Part shown: piece by piece, positions 1-64,000 of the stretch | Layout of the letters: every line of letters starts with the position of its first letter | Numbering within the stretch: position 1 is the stretch's first letter | The notes under the pieces: generated by a model | The model's database searches: none | Seen by the model: only the letters and a program-made list of their open reading frames with translations | Told to the model about the DNA's origin: nothing | Position numbers and translations under genes: made by a program | Assembly: GCF_046119375.1 (NCBI RefSeq) | Contig: NW_027362767.1 | Location: 317,068,001-317,132,000, forward strand | DNA: 64,000 nucleotides | Direction: 5' to 3' | Source: Phyllobates terribilis | Lineage: Eukaryota

Positions 1-1103
1 CACTTGTCAACGGTTCTAATTTTACCAGGACAATTCAGAAACATATCAGAAACAGTGAGGTTTAGCCAGTCATGCTCAAATGAGGGCGTTTGGGAGGAGC
101 TGACGAGGGCACATTCTGGGGGTATGGCTGTTATGGGCTTAGGCACAAACAGGCAGGTAGTTGCTAACAGAGGCCACTACCTGCATGTTGTTCCCGATGC
201 CGGCACAGAGCAGTCATTGACCACTCTTGCCGGAGATTCAGATGCTCAATGTCAACAGAGCAGCTATTCCTCTTCCAGTCTGTCCTGTCGCTGGGTCGTC
301 TTACTGACTGACTGCCAGCTCTCTGCAGTTAGGCATCTGTGAGCCGGCTGTCAATCAGCATGATGTCAGCAGTCGCGCCCCATCAACGATTCAGAGAAGA
401 AAAGAAGCCGCTGCTCTGTCGACGTGACGTTAGTGTGTGACCGCTCTGTGCCGGCAGAGATTGCCGCAAAGCACAACAAGTAAGTGGTAAGAACCTACCT
501 GGCTGTTAATTGTTATTCCCATAGTAAAAAAAATATAGTCTTGGATAAACTCTTTAAAGGTCCTGGATTTTCCTTTTTCAATTTTGGTAAATGAGGCTTT
601 AGACTGGTGCACTCTTTAGGCCCTAATATCAGGGCTATGCAGCAGATAGTAGGTTTGTTGGAGAAATTTGTGAGTGTGCTTGTTAACAAAACAGTCCCTT
701 CTGTTCTAAAGAACTATGTTTAAGTCTCTGAAATTTCTGAAAGAAATCTGACACATGTTGATATATCCATATTAAAGAAGTTGGCCACAACTTTTTATTA
801 TGCCCCCAATGTATCCTCCTGGGGCACATAAGTATATTTGTAAATACCTTCTGTTGCAGGTTCTGCCTGTGAGCGGCACTATCGGTGGCCGCTCACAGGC
901 ATCACGTGACCTTGCGCTGACGTTACGACAGGTGAGGCGCGACTCAGCGCAGGGGTGCCCGCGGTGGCTGCTGGGTTGTGGGAGGGGGGTTATTCCCCGC
1001 ATCACACCCAGCATCCACCGTGCGCTTTTCCAATGAATGGGGAGAGGCAGAACGCGCGGTGGATGCTGGGTGTGACGCGGGGGTAACTCCGCCCACAGCC
1101 TGG

Positions 1104-1897
1104 TGTTACAGATCCGGGTGGTGGAACCTCTGTGCTGAGATGCAAGGAGGGACCAGAGGGGCGTAACTAAGTGCCAACTCGGACCGACCCTGGCCACACG
1201 GCGGCTTAGTCGACTCCGTGAACCAAGGAGGGACCTGGCAGGTGAACCAGGTGCCACTCTGGGACTGACCTTGTGTGAGAGCAGGCGACTCCCACTGGTC
1301 AGGTGGCTGAGGCTCACAGGTACAGCGGATGAGCACTGCAGGTAGCCAGACGGGTGATCCGTGTAGGCAAGCAGGCGGGCACGGCAGGTAGCCAGACAGG
1401 TGATCCGGGTAGGCAAGCAGGGGGGCACAGCAGGCAACCTGACAGGTGATCAGGGTAGGCAAGCTGGAGGGCACGGCAGGTAGACAGGCTGGCGGGCACG
1501 GCTGATAGATAGGCAGGCGGGCACGGCTGATAGACAGGCTGGCAGGCATGGCTGATAGACAGGCTGGCAGGCACGGCTGATAGACAGGCAGGTGGGCACT
1601 GGAACCTGAGGGCTGAGGAGAGTGTTAGCACACAAACAACAACCTTGCACAGGCACCTCCATTTTGGAGCAGGTGCTTTAAATAGGAGTGGTCCTCCGGC
1701 CATTGGCCGAGGACTCTTTAGGACAACGTGCGCAGCCCCTTTAAGAGGGAGGGAACGCGCACCCTAAGCACAGTGCCCGGGAAGCTGCACGCGATGCGCG
1801 CAACAACAGCAGAGGAGCTGGAGGACGCCGGACCGGGACCACGGCGGTAAGGGGGACGTGTCTCTGCCCTGCAGGAGGCAGAGACGCCGAAACTACA
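1104..1897 (-). repeat. 3' LTR of element A (794 bp)
   Basis: Direct repeat of 7847-8541; longer because of extra ~24-bp tandem units near 1495-1595; about 9 differences in the first ~200 aligned bases. Confidence 0.93.
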
Positions 1898-4800
1898 GTA
1901 CCCCCCCTTTATGCCTCCTCTTCTTTAGGCCAGCAAGAAATTTTTCTAGAAGACGAGGGGCATGAATGTTCTCCCTGGGCTCCCAAGACCTCTCCTCAGG
2001 ACCAAACCCCTTCCAATCCATAAGAAAGAAAGTCTTTCCTCTTACCCTCTTGATGGCCAAAATGTTTTCTGCCTCAAAGACGTCCTCAGCGGAGACTGGA
2101 GCTGGAGTGGTACCTGGATCGTCAGAGAAAGAGTTAAGGACAACCGGTTTGAGGAGAGACACGTGAAAGGAGTTGGAGATCCGTAAGGAGGCCAGGAGTT
2201 TCAGCTTGTAAGCCACTGGATTTATTTGGTTCAGAATCTCGAACGGACCGATGAACCGTGGACCCAATTTGTATGATGGTATCTTGAGACGGACATATTT
2301 GGAGGAAAGCCAGACCTTGTCTCCCAGACGGAATAGAGGTGGATCCAGACCTCTCTTATCAGCATGCTTCTTCATCCACTCGGAGGACTGAAGAAGCTCA
2401 ATTCTAGTGTCTTCCCAAATCGCAGAAAATTCACTGACGAGAGACTCCGTGGCAGGATTGTCCACTGAAGAGGAGACGGGAAACGGAATTCGGGTGTGTC
2501 GACCGTAGACCACAAAAAACGGAGACTTAGCAGAAGACTCACTCACATGGTTGTTATAGGAAAACTCGGCCCAGGGCAGGAGCTCAACCCAATCGCTATG
2601 GTGAGCGTTGCCAAAGTGCCGAAGAAAACTGGTGAGGATCTGATTGATACGTTCCACTTGACCATTGGACTGAGGATGATAGGCCGAAGAAAAATCCAAA
2701 GAGACATCCAGCAGCTTGCACGTGGCTCTCCAGAAGCGAGAAGTGAACTGAACTCCTCGGTAGGAGATAATGTGGAGGGGCAAGCCGTGGAGACAGAAGA
2801 TGTGACGGATGAAGTCCTTAGCCAGCACAGGTGCAGACGGAAGACCAGGCAGAGGGATGAAGTGAGCCATCTTGGAGAAGCGGTCGGCGACCACCCAAAT
2901 GACAGTACAACCGGCCGATACAGGAAGATCCGTGATGAAATCCATTGCAATATGTTGCCACGGAGCGGAAGGCACAGGAAGAGGAAAGAGACGACCGGCT
3001 GGAAGGTGCCTAGGTATCTTGTTACGCGCACAAGAGGAACAAGCCGCGACAAAATCCACAACATCCTTGCGCAGGGTGGGCCACCAATAATGCCGGGCAA
3101 TGAGCAGAAGCATCTTCCTCTGGCCGGCATGGTCTGCCAGTTTGGACGAATGGCCCCAGAGTAAGACCCTCTTTCGATCCTGGGCCACTACAAAGGTCTT
3201 ACTAGGTGGTAGATGAAACAGGCCTAATGGAAACACAGTCATAATTCTGGAGGGGTCAATGATGTGTAGAGGCTCCTCCTCTAGGTCGGAAGACAGAAAA
3301 GAGCGGGCTAGAGCGTCGGCTTTAATGTTCTTGTCTGCCGGGCAGTAATGGAGAGTGAAGCAGAATCGAGCAAAGAACAAAGACCATCTGGCCTGACGCG
3401 GGTTTAGTCTTTGGGCGGTCTGCAAATAAGCGAGGTTTTTATGGTCAGTGTAGATGACCACCGGGTGCAAACCCACCTCAAGCAAGTAGCGCCACTCCTC
3501 CAGCGCTAATTTGATTGCCAGCAGTTCTCGATCACCTATGGAGTAATTGCGCTCGGATGGAGAGAAGAGCTTGGAAAACAAGACGCATGTCATCATTCGT
3601 CTGGACGAGGATTTCTGGGTAAGCACTGCTCTGGTGGAAGAGGCATCAACCTCCAGGAAGAACTGTTTATTGCAATCCAGACAGAGTAGCACAGACGCGG
3701 AGAAGAAGGCTTGTTTAAGAGAGATAAAGGCATTCTCTCCCTCGAAAAACCACTCCCTGGGATTTGTTCCCTTATGGGTAAGAGCTGAGATGGGAGCTGC
3801 ACGGGAGGAGAAATGACAAATGAAGAGGCAGTAATAGTTAGCGTATCCCAGAAACCGCTGAATAACCTTCAAGCCCTCCAGTCGGGGCCACTTTAAGATG
3901 GCAGACACCTTCTCGGGATCCATCCGCAGTCCGGTCTCAGAGATGATATACCCCAGAAACGGCAGGGAGGTCTGCTCAAAGAGGCATTTCTCGAACTTAG
4001 CATATCGTCCAGGTACACCACCACGCAGGAATACAAGAGATCTCGAAAGATATCATTTACTAACTCCTGGAAGAAGACTGGAGCATCACAGAGGAGAGAA
4101 GAGCATCACGCGGTACTCGTAGTGACCATCCCGAGTGTTGAATGCCATCTTCCACTCGTCTCCCTGGCGAATCCGGACCAGATTGTACACCCCACCCAGG
4201 TCGAGCTTAGTGAAGATCTTTGCGCCTTTACAGCTCCGAGATGAGAGGCAGGGGGTACTTATTCTTGATGGTAATCTGGTTTAAGTCCCTATAGTCGATA
4301 CAAGGACGAAGAGAGCCGTCTTTCTTTTTGACGAAGAAGAATCCTGCTCCAGCCGGAGAGGTGGATTACTGGATAAATCCCCTAGCAAGATTTTCTTCAA
4401 TGTATACAGACATGGCACGGGTCTCGGCCAGCGACATGGGGTAGATTCGCCCGCGAGGAGGTGAAGCACTGGGTATTAGGTCGATGGGGCAATCATACGG
4501 CCTATGAGGTCGTAGTGTTTCTGCCTCCTTTTTATCAAAGAAGTCCGCATAGGACCAGTAGGGTGCTGGCAGGCCAGGTAGGTTAGCCGGAGTAGACGGA
4601 GGTCGAGCAGGACGAACCAGAACCAGACAGGTCTTATGGCATTCCTGACCCCAACGGAGCACCTCACCTGAGCTCCAAATCAGGACGGGCTCATGTCTCT
4701 GTAACCAAGGCAGGCCAAGCAAGAGGGGATGAGAGAGACCGGACAGTACGTAAAAGGAGTTCTTCTCCGAGTGCAGCATTTCCACCTGAAGAGTTACCGG

Positions 4801-5064
4801 CTCAGTGACCAACAAGAGAGTTTCAGGGAGAAGCTTTCCATCCAAAGAGGAAACTGCTAAAGGATCCACCAGACATATGGTAGAAATCTGAAAACGCCCC
4901 ACAACGGCCTGTTGGATGAGATTCCCACCGGCTCCGGAATCCAGATGGGCAGTCTCGAAGAAGCGGGACTCACCACTGGTAACCGAAACGGACAGAGTCA
5001 AGGGCGGAGAGGAAGAACTCTTGCCTAGGATGACCTCTCCCAGCGGTCCTAGACACTGGAGTTT
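1893..5064 (-). pseudogene. pol of element A. RNase H-integrase-chromodomain part open (1893-3923); RT broken by a stop, frameshifts and a deletion
   Basis: ORF 1893..3923 has FFLEVDAS, HHCC, MDFITDL, GQVERINQ, GPRFIGP and a chromodomain (FLMDWKGFGPEERSWEP). ORF 4366..5151 has protease LDSGAGGN and ends at GFIQ*. Confidence 0.92.
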
Positions 5065-5608
5065 CCCGGTCTCACCGGGCAAGAGCAAATCTGATGCTCT
5101 ACATTGCCACAATAGAAGCAGCTTCCCTCGGCACGAAGGGTCTCCTGGCAAGACTTGACCTTCTTAACCTGATCAATTTGCATAGGCTCTGGAGAAGACA
5201 CCCGGGGAAGTGCAGGTTGCGAGACTGGACTTTGGAGGACGGGAGCGAGGCGCAGAGGTTTCCTCTCACGGGTCATCTCCTTAGCGCGTTCCAGAAAATG
5301 GATGTCAATCTGGGTAGCTAATGACACCAGGTCGTCCAGGGAGGGAGGTATGTCACAAACGGCTAGCTCATCCTTGATCCGTCCGTAATGGCCCTCCCAA
5401 AAGGTGGACACCAGGGCCTCATTGTTCCAGTCAAGTTCAGATGCGAGGGTTCGGAAACGCACGGCATACTGGCCCACAGAGAGACTCCCTTGGCGGAGTC
5501 GGAGAAGTGAGGAGGCAGTAGAAGATTTTCGTCCGGGCTCATTGAACACCTTCTGGAAAGCCGCTAGGAAAGCGGGTTAAGCCACGCCAATGCCTCTCCA
5601 GTAAGGTG
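5049..5608 (-). pseudogene. gag of element A, 3' fragment (zinc knuckle)
   Basis: FNEPGRKSSTASSLLRLRQG...CFYCGNVEHQICSC (CX2CX4HX4C); collinear with gag of element B. Confidence 0.9.
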
Positions 5609-6033
5609 TGTAACATACCTGGCGGCGTCCTTGCATGGTGGTCCATCTCCCACTGTGCAAGAGCGCGCACTTGATCTCCTGTCCAGAATGTCTCTCTGGC
5701 TTCCCTCCTTGCTGTCTGTTTGTCTGTTTTGGCTGCATAGGGCGACGCCCGCTGAACTTCCTGTTTCTTGTACCTGCTGCGGACACGCCCCTGTTGCACC
5801 TTCAGCCTATTGCTGTCCATCTTTGGGTATTTATACCACCTTCTTCCTCAAGATGGCGCCTGAGCATTGTTTCTTGTCAGTTGGCTTTTTGTCTCTGACA
5901 TGCCAGGTCCTATCCTGTTTTCCTGCCTGTTTTCCTGCCTGTTTTCCAGTTCTGTGTCTGAACTGTGGTCTGTTCTTGTGAACACGCTTCTTGCCTGTTC
6001 TTTCGCCTTCTAGGGGCCGTATTCCTAGATCTG

Positions 6034-6350
6034 CCTGTCTGTGCCTTGCGGTATCTGTTCCCGTCTGAACAGAGTCCTGTTTGTGTCTCTGCCTTTCGGT
6101 ATCTGTTCCCGTCTGAACAGAGTCCTGTTTGTGTCTCTGCCTTGCGGTATCTGTTCCCGTCTGAACAGAGTCCTGTTTGTGTCCCTGCCTTGCGGTATCT
6201 GTTCCCGTCTGAACAGAGTCCTGTTTGTGTCCCTGCCTTGTGGTATCTGTTCCCGTCTGAACAGAGTCCTGTTTGTGTTCCTGCCTTGCGGTATCTGTTC
6301 CCGTCTGAACAGAGTCCTGTTTGTGTTCCTGCCTTGCTGTCTCTGTTCCC
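6034..6350. repeat. 48-bp tandem repeat x6 inside the solo LTR
   Basis: Unit tgccttgcggtatctgttcccgtctgaacagagtcctgtttgtgtc(t/c)c; 16-aa periodicity in the ORF track. Confidence 0.9.
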
Positions 6351-6589
6351 GTTCCTCTGTTCCCTGTTGTCTGTGCCTCGTTTCTACTTTAACCTTGTCT
6401 CCCTTTTCCCTCTATGTCTGTTTTCTGCGTCTTTCTGCAGAGTCTGAACTCGCTCCTAAATTCCTTCTCGTCGTCTCTGTACCTCTGTTGTGAATTTAGT
6501 GTACGCTCGCTACTTCTATGTAAGTACTGTGCGTGCTTCTGGTTCTGCCTTTCCTTCTCCGTCTGTTCTTTGTGAACAGAGTCCTATCC

Positions 6590-6900
6590 CCTTGCCTTGT
6601 TTACCGCTCTGCGGTGTCCGCTCTGCTCCTGCTTAGCTTGCCGCTCTTGCGGTTTCTGCTCTGCTCCTGCCTTGTTTACCGCTCTGCGGTGTCCGCTCTG
6701 CTCCTGCTTAGCTTGCCGCTCTTGCGGTTTCTGCTCTGCTCCTGCCTTGTTTACCGCTCTGCGGTGTCCACTCTGCTCCTGCTTAGCTTGCCGCTCTTGC
6801 GGTTTCTGCTCTGCTCCTGCCTTGTTTACCGCTCTGCGGTGTCCGCTCTGCTCCTGCTTAGCTTGCCACTCTTGCGGTTTTCACTCTGCTCTTGCCTTGC
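6590..6900. repeat. 75-bp tandem repeat x4 inside the solo LTR
   Basis: ttaccgctct recurs at 6601 and 6676 with 75-bp spacing; 25-aa periodicity in the ORF track. Confidence 0.9.
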
Positions 6901-7486
6901 TTGCCGCTCCTGCGGTTTCTGCTCTGCTCTTATCTTGCTTACTGCTTCTGCGGTTTCCGCCCTGCCCTGCTTCTGCCCGCTGCTCCGGCAGTCCTGTCCT
7001 GCCCTGCTTGTGCTCGCTGCTCCTGCTTCCCCGTCCTGCTCTGTTCTTGCCCACCGCTTCGGGCATTCCCTCTCTGCTGTGGTTGTCTACCGCATCTGCG
7101 GTTCTGTGACCCAGTCTGTACTGGGTCTTAACCTCTCTGTGCTCCAGCCCGTCCTTTCGGCCAGTACCTCCCTGCCTGCATACTTGCCTGTATCCACCCA
7201 TCTGCATACCTGCCGTGTTTGCTTACATCCACCAGTCTGTGCCAGCCTAACCTGCCTGTTCCAGTAATCCCAGCATGGGTCAACCCCCGTGTCCGGAGTT
7301 TGACCTGGAGTAGCACCTGGTCCCTCTGCCCAGTTTCTCCCTGGTGCACTGGCGTCGTATGCCGTCGTGCCACCTTGGTCGGATCGGCCAGATACTTAGT
7401 CACGCCCCTCCAGGCACTCTCCGGTCCATGGTCCAGTGGAACCACAACACCCGCACACGCCAGTCAGTCCGGGCGTGTGCATAACA

Positions 7487-7833
7487 AGGTGAGACATGAT
7501 GAATGCCACCTTAGCCCAGTCGGACGTGAACTGGTGTGCCAGGAGTTCAAAGTGCAGCGTGCACTGATTTATGAAGCCCCGACATAGGACAGGGTCACCA
7601 CCAAAACATGGAGGCGTAGAAAACCGGGGTCCAAAGCCGGTGCCACTGAATTGAGGTGCCACCGGAGCGGTTGCCGCTCGGTTAGAGGCGGACACAGTCG
7701 GGGTGGACAGCGCGTCCAAGCGGGAGTTGACTGTCCGCAGATAAGACAGGATAGTATCCTGTTGGGATCTCTGGCGAGAGACCTCTTGGTACAGGTCTGA
7801 GAGCGAAGGAGCCTGGGAGCCACCGGGTTCCAT
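7487..7833 (-). pseudogene. gag of element A, 5' fragment
   Basis: MEPGGSQAPSLSDL...RGFINQCTLHFELL...KVAFIMSHL, cut exactly at the solo-LTR TSD. Confidence 0.9.
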
Positions 7834-7846
7834 GGCCTGTGCAAAC

Positions 7847-8541
7847 TGTTACGGATCCGGGTGGTGGAACCTCTGTGCTGAGATGCAAGAAGGGACCAGA
7901 GGTGCGTAACTAAGTGCCAACTCGGACTGACCCTGGCCACACGACGGCTTAGTCGACTCCGTGAACCAAGGAGGGACCTGGCAGGTGAACCAGGTGCCAC
8001 TCTGGGACTGACCTTCTGTGAGAGCAGGTGACTCCCACGGGTCAGGTGGCAGAGCCTGACAGGTACAGCGGATGAGTACGGCAGGTAGCCTGACAGGTGA
8101 TCCAGGTAGGTAAGTAGGCGGGCACAGCAGGTAACATGACAGGTGATCCGGGTAGGCAAGCTGGTGGGCACGACAGGTAGACAGGCTGGCGGGCGCGGCT
8201 GATAGGCAGGCGGGCACGGCTGATAGACTGGCGGGCACTGGAACCTGAGGGCTGAGGAGAGTGTTAGCACACAAACAACAACCTTGAACAGGCACCTCCA
8301 TTTTGGAGGAGGTGCTTTAAATAGGAGTGGTCCTCCGGCCATTGGCCGGGGACTCTTTAGGACGACGTGCGCGGCCCCTTTAAGAGGGAGGGAGCGCGCG
8401 CGCGCCCTAAGCACAGTACCTGGGAAGCTGCGCGCGGTGCGCGCAACAGCAGCAGGGGACCTGGAGGACGCCAGACCGGGACCGCGGCAGTGAGGGGTTC
8501 GGCGTCTCTGCCCAGCAGGAGGTAGAGACGCCAACACTACA
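7847..8541 (-). repeat. 5' LTR of element A (695 bp)
   Basis: Direct repeat of 1104-1897; CCAAT and TATTTAA boxes on the minus strand; followed by the PBS and gag ATG. Confidence 0.93.
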
Positions 8542-8916
8542 CCTGGCATCACCTGGAATGCAGAAAAGGGACCCTCGGCTGCAGCCTGGACTTGTCGTGA
8601 CGTCAGCGGATGTCAGAGCCGGCTGCAGCAGGGGGTCACGTGATGCCTGTGAGCGGCCAGCGTGGCGCTGCTCACAGGCAGAACCTGCAACAGAATGCAA
8701 TTACAAAGACACGTATGGGCCCAGGGGGGATACATTGGGGAGGGGATAATAAGTAGTGGACCACCCCTTTAAAGTTGCGTTTCTTATCCACTCCTCCCTA
8801 GTTTACTGGTACAGTGAAGGATTTTTGTTTTCTTTTTACACTTTTTTTTTTCTTAATTTATTTTTGGACTTTTTACTTATTCCCACAGTGAGACATGAAT
8901 ATTTATCAGTTTGAAT

Positions 8917-9686
8917 TGTAAGGCAGCGCTCGTCATCATACTGGGGGGTACTCGCTGCATCAGGTCAATTAAAGCACACCAGCCACGTTTTTCCAGTTTT
9001 CACATTCCAGCAGTTTATTATACAACATAACTGCTATAACCGAGTCCAACTCAGTGGCTCGCCGACATATTACATACAATGTCCAGGAGCCTTTCAAGTG
9101 GCAGACAGGCCCACTTGGCTCCAGTTACAGCCCCCAGCAAAGTCACTTATACAAATGTCCACATCAAGCAGTGTTTTACCTTTGCCGGGTTTTAGCTTGT
9201 TCAGACTTGTTCTGCCACCACTGTGGCTTTACGGCTTCCCAGATGGGGGGTCTCCAGCCCTCGTTCCCTCAAAGGCTACTGGTATGTGGTCTCACCTCAC
9301 ATCCAGCCTTTACCTTCCAGAACTCTTGCCTTCCAAGCCTCTGGCCCTCCAAGGCTACTGGGATCGCTTACACCTAAGGATCCAGCCTCAGCCTTTCAGG
9401 CTCCACCAGGCTTCAATAGGCCTCACTAGGCCTCACACTCTAGCAGTGTCCCACATGGGAACAGGCCTCACGCCTTACACACCCTGTCTCACAACTACCA
9501 GGGTTTTTACATCTTCCAACGCACACAGGACCTGTGCTGATGTCACAGTCATGTGATCAGACATTCTGTGTGCACAGGACCTGTGCTATGTCACAGTCAT
9601 GTGACCAGTGACCTGAGGGGGAGGTACATGGTCAGCCAAAACACATCCTGGACCATTACTGTAATGCCACAAGCCGCTGCATTACA
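8917..9686 (-). mobile_element. Solo LTR (770 bp) of an unrelated LTR family
   Basis: TGTAA...TTACA termini; 4-bp TSD GAAT (8913-8916, 9687-9690); AATAAA on the minus strand near 9015; no ORF. Confidence 0.75.
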
Positions 9687-10008
9687 GAATCTTGGTGGCT
9701 TGTACTGTCGTGCATGAGTCCTGTCAGTCTTTCAATGACATACCCTGTTAAATCCTGCTCAGGGTTTGACAGTCCATTATACCCTGAGTCATTACAAGAC
9801 CTCAGGTTACGATAGCAAATATTGTCATCCGCAATAGATGCCGAATCCACGATAGACAGACGCATCTAAGGGGTTAATCAGCCCAATCAGTTCCAAAATC
9901 CATTAGGACCGATGCTGCAGAGTGTCAGTCGACATCTCTGTCGGGTAGCGCTGTACACCTTTCCCTCAGCACTGTGATAAAGTAGCACTGAGGAATAAGG
10001 CCGCTTAA

Positions 10009-10488
10009 ATGGAATCTGTCACCCCCTGGCACTCCTCTGACCTCTAATATGGGCATACAGGTGATAGAAATGTGAATCTATACCTACCTGTATGCCTCAT
10101 ATTAGAGGTTTTGTTGCTGTGAAATATCTTTTCATTCCTACAAGTTTCTGATGCTTGCAGGTGACTGGAGGAAATTCCCACCTCCTGTGTGAATTACGTT
10201 TCCCCCCTCCCCTGTATGTCACAGTGCCTGGATTTAGCTGTTGCAACTGCACATCACAGGACACTGTGACATAGAGGGGAGGGGGGAAACATTGTAATTA
10301 CCGCAGGAGGTGGGGATTTCTTCCCATCCCCGGGACTGGAACACATCAGAAACTTGTAGAAATAAAAAGACATTTCACAGCAACAAGACCTCTAATATGA
10401 GGCATACAGGTAGGTATAGATTCACATTTCTATCACCTGTATGCCCATATTAGAGGTCAGATAAGTCCCATGGGGTGACAGACTCCCT
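10009..10488. mobile_element. TTAA-flanked palindromic MITE (T2/Kolobok-like)
   Basis: TTAA on both sides; long inverted arms; same family at 50166-50715. Confidence 0.85.
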
Positions 10489-10565
10489 TTAATGACCACT
10501 GTGAAAAAGGCGTATCAGCTCCATTAAGGGGTCAATGTTTTACTTCCAAGGTATAAAACAATGTA

Positions 10566-11871
10566 CAGGTGCTTCTCACAAAATTAGAATATCATCAAAA
10601 AGTTAATTTATTTCAGTTCTTCAATACAAAAAGTGAAACTCATATTATATAGAGTCATTACAAACAGAGTGATCTATTTCAAGTGTTTATTTCTGTTAAT
10701 GTTGATGATTATGGGTTACAGCCAATGAAAACACAAAAGTCATTATCTCAGTAAATTAGAATAATTAACAAAAAGCACCTGCAAAGGCTTCCATAAGCGC
10801 TTAATAAGGTCCCTTAGTCTGTTTCAGTAGGCTCCACAATCATGGGGAAGACTGCTGACTTGACAGATGTCCAGAAGGCAGCCATTGACACACTCCACAA
10901 GGAGGGTAAGTCATTAAAGGTCATTGCTAAAGAAGCTGGCTGTTCACAGAGTGCTGTATCCAAGCATATTAATGGTAAGTTGAGTGCAAGGAAAAAGTGT
11001 GGTAGAAAAAGGTGCACAAGCAACCGGGATAACTGCAGCCTTGAAAGGATTGTTAAGAAAAGGCCATTCAAAAATTTGGGGAAGATTCACAAGGAGTGGA
11101 CTGCTGCTGGAGTCATTGCTTCAAGAGCCACCACACATAGACTTATCCAGGGCTTCAAGTGTCACATTTCTTGTGTCAAGCCACTCATGACCAATAGACG
11201 ACGCCAGAAGTGTCTTACTTGGGCCAAGAAGAAAAAGATCTGGACTGTTGCTCAGAGGTCCAAGGTGCTGTGTTCTGAGATGAAAGTAAATTTTGCATTT
11301 AATTTGGAAATCAAGGTCCCAGAGTCTGGAGGAAGAGTGGAGAGGCCACAATCCAAGCTGCTTGAGGTCTAGTATGACGTTTCCACAATCAGTGATGGTT
11401 TGGGAAGCCATGTCATCTGCTGGTGTAGGTCCACTGTGTTCCATCAAGACCAAAGTCAGCGAAGCCGTCTACCAGAAAATTTTAGAACACTTCATGCTTC
11501 CCATAACACCTCAGCAGTGCCACAGGCTGATCGCCTCCATGCCATGCCGCATTGATGCAGTAATTGATGCAAAAGGAGCCCCGACCAAGTATTGAGGGCA
11601 TTTACTGAACATACATCTCAGTAGGCCACATTTCGGATTTTAAAAACATTTTTCAAGCTTTTGTTATAAAGTATTCTAATTTACTGAGATAATGACTTTT
11701 GTGTTTTCATTGTCTGTAAGCTATAATCATCAACATTAACAGAAATAAACACTTGAAATAGATCACTCTGTTTGTAATGACTTTATATAATATATGAGTT
11801 TCACTTTTTGTACTGAAGAACTGAAATAAATTAACTTTTTGATGATATTCTAATTTTGTTAGAAGCAACTG
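10566..11871 (+). mobile_element. Tc1/mariner transposon, internally deleted
   Basis: TA TSD; ~200+ bp TIRs starting CAGGTG; transposase remnant MGKTADLT...(HTH)...VMVWEAMSSAG...KGAPTKY* lacking the second D/E region. Confidence 0.92.
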
Positions 11872-12788
11872 TACATTGGTCAAAGACCTGTCTTGTAATA
11901 AACAAAATGCAAGTGTGTGCCCATGAACTTGACAAATTTGTATTAGTCCTAATAAATTGCTAAAAGCAGAGATCTTGAAATTGTAAAGAATTGATACAGA
12001 ACATAAATTGTAAAATTGTTTAACTTAATTATAAAATGAATAACATATATTTGCTGAAAGTGATATACACCTTATAAGGACCTGACAGCTGACTCATGCT
12101 GCCAGAACCAAAGGCAGCATGAATCAGAGTTACTCAGGCGTAAATGTGTAAATGTATGTTTCCATTGAACAACACAGTATCTCAGAGTAAAACATCTCTC
12201 GCTGAAATGATAAAGCCAGTGTCTGATCCATCTTCTCCATGGTTCAGACGGCATGTATAAGCCTTCATGTTCCCTATAAGTAAAAACCCATTAATAAAGC
12301 ATCAATTTTGACATGATTTTGTAAAAACTACAGCCCAAACAGTGACATGAGTTCGATGTGTGCGTAAGTTTTAATATTGTGATGACAGTTGCTTTCCTTT
12401 AAGTAGGAAAATAATGATGTACATTATATAGACAGAAGTACCGTATATCACATCCGATTCTAAATCCATAGACATTAACATGAAGTTGGTCTCCCTGTTA
12501 GGCCCCCTTCACACGTCTGGATATTTCCGGTACTGGAAAAACCAGTACCGGAGATATCCGTGTCCCGTATCAGGATCACACGTACCAGCACTTGGGAATC
12601 AGCATTACAGTTCGCGCTGTTCCCAAGCACCGGGTACTGAGCGCTGCCCTCATCATTGTCCCCTGCTTGCACTGCGATCAGTGCCAGCAGAGGACAATGT
12701 CGAGAGTAGTATTCTGCTCCCTCTGTGTTCTGGTGTAAAAATAAGAATAAAATAAAAAAATTCTTATACTCACCTGTCCCTTGCTGTA

Positions 12789-13845
12789 TGTAGTGCCGGC
12801 GTCCCTGCCCTCTGCTAGGCAGGGACGCTGTTCCCCTCACCGCTCTGCTCCGTGCCCGGCGTCCCTCTCCCGCTCTGCTGGCAGCACGCGCTCCTTCCCG
12901 GCCACTGTGCTTAGGGCGCGCGCGCGCGCTCTCCCTCCCTCTTAAAGGGGCCGCGCGCGCCGTCCTAAGGAGTCCCCGGCCAATGGCCGGAGGACTTTAC
13001 CATATATAAGGCACCTCCTCCAAAATGGAGGTGCCCGAGCAATGTTGTTTGCACCTGTGTCTCACCTGTGCTTCAGCCCTCAGGTCCCGTTGCCAGTTAC
13101 CTGCCAGTTACCTGCCAGATTCCTGCCTGATTACTTGCTACCTGCCTGCTAGTCTGAGGTCCGACGGTCTGCCTTACTAATCCTGTCAGTCTGTCTAAGG
13201 ACCAGCCTGCCCGCTCACCTGGGAGCGCACATCAGCTACTTGCCTGTGGTCCGACGGTCTGCCTTCCAACTCCTGTCAGTCTGTCTATGGACCAGCTTGC
13301 CCGCTCACCTGGGAGCGCACATCTGCTACCTGCCTGCTAGCCTACCTGGAGGCTCCGTCGTCACGTGCTGTGACCACCTGTCTATCCAGTGACTCCTGCC
13401 CGCTCACCTGGGAGCGCTCATCTGCTACCTGTCTGCTTGCCTACCCGGAGGCTCTGCCGTCACGTGCTGTGACCACCCGCCTGTCCAGAGACTTCTGCCC
13501 GCTCACCTGGGAGCGCTCATCTGTCGCCTGTCCGCTGGTCTTCCTGGAGGCTCCGCCGTCACATGCTGTGACCACCCGTTCATCCAGAGACTCTCGCCTG
13601 CTCACCTGGGAGCTCACGTCTATCTTCAGCCGCCACAGGTCGTACCAACCCTATACCTAGAGACTGCCCCGGTCACTTGCCGTGACCTCCAGCCCGTTCA
13701 CTCAGAGACTGTCCCGTTCACTCAGAGACTGTCCCGTTCACCTGCTGAGACTTCCAGCCCGTCTTCCCTGGTCGCCACCCGCTCCCTTACAAGGACCGCC
13801 CCCTTGTATAGAAGCTCAGAGGTTCCGCCTCCCAGACCCGTTACA
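12789..13845 (+). repeat. 5' LTR of element B (1057 bp)
   Basis: Direct repeat of 18060-19124; CCAAT 12980-12984; TATATAA 13003-13009. Confidence 0.96.
12980..13042 (+). promoter_or_regulatory. LTR core promoter (CCAAT, TATA, predicted TSS ~13033)
   Basis: CCAAT and TATA seen directly. TSS inferred from the 30-nt spacing and from complementarity to the PBS. Confidence 0.7.
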
Positions 13846-13847
13846 GT

Positions 13848-13857
13848 TTGCTCGGGC
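13848..13857 (+). promoter_or_regulatory. Self-priming PBS of element B
   Basis: TTGCTCGGGC, 2 nt after the LTR, is the exact reverse complement of GCCCGAGCAA (13033-13042). No TGG-type tRNA PBS. Confidence 0.8.
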
Positions 13858-13858
13858 C

Positions 13859-14809
13859 ATGGAACCCGGTGGCACCCAAGCTCCCTCGCTCTCGGACCTG
13901 TGTCATGAACTGTCCCGTCAAAGGTCCCAACAGGAGTCCATTCTGGGTCACCTGCGGAATGTCAATACTCGCCTGGACACTCTGACTGCTCCACCAGCAA
14001 CCTCCGCCAGTGCCATGTCTCGCAATCCGGCAGCTCCACTGCCCACTAATACCATGGTATCTTACCCCGGACCCCGGCTTTCTGCACCTCCTCGCTTCGG
14101 AGGCGACTCCGCCCAGGCTCGGGGCTTCATAAATCAGTGCACCCTGCACTTTGAACTATTATCTCACCAGTTTAACTCCGACCGGGCCAAAATTGCATTC
14201 ATCATGTCCCATCTCACCGGGGAGGCCCTGGCCTGGCTAAATCCTCTATGGGAGAGAGGAGACCCCCTGGTATCCAACTTGCCTGCTTTTCTCACGGCTT
14301 TCCGGAAAGTCTTCGACGAACCCGGACGGAAGACCTCATCCGCATCATCTCTGCTACGCCTCCGTCAGGAAAGTCTCACCGTGGGCCAATATGCCATACG
14401 GTTCCGTACCCTTGCCTCGGAGCTGGCCTGGGATAACGACGCTCTGGTTTCCGTCTTCTGGGAGGGTCTGTCCGGCCGTATTAAAGATGAGCTTGCCGGT
14501 CGGGACATTCCTACCACTCTCGATGATTTAATAACTCTTGCCACCCGGATTGACCTACGGTTCCAGGAGCGTGCCAGAGAGGTCACCCGTGAGAGGAGAT
14601 TGCCACGTCTAGCTCCTACTTTTCAGAAACCCGTCACTCCTTCTGTCTCTTACCAGGTACACTCTCCTGAGCCTATGCAGGTCGACCAGACCAAGATGGT
14701 CAAGACCCGTCAGGACTTACGCTGTGCCGAGGGGACCTGCTTCTACTGTGGCAGTAAGGAGCACCGGATCCGTGCCTGCCCGGAGAGGTCGGGAAACGCC
14801 TGTGTCTAG
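13859..14809 (+). CDS. gag: Gag (316 aa), sushi/PEG10-like capsid plus CCHC knuckle
   Basis: gccATGG start; PPRFGGD..RGFINQCTLHF; CFYCGSKEHRIRAC. Confidence 0.93.
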   Translation: MEPGGTQAPSLSDLCHELSRQRSQQESILGHLRNVNTRLDTLTAPPATSASAMSRNPAAPLPTNTMVSYPGPRLSAPPRFGGDSAQARGFINQCTLHFELLSHQFNSDRAKIAFIMSHLTGEALAWLNPLWERGDPLVSNLPAFLTAFRKVFDEPGRKTSSASSLLRLRQESLTVGQYAIRFRTLASELAWDNDALVSVFWEGLSGRIKDELAGRDIPTTLDDLITLATRIDLRFQERAREVTRERRLPRLAPTFQKPVTPSVSYQVHSPEPMQVDQTKMVKTRQDLRCAEGTCFYCGSKEHRIRACPERSGNACV

Positions 14810-14852
14810 GTTCGCTCAGAGAGGTCCACCTAGACAAGAATAAATCCTCTCC
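14791..14852 (+). promoter_or_regulatory. -1 ribosomal frameshift signal (G GGA AAC plus H-type pseudoknot)
   Basis: Heptamer in the correct gag phase; 5-nt spacer; stem TGTCTAGGT/ACCTAGACA; loop GAGAGG pairs with CCTCTC at 14846-14851. Confidence 0.8.
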
Positions 14853-17800
14853 ATCCCTGCTGTTGTCAGTTTCAATCGTCTATGGGGAGAACCGTTATTT
14901 CGAACTAGCCCAACTTGACTCTGGAGCAGCCGGGAATCTTATCTCACAGTCCCTGGTAGAGAAATACCGCATCCCCACCAAACCTCTGGCTGTACCCTTG
15001 TCTGTTGCTGCCGTGGATGGGGGGCTCTTACCACGCCCCATCCAACTCATCACCGAATCCATTACTCTGCAGGTGGGAATGCTGCATTCTGAAAGTATCT
15101 CCTTCCATGTTCTGCCTGGACTCTCTCACGCCCTCCTGCTAGGTCTACCTTGGCTCCAGAGACATGCACCCGTTCTTGACTGGCAGACCGGTGAAGTCCT
15201 TCGCTGGGGACAGGGCTGCCATAAGACCTGTCTGGTTCCCGTCCATCCCGTCCGTCCTTCTCCTACCCCAGCTAATCTACCTGGACTTCCGATCCCTTAT
15301 TGGTCTTATGCTGATGTCTTTAATAAAAAGGAAGCAGAGACACTACCCCCTCATAGACCATACGACTGCCCTATCGACTTGTTACCTGGTACTTCTCCTC
15401 CCCGTGGGCGTATTTATCCATTATCCGCTGCTGAGACCCGCTCGATGTCCGAATATATTGAGGAGAATCTGGCCAGGGGATTCATCCGGAAAACTACCTC
15501 CCCGGCGGGAGCAGGCTTCTTTTTCGTCAAAAAGAAGGACGGCTCTCTCCGTCCCTGTATAGACTATAGAGGCCTTAACCAGATCACGGTGAAGAATAAG
15601 TACCCCCTTCCGCTCATTCCGGAGTTATTTGATCGTCTGAAGGGGGCTAGAATCTTCACCAAACTAGACCTCCGTGGGGCGTACAACCTGGTTCGTATCC
15701 GTCAGGGGGATGAATGGAAGACGGCATTCAACACCCGGGACGGCCACTATGAATATCTGGTAATGCCCTTTGGCCTCTGTAACGCTCCTGCCGTCTTTCA
15801 AGAGTTGGTCAATGACATCTTCCGGGACCTTCTCTACTCCTGCGTAGTGGTGTACCTGGACGACATCTTGGTCTTCTCTCCGGATCTCCAGACTCACCGG
15901 AGGGACGTTCGTCAAGTCCTGCTCAGGCTCAGGCAGAACCATCTCTACGCTAAATATGAGAAGTGCCTCTTTGAGCAGACCTCGCTTCCGTTTCTGGGCT
16001 ACATTATCTCTCAGACCGGCCTACAAATGGATCCTGAGAAACTGTCTGCCATCGAGAAATGGCCCCGACCGGAGGGGTTGAAGGCCATTCAGCGATTCCT
16101 GGGCTTCGCCAACTACTACCGCCTCTTCATACCACACTTCTCTTCCCGGACTGCCCCAATTTCCGCGCTCACCCGTAAGGGTACTAATCCCAAAGAGTGG
16201 CCGCCCGAAGCAGAGGAGGCCTTTCTTTCCCTAAAACAGGCCTTCTCTTCCGCCCCGGTGCTGCATCGCCCGGACGGCAACAAGCAGTTCTTCCTGGAAG
16301 TTGACGCCTCCTCCTCTGGAGCCGGAGCGGTACTTACTCAAAAATCATCTTCCGGGAGAATGGTAACTTGTGGCTTCTTCTCCAAACTCTTCTCCTCTTC
16401 TGAGCGCAACTATTCCATAGGAGACCGAGAGTTATTGGCCATCAAGCTGGCGTTGGAGGAGTGGCGTTACCTACTCGAGGGGGCTCTTCATCCGGTAATA
16501 ATTTACACTGACCACAAGAACTTGGCTTACCTCCAGCATGCCCAGAGACTTAACCCGCGTCAAGCCCGGTGGTCCTTGTTTTTTGCTCGCTTTGATTTTG
16601 TTCTTCATTTTCGCCCGGCTGACAAAAACGTCAAAGCAGACGCCTTGTCCCGATCCTTTCTGGTGTCCGATCTCGAGGAAGAACCTAAACATATCATCGA
16701 TCCCGCCAGAGTAATGCAGGTGGCTCCCGTGAGTCTAAATCGTCTCCCTCCCGGTAAGACGTTTGTTTCAGTACCTGATCGGGAGAAGATCCTACACTGG
16801 GGCCATTCGTCTAAGCTAGCTGGCCACGCCGGTCAGAAAAAGACCCTCCAGCTTATTGCCCGGCACTATTGGTGGCCTACCCTGCACAAGGACGTAATAG
16901 ACTTTGTTTCTGCCTGTGTGTCCTGCGCCCGCAACAAAGTCCCGAGACATCTGCCAGCCGGACGCCTCCTTCCGCTTCCTGTGCCTGCTGCCCCCTGGCA
17001 GCATATTGCTATGGACTTCATAACTGATCTCCCCGTCTCTGTCGGTTGTACGGTCATTTGGGTGGTCGCTGACCGCTTTTCCAAGATGGCTCACTTTATT
17101 CCCCTGCCAGGCCTCCCGTCTGCACCCGAGCTGGCTAAAGACTTTAACCGCCATATCTTCCGTCTTCATGGCCTGCCCCTCCACATCGTGTCGGATCGTG
17201 GGGTACAGTTCACCTCACGTTTCTGGAGAGCCACTTGTAAACTACTAGACGTCACCCTGGACTTCTCCTCCGCTTACCACCCACAGTCCAATGGTCAAGT
17301 GGAGCGGATCAATCAGAACCTGACCAGTTACCTCCGGCACTTCGTTAATGCCCACCATTCTGACTGGGTGGATCTCCTACCATGGGCCGAGTTCTCTTAT
17401 AATAATCACGAGAGCGAATCCTCCTCCAAATCCCCGTTTTTTGTAGTTTTCGGTCAGCATCCTCGGATTCCTTTTCCTGTCTCCACCTCTGTGGACAACC
17501 CGGCTGCGGAATCTCTCGTTAGCAAATTTTCCTCCATATGGGAGAGTACCCGGTCCGCACTCCTTCTGTCATCCGAGCGTATGAAAAGACACGCTGACAA
17601 AAAACGCCTGGATCCTCCACAATTTCGTCCAGGAGATAAGGTCTGGCTCTCATCTAAATATGTTCGACTCAAGATACCTTCTTACAAGTTAGGGCCTCGG
17701 TTCATCGGTCCTCTGGAGGTCATCAGTCAGATCAACCCGGTGGCCTATAAATTGAAACTCCCGGCTAACTTACGGATCCCTAACTCCTTCCATGTATCTC

Positions 17801-18216
17801 TCCTCAAACCCGTGGTGCTTAACTCTTTTTCCAAGTCTACAGGTACGCCTCCTGCTCCGGTTTCCGCTGAGGACGAGTTTGAGGTAGAGAACATTCTTGC
17901 TACCAAAAGGGTAAGAGGAAAGACCTTTTTTCTAGTAGATTGGAAGGGGTTTGGTCCTGAGGAGAGAACGTGGGAGCCCCGGGAGAACATCCATGCCCCT
18001 CTCATCCTTGCTAAATTTCTGTCTGGCCTAAAAAAGGGGGGGCCTAAAGGGGGGGGTACTGTAGTGCCGGCGTCCCTGCCCTCTGCTAGGCAGGGACGCT
18101 GTTCCCCTCACCGCTCTGCTCCGTGCCCGGCGTCCCTCTCCCGCTCTGCTGGCAGCGCGCGCTCCTTCCCGGCCACTGTGCTTAGGGTGCGCGCGCGCGT
18201 TCTCCCTCCCTCTTAA
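14791..18216 (+). CDS. pol: Pol (protease-RT-RNase H-integrase-chromodomain), probably made as Gag-Pol by -1 frameshift
   Basis: Frame open from 14758, in -1 relative to gag. LDSGAAGN, VYLDDIL, EVDAS, H..H/C..C, MDFITDL, SDRGVQF, QVERINQ, GPRFIGP, chromodomain FEVENIL..VDWKGF..TWEP. Confidence 0.94.
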   Translation, partial: GKRLCLGSLREVHLDKNKSSPSLLLSVSIVYGENRYFELAQLDSGAAGNLISQSLVEKYRIPTKPLAVPLSVAAVDGGLLPRPIQLITESITLQVGMLHSESISFHVLPGLSHALLLGLPWLQRHAPVLDWQTGEVLRWGQGCHKTCLVPVHPVRPSPTPANLPGLPIPYWSYADVFNKKEAETLPPHRPYDCPIDLLPGTSPPRGRIYPLSAAETRSMSEYIEENLARGFIRKTTSPAGAGFFFVKKKDGSLRPCIDYRGLNQITVKNKYPLPLIPELFDRLKGARIFTKLDLRGAYNLVRIRQGDEWKTAFNTRDGHYEYLVMPFGLCNAPAVFQELVNDIFRDLLYSCVVVYLDDILVFSPDLQTHRRDVRQVLLRLRQNHLYAKYEKCLFEQTSLPFLGYIISQTGLQMDPEKLSAIEKWPRPEGLKAIQRFLGFANYYRLFIPHFSSRTAPISALTRKGTNPKEWPPEAEEAFLSLKQAFSSAPVLHRPDGNKQFFLEVDASSSGAGAVLTQKSSSGRMVTCGFFSKLFSSSERNYSIGDRELLAIKLALEEWRYLLEGALHPVIIYTDHKNLAYLQHAQRLNPRQARWSLFFARFDFVLHFRPADKNVKADALSRSFLVSDLEEEPKHIIDPARVMQVAPVSLNRLPPGKTFVSVPDREKILHWGHSSKLAGHAGQKKTLQLIARHYWWPTLHKDVIDFVSACVSCARNKVPRHLPAGRLLPLPVPAAPWQHIAMDFITDLPVSVGCTVIWVVADRFSKMAHFIPLPGLPSAPELAKDFNRHIFRLHGLPLHIVSDRGVQFTSRFWRATCKLLDVTLDFSSAYHPQSNGQVERINQNLTSYLRHFVNAHHSDWVDLLPWAEFSYNNHESESSSKSPFFVVFGQHPRIPFPVSTSVDNPAAESLVSKFSSIWESTRSALLLSSERMKRHADKKRLDPPQFRPGDKVWLSSKYVRLKIPSYKLGPRFIGPLEVISQINPVAYKLKLPANLRIPNSFHVSLLKPVVLNSFSKSTGTPPAPVSAEDEFEVENILATKRVRGKTFFLVDWKGFGPEERTWEPRENIHAPLILAKFLSGLKKGGPKGGGTVVPASLPSARQGRCSPHRSAPCPASLSRSAGSARSFPATVLRVRARVLPPS

Positions 18217-19124
18217 AGGGGCCGCGCGCGCCGTCCTAAGGAGTCCCCGGCCAATGGCCGGAGGACTTTACCATATATAAGGCACCTCCTCCAAAATGGA
18301 GGTGCCCGAGCAATGTTGTTTGCACCTGTGTCTCACCTGTGCTTCAGCCCTCAGGTCCCGTTGCCAGTTACCTGCCAGTTACCTGCCAGATTCCTGCCTG
18401 ATTACTTGCTACCTGCCTGCTAGTCTGAGGTCCGACGGTCTGCCTTACTAATCCTGTCAGTCTGTCTAAGGACCAGCCTGCCCGCTCACCTGGGAGCGCA
18501 CATCAGCTACCTGCCTGCTTGCCTGTGGTCCGACGGTCTGCCTTCCAACTCCTGTCAGTCTGTCTATGGACCAGCTTGCCTGCTCACCTGGGAGCGCACA
18601 TCTGCTACCTGCCTGCTAGCCTACCTGGAGGCTCCGTCGTCACGTGCTGTGACCACCTGTCTGTCCAGTGACTCCTGCCCGCTCACCTGGGAGCGCTCAT
18701 CTGCTACCTGTCTGCTTGCCTACCCGGAGGCTCTGCCGTCACGTGCTGTGACCACCCGCCTGTCCAGAGACTTCTGCCCGCTCACCTGGGAGCGCTCATC
18801 TGTCGCCTGTCCGCTGGTCTTCCTGGAGGCTCCGCCGTCACATGCTGTGACCACCCGTTCATCCAGAGACTCTCGCCTGCTCACCTGGGAGCTCATGTCT
18901 ATCTTCAGCCGCCACAGGTCGTACCAACCCTATACCTAGAGACTGCCCCGGTCACTTGCCGTGACCTCCAGCCCGTTCACTCAGAGACTGTCCCGTTCAC
19001 TCAGAGACTGTCCCGTTCACCTGCTGAGACTTCCAGCCCGTCTTCCCTGGTCGCCACCCGCTCCCTTACAAGGACCGCCCCCTTGTATAGTAGCTCAGAG
19101 GTTCCGCCTCCCAGACCCGTTACA
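18060..19124 (+). repeat. 3' LTR of element B (1065 bp)
   Basis: Direct repeat of 12789-13845; preceded by the PPT. Confidence 0.96.
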
Positions 19125-21331
19125 CTGTAATCCATCTGATCGCTCATGCTGAGGAGCCAGGGAGAATGACTCACTCCAGCGAGTGGTGTCCTGTCACTCA
19201 CCAAGCAAGCACAGAGCAGGGGCCCGCTTGCTGCAGGAGTCATTCTCCCAGACTCCTCTGCGTGAGCGGTCAGGTGGATTACAGCGGGGGACACCTTCAG
19301 ACAGGTGAGTATAAGGATTTTTTTATTATAATCTTATTTTTACACCAGGACACAGCAGAATACTACTCTCAACATTGTCCCTTGATTGTGCTGATCACAG
19401 TGCCGGTAGGGGACAATGATGTCAGATGCCTGCAGCACCCGGGACTTGGGAACAGCGCTAACTCTATCGCTGATTTCCAGACTCCAGTATGATGAGACAG
19501 GGATGTCACCCATGTGTCATCAGTGTGAACGTGTACAGGAACTTTTGGGCCCAAGCTGAGAGAAAAAAAACAGACATGTCAGCGTGTTTTGCCCACGGAC
19601 ACACAGTCCGTGGAAACACACCAACATGTGCACAGACCCATTCATTTGAATGGATCCACGCGTGTCAGTGTCTTCAGTACGTGTGGAAATGGAAACCACA
19701 CATACTCAAAACATTGACGACTGAAAGAGCCCTTAAATAAATAAAATAAATTGCAGCTAAAACAGCTCCCAACCACAATCCCAGTTGTTGTGCACAACTC
19801 ATCTGCTTTGACCATTCACCAGGGTTGGACTGGGACAAGTCTATGCAGCCCACCACCACCTACATGGGTGTCTCTATTAATAATAATAATTTTTATTTAT
19901 ATAGCACCAACATATTCCGCAGCACTTTACAATTAAGCGGGGACATGTACAAACAATAAATTCAATACAAGGTGAGACAGTTTAAACAGTTACATCAGGA
20001 GTGAGGTCCCTGCTCGCAAGCTTACATTCTACAATGAAATGGGGGGACACAATAGGTGGAAAGTGCTTGTTATTTCAGGTCTGGCAATCATAATAAGTCG
20101 GGATTATCATATAAAGCTGTATGATCCAGTCATCAGCCTGTATGTTCAAGTGCAATACTCAATTACCAAGTGCAGTTAGAGACAGATGAACAGTAGGGAG
20201 CAGATTCTGAATAGTATTTAGGAGGGAAAAGGGGAAAGTTAGTTTACTGGGTATTTGAGGTGGTAGGCTTGTTTAAAGAGATGGGTTTTTAAAGCGCGCA
20301 TCAATCGGATCGTCTGGGGTAGAGCATTCCAGAGAACTGGCGCAGCACGAGAGAAGTCTTGGAGACGGAGGTGCGAGGTTCGGATTATGGGGGATGTTAG
20401 TCTTAGGTCATTTGTGAAATGGAGGGCACGTGTAGGACGATAGACTGAGATGAGAGAGGAGATATAAGGTGGTGCAGAACTGTGGAGAGCTTTGTGGGTG
20501 AGAGCAATGAGTTTATATTGGACCCTGTAGCGAATGGGTAACCAGTGTAATGACTGGCACAAGGTGGAGGCATCGGTGAAGCGGCTGGACAGAAATACGA
20601 CCCTGGCTGCCGCATTCAGGACAGATTGGACAGGGGAAATTTTGGTAAGAGGGAGACCGATCAGAAGAGAGTTGCAGTAGTCCAGACGAGAGTGAATAAG
20701 AGCAACAGTAAGCGTTTTAGCAGTTTCAAAAGTGAAAAAAGATCAGATTCTGGAGATGTTTTTAAGATGCAGGTGACAAGAGCGAGTGAGTGATCGGATA
20801 CACGGAGTAAAGGAAAGGTTAGTGTTGAATATGACCCCAAGGCAGTGGGCGTGCTGCTTGGGAGTTATGGTTGAACCCTCCAAGGTAATTTCGATGTTAG
20901 GTAGAGTTAGGTTAGTAGAGGGGGGAAACACAAGAAGTTCAGTTTTGGAGAGATTCAGTTTAAGATAGAGGGAGGACATGATGTTAGACACAGCAGACAG
21001 ACAATCCTTGGTATTTTGTATTAGGGTAGGGTGATGTCAGGGGAAGAAGTGTATAATTGGGTGTCGTCAGCATAGAGATGATACTGGAACCCAAATCTGC
21101 TGATTGTTTGTCCAATAGGGGCAGTGTATAGAGAGAAGAGGAGGGGGCCTAGGACTAAGCCCTGCGGAACCCCGATAGTAAGGGGATGAGGAGGGGAAGA
21201 GGAGCTGGCAAAAGATACAGTGAAGGAACGGTCAGAGAGGTAGGAGGAGAACCAGGAGAGAACGGTTTCCTTGAGGCCTATAGAGCGGAGCATAGTGAGG
21301 AGGAGCTGGTGATCCACAGTGTCAAATGCTG

Positions 21332-21878
21332 ATACAATTCATGGAAAAGGTAGTACAATACACCCAAACTGGGTTTTATATGTGTGTAGCAATTTTTGTT
21401 ACATTTAAAGCTACCAAAATACGGACAATAAAGGCTAAATCGCAAGCATCAACAAAATTACAAGCAAAAGAGAAAAGAAATGATCATAAAGCCTATAGTT
21501 TCATATATAAAGTATCAAAATTTATTAGAAATCATACAAAAGACAGACATAGGGGGGAGTGTAGAAATAGCTACTGTGAACCAAATAGATCCAGCTACAC
21601 GCAATACAGCATAATAATCATTTTATATAGAGTAATTACAGATTTGTGCAGGAACATATATTATATTCCAGTATTAAGTGCCAGAGTCACAATATCATCA
21701 GGTGCCCCTAAATAATAAGTCCCACTGCCAGATAGTAATATAATAATATACATACCAATGAGACACACAGTATCCAGTAAGGGCAGAAGGACCGGGCAAC
21801 AGAGAGGAAGGCAACAGGCTATACGCGAGAAGCAGCAGCCCCGACGCGCGTTTCGGTTAACCCTTCATCAGGGGGCGT
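21332..21878 (-). mobile_element. Non-coding Penelope-like (pLTR) or retrozyme-like insert, 547 bp
   Basis: Lies between two identical 138-bp copies of L2 sequence; hammerhead motif at its minus-strand 5' end; AATAAA (minus) at 21521-21526. Confidence 0.65.
21838..21876 (-). ncRNA. Minimal type I hammerhead ribozyme
   Basis: GCCCC CUGAUGA AGGGUUAACC GAAA CGCGC GUC^ GGGGC: full conserved core, 5-bp helix I, palindromic helix III (ACGCGCGU), GUC cleavage triplet. Confidence 0.75.
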
Positions 21879-22245
21879 GGGAAGAGGAGCTGGCAAAAGA
21901 TACAGTGAAGGAACGGTCAGAGAGGTAGGAGGAGAACCAGGAGAGAACGGTTTCCTTGAGGCCTATAGAGCGGAGCATAGTGAGGAGGAGCTGGTGATCC
22001 ACAGTGTCAAATGCTGCAGAGAGATCCAGGTTAGAAATATAACCCTGCCTGACGTTGGAGGAAATCGAGATTCAATGGAGACTAATGGTACTGATAATAC
22101 AAATATATAAGGTTAAATAATACCCCCACATAGTGACAGAATGCCACCATACTGATCATTACCAAACACAAATGTACCAAAACCAATATTACCATCAATA
22201 CTGCAATATAAGAGACAAATAATACTGTCAGACCATAACAACATA

Positions 22246-24371
22246 CCATACTGTGTAAAGGATTTAAGGCAGGTGTGGGGAAAATATAAAGCAAAGAAAG
22301 CATGCTTTAAAAAAATAGGAAGTATTAATAGTTTGGATTTTGTTAATTGATAAAAATAAAGTGAATGAACAAAAGAAATATCGGAATCAAATCAATATTT
22401 CATGTGACCACCCTTTGCCTTGAAAACAACAGCAATTCTAGGTACATTTGCACAAAAATTTGGACGGAACTTGGCACAGAGGTTGTTCCAAACATCTTGG
22501 AGAACTAACCACAGATCTTCTGTCTCTTCATGTATTCTCAGACAGACTTGATGTTGAGATGAGAGGTCTGTGGTGACCATATCATCACTTCCAGGACTCC
22601 TTGTTCTTTACCCTGAAGTTAGTTATTAATGACACTGACTATGTTTGGGGGTGTTGTCCTGCCGCGGAATAAATTTGGAGCTAATCAGATGCCTCCCTGA
22701 TGTTATAACATGATGGACAAGTATCTCCTTGTATTTCTAAGAACTGAGGATTCCATTAATTCTGAACAAATCCAAAATTCCGCTTGCTGAAATGCAGCCA
22801 CAAACTTGCAAGGACCCTCCACCATGCTTCACTGTTACCTATGTTTTCCTGCATAGTTGAGTCACTTGGTCTTGTTTCTACATCAAAGATATGGTATTTG
22901 GCCACAATTCTTTAATGGACAACTTCGGCCAAACTTCTCCTAGCAGTGAATGGGTGTAGCTGGGTCCCACTGGTTGTGCCAGTTCTGCACTGATGGTAGT
23001 GCTAAACTCCTTCCAGTTTTGAAGGGAAGCATGACATGTATTTTATCTGCTACACTGTTTCCTTGGCAGACCACTTAGTCTATGGTTCTCAACGTTGCCC
23101 ATTTCTTAGCATCCTCAATTCTGAGAAATACAGGCAGATGCTTATCGTCATGTAATACCATTAGGGCAGGGTTTCATTGGCTCCAAATTTATTCTGCAGC
23201 GGGACAATTAACCCAACCATACAGTCAATGTCATTAAAGTGAACCTGTCATCAGGATTGTGCTAAGTAAACTACAGGCAGTGTCAGGTTGGCGCCGTTAC
23301 ACTGATTAAAATGATACCTGGGTTGATTAAATCTGTCCCATGGTTATTGTTTACTGTAATCTTTATTTGCAGTTTGGAGATAATTAAATTCTGGTGCTCC
23401 GGGGCGGCCTGTGTGCGGGGCTTTGTTTGGTGCTCTATTCTCATATTCATCATTGTGGCTTAAATGACAGGTCACTGATCCTTCAGTGAGCAGCCTTCTA
23501 TTTTAAATACTGCTCTTGCGCAGTTCATATTATTGACTTTGAAAATAAAAATGTAACTCTAGCCCACGCATGTGCAGTAGCAGCCATCACTTGCTGATAG
23601 ATGCTACTGCACACGCGCAGCGGCCATTTTGCTGGAGCAAAAAAAAAATTGCCTCCAGCAAAATGGTCGCGGCGCATGCACAGTAGCATCTATCGGCAAA
23701 CAATAGCTGCTACTGAGCAAGCACCATTTTGCTAGTTACATTTTTTTCCCAAAGACTACAATATTAACTGTGGAAGAGCAGTATTTAAAATAGGAGGCAG
23801 CTCACTGACATTGTGCACGCTATTAAGAATGAATATTCAGTGCGCCCCATGCCCATGGGGAGCACTGAATATTAATTTTCTTTTAACAACGGGAACAGTG
23901 TTAGCTGCAGCAGGCGGCTCCTGACTCCTGTGCCCCCCTCCTCCGCTGCCCCACCACCACCCACAAAATTTGAGGAAAAAAGTGCATCTTATAGTCTGAA
24001 AAATATGGTATATGGCCCCACAGAGCCCTGATCGCAACATCATCAAGTCTGTCTGGGATTACATGAAGAGACAGAAGGATTTGCACAAGCGACATCCACA
24101 AATCTGTGGTTAGTTCTCCAAGATGTTTGGAACAACCACCCTGCTGACTTCTTTCAAAAACTGTGTACGAATGTATCTAGAAGAACTAATGCTGTTTTGA
24201 AGGCAAAGGGCGGTCACACCAAATATTGATTTAGATTTCTCTTTTGTTCATTCATTTTGCATTTTGATAATTGATAAAAAATAAACTACTAACACTTCTA
24301 TTTTTGAAAGCATTCTTTATTTAGCAGCATTTTTTTTTTACACACACGTCTAAAACTTTTACACAGTACTG
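22246..24371. mobile_element. Tc1-derived element made of two inverted 3' halves, with MITE fragments inside
   Basis: TA on both sides. Minus-strand transposase remnant ~22390-23100 and plus-strand remnant ~23110-23237 plus ~24010-24230, both ending KGGH(M/T)KY*. Confidence 0.7.
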
Positions 24372-26221
24372 TATTACCAACATATGCAGCAGTGATAACA
24401 CCACCATACTGACCAATAACCGAAAATACTGAACTAAGACTGATATTACCACCGTATAGTGACCACATAAAGGTTTATGCCAGTGACGTTCTTGCTAATC
24501 GTAACCATTCACTTTACCTTTTCCAATCACCATAGAAAGCCATGACCACTCCTTCCATCCATGACTCATCTCTGCAGAATGTAACATACAGACATCTATT
24601 ACTTATTGCTGTTCCAGCACCTCCTCACATTCCCCAACCTCTACACAAACCGTATAGTGCTATAAATAACCAATGCCTTGTACAGTAATAGTATCCGACT
24701 TTTGTGCCCCTACATAGTAATAACGCCCTTTCTGTACTTCCCTCCTTATAATGAACATACATTGTGCCTCATTGTATTAAGGCCCCCGTTGTACCTCATT
24801 ATAATGACCCCCCATTATTCTGCCTTATATTAATGACCCTCAATTGTGTCTCCTTTAAATGTCCTTCCCATTCCCTATTGTTCCTCCTAATAATGACCCC
24901 GATTGTGTCCCCTTATTATACTAACTCTCCATATTGCCCCTTAGAATGACCACCAATGTGCCCCCCTTGTCATACTGATCCTTCATTGTGCCCCCTTAGA
25001 ATGATTCCCCATTGTGCCTCTTTTTAAAAATCATCCTCATTGTGCCAATTTTCAATACTCATCACTCACTGTGCTTCCTTTTAATACAGACTACAATTGT
25101 ACCTCCTTTTAAATACTGTGGCTTCCTTTTAGAAAATCATCCCCTTTTGCACAAACCACTTGCCTGCCACAGAATAAATAAAAATAAACGAATATTTACC
25201 AAACTTTTCACAAATGCCATGTGGTCATGCGCTCCTCTACTGCGGACTTCAGATTGGTTCAGGCAGTGTGATGAATGGATGCCAGCGCACCGCCTGATGT
25301 CCCCTGTGTAATGCCGGACAGCGCAGGTCAGAAACCAACTATGGCCTGACTGAGTGCAAAGGAGGGAGCCAATGGCTCTCTGCTCTACTATAGATGTTAA
25401 TAGTCGCCGATACTGTTAAAAAAGTGTGGCGGACTATCCAGTCTGGCATTTACCAGAATTGCCAGTTCCCGCCCTGCCATTTATAGAATACAGTCACCAA
25501 AACGCTACAATCATTTTGGTGACTATGCCATGAGGCCAGCTGCAACATTGTCACCTATAAGATGCCTAATATCATGGAAAATTAGGGCTATCGTTAGGTG
25601 TACTATGTATACAGAAGAATGATTGTTAGAAGAACAGCAGCAGCAGCAGCAATATTATGCTATAAAATCAGCTTAAAAAAACAACCAGTGAAATCCTAAT
25701 CAGCTGCTGTCAGTGTATAGATGCTCTTAGCACAGGACTTCTTATGAAGCAACATCTCTACTTGTTCGGCCGCCTTGTACTCTGCACCATATCCAGCTTA
25801 CAAAACGTTACCGAGAATTTACGTTTGTTCCCCACTAGTGACTGATAACATTTAAGGTGGAATGGGGAATGCAGAGAACGCATCAGCTTATCCATCACAG
25901 ACAGGCTAGCTTGTATTTCATGCATGTTAGAGCACTTGTAGGATTTTTACCTATATACATATATAGATTACAAAAATAAGAAAATGGTGTAAAATTAATT
26001 GACGTTCAAGACAATAGGGCAGATTTGCAAAAGACCATGCATTACAAAAGAGGTGTAACAAAAACAGTACAGCAGACACGTCTTATTTCTGAAAGACTTG
26101 AAAAAGAAAATGTGCGACTAGTATACCACGTGTTCTCACAGTTTTTATGTAGCATATGTCATTTTCATAAATTTTTGCCGCCGTTGATCCAGTATTGAGT
26201 AGAAAAAAAGATGTGTAGAAA

Positions 26222-26276
26222 TGTGGTTTGTCAACGCGTTTCGAAGTAATATACTTCTTCACCGGGACAAACCACA
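26222..26276 (-). ncRNA. Degenerate hammerhead-like motif (Penelope-type)
   Basis: 11-bp helix I (UGUGGUUUGUC/GACAAACCACA), UGAAGA, helix II AGUA/UACU, GAAACGCGUU. The core start is non-canonical (CCGGUGAAGA). Confidence 0.4.
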
Positions 26277-27240
26277 AGAATCTGATTCTGGATTGTCAGC
26301 AGCGCAGATTTAACCCACTCTTATCCAGCTTGATATGCTTTTTACATCGTGGATCTGCAGCAACCTTTTTCTCAAGCTTTAAAAGGGGTTGTGACTTCAC
26401 AACCCTATTAGGTGAGCACCATTCCAGTTTTTCCCATTTGCTCATTTGCATAAATTAAATACAACTGTACCAAATTAAACACCTTTTCCTTTAGGAAGCG
26501 TCATTCTTAAAGCTATTACCAACGAAGGACAAGGACTCGGCCCAAAAAGTCACATCAGGCGTTCCTAGATTCAGCATTTAGTTGAGTTGATTTCAGACTT
26601 CTGAGTTTCACCGTCCAAGTATGGACTCAGGTTTCTGACTGGTCTCCTGCCCCGAATGCTACAGTCTTGTGTATGACAATGAGACTATTGCGCTCGGGTC
26701 ACGAGACCACGGCCGGCCCAGAAATTGGGGTCCGTGAAACTTGGTTGTGTGAAGCTGGCCTTAGATAATTTCTTTATTAAATAGTAATGAGCAGGGTAAA
26801 GATGGTGGAGACAGCAGCGCAGTAGGCATCAGGGGGCTGAGGTGACAGGACGCGCTATGGGCTCACTTGCAGGTGTGAGGTAGATGTGCCAAAATGGAGA
26901 CAACTGTTTTTTTAGGGCGAGTTAGGTACGTGAGAGATCATAGCTTAGCTTTGGTAAGAAGACCCACCCAACTCTCTCTTGTGTAATGTAATATTTAGGT
27001 GTAAGGCCAGATCATGAGACTACACTCCTGCTATTGGCGGTTTGGTGCCGGACCTTGGTAAGATGGCCACTAGTTACATGGCAGGTGTGGGGACACTAGA
27101 TTAAAAGTAGAACTCCAGGATATGTTGGGCCCAAAAAGTAACGAAGGTGAGATGTAAGTCTGGCAGCTATACGGGGAAGTGTGAAAAGCACTTGAAACTG
27201 TAGGCGCTGTTTGGATGGGTGGTAATACTTTTTACTTGAT

Positions 27241-27786
27241 ACCCACCTTTCACGACATCCACCATATATGTACAGTGCTGCGGGAGGTGCGTTCCCGCAA
27301 AGTACTGCACATGTACAGCATGATGATCACGCGGGCTCACTCTGAGCGCCGGCATGATCAAAAGCGGGTTTCAGCGCTTTATGAGAACTGACTCTTTGCG
27401 GCAACACCCTTTGTGCTAGCATCAATCGCGGGCGTTTAACCCTTCTGATGCTGTTGTCAATAGCGACAGCGATTGGGTTGTAGAGGGAGGGAGCTTCCTC
27501 TCTGCTCCAATCGGCACAAGGAGATTGTGTTCTGCTGATGGTTTCTATGGTGACCCGGGCCGAAAGATGGCCACGGGGTCACCCAGGTACAGTGGCCTGT
27601 ACGTTCCTGCTCAGAGCATGAGCTGACATGGCTCCACCCTGCGTGCGATGCACTGATATAACGCCCTGCAATGCAAAAGCACTGCAGAGTATTACCGTAT
27701 TTTTCGGACTATAAGACGCACTTTTTTCCTCCAAAATTTTGGAGGAAAATGGGGGGTGCGTCTTATAGTCCAAATGTTGGGGGGGG

Positions 27787-27819
<33 letters not shown>

Positions 27820-30800
27820 GGTGTGAGGGGAGCGGTAGCGGTGGAGGAGCGCTGAATATTCATGCTCCTTAATAGTGGCACACAGTGTAGCCACGCTGCG
27901 GCTCCTGCCGGAATCGCCTGTGCCCGCTGTTAAAGGGTATGAATATTCAACCTCTCTCCACGCCCATGGGTGTGGGGAGGGGGTGAATATTCATGGCCTT
28001 TAATAAGCGGGCACACGAGATATCCGGCAGCAGCGCGGCTCCGCTGTGTGCCGGCTATGAAGGAGAGTGAAGTCACTGCTCCCCGCGCACACAGTCCTGG
28101 CGTGGGGAGCAGTGACTTCCGGCAGCTGATCTCTCCTTGTGAGCCACGCATGGCAGTGACGTCATACACGGCTCACATGGGGAGATCAGTGCAGGCAGAC
28201 AGGACGCAGCGCTGGAGGAGAGAAGAGAGGTGAGTATGAGTGTTTATTTTTTTATGTGCAGCCTGAAGGGGATTAGGGGGACCATGCATACTAGGATAGG
28301 GATTAGGGGTGCCATGCATACCAGGACAGGGATTAGGGGTGCCATGCATACCAGGACAGGGATGAGGGGTGCCATGCATACCAGGACAGGGATGAGGGGT
28401 GCTATGCATACCAGGATAGGGATGAGGGGTGCCATGCATACCAGGATTGGGGATGAGGGGTGCCATGCATACCAGGATTGGGGATGAGGGGTGCCATGCA
28501 TACCAGGATTGGGGATGAGGGGTGCCATGCATACCAGGATAGGGATGAGGGGTGCCATGCATACGAGGACAGGGATGAGGGGTGCCATGCATACCAGGAT
28601 GGAGGGGTTCCATGCATACCAGAATGGAGGGATGCCAGGCATACCAGGATGGGGATGGGGACCACGTATAAAAGGAAGGGAGGGGGCATATATACCAGGA
28701 TGGGGGATATTGTCAGAATTGGGGGACATTACCCCTATACCAGTGTCAGAAGACCCCCTCCCCCTTAAAAGTGCATCATGACCACATTTTTTGCTTAAAT
28801 TTTTTTTATTTTATTTTCCTCCTCTAAAACCTAGGTGCGTCTTATGGTCCGGTGCGTCTTATAGTCCGAAAAATACGGTAGATCAGAGGAGGGAAAGTTG
28901 TTGTTCCATACTAGGACAAGGTAAAGAGTAAAGGAAAAAAAAAAGTCTTAAAAAATTGTTAAAATGTAAAAAAAAAATAAAAAAATCACAAAGAGCAAAA
29001 AAATATATTAAATCCATTAAATACACATTTATTTAAAGACAAAAAACCCCAAACATTTGATATCATTGCGTCCAGAACGACCCGACCTATAAAACTGTAA
29101 CACTAGTTAACCCCTTCAGTGAACACTAAAAAAATTAAATTAAAAAAATGGCAAAAAACTATGCTTTTTCATCATACCGCCAAACAAAAAGTGAAATAAA
29201 CCGATCAAAAAGTTGAATGTAAATAAAAATGGTACCGCTAAAAACACCATCTTGTCCCGCCAAAAATAAGCTGCCATACAGCTGAAAAATAAAGAAGTTA
29301 TAGCTCTCAGAATAAAACGCTGCAAAACAATTATTATTTTTTTTGAAAATAGTTTTTATTGTGTAAAAGCCGCAAAACATAAAAAATGATATAAATGTAG
29401 TATCGCTGTAATCGTACTGACCCAAAGAAAAAAGCTGCCTTATCAATTTTACCACGTGCAAAATGGCATAAAACACCCCCAACAAAACAATTCCTGAATT
29501 GCTGTTTTTTGTTCAGTCTTCCAAAAATCGGAATAGAAAGCGATAAAAAAGTCACGTGCCAGAAAATGGTACCAATAAAAACGTCAACTCGTCCCACAAA
29601 AAGCAAGCACTTACAGGACTCAGTCGCCAGAGATATTGAAAAATGATAGCTCTCAAAATATGGTGATGCAACATCCACTGCTGCTCGTTTCTAGAAAATA
29701 CCCATGGAGTCAAAATCGCCACTACTCCTGTAGTTAAATTCCTAGAGGGGTATAATTTCCGAAATGGGGTCAACTTGAGGCAGGTTTCAGCTGTTCTGGA
29801 ACTTAGGGGCTCTATATTTGGAGTCTGCAAACTACTCTATGATAATTTCTTCTCCAGGAGATAAATAGCCCTCTGTATGGCTAAGCGGTACTGTACAGCC
29901 ACATATGGGGTATTGCCACGTTTAGCAGAAAAGTGACAAATTTTGGTGCCATTTTTACCCATTTCTCATTGTTAAAATGTAAAATCTGGGGCCAAGACAA
30001 TTTTTTTTGTGGCAAAAATTTAATTATTTTTTCTTCATCGCCCAATGGTATAAAATTCTGTGACCCACCTGTGGTGTCAATATGATCACTGCACCCCTAG
30101 ATTAACTGAGAGGTGTAGCTTGTAAAATGTGGTCAAATATGGGGGGGTTCCGCTGTTCTGGCACCTCAGGGGCTCTGCCAATGTGACATGGCACCCGCAA
30201 ACCATAACCGCAAAATCTACACTACAATATGGTGCTTCTTTCCCTTCTGAGCTTTGCACTGGGCCGCAAAATAAGTTTTTGACCACATATGGGGTATTTG
30301 CACAATGAATTGTACCGTTCCTTTTCTCCTATTATCCGTTTTGAAAATAGAAATCTTGAGGCCAAAGCAACATTTTTGTGGAAAAAAATGGTAATTTTCC
30401 ATTGACTCAGCCCAATGTTATGCAATTCTGTGAATTGCTTAATGGTTAAAAATGCTCACCACACCCCTAGATGAATTCCTCAACAGGTGTAGTTTCCAAA
30501 ATGGGGTCACTTGTTGGGGTTTCTGCTGGTTTGACACATCAGGGGTTCTTCAAATGTGACATGGCGTCCGCAATCTATTCCAGCCAAAATTGCGCTCCAG
30601 AATTCAATTGGCAGTCCTTCCCTTCTAAACCCTGCTGTGCTCCCAAACAGTAGTTTTCTACCACATGTGGGGTATCGGTGTACTCAGGAAAAATCGCACA
30701 CCCTTATTGCCTTGTGAAAATGAAAAATGTGGTGCTAAAGCAACATGGTTGTGGGGAAAAATGTATTTTATTAATTTTCACACCTGGGGGTTGAAAGTGC

Positions 30801-30950
30801 TCACCGCACATCTAAATAAGTTCCTTGAGGGGTCTAGTTTCTAAAAGGGTCACTTGTGGGGGTTTTCCACATCAGGGGCTCTCCAAACGCAACATTACTT
30901 GGACAACCACTTTTCGATCAATATGTTTCCCCAGTAAAATAACCGCTATA
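27241..30950. mobile_element. Large non-autonomous DNA-transposon-like repeat with degenerate internal ~350-bp repeats (boundaries approximate)
   Basis: Recurring block ggtgtagtttccaaaatggggtcacttg at ~29750, 30110, 30485 and 30830; no ORF. Confidence 0.35.
27695..28878. mobile_element. pogo/Tigger-like MITE carrying a 30-31-bp VNTR
   Basis: TA|CCGTATTTTTCGGACTATAAGACGCAC...CCGAAAAATACGG|TA; about 12 units of gggatgaggggtgccatgcataccagga(t/c)a at ~28268-28640. Confidence 0.85.
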
Positions 30951-32132
30951 CTCACCTCCAGTGTCGGCGCTGTTCCAGCGGTGTCAGTGCAGTCTCTCCC
31001 AGGGATCACGTGACATTTTTATGTCAGACGATCCTTAGGGCCAATTTGCCCTCTCATAGATTTTTGGAATATCCCTAAAAACCCATTGCAGATTTTCCAC
31101 TGCAATGAATAGGAAGAGAGTTCACATACAGTATTTGGAGCAGATCTGCTTTACAATCTTCCTCAAAAATCCTCTGTGTGAACATAAAGCACAGAGTGAA
31201 AAAATAAAAGGGTTCAAAATCCTCTAAGGGCTTGTGCACATGACGCCTTTCCCAGGCAGCGAACCCACTGAGTTTTTCAAGAGGAAATGCTTCGGGAAAC
31301 ACCAATTTTATTTAGTGTTTTTTGGTGGAGCTGTACCGTTACCTTGTATTATGTAGTATGTGGGGAAACGCCAGGATGGTGCGCTCATTTCTTTTAATCA
31401 CTTGGCTTTAATAAACCTGAAGCAGTTAAATGACGCTCAGAAGGCCGCACACATGCATAGCGAGGCATTTTTTTTTTCCACAGAAGTTCATTCTTTTGAG
31501 CATTATCTGGACTCTTTTTCATGCTGGTTTTGGAGCAGACCTGTGTGTGGAAAAAACATTGTTGTGCACAAACTGATCAGGGTGTGTTCACACTGAGGGG
31601 TTTTTACTCCAAACAAAACTCCTGGTTTCTGGAGATTTTCTGCTCCAAAAAAAAACAGCATAAAACCACAGTGTGTACACACCCTAGAAACATTCACTCC
31701 GCCCAGTACAGAATTCCCGTACACTAGTGAGGAGTATGTGCCCCTCGGCCGGACCCCACCAGGTCGCTGTCCCGGGCTCCATAGAAATCCGGTTGGGCTG
31801 GAGAAAGGCCGTGTGGCAGAACGTTCCTGTATTTTCGCCTCCTCACTGATGGGATGATTTACCTATTTTGGAATAATGATTGGATATGTATAGGGATCTC
31901 TATGGAGCCGCAGAGATCTTTGGATTCACCACAAAAAACATTTCAGTAAAAAAAAAAAAAAAAAGAAAAAAGGCAGTGATTCCAGAAGTGGATTTTTCTG
32001 CCTCCAAAAACTGTGTGTGAACGATGCCAACGAGGGATTAGCAGACTCCGTGACCCATTGCCAGTCATGGCGCCCATCCTGGTGTTGGCACAGTGGGGAG
32101 CAGCCCCTCCATGTGCTCGAGCTCTGCCTTAA

Positions 32133-32335
32133 GCCCACGGCCCCACTATCAGTATTTGGTCAGTATTTTTTCTCAGGAGTGGGAGCCAAAACCAGGTGAG
32201 GAACAATCAGAGAAAAGGTATAATAAAAACAAGTCACCAATTCTGCATTTATCACCCACTCCTGGTTTTGGCTCCCACTCCTGAGAAAAAATACTGAGCG
32301 AATACTGACCAAATACTGATAGTGGGGCCGTGGCC
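32133..32335. mobile_element. 203-bp hairpin MITE at the upstream edge of the gene promoter
   Basis: ~75-bp near-perfect inverted arms (gccacggccccactatcagtatttggtcagtat...ctcaggagtgggagccaaaaccagg). Confidence 0.8.
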
Positions 32336-32399
32336 TTAGACTCCTGTACCTGAGAAGAGCGGACAGGACAGGTGGGCACATGTCTGTGCAGCCTCTCAT

Positions 32400-32960
32400 T
32401 CCTGTGTGTGAAGAGCTCCATAGGAATAATGGCCGGGGCCACGCAGAAGCCGGCGGCTATCAGCTCCCAGTACACGAGCTCCGCGGTGACAGACATTCCC
32501 GCGTCTCCCCAGCACCGGCGCCGGCACACACGATCCCCTGACAACAGCTGGCGCTTTGCGGACCGCGGTCACATGACACGGCGCCGCCATTTTGTCTTGT
32601 GAGTGAAGTGAGGTAAAAAGAGAGAAGGGAGAGAAACCGGAAAGGAAGAGGGAGGCAGCCAGTCACACAGAGCGGAGCGGGCACGGACTGCTGCCTGTCA
32701 CCACCAGCTGTCAGGGAAGCCTCCGAGCAGGGTGACCCGGGAGCACGTAGCTGGAGGAGCCGGCGGTGACACATCCTGTATCCGTAGGCCCGGCCGGGAG
32801 TCAGCGCGGACAATGTCGGGGCAGTCCATCACCGACCGGATCACGGCGGCCCAGCACAGCGTCACCGGCTCGGCCCTGGCCAAAGCCGTGTGTAAGGCGA
32901 CCACCCATGAGGTGATGGGGCCCAAGAAGAAGCACCTGGACTGTGAGTGAGAAGAGCACG
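32400..32960 (+). promoter_or_regulatory. CpG-island promoter and first exon of the PICALM-family gene
   Basis: High GC and CpG density upstream of the ATG; GTCACATGAC (32568-32577) and GCCGCCATTTT (32583-32593). Confidence 0.75.
32813..32942 (+). CDS. picalml: exon 1 CDS (130 nt) MSGQSITD...KKKHLD
   Basis: ATG 32813; donor GTGAGT at 32943. Confidence 0.96.
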
Positions 32961-35900
32961 GGAGGGGAGATGGCTGCCACTGATACATATGTGTGTATGT
33001 ACAATATACACCTGTGTGTACAGATAATGCATCTATACACTGACCTGTGTGTACAATATACACCTGTGTGTACAGATAATGCATCTATACACTGACCTGT
33101 GTGTACAATATACACCTGTGTGTACAGATAATGCATCTATACACTGACCTGTGTGTACAATATACACCTGTGTGTACAGATAATGCATCTATACACTGAC
33201 CTGTGTGTACAATATACACCTGTGTGTACAGATAATGCATCTATACACTGACCTGTGTGTACAGATAATGCATCTATACACTGACCTGTGTGTACAATAT
33301 ACACCTGTGTGTACAGATAATGCATCTATACACTGACCTGTATGTACAATATACACCTGTGTGTACAGATAATGCATCTATACACTGACCTGTGTGTACA
33401 ATATACACCTGTGTGTACAGATAATGCATCTATACACTGACCTGTGTGTACAGATAATGCATCTATACACTGACCTGTGTGTACAATATACACCTGTGTG
33501 TACAGATAATGCATCTATACACTGACCTGTGTGTACAGATAATGCATCTATACACTGACCTGTGTGTACAGATAATGCATCTATACACTGACCTGTGTGT
33601 ACAATATACACCTGTGTGTACAGATAATGCATCTATACACTGACCTGTGTGCACAATATACACCTGTGTGTACAGATAATGCATCTATACACTGACCTGT
33701 GTGTACAATATACACCTGTGTGTACAGATAATGCATCTATACACTGACCTGTGTGTACAGATAATGCATCTATACACTGACCTGTGTGTACAATATACAC
33801 CTGTGTGTACAGATAATGCATCTATACACTGACCTGTGTGTACAGATAATGCATCTATACACTGACCTGTGTGTACAATATACACCTGTGTGTACAGATA
33901 ATGCATCTATACACTGACCTGTGTGTACAATATACACCTGTGTGTACAGATAATGCATCTATACACTGACCTGTGTGTACAATATACACCTGTGTGTACA
34001 GATAATGCATCTATACACTGACCTGTGTGTACAATATACACCTGTGTGTACAGATAATGCATCTATACACTGACTTGTGTGTACAATATACACCTGTGTG
34101 TACAGATAATGCATCTATACACTGACCTGTGTACAATATACACCTGTGTGTACAGATAATGCATCTATACACTGACCTGTGTGTACAATATACACCTGTG
34201 TGTACAGATAATGCATCTATACACTGACCTGTGTGTACAATATACACCTGTGTGTACAGATAATGCATCTATACACTGACCTGTGTGTACAATATACACC
34301 TGTGTGTACAGATAATGCATCTATACACTGACTTGTGTGTACAATATACACCTGTGTGTACAGATAATGCATCTATACACTGACTTGTGTGTATATGTAT
34401 TGTGTATACCTCAGTGGGAACATATTGCATTTAATGTATACATTGAGGTGTGTATGTATTTATATGTACCATATATCTATCCTGTGTATACATATAATGC
34501 ATGTATACACTGACTTGACGTGTGTGTATATATATATATAGATATATATATATATATATGTACCATATATATATCCGTGTGTACATTGACGCGTGTAAAA
34601 TATGTTTCAACGTACACACTGTATATACTTGTGCACATGTATGACCTGTATACTCAGTGTGTGCTACACTGTACATGTCCTGTCCGTACCAGTTGTATAT
34701 AAAGATAGTGCTGTATACTCATGTATATCCTTACCTGTGTATATTATGCATACAGTAATATCTATATAATGTGTACCGGTATGTGCCCCTACCTGTGTAT
34801 GGAGATATATATATCAGTGTACATATACACCTGTTCTCTGCATGTACTCACTATTTATACCGTCTATATACTCTCATGTGCCCCTGTCTGTATATATCTC
34901 ACACACACATCACAGGTGATATACACCTAATCTATAGCTAATAATAGTCGTGTCCTGTAGACTTACATTCTGTGGCTTATCACCATGCCCGTATGATATA
35001 TACATAGTATGTGATCTGTACAACCCTTATCCAATATACTGTGTATATAATATTTATTAGTGGATATATAATGTTGATGCTGATTTGATAGTAACCTATA
35101 TATCACGCATAGATGACAATAAATGTAGGTGATAATTACATTCTCCAGAAGCCGATTCCAAGAGATTAGCAGCCTGGGTGAATACCACCCAACCCCTGTG
35201 ATTTGTCAACCAGTCCTACTGTGTATACAGGGCATGCTATTACCTGTGTATATGGTGTGAACAGTAATATACCTACATAATGTATACACTATGGAAAAAC
35301 TGACAAACCTGGCCACTATGGTGATTTAAAGGGATTATCAAACTTTCTTCAAAACAGCTGCAAATGGTATCAATGAGTCTGCAGTGATGGTCCGCCGGTC
35401 CTGCCAGCTTGTGACCGCTGCAGCAATATAATGACTCCGTGTTCATCACGTGACCGCTGAGGCCACCGGCTGTGCACAAGCAGCCGGCGCGTGACCGCTG
35501 AGGCCACCGGCTGTGCACAAGCAGCCGGCGCGTGACCGCTGAGGCCACCGGCTGTGCACAAGCAGCCGGCGCGTGACCGCTGAGGCCACCGGCTGTGCAC
35601 AAGCAGCCGGCGCGTGACCGCTGAGGCCACCGGCTGTGCACAAGCAGCCGGAGCGTGACCGTTGAGGCCACCGGCTGTGTAGAAGCTGATAACACTTCGA
35701 CCACATCAACCAGATACTGGGCGGAGCGCTGGAGCGTGTGTCATCTTTACATAGTGATGGAGCACTAACATTTCTTTTTTGCAGCCATTTTTACAAAAAA
35801 AAGAAAAAGTGAAGTTGTGCGATCCCTTTACAATATGGCCAGATGTCTGTGGTCTGCATCTGGGTGTCACTGGCCTGTATTGGCAGAGACTAGACAATAG

Positions 35901-38900
35901 TGGTAGATAATCGCGTATCGATGTCCCGTTTTTCTAGCGTTAGATTATCTGTGGCGGATGATGAAACAAAGCATCAGGCTACAAGCATCAATCAGGGAAA
36001 AGTGCTGACGTAGAGCCTCCTAATACAGGGTGCATCATGGAAGCTAGGACGTATCGCTCCAGGGCAATGCTTGTAGGGAGACTGGTGATGGATGGGCACT
36101 GGTGTGCACGGCTAAAGATGATGACCAAAAAGTGTGACTTGGCCCCTTCATTTTTCATTGTAAGTGTGTAATGCTTTTCTTATTTTATAACCTGTAGTGT
36201 AGATGAGGCTACAGGGGGCTGTGCAATGATTATGGGTTATAGATGAGCCTACAGGGGGCTGTGCAATGATTATGGGTTATAGATGAGCCTACAGGGGGCT
36301 GTGCAATGATTATGGGTTATAGATGAGCCTACAGGGGGCTGTGCAATGATTATGGGTTATTGATGAGGCTACAGGGGGCTGTGCAATGATTATGGGTTAT
36401 AGATGGGTAGGGGGCATGAGACATGCAGTGGTACGCACATTGGATACACAGTAGAAGGTAAGGAGCCAGGTACATGATCATTTTGTGTTGTCACTTCTGT
36501 CTTGCAGATAGATATGAATATTAGTGTATAAAGTTTTGTCTATAGCAGTGGCATCCAGATCATAGTTTTGGTGTTCCAGTGAACAGATCCCAATCATCAT
36601 GCCACTGTTCTGGCAAGTTGGAGGGCACAGACTACAGTATTTAAGTTACTTCTGTTCTCTACTGTACAAGGACAACAGGACCACAGAGGAGCGATGTATG
36701 GTGTATTTTCACATTGAATGTTTTTTCCAACTAATATTTTTTTGCTTCTGGTCTCTTGTAAACTTGGCAGCGGAATATTTTTATCATTTTAAAAGGAAAT
36801 GCTGGAATTTTTTTTACAAAAATACACAGCCGCAAATATACCACATGTGAGTAAAGATACAGGTGCATCTCTCTAAATTAGAATATCATCAAAAAGTTAA
36901 TTTATTTCAATTCTTCAATACAAAAAGGGAAACTCATATATTATATAGAGTCATTACAAACAGTGATCTATTTCAAGTGTTTATTTCTGTTAATGTTGAT
37001 GATTATGGCTTACAGCCAATGAAAACACAATGACATTTCCATTTCCAAAAAGCTTGTCAGCAGAGGGAAGCATGAAGTGCTGTAAAATTTCCTGGTAGAT
37101 GGCTGCACTGACTTTGGTCTTGATGAAACACAGTGGACCTACACCAGCAGATGACATGGCTCCCCAAACCATCACTGATTGTGGAAACTTCACACTAGAC
37201 CTCAAGCAGCTTGGATTGTGGCCTCTCCACTCTTCCTCCAGACTCTGGGACCTTGATTTCCAAACGAAAATTGGAACTCTGGGACCTTGTGGAGTGTGTC
37301 AATGACAGCCTTCTGGACATCTGTCAAGTCCGCAGTCTTCCCCATGATTATGGAGCCTACTGAAAGAGACTAAGGGACTTTTTTTAAATGCTTAGGAAGC
37401 CTTTGCAGGTGTTTTTTGTTGATTATTATAATTTACTGAGATAATGACTTTTGTGTTTTCACTGGCTGTAAGCCATAATCATCAACATTAACAGAAATAA
37501 ACACTTGGAATAGATCACTCTGTTTGTAATGACTCTATATAATATGAGTTTCACTTTTTGTATTGAAGAACTGAAATAAATTAACTTTTTGATGATATTC
37601 TAATTTAGTGAGATGTACCTGTATTTTCTGAAGGAATCTTTGTAGTTTGCCAAAATTATTTAAAGGCTTTTTCAAGACTGGATAACTAGTTATGACCCAT
37701 TCTCATTTTGGGCTTCACTTAGGCACTGTTGTGCACATTTTCTAGTGGTGATTACTGATATTGCAGCCTATTTCCATGCACTTTCATGGGGCTTGCCAGT
37801 CAAACCGGGCACAGCGGCTACTGAAGGCACTAAGCCCAGCCTGGCAAACAATCAGGAGAATGAGGCGTTCACTGAAGTTCCACTGCCCCTTTATTTGGCT
37901 GATTGGGGAGGTGCCAGGAATAGGACCCCCACTGACCTCCTATTAGTGGCCTATTCTAACGATAGTTCATTAGTATTGCTGTCCCACTACACCTTTTAAT
38001 GTAATCCTATTAGAACTGTAGGAGAATAGGCTTATTAACATGGTCCTACATAATCCTAGTTCCTGCATTATGTAATAAAGACGTTTTGATCCAGCATTCA
38101 AAATTAGTACTGAAAAGCCATGGGGCAGTGATGGCTTTCTCCAGAAGAGTGATGCTGGCCGGTCCCTAAAAGTGCCCTTTGTGACTTGACTGACAGCCCT
38201 CTGGCCAGGATACGTCATCACAAGCCAGCTACGGAGCATTTGCACTGGAGTGGGATGTACTGGACTCTGCTTCATCTGTACAGGGATGCCACAGGAGCTA
38301 GTAGTGTGTGATGATGTGTCCTGGCCTGAGCCTGTGCTGGTCAGTGAGGTGCAGTCTGACAACCTTCTGTTAAGAGGATAACTGGATTCTTGTATGAAGA
38401 AATAGTTTATATGCTTTATGGGATTTTTGAGTACTCACCCCCAATATTTTTAATGATTTATGATGTTTGAGTTTTAATTTTACGCACTGTTCTGCATCAT
38501 ACAATGTTTTTTTTCTTAAATCATTTTGCTCAGATTGTACAGTGAAAGCTGGAGCTACATGGCGATTTTTGTCAGAGACACGGATCACTCGGCCACAGAT
38601 CACTTTATTGCCGATTTTATGGAGGTGAATGTACTCACATTGCAGCTCCCAAGAGACTACAAGCAAGAAGCAAGACATCTATGGTTCCAAATTTTTGTGA
38701 CTTGCTTGTCAGTACTTTTGCTGGTGGCATTGTGTCCCCATTCACCTGCATTAATCTGTAATGTAGAGCAATCTTTGCCTGCGTGACTTGTCGTGGTCAA
38801 ATTTGCTATGTAGCCTGAGACTAAAGATGACATGTGATTAATAATTGTGGTGTAGATTGTGTGCTCATATTGAGATATCATGAGATGATACTGCGGATTG

Positions 38901-41900
38901 TAACGTGCCTGACTACTTTCCTCCATTCTTGCACGCCTATTCTTTGCCCTTCTCACCGGATTACATTTCATATATAAAATGTCATCATGTGTCTGAGGCC
39001 GCAGGGACATATTATTGATGTGGTTGTGTCATATGGCCGTACACGGGTGGCATGTTGCCACCTACCATATGCAAACACAATGTGTCTAGTGGGGAGCAGC
39101 GGCTCATACGTATAAAAGGACAGTGTAAGGTGTATCTCTGGGGTCTATACGGTATAAAAGTAAAATAAAGTGGCTGCACAAGAAATGTTTTTATTGGTAT
39201 ATATGAGCTTAAACTCAAGATGCAGGTAAATTCACAAGCATATAAAGGCAGTAGTGGCTGTCAGATGCAAGTCAGCCTGTCAGCTGAATGAGGCCTCATT
39301 CAGACATCAGTGATTTATTTATTTATTTATTTTTTTCCATAAGCAAAAACACAGTCCATTGTTAGTGTTTTTTTTGGGTCCAAGTGTCATCAGTATTTGG
39401 TCCGCGTGTCCGTACAATATGGATGGTCCCTAACTACTATATATCCTGCCTCTCCATGGGCCAAACCAGCCTCATCTGAATGGGGAGTGAAAAGGAAACC
39501 AGGCAGCTAATAATTAATATCTTGTATGGGAAATATGGGTGGTTTTTTCTTTTTTTATAAAGTGTACATATTCTTTCTGTGAAAATCACAAATAGAACAC
39601 ATTTGTGATTCACGGACGTCTGAATGAGGCTTAAATGTGATACAAATGTTACATTTATGGGGATTGAAGCACATTATATACTTCTTTATAGCCACTTTCA
39701 GTTGATCGCAGGGATTGCCCAATCCCTCAGTACCAGGAAGTGCCGGGCACTTATAATGTACTGGCAGCTACTTACACATGATCTGTATCCACTGGTATGG
39801 CAGCTGAGAGCGGCACAATATTCACCTGTCCTGTGTACCCTAGCATAGTAGAATGGTAAACTCCCGTACACCCTGGCATAGCAGCACTGCAATGTTTGGT
39901 CTGGCCACGGATCTCCAGACTTGATTCAACAGCCTTGTAGGCAAAAGCCTATAAAGTCTTATCTAAACAGGAAAAATCCTTTGCAGAAAGACTTCTGCTT
40001 TGGAAAAGTAATGATTAAAAACTATTAATGAACTCAGTGTTATTAGAGGGGAATTCCAACTTCAGGACACTCAGGCATTCGTCAGTTTCTCTGTGAAGCG
40101 CCCGCTATGTTTGTCTTTACATAGACGGCATGGTAATATGTACAGGACCTGTGCCAGGCGGTGGGAGTGGGAGCTGAGCTGCCAGGTTCTACCACATACC
40201 TTAGCTGATTGCTGTGGTCTCCTTTAGTGTAGTAAACTTATCAGGAATCAAAAAATTAAGTATTCAAAAACATACAGCCCTGTAAAAATATTTTTTTTTT
40301 TTGTCCATTTTACGGTATTGAATTTTTAAATGCATGCTGGTGCTAGTTCTGCTCTTGTTTCTGGTATAGAATTGTACAATAACCTGAATTCCCACAATCC
40401 TGAAGAAAACTTAGTAAACCATTTCTTAGGCTCCTTCTCTGTACAAGGAAATTGCTGATACATTTATGGATGATGTAGGTTATTGGATGTCTATAGTAAC
40501 TGGGAAGAAATGCAATGTGTTATCATTGGATCGCCCTATGCTTTATTAAGGATTGTAACTTTTGTGTTTTATCAGATCTTATCCAATGTACAAATGAAAT
40601 GAATGTTAACATACCGCAGCTGGCTGACACGCTCTTTGAACGGACTGCCAATGGTAGCTGGGTTGTAGTATTCAAAGCCCTGATCACAACACATCACCTT
40701 ATGATGTATGGTAATGAGGTAAGATTACATTTCTTATAAGGCCATAGTTCTGCAGTAAAGAGTGATAAATTCTCTAATATAGTACAATGAATATTGTAGT
40801 ATATCTGTGTTTGTGGTGTTGACCTTTTATTATTGATTGCCTATCCTTATGATGGGACCCTCACCAATCTGTCACTGATGACCTAACACCCCTTTTTGGA
40901 GGTGTTGCGTCATTCAGATGTACACTGAACAGAGAAAAGCCAAGCTTTGTATAGTGTGTAGTGGTTGTGCGCAGGCGGGTGCTGCTGCTCTGCCCCCATG
41001 GAAGTGTTTGGCAGCGAAGGCTGCAGCCCTGGAGAATGTCCCCTACAGTATACGGGGCTGTGCTGCACGGCATTACACACTGTGTATATCTGCTCTCTGC
41101 TGGAGCTGGCAACAGCTGATTGATGGGGTTACCTAAACACCAATCTAATATTGAGACCCTAAAGATAGGCTATCAGTTTCAAGCAACTACTTTAAGCAAG
41201 AGCAATAGAATAAAGAATTATGTGATCTTATTACAAATATATAAAGTTAAAAAAGAAACAAGCATTACATTGGGTCTAGTGGGCATCTTCCTCCACTGGT
41301 ATAGGAAATAAAACAGGAGATCTCTGACCCAGATGTTGAAAGTGTTGATGCTGGCACAGACTGAGTTGTTGCTGATTAGGGTACACTTCAGTGCATTTCC
41401 AGGACCCTTGGATTTCTGCTGTGGTTTTGCAGTGTATGTGCTGCAGTTGTGCTTGAGGACTAGTCCCATTGTTGGTTAATGAGGCTGATCTTGCCTTCCC
41501 TGTAGCATGCAGGGCTGCAGAAACCTCCATCACGTGCATGGGATGCGCACCGTTGCATGTCCCAATCTGTGTGAAAACCAACATGTATGAATGGGGCCGA
41601 ATATTCAGTTATTAGTCAATCATTTGCCAGCAGCAGACAAGGAAACTTATATTCATTTCAGAGATTTACTTTTGTTTTTTAAATAATAATTTTACGAGAC
41701 ATTGATTACTGCTCCAAATAATTAATTTTCTTTCCTTTTAAGCGATTCATTCAGTATCTTGCATCCAGAAATACATTATTCAACCTCAACAACTTCTTAG
41801 ATAAAGGTGCTATGCAAGGTAAATTAAACTGTATTTTTAACCATTTAATACATAATTTGTCAGCTCCCTTTTTAAAGAGTAGACAGTAGCAAACACGTAA

Positions 41901-44900
41901 TATATTTATTAGAGAAGTATGATTCTCTCCCCAGATCTCAGTAATTTCTTCTTTTCTTGCAATGACCATTCATTCTCAAAAAAATGCTCCAATCTGTCCA
42001 CAGTTCTGTCTTCCTTAGGAATCAAATTACAACTTTTGCCTATAAGCGTCTTTGAGGAGCGGGGAAGCTGGAATAAGATAGGAGCAGACAAACTGATGAG
42101 GCTCATAGTGCAGAGGAGAAAAATAGCTTAAAAATGCAGGATACAAGGCATATAAATGGGTAGAAATGGTGTTATTCATCATGTACACATACAATGTATT
42201 TAATTCTGAAAGGACAGATATACCGGTACTCTTGAATGTCCCTTTTATTGCCACCTTTCCCATGCTTCTTTTGTTTCTTAAATGAACATGAAATTAAAAG
42301 ATCGATGTTCACTAAGTTTTAAACCTTATCTACCACCCTCCAGGCTATGATATGTCAACCTTCATTAGGCGTTACAGCCGGTATCTGAATGAAAAAGCGC
42401 TTTCCTACAGACTTTTGGCAGTGGACTTCACCAAAATGAAAAGAGGGTACGTAAAACAAGGGCATAAATTACTGTACGTACTTGAGTTTTGCTTTTTTTT
42501 TTTAAAACTTATTTCTCTGTCCTTCTTTTAGGATAGACGGGGTTATGAGAACGATGGCTACAGAAAAGTTATTGAAAACTCTTCCTATCATTCAGAATCA
42601 ACTAGACGCTCTGCTCGATTTTGATGTAGGTACATGATTGTCTTGCGACTGTCATGTCTGTATTGCTTTTTTGTTTTAACTGCTTTGTATATACTTTTAT
42701 TTTAGGCAAACCCAAATGAATTAACTAATGGTGTTATAAATACGGGCTTCATGCTGCTATTCAAAGACTCTATTCGATTATTTGCTGCCTACAATGAAGG
42801 AGTTATTAATTTGTTAGGTATGTCATCTTCTGCTCAGTAATGTCTGTCAATATATCAGCCTCATTGAAGTTTTAGTACGTTTTATAAATCTGTTGGGAGA
42901 CAAGGGGATACATACACATCTTTGTAAGTTATTAACTTGTCATAGCGGATGTTCATTCACCTTGTGTTTAATACAGCCTTTAGCAACAGGTGTGGGAAGA
43001 CCCCACTCACAGGATATTCACCCAGCATTTATACTTCATAGCAAACACTCAAATCATAGATGTGATCCAAAACAATATTTAATAAAAGACCTTTCCAAGT
43101 TTGCAAAACATGTCCTACCCTTTTTTGAGGTAAGGGGGTTTTAACGCCTTAATGACTGGCTGTTTATTTTTTCCCTCTTCACTTTTCTGCAGCCGTAAAA
43201 TAGTTATTGTTTTATGCAGCTGCATGAAGCATCTTGTTTTATGCTTGACAAATTGTATTATTTCTTTACCACTATTTTAGGGTGTATAAATTGTGAAATA
43301 AATATATATATTATAGATTTTTATTTTTTTTTTTCAATCGGTTTCCACAGAGCTCATCAAAATCTCTGGAGAACATTTTCTTTTTTTTCACTGAAACTGG
43401 GGCATCTACAGAAGTCCCAATTACAAGTGAAAACAGTAAATGGGAATACCCCTTTAATGTCAATCCAATCTCCAATATCCTATCTCAATATGTAGTAGGT
43501 GTCATAATAATATTTACAAATGCCTACAATTAGAAATGTAGTATAATTCTTCTGATTTGCCATGTTACTTACCCCATGTGCAGGGCATTGCAGTAGTTTA
43601 GGTATCCATGGTTATGACCACTAACTACTAGCTGTCACTCTTAGAGTGGTTGTAGCCCTTGATACCTAAGCTACTTTAATGCCCTGCACATGGGATAAGC
43701 AACATAGCAAATCAGAAGAACTATACTACATTTCTAATTGGAGGTATTTGCTAATATTATACCTACTATGATTTGGGATAGTCTAGTATCTTGGAGATGG
43801 GGAAAACCCCTTTAAGTCACTGTCAGATCTGATCTTGGTCAGCTAGGACCCGGTGATCATGTGATCTCTAGGTCCTATAGAAACATCAGCACCTCATTAG
43901 GCGGTTTGCAAATAGAAGATAGAAGTAGTGATAAATCGCTTTTGTCTTTTCTCCCCAGGGTCCACAGCTATTTCTGAAAGCAGGAGACTGAAAACTAGCT
44001 CCTAGTATATTATGCCCTAAATGTACAATAGCACCAGGGTTAAGGCCCAGGACCAAGCGCCGTAGATTTATTGCACTTGGTCCTTATAAGGGTAATTATG
44101 GCATATTTATTTTTAGATCTAATTGAAGAGAATATTATGGAATCACATTGTAATTTTGGGCTCTTCTCGTTTCATCAAAAGAATAGATTTGGTGATGATG
44201 AGGTTATTTTACAACGATCATGCATCTTGCCGTGGAGCAAAGAGCATGTGAAAGCTTTTCTTTGGAAAACATCAACTAGATGAAAAGGCCAGCAAATAGT
44301 CTGGATTTTTATGCAGTTGAAAAAAATTCATGATGGCAGGGGGAAAAAAATAAAATGGTGAATTACTAGGGTCCAATCTGCAAAGATGCTCTGTCAATTG
44401 CTGTTTGAGGGACCTGGAGCGAGCTTTATGTAAGATATTGGTTACCCTAAGGAAAGCTCGTGGCTCAATTTTGGCGCATGGGATTGCATGTCATAATACG
44501 CCCCTTACACTGACTCTGCACCCATTTCTGGCTACACCATGCCCCAATGATGTGTCTGATGCAAAAAGCAGTGTTTTTTTGTTTTTTTTTTATCTGTAAA
44601 TTATTGAATTTAGCCTAAATATTGTCCATTGTGTTTTGCAGGTAATGCACAAATGTGATTAGCGCTTTATCCATTTTCTGTCGTCTTATATATATATGGA
44701 GCAGGCTCAGGAGCTAAGCCTGCACCATACCTGGCAGATGCTGGCTGTGTTACAACTGGCATCTTCCTGTAACAGCAGTGACCGGACCTTGCCCTGATTG
44801 CTACTGTTTAACCTTTGACAGCAGCATTTAAATGGCACAATTGCAAATGCACAATGTCTGTTTTTTTGTTTGTTTTTCATTGTATTGCCCCACTTTTTTT

Positions 44901-47833
44901 TCTCTAGTTTTTGGTTATCGTAAAATGAATGGTGTCATTCAAAACTAGATCCCTGATATAACTATGTCTTCATAAAAAAGTCATGAATCCTCCTAGGGAA
45001 AGAGCAAAAAAGAAAAACCGAAGGTATAAAAATAAATAAAAAATTGCATGGTTTAGGAGGGGTCAAAATCACTCTGGAGCTTGTACCTTTTTACACAGCT
45101 CATTAATAACTGATTCTGGAGGAACTTTGGCTTCACCTCAGTGGAGAGTAAAAACAAATCATCTAATTGAGAAAAATAAAACTTGAACATTTTTTACAAA
45201 AACTTTTTTTTAACATTTCTAGCACATTTAAATAGTAAAAAATAGTTAAAGGGGTTTCTTTTTACATATTTAAATGCATGCATTTAGCCTAAAAAAAATA
45301 ATTTTTACAGTTCGGCTGCGTTTCAAATGTTGCTCAGTTTTACCTTACAGGTTCCTTGTTTCCCAGTATATTCAACTTTGATGTGGTCACAAATCATTTG
45401 AGAAGAGCTAAAAAAAAAAAAAAAAAAAAAGTTAAGATCTATTTACACAGACATATTGTCACCCCGGTCTGATAAATTGATTATTTAGCTTTGACCAATC
45501 AATGGAGATTTAAATGCCTATTTGCAAAGGCAGACCAAATTAAATGATACTCACTGAGCGATCTATACAAGATAATTCAGAGCACACAGGCTCCCATGTT
45601 TCCCTGCAGTGTGAGTCCTGTTTACACAGGAAGATGCACCACTGAGAACGATGATCTTTAGTGCTGCACAGATCATTTCACTCAATGAACAAGAGTTGTT
45701 CTCGTTAATTGGGTGATCAGCAGTCTGTTTCACACTGAAAAATATTTGTGAAAACCAAGTGTTTTTAACAACTCATTCACAACTATCTTGTAGTGTAAAT
45801 GTGTCTTAAGCTCTCCCATTAGACCTTAGACCGAGCTCACTGAAGGATTCTCAGTAAACTCGTTCTGCTACCAGCAATGAGCTGTGCAGCACAGAGGACG
45901 TATAAACTGCAATTCTTTTTTTTTTTTTTATGAAACCCAATTAGAAAAATTACTTTCAGCCAAAAACAAGTCGTACATTTAAGTAAAATAATTGTTCCCA
46001 GAGTTGAACAACCCTTTTAATATTTTGTGTTTAAAGCAGATATTTCCTGTTGAGTAGGTTCAGTCTTGCTCGTGGAGTGAGCCAGCTAAAATGTGCCAAA
46101 ATGTTCTCACTGCGGGGCAACTCCTCCACGTTTCCAGCTAAGATAAATCTCTCCATCCCTTCGTCTGCTTCCTATCAGACTTTAAACTGTAATTTACTTG
46201 AGGGTGTTTTTTTTTTTTATTGGGTCCTTGTTAATAAAACGCCATAAATGTCACTGCTTTTTTTCCCGAGTAGTCTTGCTTGCCAAAAATACTTAAAATG
46301 GGTAAACCTATCCACAAAAAGCTACAATTAGCACAATTTTCATGAATAGTTGCAGAATAGAACGATATCGGGTATTTTTTTTTTTTTGTCTTAATTCCTA
46401 ATAAGTCATTATTCCCCAGTTCATTCTGTTCTCTTCCAGCATGAAACATTAGTCACTTATCCATTGGATGCATAATAAATGCTAGATTGGGGGGCTCTAC
46501 TGCCGGGACACCTGGATCACCATAATGGGGGTAGTCCGCCTCCACCCGTATGACAATGCAAAATGGGGAATTTAAATAAATTGTTGATCCAGCGCCCTGC
46601 TGCTTCATTATAATACTATGGCACTGACAGAAACAGCTGATTGCTCTACTCAACTTTCTTGGTTCATGACTTTTAATTGGAGCTGCAGCTTGAATGTCTA
46701 ACCAAGGTCCTGATTATTGGTGGGGAATCCTGCCCTAGCCAATATCTGGAAGATTTTTTTTTATTGTATTTATTTGGTGCAGAGATCATATCATATATGA
46801 GTAATTGATCCTAAATAATTATGACACTTTGTGTGTACCCTTCCTTTTGTTTGCAACAGAGAAATACTTTGATATGAAAAAGAACCAATGCAAAGAAGCC
46901 TTGGACATTTATAAAAAATTTCTTGCTCGAATGACCAAATTGGCAGAATTCCTCAAAGTGGCAGAGGTCAGTATTTTCTTTCCTGAGTGGAAGGGGCCTC
47001 ATGTAGCTTTTGGCACTGGTACAGTAGCATGGCTCATGCATGATACAAATTGAATGCTCTTAAGAGATTTTGGATTTGCCAATGGTTAATGAATGTAAAT
47101 ATAATAGCACCCAGCAAATGCATAATTGCTTGTTGCCATTCTTGTTTTACTTCAGATTTTGTCTTGTGACCAACAGCAACTTGCAAGTTTTTTTTCTTTC
47201 TATCCTTTGCTACTTTTAAATGTCCTGCATCATTCCTTGCCAGAATGGCATGAAGCTTGGTTCGTGTTCGTGCTGCTGATCTTTGCATTTGGAGTTGCAC
47301 TAACAACAGCTGCATGATGTTGGCGCATTTTTGCAAGATTACATTTCCTGGCTCTTCTTTGCTTTTTGCGTTTTTTTTTTTTTTCCTTATGTTTTTGGCT
47401 TTGTTTTTTTTTTTTTTTTTGCAAGTGCCACTGTACCAGTCCATTACGTTAATAAAGGCCCTTTTACCTTCATACTGTGTGTAAGCATTCAGTATCCACA
47501 GCACTCTCCATTGCCGCTGCATGAAGTAATGTACACTTTTCTCCCCCCCTTCCTTTTTTGTGAATTCAGCAAGTTGGAATTGATCAGGGTGACATTCCAG
47601 ATCTTACTCAGGTCAGTGTGCATTTCACATTCATTTAATTCTTTTCACATTCCTTTAGGTCTATGTCTTTTATTGCTTTTTTTCATAAACCATATTCATG
47701 AGAAGTTTTCTCTTCCATTTGCATCTTTTATGGAAAAACATTCATGTGAACTGGTGTCTTCAGATGTCCAACTTCAAATAAGTATGTACGCTTTTCATAA
47801 TCTAAAGGAAACCGATAATCCGGATACTTCACC

Positions 47834-47881
<48 letters not shown>

Positions 47882-50800
47882 GGATGTTTAATGCTTATTA
47901 AATCCTCACCTTGCTTGTAGAATTTTGTCTGAAGGTTTAAGAGAAATCCAGTGTTTTAGTCATAAGTGCAGCGGGATGAGTAGCGCACTTGCGCTCTCCT
48001 ACCTCTCACTTTTTACCTTTTGGTTTGTGATGGACAGGTGACTCTTGTGTCAGATACATGCCTCCCCCTGTCCAAGATTTGGCTCAGGCGCTGTCAGCGC
48101 CCAGGGTTATCTCCTAAGAGGGGGGTGGTGCATTGCACAGTTAGCTTTTGCTGTTTAGCTCTTGCACCATAAATCGATCTACTGGTGCATTGAGGAGGTG
48201 ACCCCGGGCAGTGACTGCACATGTATAAAATCTGGGCAGGAGGCATATCACTGAGACGAGAGTGACCTGTGAAAACAGATAAGAGGCCAGCTGCAGCAGG
48301 CGGGGAAAAGCGAGAGGTAGGAGATCTGTAAGTGCACTGCCAGCCCTGCTGCACTTGTGACTAAAACCTAAACTCTGGCGTTCACTTCCAGACAAAATTC
48401 TACAAGTAAGGTAAGGATTTAATAAGCATTAAAGGGTGGTTACACACATGCCATTTATTAGGGTTTTAATGTCCTGATGACCGGTTCCCTTTTAACAGCG
48501 CTCTCCTGTGTTCTTTAATTAAAATAACTGATTTTATCTGAGTGCCGTTTTATGTCTGGTCACTTGCTGCTGTTAGAGCAAACACATACGTCTATTTGGA
48601 GTCTATGGGGCTAATTTACTAAAGATGTGCAGCTTTTAGACAATGTTAACTTAAACCAGACGATGTTAAAATGCACCAGTGGTTCTTGCTGTATGATAAA
48701 TTTGGTGCATCTTTTAGACTGTCTAGTGTAAGTTTATCTATCGATCCAATAATTAAGGTTCATTTTGGTGCAGAGATCACAGTTTAGACAACACCCTTTC
48801 TTTCCCATCAAACCATGCCTGCTTTTTGATAGGCCAAGTTCCTTGTTGAGCGAGTCTACAACATGTAATGAATATTGCGCAAACCACGTAAGATAGTTTG
48901 TTGTCACAAAGTAAGTCAGAATGCTGCTGCTGACATCTGGTTTTACATGATTTCACTCTAAAAGAGAAACATACATATATATATATATATATATATTTCC
49001 CAATATGAAAGTAGTATTATTTAGAGACAAAGACCCTGATTCTGGTGCCTTGTCTCTTACTGGGCTCCTTGCTGTAGTTTTGATAAAGCACTTCTATCTG
49101 CTGTAGCTCCACTAGTCCTCCAGGTGATTAAACTCCTGCTATGTAGTCGTCGATATTCATGAGCAGGCACTGGTTATCCCCACCACTGGCAGCTTCCTTT
49201 CTGCACTGTGCATAGACAGAAAGGTGCACATCAATGGTGTGGCTGGGGCTATACCGAGCTCCGTACTGAGGGGACTGGTACATCTGCAGAATTTATTAAT
49301 ACAACAGTAAGCAGCCGAGTCAGTGACCCAGTGCTGGAATCAGGATCTGTCACTATTTCTGCTGCCCTCCGATTGGAAAGCAAAAACTTGGTAACAGATT
49401 CTCTTTAACAGGTCTGCATGATCAACTAGATGCAAAACATTTGCATATTTTGATGGGATTACTAGCTTTTGAACAGTGTAAACGGTTTGTCGATGCCATT
49501 GGTCATAAATTTTGCATTTTCACTTTAGTTTAAGTTTGCACCACCTTTTAGCTTATGTATGCCAGTTTTTTTGCTGCATTTTTTTGCTAAAATTCTATGT
49601 CATTTAGCTTTGTAAATCACCCCTAATGTGTGATACCTAATAGTTCTGGCCAGATGCATTCAGCTGTGTTAAGTGTGACTTTTGTTTCATGAGCATATTT
49701 GAAGTTTGCCCCACTTATGTGAAATTGTACTTGCTTGCCTGCCATTGACTCACATTGTACAAACAAACATAAGCTGCATAGTATGTGGGGTCTCCTTGTA
49801 GTCAGCTGCATTTTGCAAAGAGAACTGTTGTCTGTTATTTCTTGAAATTGATACCTTTGTATTTTTTTTTATTTTTTTTTTTATATATCTGGTTTCCCAA
49901 AAATGTACGCTAGGCTTATAAATGTATGATCACATCTGAATCCGCACAAAGCAGACCCTGATGCAACAATTCAAAAAAATTGTATTTACAAATACTTTCA
50001 AATTATATTCACCACTGTGAAAAACGTATCCGGTCTGCACTGCTGGCTTATCCAAGCTGCAGTTAGATCCTGGTAACGCCTCCTTTCACTTAAAATAATC
50101 TCTGGAGGCAGATTCTCAGAGAAATCTATGTCCGGCCCATAGATCTTAGCAGCTCATTGACTTAAAGGGAGTCTGTCACCCCCTGGCACTTGTATGTCCA
50201 TATTAGAGGTCAGATAAGTGCTAGAAATGTGAATCTATATCTACCTGTATGCCTCATATTAGAGGTCTTGACGCTGTGAAATGTCTTTTTATTCATACAA
50301 GTTTCTGATGTGTTCCAGTCCCGGTGATGGGGAAAAAATCCCCACCTCCTGTGGTAATTACAATGTTTCCCCCCTTCCCTGTAGGTTAGTGTCCTGTGAT
50401 GTGCAGTTGCTGCAGCCAAATCCAGGCACTGTGACATGCAGGGGAGGGGGGAAACATTGTAATTCACACAGGAGGCGGGGATTTCTTCCAGTCACCGGGC
50501 CTGCAAGCGGGAATTTCTTCCAGTCACCGGGCCTGCAAGCGGGGGTTTCTTCCAGTCACCGGGCCTGCAAGCATCAGAAATTTGATTGAATAAAAGACAT
50601 TTCACAGCAACCAGACCTCTAATATGAGGCATACAGGTAGGAATAGATTTACATTTCTATCACCTGTATGCCCATATTAGAGGTCAGATAAGTGCCAGGG
50701 GGTGACAGATTCCCTTTAAAAGGAAAAACGTGGATTTCTCTGGAATAAGACCTCAAATTGTAGATATCAAGGTATCATTTTATTCAGCTTCCTATTACCT

Positions 50801-53800
50801 ACATGCCCATATAGACGGCTTAGGAGGATTGATCCTACTGACAGATTCTCTTTAACTCCAGTACACTAATAATAAAGCTCTACCTTGGCTGTGCTGGTTT
50901 GGGCAGTGACAAGGTTTGTCTGATATATGATATAAGATACTGTTATCTGGACTGGCAATCACTTATTGATCGGATTTCAGTATATAAATGGTCTACTTTA
51001 TTGACTTTATTTCTTAGATTTGATGAGACTGATGTACTAACTTCATGTAATAATGGCTGTTAATCCAGATGATAAAGTAAGCATTTTTACAGCTGGACTC
51101 ATAAAATTCTCATTTTGGTATATCAAGATATAAAACTTTCAAAAAAAGGATTGTGCAACCATTCTGACATGGATTTCCAAAATGCAATAGCCTCATAAGG
51201 TGTAATTTAATAATGTAAAATCTGGTGAGCGATCTGCTTTAAACTGGTAGTATCCTGTGTGCTCCTTGATTCTACCACACAGTACACCTAAAAGGTTTCA
51301 CCAGATCTTCTTGTCAAGAATAGTGACTACCTATTAAAAATCTCAAAGAATTTTACTGTATTTTCTTCCTCTTTCTGCCTCTTGATATCATATATGTATT
51401 TCTTGCAGAGTTTTTAGTCAGTAAATTATAACCCATACTTTAAGGAGTTCTCTATTGAAGCTATAAAACAGCAGGTTTTTGCCATGTAATATGACAGCAG
51501 CATGATGTAGGGACAGAGACCCGGATTCCCGCTATGTCTCACTTAGTTTACTGGGTGCAGATATTATGATAAAGTCAGTTTTTTCTGCTGCAGAGCTCAA
51601 TTGTTAAGCTGTGTATAACCCGCCCACACCACAGTTTTCTGTGTACATTGTATAGTGACAGAGCTGCTAATCAGTGGTGAGGTGTGGCTGGACTAGGAGG
51701 CACAAGGACAGTTGTCCTGCAGTGATAATCTCCTGCTGATAAAACACTGATTTATATTGAAACAGCAAAACACAGCCCAATAAGTGACATATCACTGTAA
51801 TCAGGGTCTCTGCTCCTACATCATGTTGCTTTTGGATTACAAAGCAAAAACAGCTGACAAATTTCTTTTAAGCGCAACCACCAATATGCTCTTCGTTTTT
51901 GGGACCTTATCTGTTTCAGATGTTCCTTTTCTGGTGGCTTAAAGGGAATCTGTCACCCCCTGGGAAATATCAGACCGCTACTATGGGCATACTGGGTACA
52001 GAAAAGTAACTCTATACTTGCTTGTATGGCCCATGGTAGAGGTCTGATTGCAGAGAAAAGTAGTTTTATCTTTTTAGTTTTCAACAGGCTTGGCGTCCGG
52101 GGGACATCAAGCAATGCCTGCCTATCTGATTGTTATTCCCCTAAATCGCCGCCTATCAGCCTAGTTACCATTTTCCCTCCCTCTCCCTCACGTTACAGGG
52201 CGCTGTGACGTGTGCCTTCCTTCCTCACCTCCCGGCTCATGCGCAGAGCGCGGCTCGTATAGACGGCACTTTGTTTCCTCCAGGCCGTGTTTGTATGAGC
52301 ACAGTGCCGCAGAAAACCTTCTTGTTATGCGCTGGGAGTCACTGGAGCGGAAGTCGCAGGGACTCCCCGGCGCCTGCGCAATAGAGCACCTCGCTCATAC
52401 AAACCTGGCCGGGAGGAAACAAAGTGTGGTCTGTAAGAGCCGAGCTCTGTGCATGCGCTGAGAGGTGAGGAAGGAAAGCACATGTCACAGCACCCTGTAA
52501 CGTGCGGGAGAGGGAGGGAAAATTGTAACTAGGCTGATAGGTCTGTTGAAAACCAAAGAGATAAAACTACTTTTCTCTGCTATCAGACCACTACTATGGG
52601 CCATACAGGTAGGTATAGATTAACTTTTCTATACCCTGTGTGCCCATAGTAGCGGTCTGATAACTCCCAGGGTGTGACAGATTCCCTTTAATAACTTCTA
52701 TTATTTTATTCATAGCAGCCATGTATGTTATTTGATTGTGCAATCATAGTATGGAATTGTTATAACCACAAGAATTACCAATCATAACATCATACAATCA
52801 TAAGTGGTTTCAGCCAGAAGCACATATTGCCATATAATGCAATTCAAGACTACTATCTAAACGTTCTTAGATGAAATTCTGATGGTAGTCCTCTTTTAAG
52901 GGGTTGTCCTGGACATTGATATAGATGGCCTGTTCTAGGGATAGGTTGTCAATACCCCCCCCCCCCCCCCCCCCCCCGGTAGTGGCCGGATGTAATCAGT
53001 TGCAATGCTGCACAGCGCTATGAAGTTCATTGTGATCGTGGTAGGGTACTGCACATCTTAATACGTGTGGGTCTGCAGTACCCTGCTGCGGCCATTATGC
53101 GGATGACAAAGATGTGCTGCTCCACTCAGCCACCTGTCAGATCCGGCCAGCACTGGGAACAGCTGATCAGCAGAGGTGCCGGGGGTCGCACCCCCACCGA
53201 TCTGGTACTGATGACACATCCTACGGATAGACCATCAATTTTAAATTACCGGACAACAGCACATACTTTACATGGGAGAGACAGAAAAAGCAATGTTAAG
53301 TGCAGGTATTTTTGTCTTGTACAACTTTGCAGCAACTTTTCTCAGAGAATCTAATTAATGACTATTCATCTGCAGGCACCCAGCAGCTTGCTGGAAGCAC
53401 TTGAACAGCACTTGGCATCCCTTGAAGGGAAAAAAACAAAGGAGCTCTCAGCTGCTAGTCGGTGAGTTGTGTGAAGTGCTCTCATAATGCCAAGCGTAAC
53501 CAAATTCACTCTGAGGACATCACCTAAACTAAATTTTGTCTATTTTTTCCCCACTATATGATTAATTATTGTGTATATGTATATGTGTGTGTATGTCTAT
53601 TTCTAGATCTCTAGAGAGCTAGAGCTATTCACAAACAGTCCATACTTAATTCATTATGGACATACAGTGTGTGTATATATTAATTATTATGACACACACT
53701 ATAGAATTTTTTTTCTATTGCAGAGCTAGCACCTTGTCTAGTGCAGTATCATCTCTTGCCACAACCGGGTTGTCCTTTTCTAAAATGGATGAAAAAGAGC

Positions 53801-56800
53801 GGCAGCTGGCACTAGACGAGGAACAAGCGAGACTTCAAGCACTTAAGGTATAACGTTTTTTTTTAGTAAAATCATGTACATCTTCATGTTTTCGATTTTC
53901 TCTGTACATTATAATGTTTACCTTGTAGAGGTCGTCTCATAACGGCAGCCTTTGACCATCTGCCTTATGGAGAGCTTTATAGTGGGTTATGTCTATCATT
54001 GTAATCCTGTGATATTTATTTTTATTTATTTTACTCACTTCTATAGCGCCATTAATTCCACAGCGCTTTACAGACATTATGGGCACTGTCCCCATTGGGG
54101 CTCACAATCTACATTCCTGATCAGTATGTCTTTGGGGTGTGGGAGGAAACCAGAGAACCCGGAGGAAACCCACTCAAACACGGGAAGAACATACAAACTC
54201 CTTGCAGATGTTGTCCTTGGTGGGATTTGAACCCAGGACCCCAGCGCTGCAAGGCTGCAGTGCTACCCACTGAGCCACCGTGCTGCCCAGATATGAGGTG
54301 ACTGTTGGGAACTGACCGCACAGGGAGTGTCCGTCAAAAAGGTGCAGAATTTCAGGAGCGTCATTCTAGATTGGGACAATATAGATGGGGAATTTGTTAC
54401 TTTCTTTTAAATTCCCCATGTGTTAAGCTTTCTGCCACAATGAATAGATGACATGATAAAGTTATTTTCATTTGAATAATTTGACATGAAGATATTTTGG
54501 TGCTGCCTCCTACAGTCAAGGCCAAAAGTTTTGAGACTGACACAAATTTTGGTGCCACAATGTTTGCTGCTTCAGTGTTTTTGGATCTTTGTTATAACTG
54601 TACTTCAGTAACCATAAAAACATCTAAGTATTTCATACGTTTTTAAAGTTTTATTGACAAATACATCAAGTTTATACATAGACTTAATATTTACAGTGTT
54701 GACCCTTATTTTTTTCAAGACTTCTGCCCTTCACTCTGACAGCTGGGTATGAGTTTCTGGGCCAAATCCTGACTGATGACAACCCATTCTTGCCTAATTA
54801 GTAATTTGGAGTTCATCACAATTTCAGTGCTTTTGTTTGTCTACCTGCTTTTTGAGGATTGATGACAAGTTCTCAATGGGATTGAGATCTGGGGAGTTTC
54901 CTCAACATGGACCCAGAATGTCAATGTTTTGTTCACCGAACCACCTAGTTATGATTTCTGCCTTGTGACAAGGTCTCCATCATGCTGTAAAAAGCATTCA
55001 TCACCAAATTGCTCCTGGATGGTTGGGAGAAGTTGCTATTGGAGGGCGATTAGACCCCATACTTTATTCATGGCAGTGCTGTTAGGCAAAATTGTGAGTG
55101 AGCCCACTCCATGGATAAAAAGCCCCCACACCCGAATGATCTCAGGATGCTTTACTTTTGTCATGAATCAGGACTCGTGGTAGTGCTCCCCTTATATTCT
55201 CCAGATATCCCAAACAGTCTGAAGGGGAAAATACATTTGTGGGAAGTACAGAGATTGGACTTCAGAGGGCTGGGGTAATGTTTTCTCTGATGAAGCCGCC
55301 TTCAGACTCTTTGGGACATGATTGTCTGGAGAAGAAAAGATGAGCCCAAGTACGTTTTTGTTTTCATAATGTAATTGATTTCACTTTCAGGAACAACGTC
55401 TTAGAGAAATTTCTGTAGTTTCAAATTCTACACCTGGATCAACGTCTCCAAGCACCTTATCTGGAAAAAGTGTTAATACCACCTCGGCTGTGGATTTATT
55501 CTCCACGCCTGCACCAACAACTAATAGGTAAGTCTAGAAATGTACAGTTAGGTCCATATATATTTGGACAGAGACAACATTTTTCTAATTTTGGTTCTAG
55601 ACATTACCACAATTAATTTTAAAACAATTCAGATGCAGTTGAAGTTCAGACTTTCAGCTTTCATTTGAGGGTATCCACATTAAAATTGGATGAAGGGTTT
55701 AGGAGTTTCAGCTCCTTAACATGTGCCACCCTGTTTTCAAAGGGACCAAAAGTAATTGGACAATTGACTCCAAGGCTATTTCATGGACAGGTGTGGACAA
55801 TCCCTTCGTTATGTCATTCTCAATTAAGCAGATAAAAGGCCTGGAGTTGATTTGAGGTGTGGTGCTTGCATTTGAAGGTTTTGCTGTGAAGTAAACATGC
55901 GGTCAAAGGAGCTCTCCATGCAGGTGAAACAAGCCATCCTTAAGCTGCAAAAACAGAAAAAAAACATCCGAGAAATTGCTACAATATTAGGAGTGGCAAA
56001 ATCTACAGTTTGGTACATCCTGAGAAAGAAAGAAAGCACTGGTGAACTCATCAATGCAAAAAGACCTGGGTGCCCACGGAAGACAACAGTGGTGGGTGAT
56101 CGCAGAATAATCTCCATGGTGAAGAGAAACCCCTTCACAAGAGCCAACCAAGTGAACACCACTCTCCAGGAGGTAGGTATATCAATATCCAAATCTACCA
56201 TAAAGAGAAGACTGCATGAAAGTAAATACAGAGGGTTCACTGCACGGTGCAAGCCACTCATAAGCATCAAGAATAAAAAGGCTAGACTGGACTTTGCTAA
56301 AAAAACATCTAAAAAAGCCAGCACAGTTCTGGAAGAACATTCCTTGGACAGATGAAACCAAGATCAACCTCTACCAGAATGATGGAAAGAGAAAAGTATG
56401 TCGAAGGCGTGGTACAGCTCATGATCCAAAGCATACCACATCATCTGTAAAACATGGCGGAGGCAGTATAATGGCTTGGGCATGCATGGCTGCCAGTGGC
56501 ACTGGGTCACTAGTGTTTATTGATGATGTGACACAGGACAGAAGCAGCCGAATGAATTCTGATGTATTCAGAGCCATACTGTGTGCTCAGATCCAGCCAA
56601 ATGCAGCCAAACTGATTGGTCGTCATTTCATACTACAGATGGACAATGACCCAAAGCATAAAGCCAAAGCAACCCAGGAGTTTATTAAAGCAAAGAAGTG
56701 GAATATTCTTGAATGGCCAAGTCAGTCACCTGATCTCAACCCAATTGAGCATGCATTTCACTCGTTAAAGACTAAACTTCAGACAGAAAGGCCCACAAAC

Positions 56801-59800
56801 AAACAGCAACTGAAAACCACCGCAGTGAAGGCCTGGCAGAGCATCAAAAAGGAGGAAACCCAGCGTCTGGTGATGTCCATGAGTTCAAGACTTTAGGCAG
56901 TCATTGCCAACAAAGGGGTTTCAACCAAGTACTAGAAATGAACATTTTATTTACAATTATTTAATCTGTCCAATTACTTTTGGCCCCTTTAAAAAACAGG
57001 GTGGCACATGTTAAGGAGCTGAAACTCATAAACCCTTCATCCAATTTTAATGTGGATACCCTCAAATGAAAGCTGAAAGTCTGAACTTCAACTGCATATG
57101 AATTGTTTTGTTTAAAATTCATTGTGGTAATGTCTAGAACCAAAATTAGAAAAATGTCTCTGTCTAAATATATATGGACCGAACTGTATATAGCGATTAA
57201 TCAGTAGTACGACATATGGCTCTATTACAGCGCACTTGTAGGTCAATATTTGCAAGCCAAAAGCAGGAGTGGATCTACACAGAGAAAATGTATAATGGAA
57301 GATTTGTACCTCTGTTGTAGACCTACTCCTCCTTTTAGTTTATAAATGCTAAGTTAATAAGTTAGGGTGCTTTCACATCGCGTTCTGTGTCCCCCGTCGG
57401 AGCATACGTCCGAAATCCCCCGCAAAACAGGGTCCTGGCGTATGCACCGACGGGGCCATAGACTGTAATGATGCAGACAGCGAGAACGTGCGCTCTGACG
57501 TGCATGATTTTTGGGGGAATATGCCTACAGGAGGCAGCCACTCAGTAGATTGCTTCTGTGTGTCTGCCTCCTGTAGGCGTACACTCCCGAAAAAAGTGCA
57601 CGGCAGAGCTGACGTTCGCTCTGCTGTCACCGTTACAGTCTATAGGCCCTGTTGGCTCATACGCCCGAACCCCATTTGGGGGGGATTTTGGACATATGTC
57701 CTGAAGAGGACACAATGCAATGTGAAGCACCCTTAGGCTGTGTGCCCACGATGCGTTTTTTAAGCGTTTCCGCAGCGGCAAAAACGCTGCAGAAACGCTT
57801 AAACTCATGGTAGAAGGTCTGCCATGTTCCCCAATGATAACCCGCATGTGCTGTGCACATGCTGCGGAAATTTCCGCCATGGATTACCATTGCTTAAAAA
57901 AACACAGCACTACCAATTATTTTGCGGAAGTGCTGCGTTTTCGCCGCCGTTGACTTGCATTAGATCGCATGGATTACGCATCACTGTATATGTAGATGCG
58001 CATTCCATGCGTTCTAACGTGCGGATGGTACCCAGGTCTAGAGGAGAGGAAACTCTCCTCCGGACCTGGGTACCATAGAAAACTGTAAAAAAAAAAAAAA
58101 TAATAATAAAATAAAAAATAAATATTATATTTACCTTCTGGCGGCCCCCGATGCGCTCCTCCTCGCATGCTGGCAGTTCGCGATGGACTGAAGGATCTGC
58201 GCTGACTGCATAGTCATGTGACGGGTCACGCGAAGCTGAAGTCGGCATGTCCTTCAGTGTACCGCTGTCGGCAACGGAGAACGGAGGGAAGCAGGACATT
58301 GCGGGTCTTCAGAGGGTAAGTATATATTTATTTTTTTTATTTTTTGACATTCTCTCGGGTCACACTATATAAATCCATGCCTTTTGCATGGATTTATATA
58401 GTGTGATCAAGTTGACAAGCACTTTCCAAGTTATGCTAAAATTGCTTGGAAAGCGCTTGTCAACCCGCATGTGGAAATGCAAGTGAAGAACGCTTCACAT
58501 CCGCATGTCCCTGGCAGGAAAAACGCATGTACAATCCGCATGCGTTTTTTTTTCTGCCAGGGAGATGCAGAAACGCTCAGGAAAAAATCCAGAGCATTTC
58601 TGCATCGTGGGCACATAGCCTTAGAAAAATAAATAATTCTGAACTATTTGTTTTCTGAGCTTAATTTTTCCGTGTGTCACTTGTCTGATTATTGCTCTCA
58701 AATGTTCCCATTTTCTGAATGAAAAACATTTGTACCTTTCAGCATGCCCAACCTTACCAGTGATCTGTTCGACCTGCAGCCAACATTTGTGCCAACAGTA
58801 CAAAGCACTCCTGCTATAGCATCATCTACAAACAGCACATGGGGAGGTAAGCGGATTCAGTCTAAACATAAGAAGTATTCTATAGGGATTTGTCTTTATT
58901 GCTTCATATGTTAGGTTGATAATGGCAGCGCAATGCTAGGATTTGCTACCAGTTTTCAGTCGGATGGGGCTCTGATCACTATACTCAATAACTGTCCATA
59001 TGACTGCCCAAGTTGACCTGAGGCTACAACAGACAAAGTGATACTTTTCCTAGTGATCGACAGAGATCAGAGCTTCAGCAAATGGACAATTGTGTTCTTT
59101 GTTGAAGCAACCCCTTTTACATCCGTAGATCGTGATACATATAGGGAATTCCATCTTTTGTCCCCTGCTTAGTACCACTGGACCCAATACAGTAATTGGG
59201 GATCAGGCTTTACACTCTTAGGTAGAGGTGCAGCAAGATGCCACACCAGTATCGCAATGGAAAATGGCATGTTAGTACATACGATTTTTTTGATTTGTGC
59301 CAGTTTATCACAGGATTTATGACTTTTGATTTCTTCACAGGGCCTTTTTCATCATCAAATGGAGTTAGTTCCCCACCACACCTGGACATCTTTGACATGC
59401 AGCCCGTTGAAGAAGTTGTAAAGTCTACCCCTGCTTTTAACGCTTCGACATTTCCTTCTAAGTCACCAATGGGACTTGTTAGTGGTAAATCTGATTTTAT
59501 ATTTCTAGATGAGTGTATAGAGTTGCATGACAAGGTAATTTGACATATTTGCAGCAATCCAAGGTAAGCAGTGTGAGAAAAATATACCATATTTTGCGGA
59601 TTATAAGATGCACCCCAAATTTTGGGAAGGAAAATAGGTAAAAATGTTTTTTAATAAATCTGTGCGTATTATAATCTGCTTACCTGTGGGGGGCAGGAGT
59701 CGCCGGCTGAGGCAGGAGTCGCCGGCTGAGGCAGGAGTCGCCGGCTGAGGCAGGAGTCGCCGGCTGAGGCAGGAGTCGCCGGCTGAGGCAGGAGTCGCGA

Positions 59801-62779
59801 GATGGCTTCGGTCCCCACGCTGTCTGCCAAGTTCTGCTGGAGGTGTTCGGTGGTGCAGGGTCTCCGCTGACATTTGTGGAAGCCAGAGCCCCGCACCTTC
59901 CATACTGTCCTATGCGGTGGACTCCGGGAAAATGGCCACCGGTGGCGGCGCATGCTGAGATTGAGATCTTGTAAACCGTTTTTAAACCTGACTGTTTCTA
60001 AACCTTCCAGACTGTTTTGTTTGCATTCTGAACATTGTTTGTGAATTATATTTAATTTTTTTTGTTGTTGTTGTTAGAAACCAAATATTTCTATATGCGT
60101 TTAGTACTGTTAGACACTAAATGTAGTATTTTGTGTATAATCTGGTTTAGGTTTCCCAATTCAGTCAGGTGTACAGAACTCGTCCACAACAATGAATGTG
60201 GATTTTGATGCCGTTTTTGGAACAAAGACTTCTGCACATGAAAGTAACGAAACATCAGGTACGCCTTATATTGCCTGCATTTTCGGAGGTACAGAAAAGA
60301 GTATAAAACAAATCTGTTGGCTGAAAAATGCATGTATTACTTTCTCATATTCCTGCTCCTGCTTGGATGCATGTGTAATCAACGACTGAAATGACCTCTA
60401 CATATGTACAGCGTGAATAATCCTATGTGTTGTGTAGCTGAGGGAAGACTAATCATATGCATGTATGCAATGATCTCCATATCTGTATACAAATGTGTCT
60501 AATAACTGGTAATGTAATGCATTGGGGCTAAATGACTATAATACTCAAAACCCTCAAGCTGTTAAAAGAAGGGATTTGTCCATTCTTTAGGCATCTTCTC
60601 TCTGTGAAAGTGTAGAATAAAGGAAGTCAATGTATTCCTGAAGCGACTTCGCCTTTAAAAACTCAGTGTGCTGGCACCTGAAGGACACTGTGTGCGCACA
60701 CCCTAAGCAAGTGTTGCTTTACTTTTATTAAGGCCAGTCCTGCTCTTGGCAAAAAGTATACCACATTTACAAGAACTTCTCATATGTGAAGTGCACACAC
60801 ATGAAACCAAGCACAGTAAAATTAATGGATTATGGTTGACTGTTAAGTCACTTCAGCATCATAGATCATTTTAAGGAATGATTACCCCAGCAATAATCAT
60901 TACAACTTTATCTTTATCTATGTTTTATGCCTCTGGGATGTTGAATTGCGTGTACTCCCTTTTACAGCACTAATTCTCTTTTCTCTCTTTATTGCATGCT
61001 TGCTCATGCTCACCCGTCCATATCTCTGGTGAGTTATTAGATATTGCTTTTTTGTTCATAATAAGGACTAACATTGCTTTTGTGTTTATTGTACAATTAC
61101 TCCACTTGAAATGTATAACCCAAATCACCAGTTTAGAGATGTGCCATGCGTTGCTAAAAATGTATTTACCGTATTTTTCGGACTATAAGACGCACTTTTT
61201 TCCTCCAAAGTTTTGGAGGAAAGTGGAGGATGCGTCTTATAGTCTGAATACTATATTGTATGGTGGTGGATGTGGGTGAGCGGCAGCGGGGGATCAGTGG
61301 GGCACAGGAGGCAGTTGACGCCTGCTGCAGCCTAGCTGTGCCCGCTACTAAAGAAAATGAATATTCCCTGCTCCCCACGCCCACGGGCGTAGAGAGCAAT
61401 GAATATTCATTTCTCTTAATAGCCGGCACACTGGAGCCGCAGCGCGGCTCCTGCTGCGCTCTGCAGTCAGTGTGCCCGCTATTAAAGCTCATGAATATTC
61501 ACTACAATGGGTTGTAGTGAATATCCATGGTCTTTAATAGCAGGCACACTGACCACAGAGTGGCAGCAGGAGCCGCGCTGCGGTACAGTGTGCCGGCTAA
61601 TGAAGAGACTGAATGGTCACTGCTCCCCATGCACAGAGTCCCGGCGTGGGGAGCAGTGACTATTCCAGCACAGTGTCTCACACTGTGTGAGGGCACATGT
61701 CACTGTGTGAGAGTGTCAGCAGCCGAGCGGGACAGCGCTGGAGGAGAGAGGAGGTGAGTATGATTGTTTTTTTTTGTAGGCAGCGTGATGGGGGCTCAGA
61801 GGGGTGCCATGCATACCAGGATGGGGGCTCAGAGGGTGCCATACATACCAGGATGGGGGCTGAGAGGGGTGCTATGCATACCAGGATTGGATGGGGGCCA
61901 CTTATACCAGGAAGGAGCGGCCATACATACCAGGATGGAGGATATTAACAGAATTGGGGGACATTACCCCAATACCAGTGTCAGCAGCAGACCCCCTCCC
62001 CCATAACAGGGCATCATGACCACATTTTTTGCTTAAATTTTTTGTTTCCTATTTTCCTTCTTTAAAACCTAGGTGCTTCTTATGGTCCGGTGTGTCTTAT
62101 AGTCCGAAAAATACGGTAATTCTTTTTTTTTCTAGGCAGGCAGAAGCACAATGCATAGTGTAAACTGAGTATTTCCTATATGAAGGAGGTCACTTCTCCC
62201 ATATTTTATTAAATATGTATTTGATATAAATGGGATCAGTTGTCATACACTGGGACAATAGTGACTGACGTTCTCCCTAATGTAAGATGTTTCAGGATAC
62301 ATTACTGTTAAAGGTCTTGAGACGAGCTATAATTTTAAAATATCTATCCGATAGTGCTCATATATTTTGCTGATTTATAAAGTGAAATAAGTGGGGAACA
62401 TTTTTTTGTTTTTGATGTTTTAAAGGTATAATATTATGCGGGGTAATCTAATGACCCTTCGATAATATTATGCGTTGTAATATAGTGGCCCTTCTATTTT
62501 ACTTATTTTGGTCTGTTTTTGCTTCCTTAGTTATCTACTTCACAGATGATGTATTGCAACCGACTATCTCACAGCAAATTCAAAGGTCTGTGGCTGCTGG
62601 AACGCAGAGTGGGAAATTAATGGCAAATGATCTTGATTCTTCACTTGCAAACCTGGTCGGAAGTAAGTGATTAATGGCAGTCTGTTATAGATGGGTCATA
62701 TTTCTTTCTTGGATGCTTTTCCTCACAAAATGTTGTATTGCTTTTCAGATCTTGGTTTTGGAGGAACACCATCAAAAAG
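32813..62779 (+). CDS. picalml: PICALM-family ANTH-domain clathrin assembly protein, probably the picalm-like paralog. 16 coding exons, 1658 nt CDS in the window, 3' end outside
   Basis: Spliced frame is continuous: [55 protein letters not shown]. All introns GT-AG. Family is certain; paralog assignment is from recalled sequences. Confidence 0.85.
32997..34393. repeat. Two-unit minisatellite (33-bp A x29, 19-bp B x22)
   Basis: A=acctgtgtgtacagataatgcatctatacactg, B=acctgtgtgtacaatatac; parsed unit by unit. Confidence 0.95.
35450..35678. repeat. 41-bp GC-rich tandem repeat x~5.6 inside a TTAA-type MITE (~35330-35827)
   Basis: Unit gtgaccgctgaggccaccggctgtgcacaagcagccggcgc. Confidence 0.9.
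36201..36405. repeat. 40-bp tandem repeat x5
   Basis: Unit agatgagcctacagggggctgtgcaatgattatgggttat. Confidence 0.92.
36860..37621 (-). mobile_element. Tc1 deletion derivative (762 bp), same family as 10566-11871
   Basis: TA TSD; matching TIRs; transposase start (MGKTADLT) and central fragment on the minus strand. Confidence 0.9.
40576..40718 (+). CDS. picalml: exon 2 (143 nt) YLIQCTNE...MMYGNE
   Basis: cag|AT ... GAG|gtaaga. Confidence 0.96.
41743..41818 (+). CDS. picalml: exon 3 (76 nt) [10 protein letters not shown]...KGAMQ
   Basis: aag|CGA ... CAAG|gtaaat. Confidence 0.95.
42344..42446 (+). CDS. picalml: exon 4 (103 nt) [11 protein letters not shown]...KMKR
   Basis: cag|GC ... GG|gtacgt. 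Confidence 0.95.
42532..42625 (+). CDS. picalml: exon 5 (94 nt) GIDGVMRT...LLDFD
   Basis: tag|G ... GAT|gtaggt; preceding intron 85 nt. Confidence 0.95.
42706..42817 (+). CDS. picalml: exon 6 (112 nt) ANPNELTNG...VINLL
   Basis: tag|GCA ... TTAG|gtatgt; preceding intron 80 nt. Confidence 0.95.
43145..45062. mobile_element. Non-autonomous TTAA-flanked (piggyBac-like) element in intron 6, degenerate
   Basis: ttaa|cgccttaatgac start and ...aggagggg|tcaa end; internal sequence resembles the 27-31 kb repeat. Confidence 0.35.
46860..46966 (+). CDS. picalml: exon 7 (107 nt) [11 protein letters not shown]...LKVAE
   Basis: cag|AG ... GAG|gtcagt. Confidence 0.95.
47570..47611 (+). CDS. picalml: exon 8 (42 nt) [14 protein letters not shown]
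   Basis: cag|CAA ... CAG|gtcagt. Confidence 0.94.
47836..47877. repeat. (TG)21 microsatellite inside a MITE arm
   Basis: Counted directly. Confidence 0.95.
50166..50715. mobile_element. TTAA-flanked palindromic MITE, same family as 10009-10488
   Basis: TTAA on both sides; inverted arms; internal 31-bp x3 repeat at ~50481-50575. Confidence 0.85.
51943..52687. mobile_element. TTAA-flanked palindromic MITE (745 bp)
   Basis: ttaa|agggaatctgtcac ... gtgacagattccct|ttaa; long inverted arms. Confidence 0.85.
53376..53461 (+). CDS. picalml: exon 9 (86 nt) [12 protein letters not shown]...SAAS
   Basis: cag|GCA ... CG|gtgagt. Confidence 0.95.
53724..53847 (+). CDS. picalml: exon 10 (124 nt) RASTLSSAV...RLQALK
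   Basis: cag|A ... AAG|gtataa. Confidence 0.95.
54014..54288 (-). mobile_element. tRNA-derived SINE with an L2-type 3' tail
   Basis: A box TGGCTCAGTGG, B box GGTTCAAATCCC, central ggtttcctccggg domain, A-rich tail. Confidence 0.9.
54513..55228 (-). mobile_element. Tc1-superfamily fragment (one TIR plus catalytic domain), reconstructed DD35E spacing
   Basis: TA|CAGTCAAGGCCAAAAGTTTTGAG; minus-strand QHDG...[11 protein letters not shown] with a frameshift and a stop. Confidence 0.75.
55391..55527 (+). CDS. picalml: exon 11 (137 nt) EQRLREIS...[12 protein letters not shown]
   Basis: cag|GAA ... AG|gtaagt. Confidence 0.93.
55545..57186 (+). mobile_element. Full-length Tc1 (DD34E) transposon, 1642 bp
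   Basis: TA TSD (55543-44, 57187-88); ~230-bp TIRs starting CAGTTAGGTCCATATATATTT. Confidence 0.95.
55897..56935 (+). pseudogene. Tc1 transposase with one +1 frameshift and one premature stop
   Basis: HTH MRSKELS...; [20 protein letters not shown] (34 aa between D and E); extra A in run 56299-56305; TAG at 56894-56896; native stop 56933-56935. Confidence 0.9.
57365..57732. mobile_element. TTA-flanked palindromic MITE (PIF/Harbinger-like)
   Basis: tta|GGGTGCTTTCACAT ... ATGTGAAGCACCC|tta. Confidence 0.8.
57736..58620. mobile_element. TTA-flanked palindromic MITE abutting the previous one
   Basis: tta|GGCTGTGTGCCCACGATGC ... GCATCGTGGGCACATAGCC|tta. Confidence 0.8.
58743..58846 (+). CDS. picalml: exon 12 (104 nt) [14 protein letters not shown]...STWG
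   Basis: cag|C ... GAG|gtaagc. Confidence 0.92.
59341..59484 (+). CDS. picalml: exon 13 (144 nt; alternative in-frame acceptor at 59314) GPFSSSNG...LDIFDMQP...GLVS
   Basis: cag|GG ... AGTG|gtaaat; phase 1-1. Confidence 0.8.
59587..59965. mobile_element. Truncated pogo/Tigger-like MITE with a 19-bp tandem repeat x5.6 (59692-59798)
   Basis: ta|ccatattttgcggattataagatgcacc; unit ggcaggagtcgccggctga. Confidence 0.65.
60151..60258 (+). CDS. picalml: exon 14 (108 nt) GFPIQSG...NVDFDAVFG...NETS
   Basis: tag|GT ... CAG|gtacgc; phase 1-1. Confidence 0.9.
61169..62116. mobile_element. pogo/Tigger-like MITE, same family as 27695-28878, shorter VNTR
   Basis: Same TIRs, TA TSD and internal ggtgccatgcataccaggat units (~5). 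Confidence 0.85.
62546..62662 (+). CDS. picalml: exon 15 (117 nt; alternative in-frame acceptor at 62531 gives 132 nt) DDVLQPT...[12 protein letters not shown]
   Basis: cag|AT ... GAA|gtaagt. Confidence 0.88.
62749..62779 (+). CDS. picalml: exon 16 (31 nt) [10 protein letters not shown]
   Basis: cag|AT ... AG|gtgcgt; preceding intron 86 nt. Confidence 0.88.
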
Positions 62780-63343
62780 GTGCGTGGAATAATTTGAATA
62801 ATTTCCTGGCCCCAGTCCACAGCATTGACCTTAGAGCACTGATGTTTAAATATTCTATATAGATCATTTTTATAGAAATCTGTGGACGACCTAATTCATC
62901 TCTTTTTTTTTTTTTTTTAACCTTTTATCTTACTTGATTAAATAGAGGTAATGGGGTTATCAGACTTGGAAAAAATGTTTCAAAAGGCAGGGAATGTTAA
63001 AAAAACAACCCAAAAAAACAACAAAAACAATCACAATGACTTTGTTCCAGTCACATGACCGCTGTAGCCAATCACAGGTCTTCGTGGTCAAGTGACCAAA
63101 AACAAGTAGTCATCTCTTGGTGTCCCAGTGGTTACCACCAGAGAAGGTATCCTTTTATTTTATCTTATCATATCATATTCCCTGCATTTGAAAAAAAAAA
63201 AATAAATTGTACGTCTGACAACCCCTTTTGTACTCTTTTTGCCCAGAAGTTTTATGTCAGTCAGGGCCTAACATGGGCTACAATGACTGCCCTCTTAGGC
63301 TTCCTCTTAGATAATAGATTTATGGACCAGACTAGCACATATA

Positions 63344-64000
63344 CAACCCCACTTCCAAAAAATGTAAAGAAAACAAGAATGCAGTGATTTGGAAATGTCT
63401 TGTAACCAATTTTGAAGAAAAAATCCTAATTTTAGAGATTGATGGCAGCAACACACTTCTCAAAATAGTAGGGACTGAGCCATGTCTACCTTCATGCAGC
63501 ATGCCATCTTCTTTTTACAAAAGTCTGTAACCGTCTGGGAAGTGATGAGACGATTGCTGGAGTTTTGGGAGAGGAAAGTTGTTCCATTCTTGTCTTTGCT
63601 GCTACACGATTCGGGGTCTTTGTGCCAAATGTTTTCTATTGGTGAACGATCTGGACTTGAGGAGACCTGATCATCACCCGAACTTTTCTGTGGAGCCATG
63701 CTGCTGTGATGGATGCAGCATACATGATTTAGCATTGTCAGGCTGAGATATGCAAGGTCTTCCCTGAAACAGACATTGTCTGGATGGAGCATATGTTACT
63801 CTAAAACATCTATATACGGTAATGCTCAGCATTCATTGTGCCTTTCAAGATGTGTAAGCTGCCCATGCCATCAGAGATGCAGACTTATGATCTGTGCTCT
63901 GATAAGCTGGATGGTCCCTCTCCTCTTCAGTCCCCTAGATGAGACATCTGCAATTTTTCCATAAAGAATTTAAAATTTGATTCACCTGACCACAGAAAAA
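63344..64000 (-). mobile_element. Tc1-like element, decayed, runs off the window
   Basis: TA|CAACCCCACTTCCAAAAAATG TIR; minus-strand SPDRSPIENIW motif. Confidence 0.75.

Follow-up and report, generated by a model that had tools for sequence, protein, structure and literature searches.

Primer-binding sites of poison frog chromoviruses are complementary to, and change together with, the predicted 5' end of their own RNA

What primes reverse transcription in a retrotransposon whose primer-binding site (PBS) does not resemble the target of a tRNA? Two neighbouring elements, A and B, raise this question in the window analysed here, a stretch of 64,000 nt from the genome of Phyllobates terribilis (GCF_046119375.1, contig NW_027362767.1, positions 317,068,001 to 317,132,000 of the forward strand; coordinates below are counted within it). 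Our comparison of these elements with their relatives indicates that A and B very probably start reverse transcription from the first ten bases predicted for their own RNA and not from a tRNA.

Both A and B are full Ty3/gypsy chromovirus retrotransposon insertions. B lies on the plus strand at 12789-19124 and A on the minus strand at 8541-1105; each has LTRs with TG..CA ends, a 5-bp target duplication (CTGTA around B, CCAGG around A) and the pol order PR-RT-RH-IN expected of chromoviruses. The 5' LTR of B (12789-13845, plus strand, 1057 bp, TGT...ACA), delimited by alignment of the LTR pair and by the target duplication, differs from the 3' LTR (18060-19124, plus strand) by 7 substitutions in 1057 aligned bases, and the 5' and 3' LTRs of A (7848-8541 and 1105-1897, both on the minus strand) differ by 49 in 689. 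The gag frame of B (13859-14809, plus strand, 316 aa) is open, matches Retrotrans_gag, Ty3_capsid and DUF4939, and has PEG10 as its best solved relative (E 2e-7). Its pol (14758-18216, plus strand) is likewise open, lies in the -1 frame and encodes protease, RT, RNase H, integrase, SH3 and chromodomain; this domain set, together with the C-terminal position of the chromodomain (PF00385, pol residues 1041-1087, E 4e-11; A carries one as well), places B among the Ty3/gypsy chromoviruses. The heptamer GGGAAAC at 14791 is a likely candidate for the gag/pol frameshift site, and we take it to be the motif used by sushi elements and PEG10.

Several other structural features deserve mention. The pol frame of B is free of stops up to the 3' LTR and extends 156 bases into it, past a polypurine tract with a short spacer (18047-18059, plus strand). 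Neither AATAAA nor a common variant of it was found in the B LTR (12789-13845), so R and U5 of B were not placed; a signal of this type is present close to the LTR end in a different lineage. The gag of A is disrupted by a repeat-rich insert of 1.9 kb (5609-7486, minus strand), likely a solo LTR from another family since it has TGT...ACA ends and a CACCT duplication. Between A and B sits a transposase frame (10818-11372, within 10003-11900), which we take from its translation to be Tc1-like, and inverted repeats of 126 nt enclose B (12593-19479).

The proposed primer of B is the 10-mer at 13033-13042 on the plus strand, the predicted first ten nucleotides of the RNA, with a pyrimidine-G step at -1/+1. 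It is the exact reverse complement of the PBS at 13848-13857 (plus strand), which is not tRNA-like, and the PBS of A (7835-7844, minus strand) is in the same way an exact complement of the primer copy at 1645-1654. All four 10-mers lie where the sequence-only reading had put them. That reading was also right to place the B primer 30 nt after a TATA-like box, since the first T of TATATAAG (13003-13010, plus strand) is at 13003. The 2-nt spacer that it had described between LTR end and PBS in both elements (GT, 13846-13847, plus strand, in B) is real, because the LTR ends are set by the 5-bp target duplications. The mismatch it had reported at 8287 is present in the 5' LTR primer site of A (8284-8293) and is likely the result of decay after insertion, as the 3' LTR copy of A is intact. 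Only the start of gag needs correction: it was said to follow the PBS directly, and a single C intervenes, with the ATG of B at 13859. The order LTR end ACA, spacer GT, PBS, one C and gag ATG is common to A and B. Within the window, the two LTRs of B (13033 and, as the 3' copy, 18304-18313) are the sole places with the B primer 10-mer, apart from its complement at the PBS, and this complement arose in 3 of 5000 LTR sequences shuffled by dinucleotide. It should be noted that an 8-bp inverted repeat (13011-13034, plus strand), common to the A/B clade, runs from the TATA box to the primer and covers the first two primer bases; it is missing in distant lineages.

The sequence-only reading had asked for many copies to be aligned. 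Related elements were gathered with gag and integrase queries and with the junction pattern, the latter contributing 20 stretches, most of them chosen for variant PBSs. From 82 stretches we dropped 28 without an LTR pair around the RT match and 7 without TG/CA ends; among the 47 with LTR pair, TG/CA ends and RT match, 14 were without an exact duplication or TG start, and the remaining 33, each with an exact 5-bp target duplication, were kept. Because of these duplications, the LTR ends of the 33 elements are defined independently of the PBS. In every one of them the bases following the LTR have a perfect complement of 8-11 nt in the LTR (10 nt in 17 elements, 9 in 13, 8 in two and 11 in one), about 30 nt after a TATA-like box, and the PBS starts 2 nt from the LTR end in 26 elements, 1 nt in six and 3 nt in one. 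Internal control windows reached 10 nt in 0 of 330 cases and 9 nt in 14 of 330, so that the 9-mers are supported by their position and not by their length. One lineage can be read in two ways, as a primer of 10 nt with a spacer of 1 nt or as a primer of 9 nt with a spacer of 2 nt; in another the primer is unambiguously 9 nt long.

Covariation thus extends far beyond the two families on which it had been proposed. We found 13 distinct primer/PBS pairs, elements seen from the 5' side only included, in lineages whose RT-RNase H matches that of B at about 56-96%. All 11 primer types examined begin on a G after a pyrimidine and have their AT-richest 8-mer beginning at -30 to -36. It is mainly this constant geometry with changing letters that leads us to infer that the 10-mer is the start of the RNA. 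Contigs from four runs, aligned to 12789-13135, gave no accumulation of starts, which contigs could not reveal in any case. The loop of ~810 nt, to which the sequence-only reading had drawn attention, measures 813 nt in B and is nothing special, as primer and PBS are 198-1061 nt apart among relatives. Near-copies inflate all counts of elements, junctions and rows given here and below.

Within the A/B clade, the history of individual pairs can be followed. Once repeated contexts and those in which no promoter was found had been removed, 73 of the 99 junction matches collected for this purpose remained. At primer position 6, the base and its partner are A:T in 49 of them, T:A in 23 and G:T in one, and neither A:A nor T:T was seen among the 73. 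Position 4, which lies in a CpG, is C:G in 53, T:A in 11 and something else in nine, eight of these being mismatches or wobbles (T:G, C:A, A:A or A:G) and one C:C. On a gag tree of 79 rows the B type lies around the base, with a bootstrap that is not fully settled. The change from A:T to T:A maps once, to a branch of 22 rows (100/100) with one long-branch row outside it, and the change from C:G to T:A falls on a branch of 12 rows nested within the T:A branch (100/100). The double covariation proposed between A and B consists of two successive single compensated changes, and a single double mutation was rejected in view of the intermediate type, which has the first change alone and is still extant.

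A third change, to C:G, is seen in a small subfamily. Rare PBSs that have C or G as the partner base number 28 in the genome, and in the 23 such copies with a promoter found the 5' LTR compensates in four and does not in 19; a fifth copy is compensated by its 3' LTR. On a tree from which four long or gappy rows were excluded, four of the five compensated copies share one supported branch. Independent compensation copy by copy is not established by this, the C:G copies being mostly one clade. It appears that the A/B clade records three successive compensated steps, each probably a single event, while the uncompensated rare PBSs (19/23) and the private variants look like decay after insertion.

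Could the 10-mer be supplied in trans, by the 5' end of another element RNA packaged alongside or by short capped LTR transcripts? Sequence cannot separate this from priming in cis, the loop is of considerable and variable length, and in the naked leader the duplex is in many cases unfavoured: its mean pairing probability is at most 0.03 in six of 13 leaders (0.03 in B) and at least 0.76 in six, and forcing it costs 11-17 kcal/mol in two of 12. Nested folding, however, cannot represent the pseudoknot of a 'pretzel' layout, since the U5/leader stem crosses the primer duplex; three duplexes arranged in this way are needed by Tf1, according to the available passages of the papers on it (PMC7175516, PMC4600332, PMC10085805, PMC5341516, PMC11042837). 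The primer duplex is nonetheless part of the minimum-energy fold in six of 12 leaders, as it is for the B leader with ten added bases, and the U5/leader duplex is within the best 1% of LTR windows in seven of 14 elements, with sequences that differ among them (the duplex between post-primer bases and U5 end reaches this level in three of 14). Strong U5/leader stems that enclose the PBS in several lineages fit the folded layout of Tf1, and we regard priming in trans as unlikely. In the four A/B-clade elements, neither of the flanking pretzel duplexes stands out. The extra stem that had been cited for A and B, between GGTTCC in U5 (13821-13826, plus strand) and GGAACC, is indeed present and complementary; being near-invariant across the clade it gives no covariation, its duplex energy is equalled by 14-60% of other LTR windows in four A/B-clade elements, and we rejected it as evidence because it is invariant and not above background.

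The primer might also be a host tRNA half or fragment, the LTR match being a by-product. Priming by half-tRNAs is known in some Ty1/copia lineages, as stated in a passage of PMC6317226, and our host comparison covers tRNA-Lys(TTT), the type of all eight loci checked among 63 matches of a tRNA search. To this tRNA the longest PBS match is 6 nt. Moreover, the 13 different PBSs each track the 10-mer of their own LTR, and the absence of a TGG tRNA site claimed for A and B holds throughout, as none of the 13 PBS types begins with TGG and the 3' end of a mature tRNA therefore cannot pair; a tRNA fragment is thus a highly improbable primer. We find it just as hard to credit that the pairing serves another RNA role, such as control of gag translation, packaging or dimerisation, with priming by some unknown route. 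Such a role would suit A and B, in which the PBS ends one base ahead of the gag ATG, but in other lineages gag is far downstream and the pairing keeps its distance of 2 nt to the LTR end, the very position that a primer must occupy.

If A and B do prime themselves, the process can be envisaged largely by analogy with Tf1. Transcription would start at or beside 13033, as the position of this base suggests, and the 5' end of the RNA would fold back across R-U5 (813 nt in B) to pair with the PBS, probably aided by the zinc knuckle of Gag and by the flanking stems. RNase H, whose domain is present in B and whose activity is predicted, would cleave after base 10 as in Tf1; RT would elongate the released 3' end across the 2-nt spacer and on into U5, and integrase would afterwards trim the two extra bases. 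As the primer would be copied into the plus strand, which is also the case in Tf1, primer changes could pass to the daughter PBS. Passages on Tf1 report that about half of its cDNA keeps a primer-templated DNA copy of the PBS (PMC7175516, PMC4600332, PMC10085805, PMC5341516, PMC11042837). The frog data fit such primer-to-PBS copying and also fit selection for pairing.

A more far-reaching possibility, which we put forward tentatively and consider somewhat doubtful, is that each replication cycle renews the PBS from the self-primer, the pair changing as a unit through a single mismatched generation. If this is true, primer and PBS would be free to drift, with 13 types in one genome as a result, and a family with more than 21,000 LTR-PBS junctions would be independent of host tRNA and of silencing by tRNA fragments. 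The genome would then hold a stepwise fossil record of vertebrate self-priming, in which RNA starts are predicted to the base.

The A/B family is young and very abundant. At least 150 gag matches were listed, all 99-100% identical to B, and 21,406 places in the genome match the LTR-end/PBS/ATG pattern, against 0 for a reversed control. Among the matches listed, all proteins with names are from frogs, fishes, fungi or algae. Those of poison frogs come closest (98% over RT-RNase H), those of other frogs and of fishes follow, and the fungal and algal ones are more distant; RT relatives in frogs and fishes match at 60-98%. On a tree built without Tf1, sushi-ichi and plant-clade outgroups, RTs of Xenopus and fishes are interspersed among those of the frog lineages. 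Identical gag matches occur in pairs about 5 kb apart on C1 (98.66 Mb) and C7 (349.53 Mb), and these may be tandem elements with a shared LTR, similar to those that the passages on Tf1 ascribe to integrase-independent insertion. The best 150 PF03732 matches are all on small contigs, and the 30 of these loci that were read have a plant-type gag, presumably Athila/Ogre-like, two of them with a TGG tRNA-type PBS. This points to plant DNA as a contaminant among the unplaced sequences of the assembly, and the 30 loci were excluded from the covariation counts.

How much of this is new? The sequence-only reading had cited self-priming in Tf1 and its proposal for sushi-type elements, and both are in print: in the available parts of the papers, self-priming is demonstrated in Tf1 and, after Butler et al. 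2001, figures as a trait that is implicated in, and common to, Tf1/sushi elements of hosts ranging from fungi to vertebrates (PMC6317226, PMC4600332, PMC10085805). The inference of a self-priming system in a frog is supported; its novelty was overstated. Stepwise compensation on a tree was not found in the passages on Tf1/sushi elements, and Butler et al. 2001 may show frog examples. Titles and abstract beginnings gave no amphibian test of self-priming and no covariation analysis, most subscription papers lying outside the search, and the parts available of PMC4340606, PMC3601003, PMC7472051 and PMC6278860 contain nothing on frog self-priming. As far as these sources go, the mechanism and its presence in the Tf1/sushi group are already published, and what is new are the frog families and an unusually full comparative support. 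Compensated changes that can be placed on a tree, within a family that is young and has 21,406 junction matches, strongly support by comparison a vertebrate case that the passages so far treat as implicated or inferred. The overall picture of retroelement biology is unchanged by them. They also yield an exact and cheap prediction, namely capped 5' ends at the G of the primer and a 10-nt RNA on strong-stop cDNA.

Close parallels to the frog elements exist in yeast. As far as the available passages describe them, Tf1 and Tf2 of Schizosaccharomyces pombe and Tj1 of S. japonicus are also Ty3/gypsy chromoviruses whose PBS pairs with the RNA 5' end and that have no tRNA site, and the U5/leader stems of several frog lineages resemble those of the three-duplex Tf1 pretzel. 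In contrast, the primer has 9-10 nt in frog elements and 11 in Tf1. The PBS of Tf1 abuts the LTR, whereas a spacer of 2 nt separates the two in frog elements; unlike in Tf1, frog loops reach about 1 kb, and gag and pol of B are in separate frames. The mechanism has been shown by experiment in yeast, according to the same passages; the evidence on the frog elements comes from sequence. Self-priming has also been predicted from PBS/LTR complementarity in plant Tcn1-clade chromoviruses and TAR copia elements, that is, in other hosts and lineages, as mentioned in a passage of PMC6317226. Also close are the vertebrate Tf1/sushi elements (sushi-ichi, the GyDB V-clade), likewise vertebrate chromoviruses and, in the passages available, with self-priming inferred for the group; PEG10 is the nearest solved structure to the frog gag. 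Compared with them, the poison-frog-type families have primer sequences of their own.

Follow-up and report, generated by a model that had tools for sequence, protein, structure and literature searches.

A solo pseudo-LTR with a hammerhead motif, probably left by a Neptune-type Penelope-like element, in the genome of Phyllobates terribilis

Inside a decayed LINE in the genome of Phyllobates terribilis lies a short non-coding insert that opens with a hammerhead ribozyme motif. What kind of element left it, and from which RNA was it copied? The window, that is the whole stretch of DNA analysed here, comprises 64,000 nucleotides of contig NW_027362767.1. A first-pass annotation had named a Penelope pseudo-LTR (pLTR) and a retrozyme-like unit as candidates and had leaned towards a non-autonomous ribozyme element. 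We put at roughly 0.88 the probability that the insert is a solo pLTR of an autonomous, Neptune-type Penelope-like element (PLE), whose own reverse transcriptase (RT) started in the 5' UTR and copied an uncleaved transcript to +1.

The insert and its hammerhead motif

The insert runs exactly from 21878 to 21332 (547 nt) and, as first noticed, lies inside a LINE, here in an RT fragment for which Pfam reports RVT_1 with an E-value of 1e-15. The host LINE family is abundant (2357 candidates, the best 98% identical). The first-pass annotation had overlooked that a direct duplication of 138 bp of LINE sequence, 100% identical between its two copies, flanks the insert. The features of this region are:

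20100..22030, minus strand: host LINE with RVT_1, 5'-truncated at 22030, carrying stops and frameshifts; 3' limit provisional
21879..22016, minus strand: 138-bp target duplication, upstream copy (100% identity to the downstream copy)
21332..21878, minus strand: probable solo pseudo-LTR (+1..+547) of an autonomous Neptune-type PLE, by pLTR identity
21194..21331, minus strand: 138-bp target duplication, downstream copy (100% identity to the upstream copy)
21838..21876, minus strand: minimal type I hammerhead; cleavage predicted at the 21843/21842 bond
21844..21851, minus strand: palindromic 8-mer that makes up helix III with loop 3, predicted dimer interface (duplex and cofold)

The motif reads on the minus strand from 21876 as originally described, with helix I, CUGAUGA, GAAA and GUC all in place. 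Positions follow the usual hammerhead numbering. Helix I comprises 5 bp (21876-21872 paired with 21842-21838) and is followed by CUGAUGA, a single unpaired A, a 2-bp helix II and GAAA; the 3' half consists of a 2-bp helix III capped by GCGC, then GUC. The window motif contains all parts of the core, CUGANGA, GAAA and NUH with the ends closed by helix I, as well as the minimal features of the PLE type, namely an unpaired base after position 9, a G10.1-C11.1 pair and a palindromic helix III/loop 3. Pairing and cofold agree with the earlier classification, which was minimal type I with a palindrome in helix III: the 8-mer duplex has a predicted energy of -13.3 kcal/mol and pairs intermolecularly in the cofold. 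Monomer MFE folding did not return the active hammerhead fold, as expected from helices of only 2 bp.

The motif occurs once in the window, against 0.005 per window in 200 block shuffles. Rfam model RF00163 (Hammerhead_1) matches 21837-21877 with 24.2 bits (E 0.002), below its gathering score of 34, and a scan of the whole window at the gathering threshold returned no match. A looser hammerhead pattern has 1,399 matches in the genome and its reversed control 0, so ribozymes of this class are common here; in the first 100 of these matches, inspected by eye, helix II varies with its pairing mostly kept and loop 3 is mostly GCGC. Over 11 subfamily representatives the ribozyme has a mean identity of 95%, compared with 73% and 79% in the sequence on either side. 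In this family the core normally reads CUGACGA, with 35 exact 36-mers genome-wide; the CUGAUGA form of the window copy has 2 and probably arose from it by CpG decay. The hammerhead motif at 21876-21838 is thus real, and it is likely to be self-cutting. The window copy itself is likely inert, since it carries no TATA box, ORF or second ribozyme.

The window holds several other repeats. A young full-length LTR element, which we take to be Ty3/Gypsy-like from its motifs, occupies 12789-19150 (plus strand); its terminal repeats lie 5271 bp apart and are 99% identical, and it has a gag-like frame (13661-14809) and an uninterrupted pol-like frame of 1152 aa (14758-18216). A second LTR element at ~1100-8400, on the opposite strand and 75-79% identical to the first, has repeats ~6.7 kb apart that are 91-92% identical and contains tandem arrays of 48- and 75-nt units. 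A minisatellite of mixed 52-, 33- and 19-nt units (~30 copies) spans 32873-34517, and MITE-like elements with long terminal inverted repeats lie at 10005-10492, at 51939-52691 and at 10564-11878 with 36854-37627. Just upstream of the host LINE, 22392-22700 (minus strand) is a decayed transposase fragment, presumably Tc1-like by its motif.

The element family and its encoded protein

Searching the frog's own genome (10.6 Gb) with the insert yielded 317 candidates, the best 40 of which contain 46 matches. Many of these form same-strand pairs 4.4-4.5 kb apart, with one ORF between the two members. The window copy is 97.6-98.5% identical to the pLTRs flanking the RT/GIY-YIG ORF, and the nearest pLTR compared differs from it at 8 positions. 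The Penelope pLTR option of the first-pass annotation is therefore the one that we retain, and the autonomous RT-GIY-YIG partner that it had suggested seeking does exist, with an intact ORF of 1020 aa. The tandem copies that it had also proposed did not turn up: no short head-to-tail units (~550 bp) occur among the 46, 35 and 98 matches listed, and same-strand copies lie ~4.5 kb apart. This spacing, together with the ~98% identity to pLTRs of ORF-bearing elements, argues against a non-autonomous or retrozyme-like element.

The insert's PLE family is small, with copies numbering in the dozens in this genome. A downstream pattern gave 98 matches, 30 of them within one array. These 30 identical pattern matches (G000:C9:322.1-329.8 Mb, L190), many of them ~95 kb apart, represent a single insertion that was multiplied within a large segmental array of tandem units. 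Elsewhere, three insertions (L095, C1:1040.3; L194, C13:45.9; L176, C1:103.0) arose independently at nearly one site in one host repeat, which hints at a target preference. Contigs from four sequencing runs span parts of the insert; they contain no joints and are not counted as evidence. Other PLE families of this genome (L211, L212 and L213) share the ribozyme scaffold and differ in helix II; their units measure 4.5-4.9 kb, and two of the three have open frames of 1048-1060 aa.

The ORF between the pLTRs encodes ~1020 aa and is uninterrupted in at least two independent loci. Its Pfam matches fall below the cut-off (RVT_1, E 0.004; GIY-YIG, E 0.035, residues 908-946), and a second ORF copy gave no Pfam match. 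Residue numbers for Pfam, alignment and model are one short, as the likely Met (L033:2948) was not part of the query, whose first codon is the next one. Several homologues carry PF01541. Across 97 aligned proteins a Tyr, a second Tyr and a His of the GIY-YIG region are invariant, as are two Cys of the linker, which reads CxxCxxCxxC in this ORF and lies between RT and endonuclease (EN). An AlphaFold model built on the same 97-protein alignment has a pLDDT of 88.5. The top 10 Foldseek matches of the model in the PDB are all telomerase RT (TERT), and a PDB search with the ORF sequence gave unrelated weak matches only.

The closest named proteins come from frogs, with 54-62% identity. We provisionally assign the element to the Neptune type by its zinc-linker motif and host group, an assignment to be read with the fact that Nematis has the same linker: in its account of PLE clades, PMC8557442 gives the CX2-5CxxC linker to both. 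The clades that the relevant part of a preprint reports for vertebrates are Neptune and Poseidon only (bioRxiv 10.64898/2026.07.22.740005). The genomic organisation, with a single ORF between pLTRs in partial tandems plus inverted 5' copies, is that of EN-bearing PLEs. In the features examined, the element behaves like PLEs that encode an endonuclease and carry a minimal hammerhead in their pLTRs (PMC4209133).

Target duplications, element ends and a proposed integration route

We tabulated 60 insertion events by hand, merging segmental duplicates; 14/60 could not be scored and were set aside. Among inverted copies, 11/12 scorable cases show target-site duplications (TSDs) of 12-15 bp. The 34 scorable single-orientation copies divide into 12 with short TSDs (six of these being weak 9-11-nt matches), 18 with none and 4 with long ones. 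Short TSDs are thus found in 11/12 inverted versus 12/34 single-orientation copies (Fisher p 0.002, short versus other). The long TSDs measure 62, 102, 138 and ~875 bp and are restricted to single-orientation copies (4/34, against 0/12 inverted). The last may not be a clean TSD, because the flank duplication shows ~12 differences, common to both segmental duplicates, and its pLTR pair only 2. Three other ribozyme families provided no example of a long TSD, their three scorable direct copies having 13 bp, 13 bp and none; that check covered 20 stretches, mostly too diverged from the reference to bound, and left three inverted and three direct copies scorable. In the openly available literature listings and passages searched, no PLE target duplication above 50 bp is reported.

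Did PLE integration produce the 138-bp duplication? It might instead stem from template switching by the LINE RT, from later repair or from mis-assembly, for the LINE 5' end lies only 14 nt past the duplication and the usual TSD of the family is 12-15 bp. Other LINE copies contain the 138-bp stretch once, and the two copies here have two CpG-type changes in common that are found in 0/19 and 2/19 other LINE copies. Since both copies carry the same rare decay-type changes, what was duplicated was genomic DNA rather than LINE RNA, copied once the LINE had aged, as a TSD predicts. The duplication also meets both insert ends to the base, the 3' end being the PLE's own end site, and two other insertions have abutting duplications of 62 bp (100%) and 102 bp (99%). 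We therefore consider an origin outside PLE integration improbable.

The 5' ends bear on the RNA that served as template:

21865..21878, minus strand: insert 5' end at the putative transcription start (+1); the TATA box (-30) is not carried here

With +1 defined from the window copy, 23/75 5' ends fall at +1..+14 and 1/75 at -14..0 (binomial p 7e-7); the searches favour copies with an intact ribozyme and have no bias for ends just inside versus just outside +1. A TATA-like box lies at -30/-31 in 11/11 subfamily representatives, substituted in one and with a spacer of varying length; it is clear in 2/3 other ribozyme families. Such a spacing between TATA box and start is a general expectation. 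We infer that +1 is the transcription start because the 5' ends cluster ~30 nt below a conserved TATA box and stop abruptly on the upstream side. PLEs do not as a rule have a TATA promoter, as the one described for D. virilis Penelope is internal and without TATA (PMC2377424).

The first-pass annotation had seen ~33 nt upstream of the cleavage site and concluded that they fit a tandem or circular template. Upstream bases are indeed retained, to a length of 36 nt, and with 5' ends piling at +1..+14, 30 nt below the TATA box, they point to an uncleaved primary transcript rather than a circle as template. A non-autonomous, retrozyme-like element spreading as tandem or circular RNA would account for a non-coding, AT-rich insert with a type I hammerhead, and one preprint traces animal retrozymes back to pLTRs (10.64898/2026.07.22.740005). 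At the cut site lie two of the 75 5' ends, +37 (C2:489.7 and C5:212.9, the latter with 2-nt microhomology), a weak hint of a cleavage footprint, so cut RNA may occasionally be copied; a third candidate, C1:847.98, was rejected, as alignment puts its start near +55. Against this, a circular template should leave permuted copies in which 3' sequence precedes the ribozyme, and instead the host duplication abuts +1; no short head-to-tail units are found among the matches listed, and the insert has its ~98% identity to pLTRs of ORF-bearing elements. We rejected a tandem or circular template on the ~4.5-kb spacing of matches and the sharp boundary of 5' ends at +1, and membership among non-LTR retrozymes because there is no tandem array of at least two short units and the family has an ORF. 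A retrozyme-like origin is accordingly very unlikely.

Equally unlikely is a solo pLTR formed, like retroviral solo LTRs, when both pLTRs of a full element recombine with each other: there are full elements whose two pLTRs are near-identical, and recombination or deletion is suggested for some rotifer solo pLTRs in PMC3846280, but the upstream repeats of full elements begin at scattered points (-19 to -3578), so recombination predicts scattered solo 5' ends, and the solos begin at +1..+14 instead.

A solo pLTR copied from uncleaved RNA thus remains our preferred reading, and the 3' ends bear on where copying started:

21332..21340, minus strand: main family 3'-end site (~+548), putative internal RT start, 25/40; the insert ends here
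21452..21460, minus strand: alternative family 3'-end site (~+424), 15/40
21750..21755, minus strand: predicted splice donor of a 5'-UTR intron (+124), invariant in 7/7 pLTR-ORF junctions aligned

Of 40 classed single-orientation copies, 15 end at ~+424 and 25 at ~+548, sites that lie ~124 nt apart. Inverted copies combine one +424 end with one +548 end in 11/12 classed cases (p 0.002), one site being used per arm; the spacing of ~124 nt compares with a tail of 30-40 nt in EN-bearing PLEs. The three other ribozyme families have two end sites ~130 nt apart, too, and all 3/3 of their scorable inverted copies show mixed ends with 13-15-bp TSDs. The head-to-head junctions (L010, L017, L023) often lie inside the ribozyme and several sit at the helix II palindrome, suggesting that this palindrome provides microhomology for joining two cDNAs. 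Splice sites were predicted from the consensus for donors and acceptors. The predicted donor and an acceptor predicted at +577 in full elements, past the 3' end of the window copy, bracket both 3'-end sites in 7/7 junctions, splicing itself being a prediction; some families of EN-bearing PLEs retain a spliceosomal intron.

We propose the following route. Pol II would initiate at +1 from the pLTR promoter. As a monomer the hammerhead would rarely act, and cutting would require a dimer or protein assistance, so that uncut RNA would be the usual template. The element protein would nick both target strands ~12-15 nt apart, and cDNA would be primed at ~+424 or ~+548; an RT start at the first internal site would yield the solo pLTR of +1..+547. 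Priming from both target ends would produce a head-to-head copy flanked by a short, clean duplication; when a single end primes, as for the window copy, host repair would finish the 5' junction, with a duplication that is short, absent or long. For a lizard Poseidon, PMC11167929 shows that RT starts at two internal sites, that both strands are extended and that the template is mainly uncleaved RNA.

A broader joint reading, which we hold only tentatively and consider rather doubtful as a whole, would extend this to two-ended target-primed reverse transcription by frog Neptune elements, with one-ended failures leaving host-repair duplications of 60-900 bp. A protein dimer would make a break staggered by 12-15 nt, and its ends would be primed at two RNA sites ~124 nt apart, both inside the 5'-UTR intron. 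Only unspliced, uncut RNA could therefore be copied, a simple answer to intron retention in PLEs. Where the second priming fails, host repair would duplicate 60-900 bp of target. If true, PLEs would give rise to small tandem duplications.

As a locus, the insert is ordinary, because the ribozyme-bearing pLTR is already established; the 138-bp duplication is the only thing unusual about it. The value of its sister copies is that they record a poorly understood integration mechanism: they mark the likely transcription start and uncut RNA as the likely main template, the inverted ones pair both end sites, and long duplications occur in single-orientation copies only in this sample. With an intact 1020-aa ORF and near-identical pLTRs, the element can be tested in vitro like the Anolis element.

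Comparison with known systems

Like the metazoan PLE pLTR hammerheads of Cervera and De la Pena 2014 (PMC4209133), the motif is type I with a 5-bp helix I, an unpaired base after A9, a G10.1-C11.1 pair and a palindromic loop 3. Those hammerheads, too, are mostly single genomic copies, ~9,000 in X. tropicalis compared with 1,399 matches to one pattern here. Their Schistosoma examples have a helix II of 7-8 bp; here it has 2 bp, with its loop inside a second 8-nt palindrome.

The non-LTR retrozymes, including newt satellite 2 (PMC7229834; 10.64898/2026.07.22.740005), resemble the insert in their type I hammerhead and short, AT-rich, non-coding, pLTR-related unit. They are tandems of at least two ribozyme units, whereas the insert is a single unit from an ORF-bearing family.

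Long TSDs are known from other elements: PMC9977147 cites a median of 900 bp for Dualen and 126 bp for R9, and L1 in NER-deficient cells also leaves long flanking duplications (PMC5223499), comparable to the 60-900-bp duplications here. In these cases a distant second nick is the explanation given (PMC9977147, PMC5223499). Unlike them, the present element is a PLE, and a minority of its copies is affected (4/34 scorable direct, 0/12 inverted). Rotifer PLEs have TSDs of 8-10 bp (PMC3846280), in contrast to the long ones here.

The element shares with Neptune (Craig et al. 2021, PMC8557442) the partial tandems forming pLTRs, the head-to-head inverted 5' copies and the order of RT, CX2-5CxxC linker and C-terminal GIY-YIG; a putative tail, too, is confined to one end. 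The Neptune tail is 30-40 nt long; here it would be ~124 nt if the distance between end sites is taken as the tail, and, as a further difference, both end sites precede the likely start codon and fall within a predicted intron. As in the Anolis Poseidon PAc (Frangieh et al. 2024, PMC11167929), two fixed genomic 3' ends would mark internal RT starts, the template would be uncleaved RNA and both target strands would be extended. The PAc ribozyme extends over the start codon, with RT starting within the ORF; in the frog element, by contrast, the ribozyme sits at the putative 5' tip of the transcript, ~560 nt ahead of the ATG.
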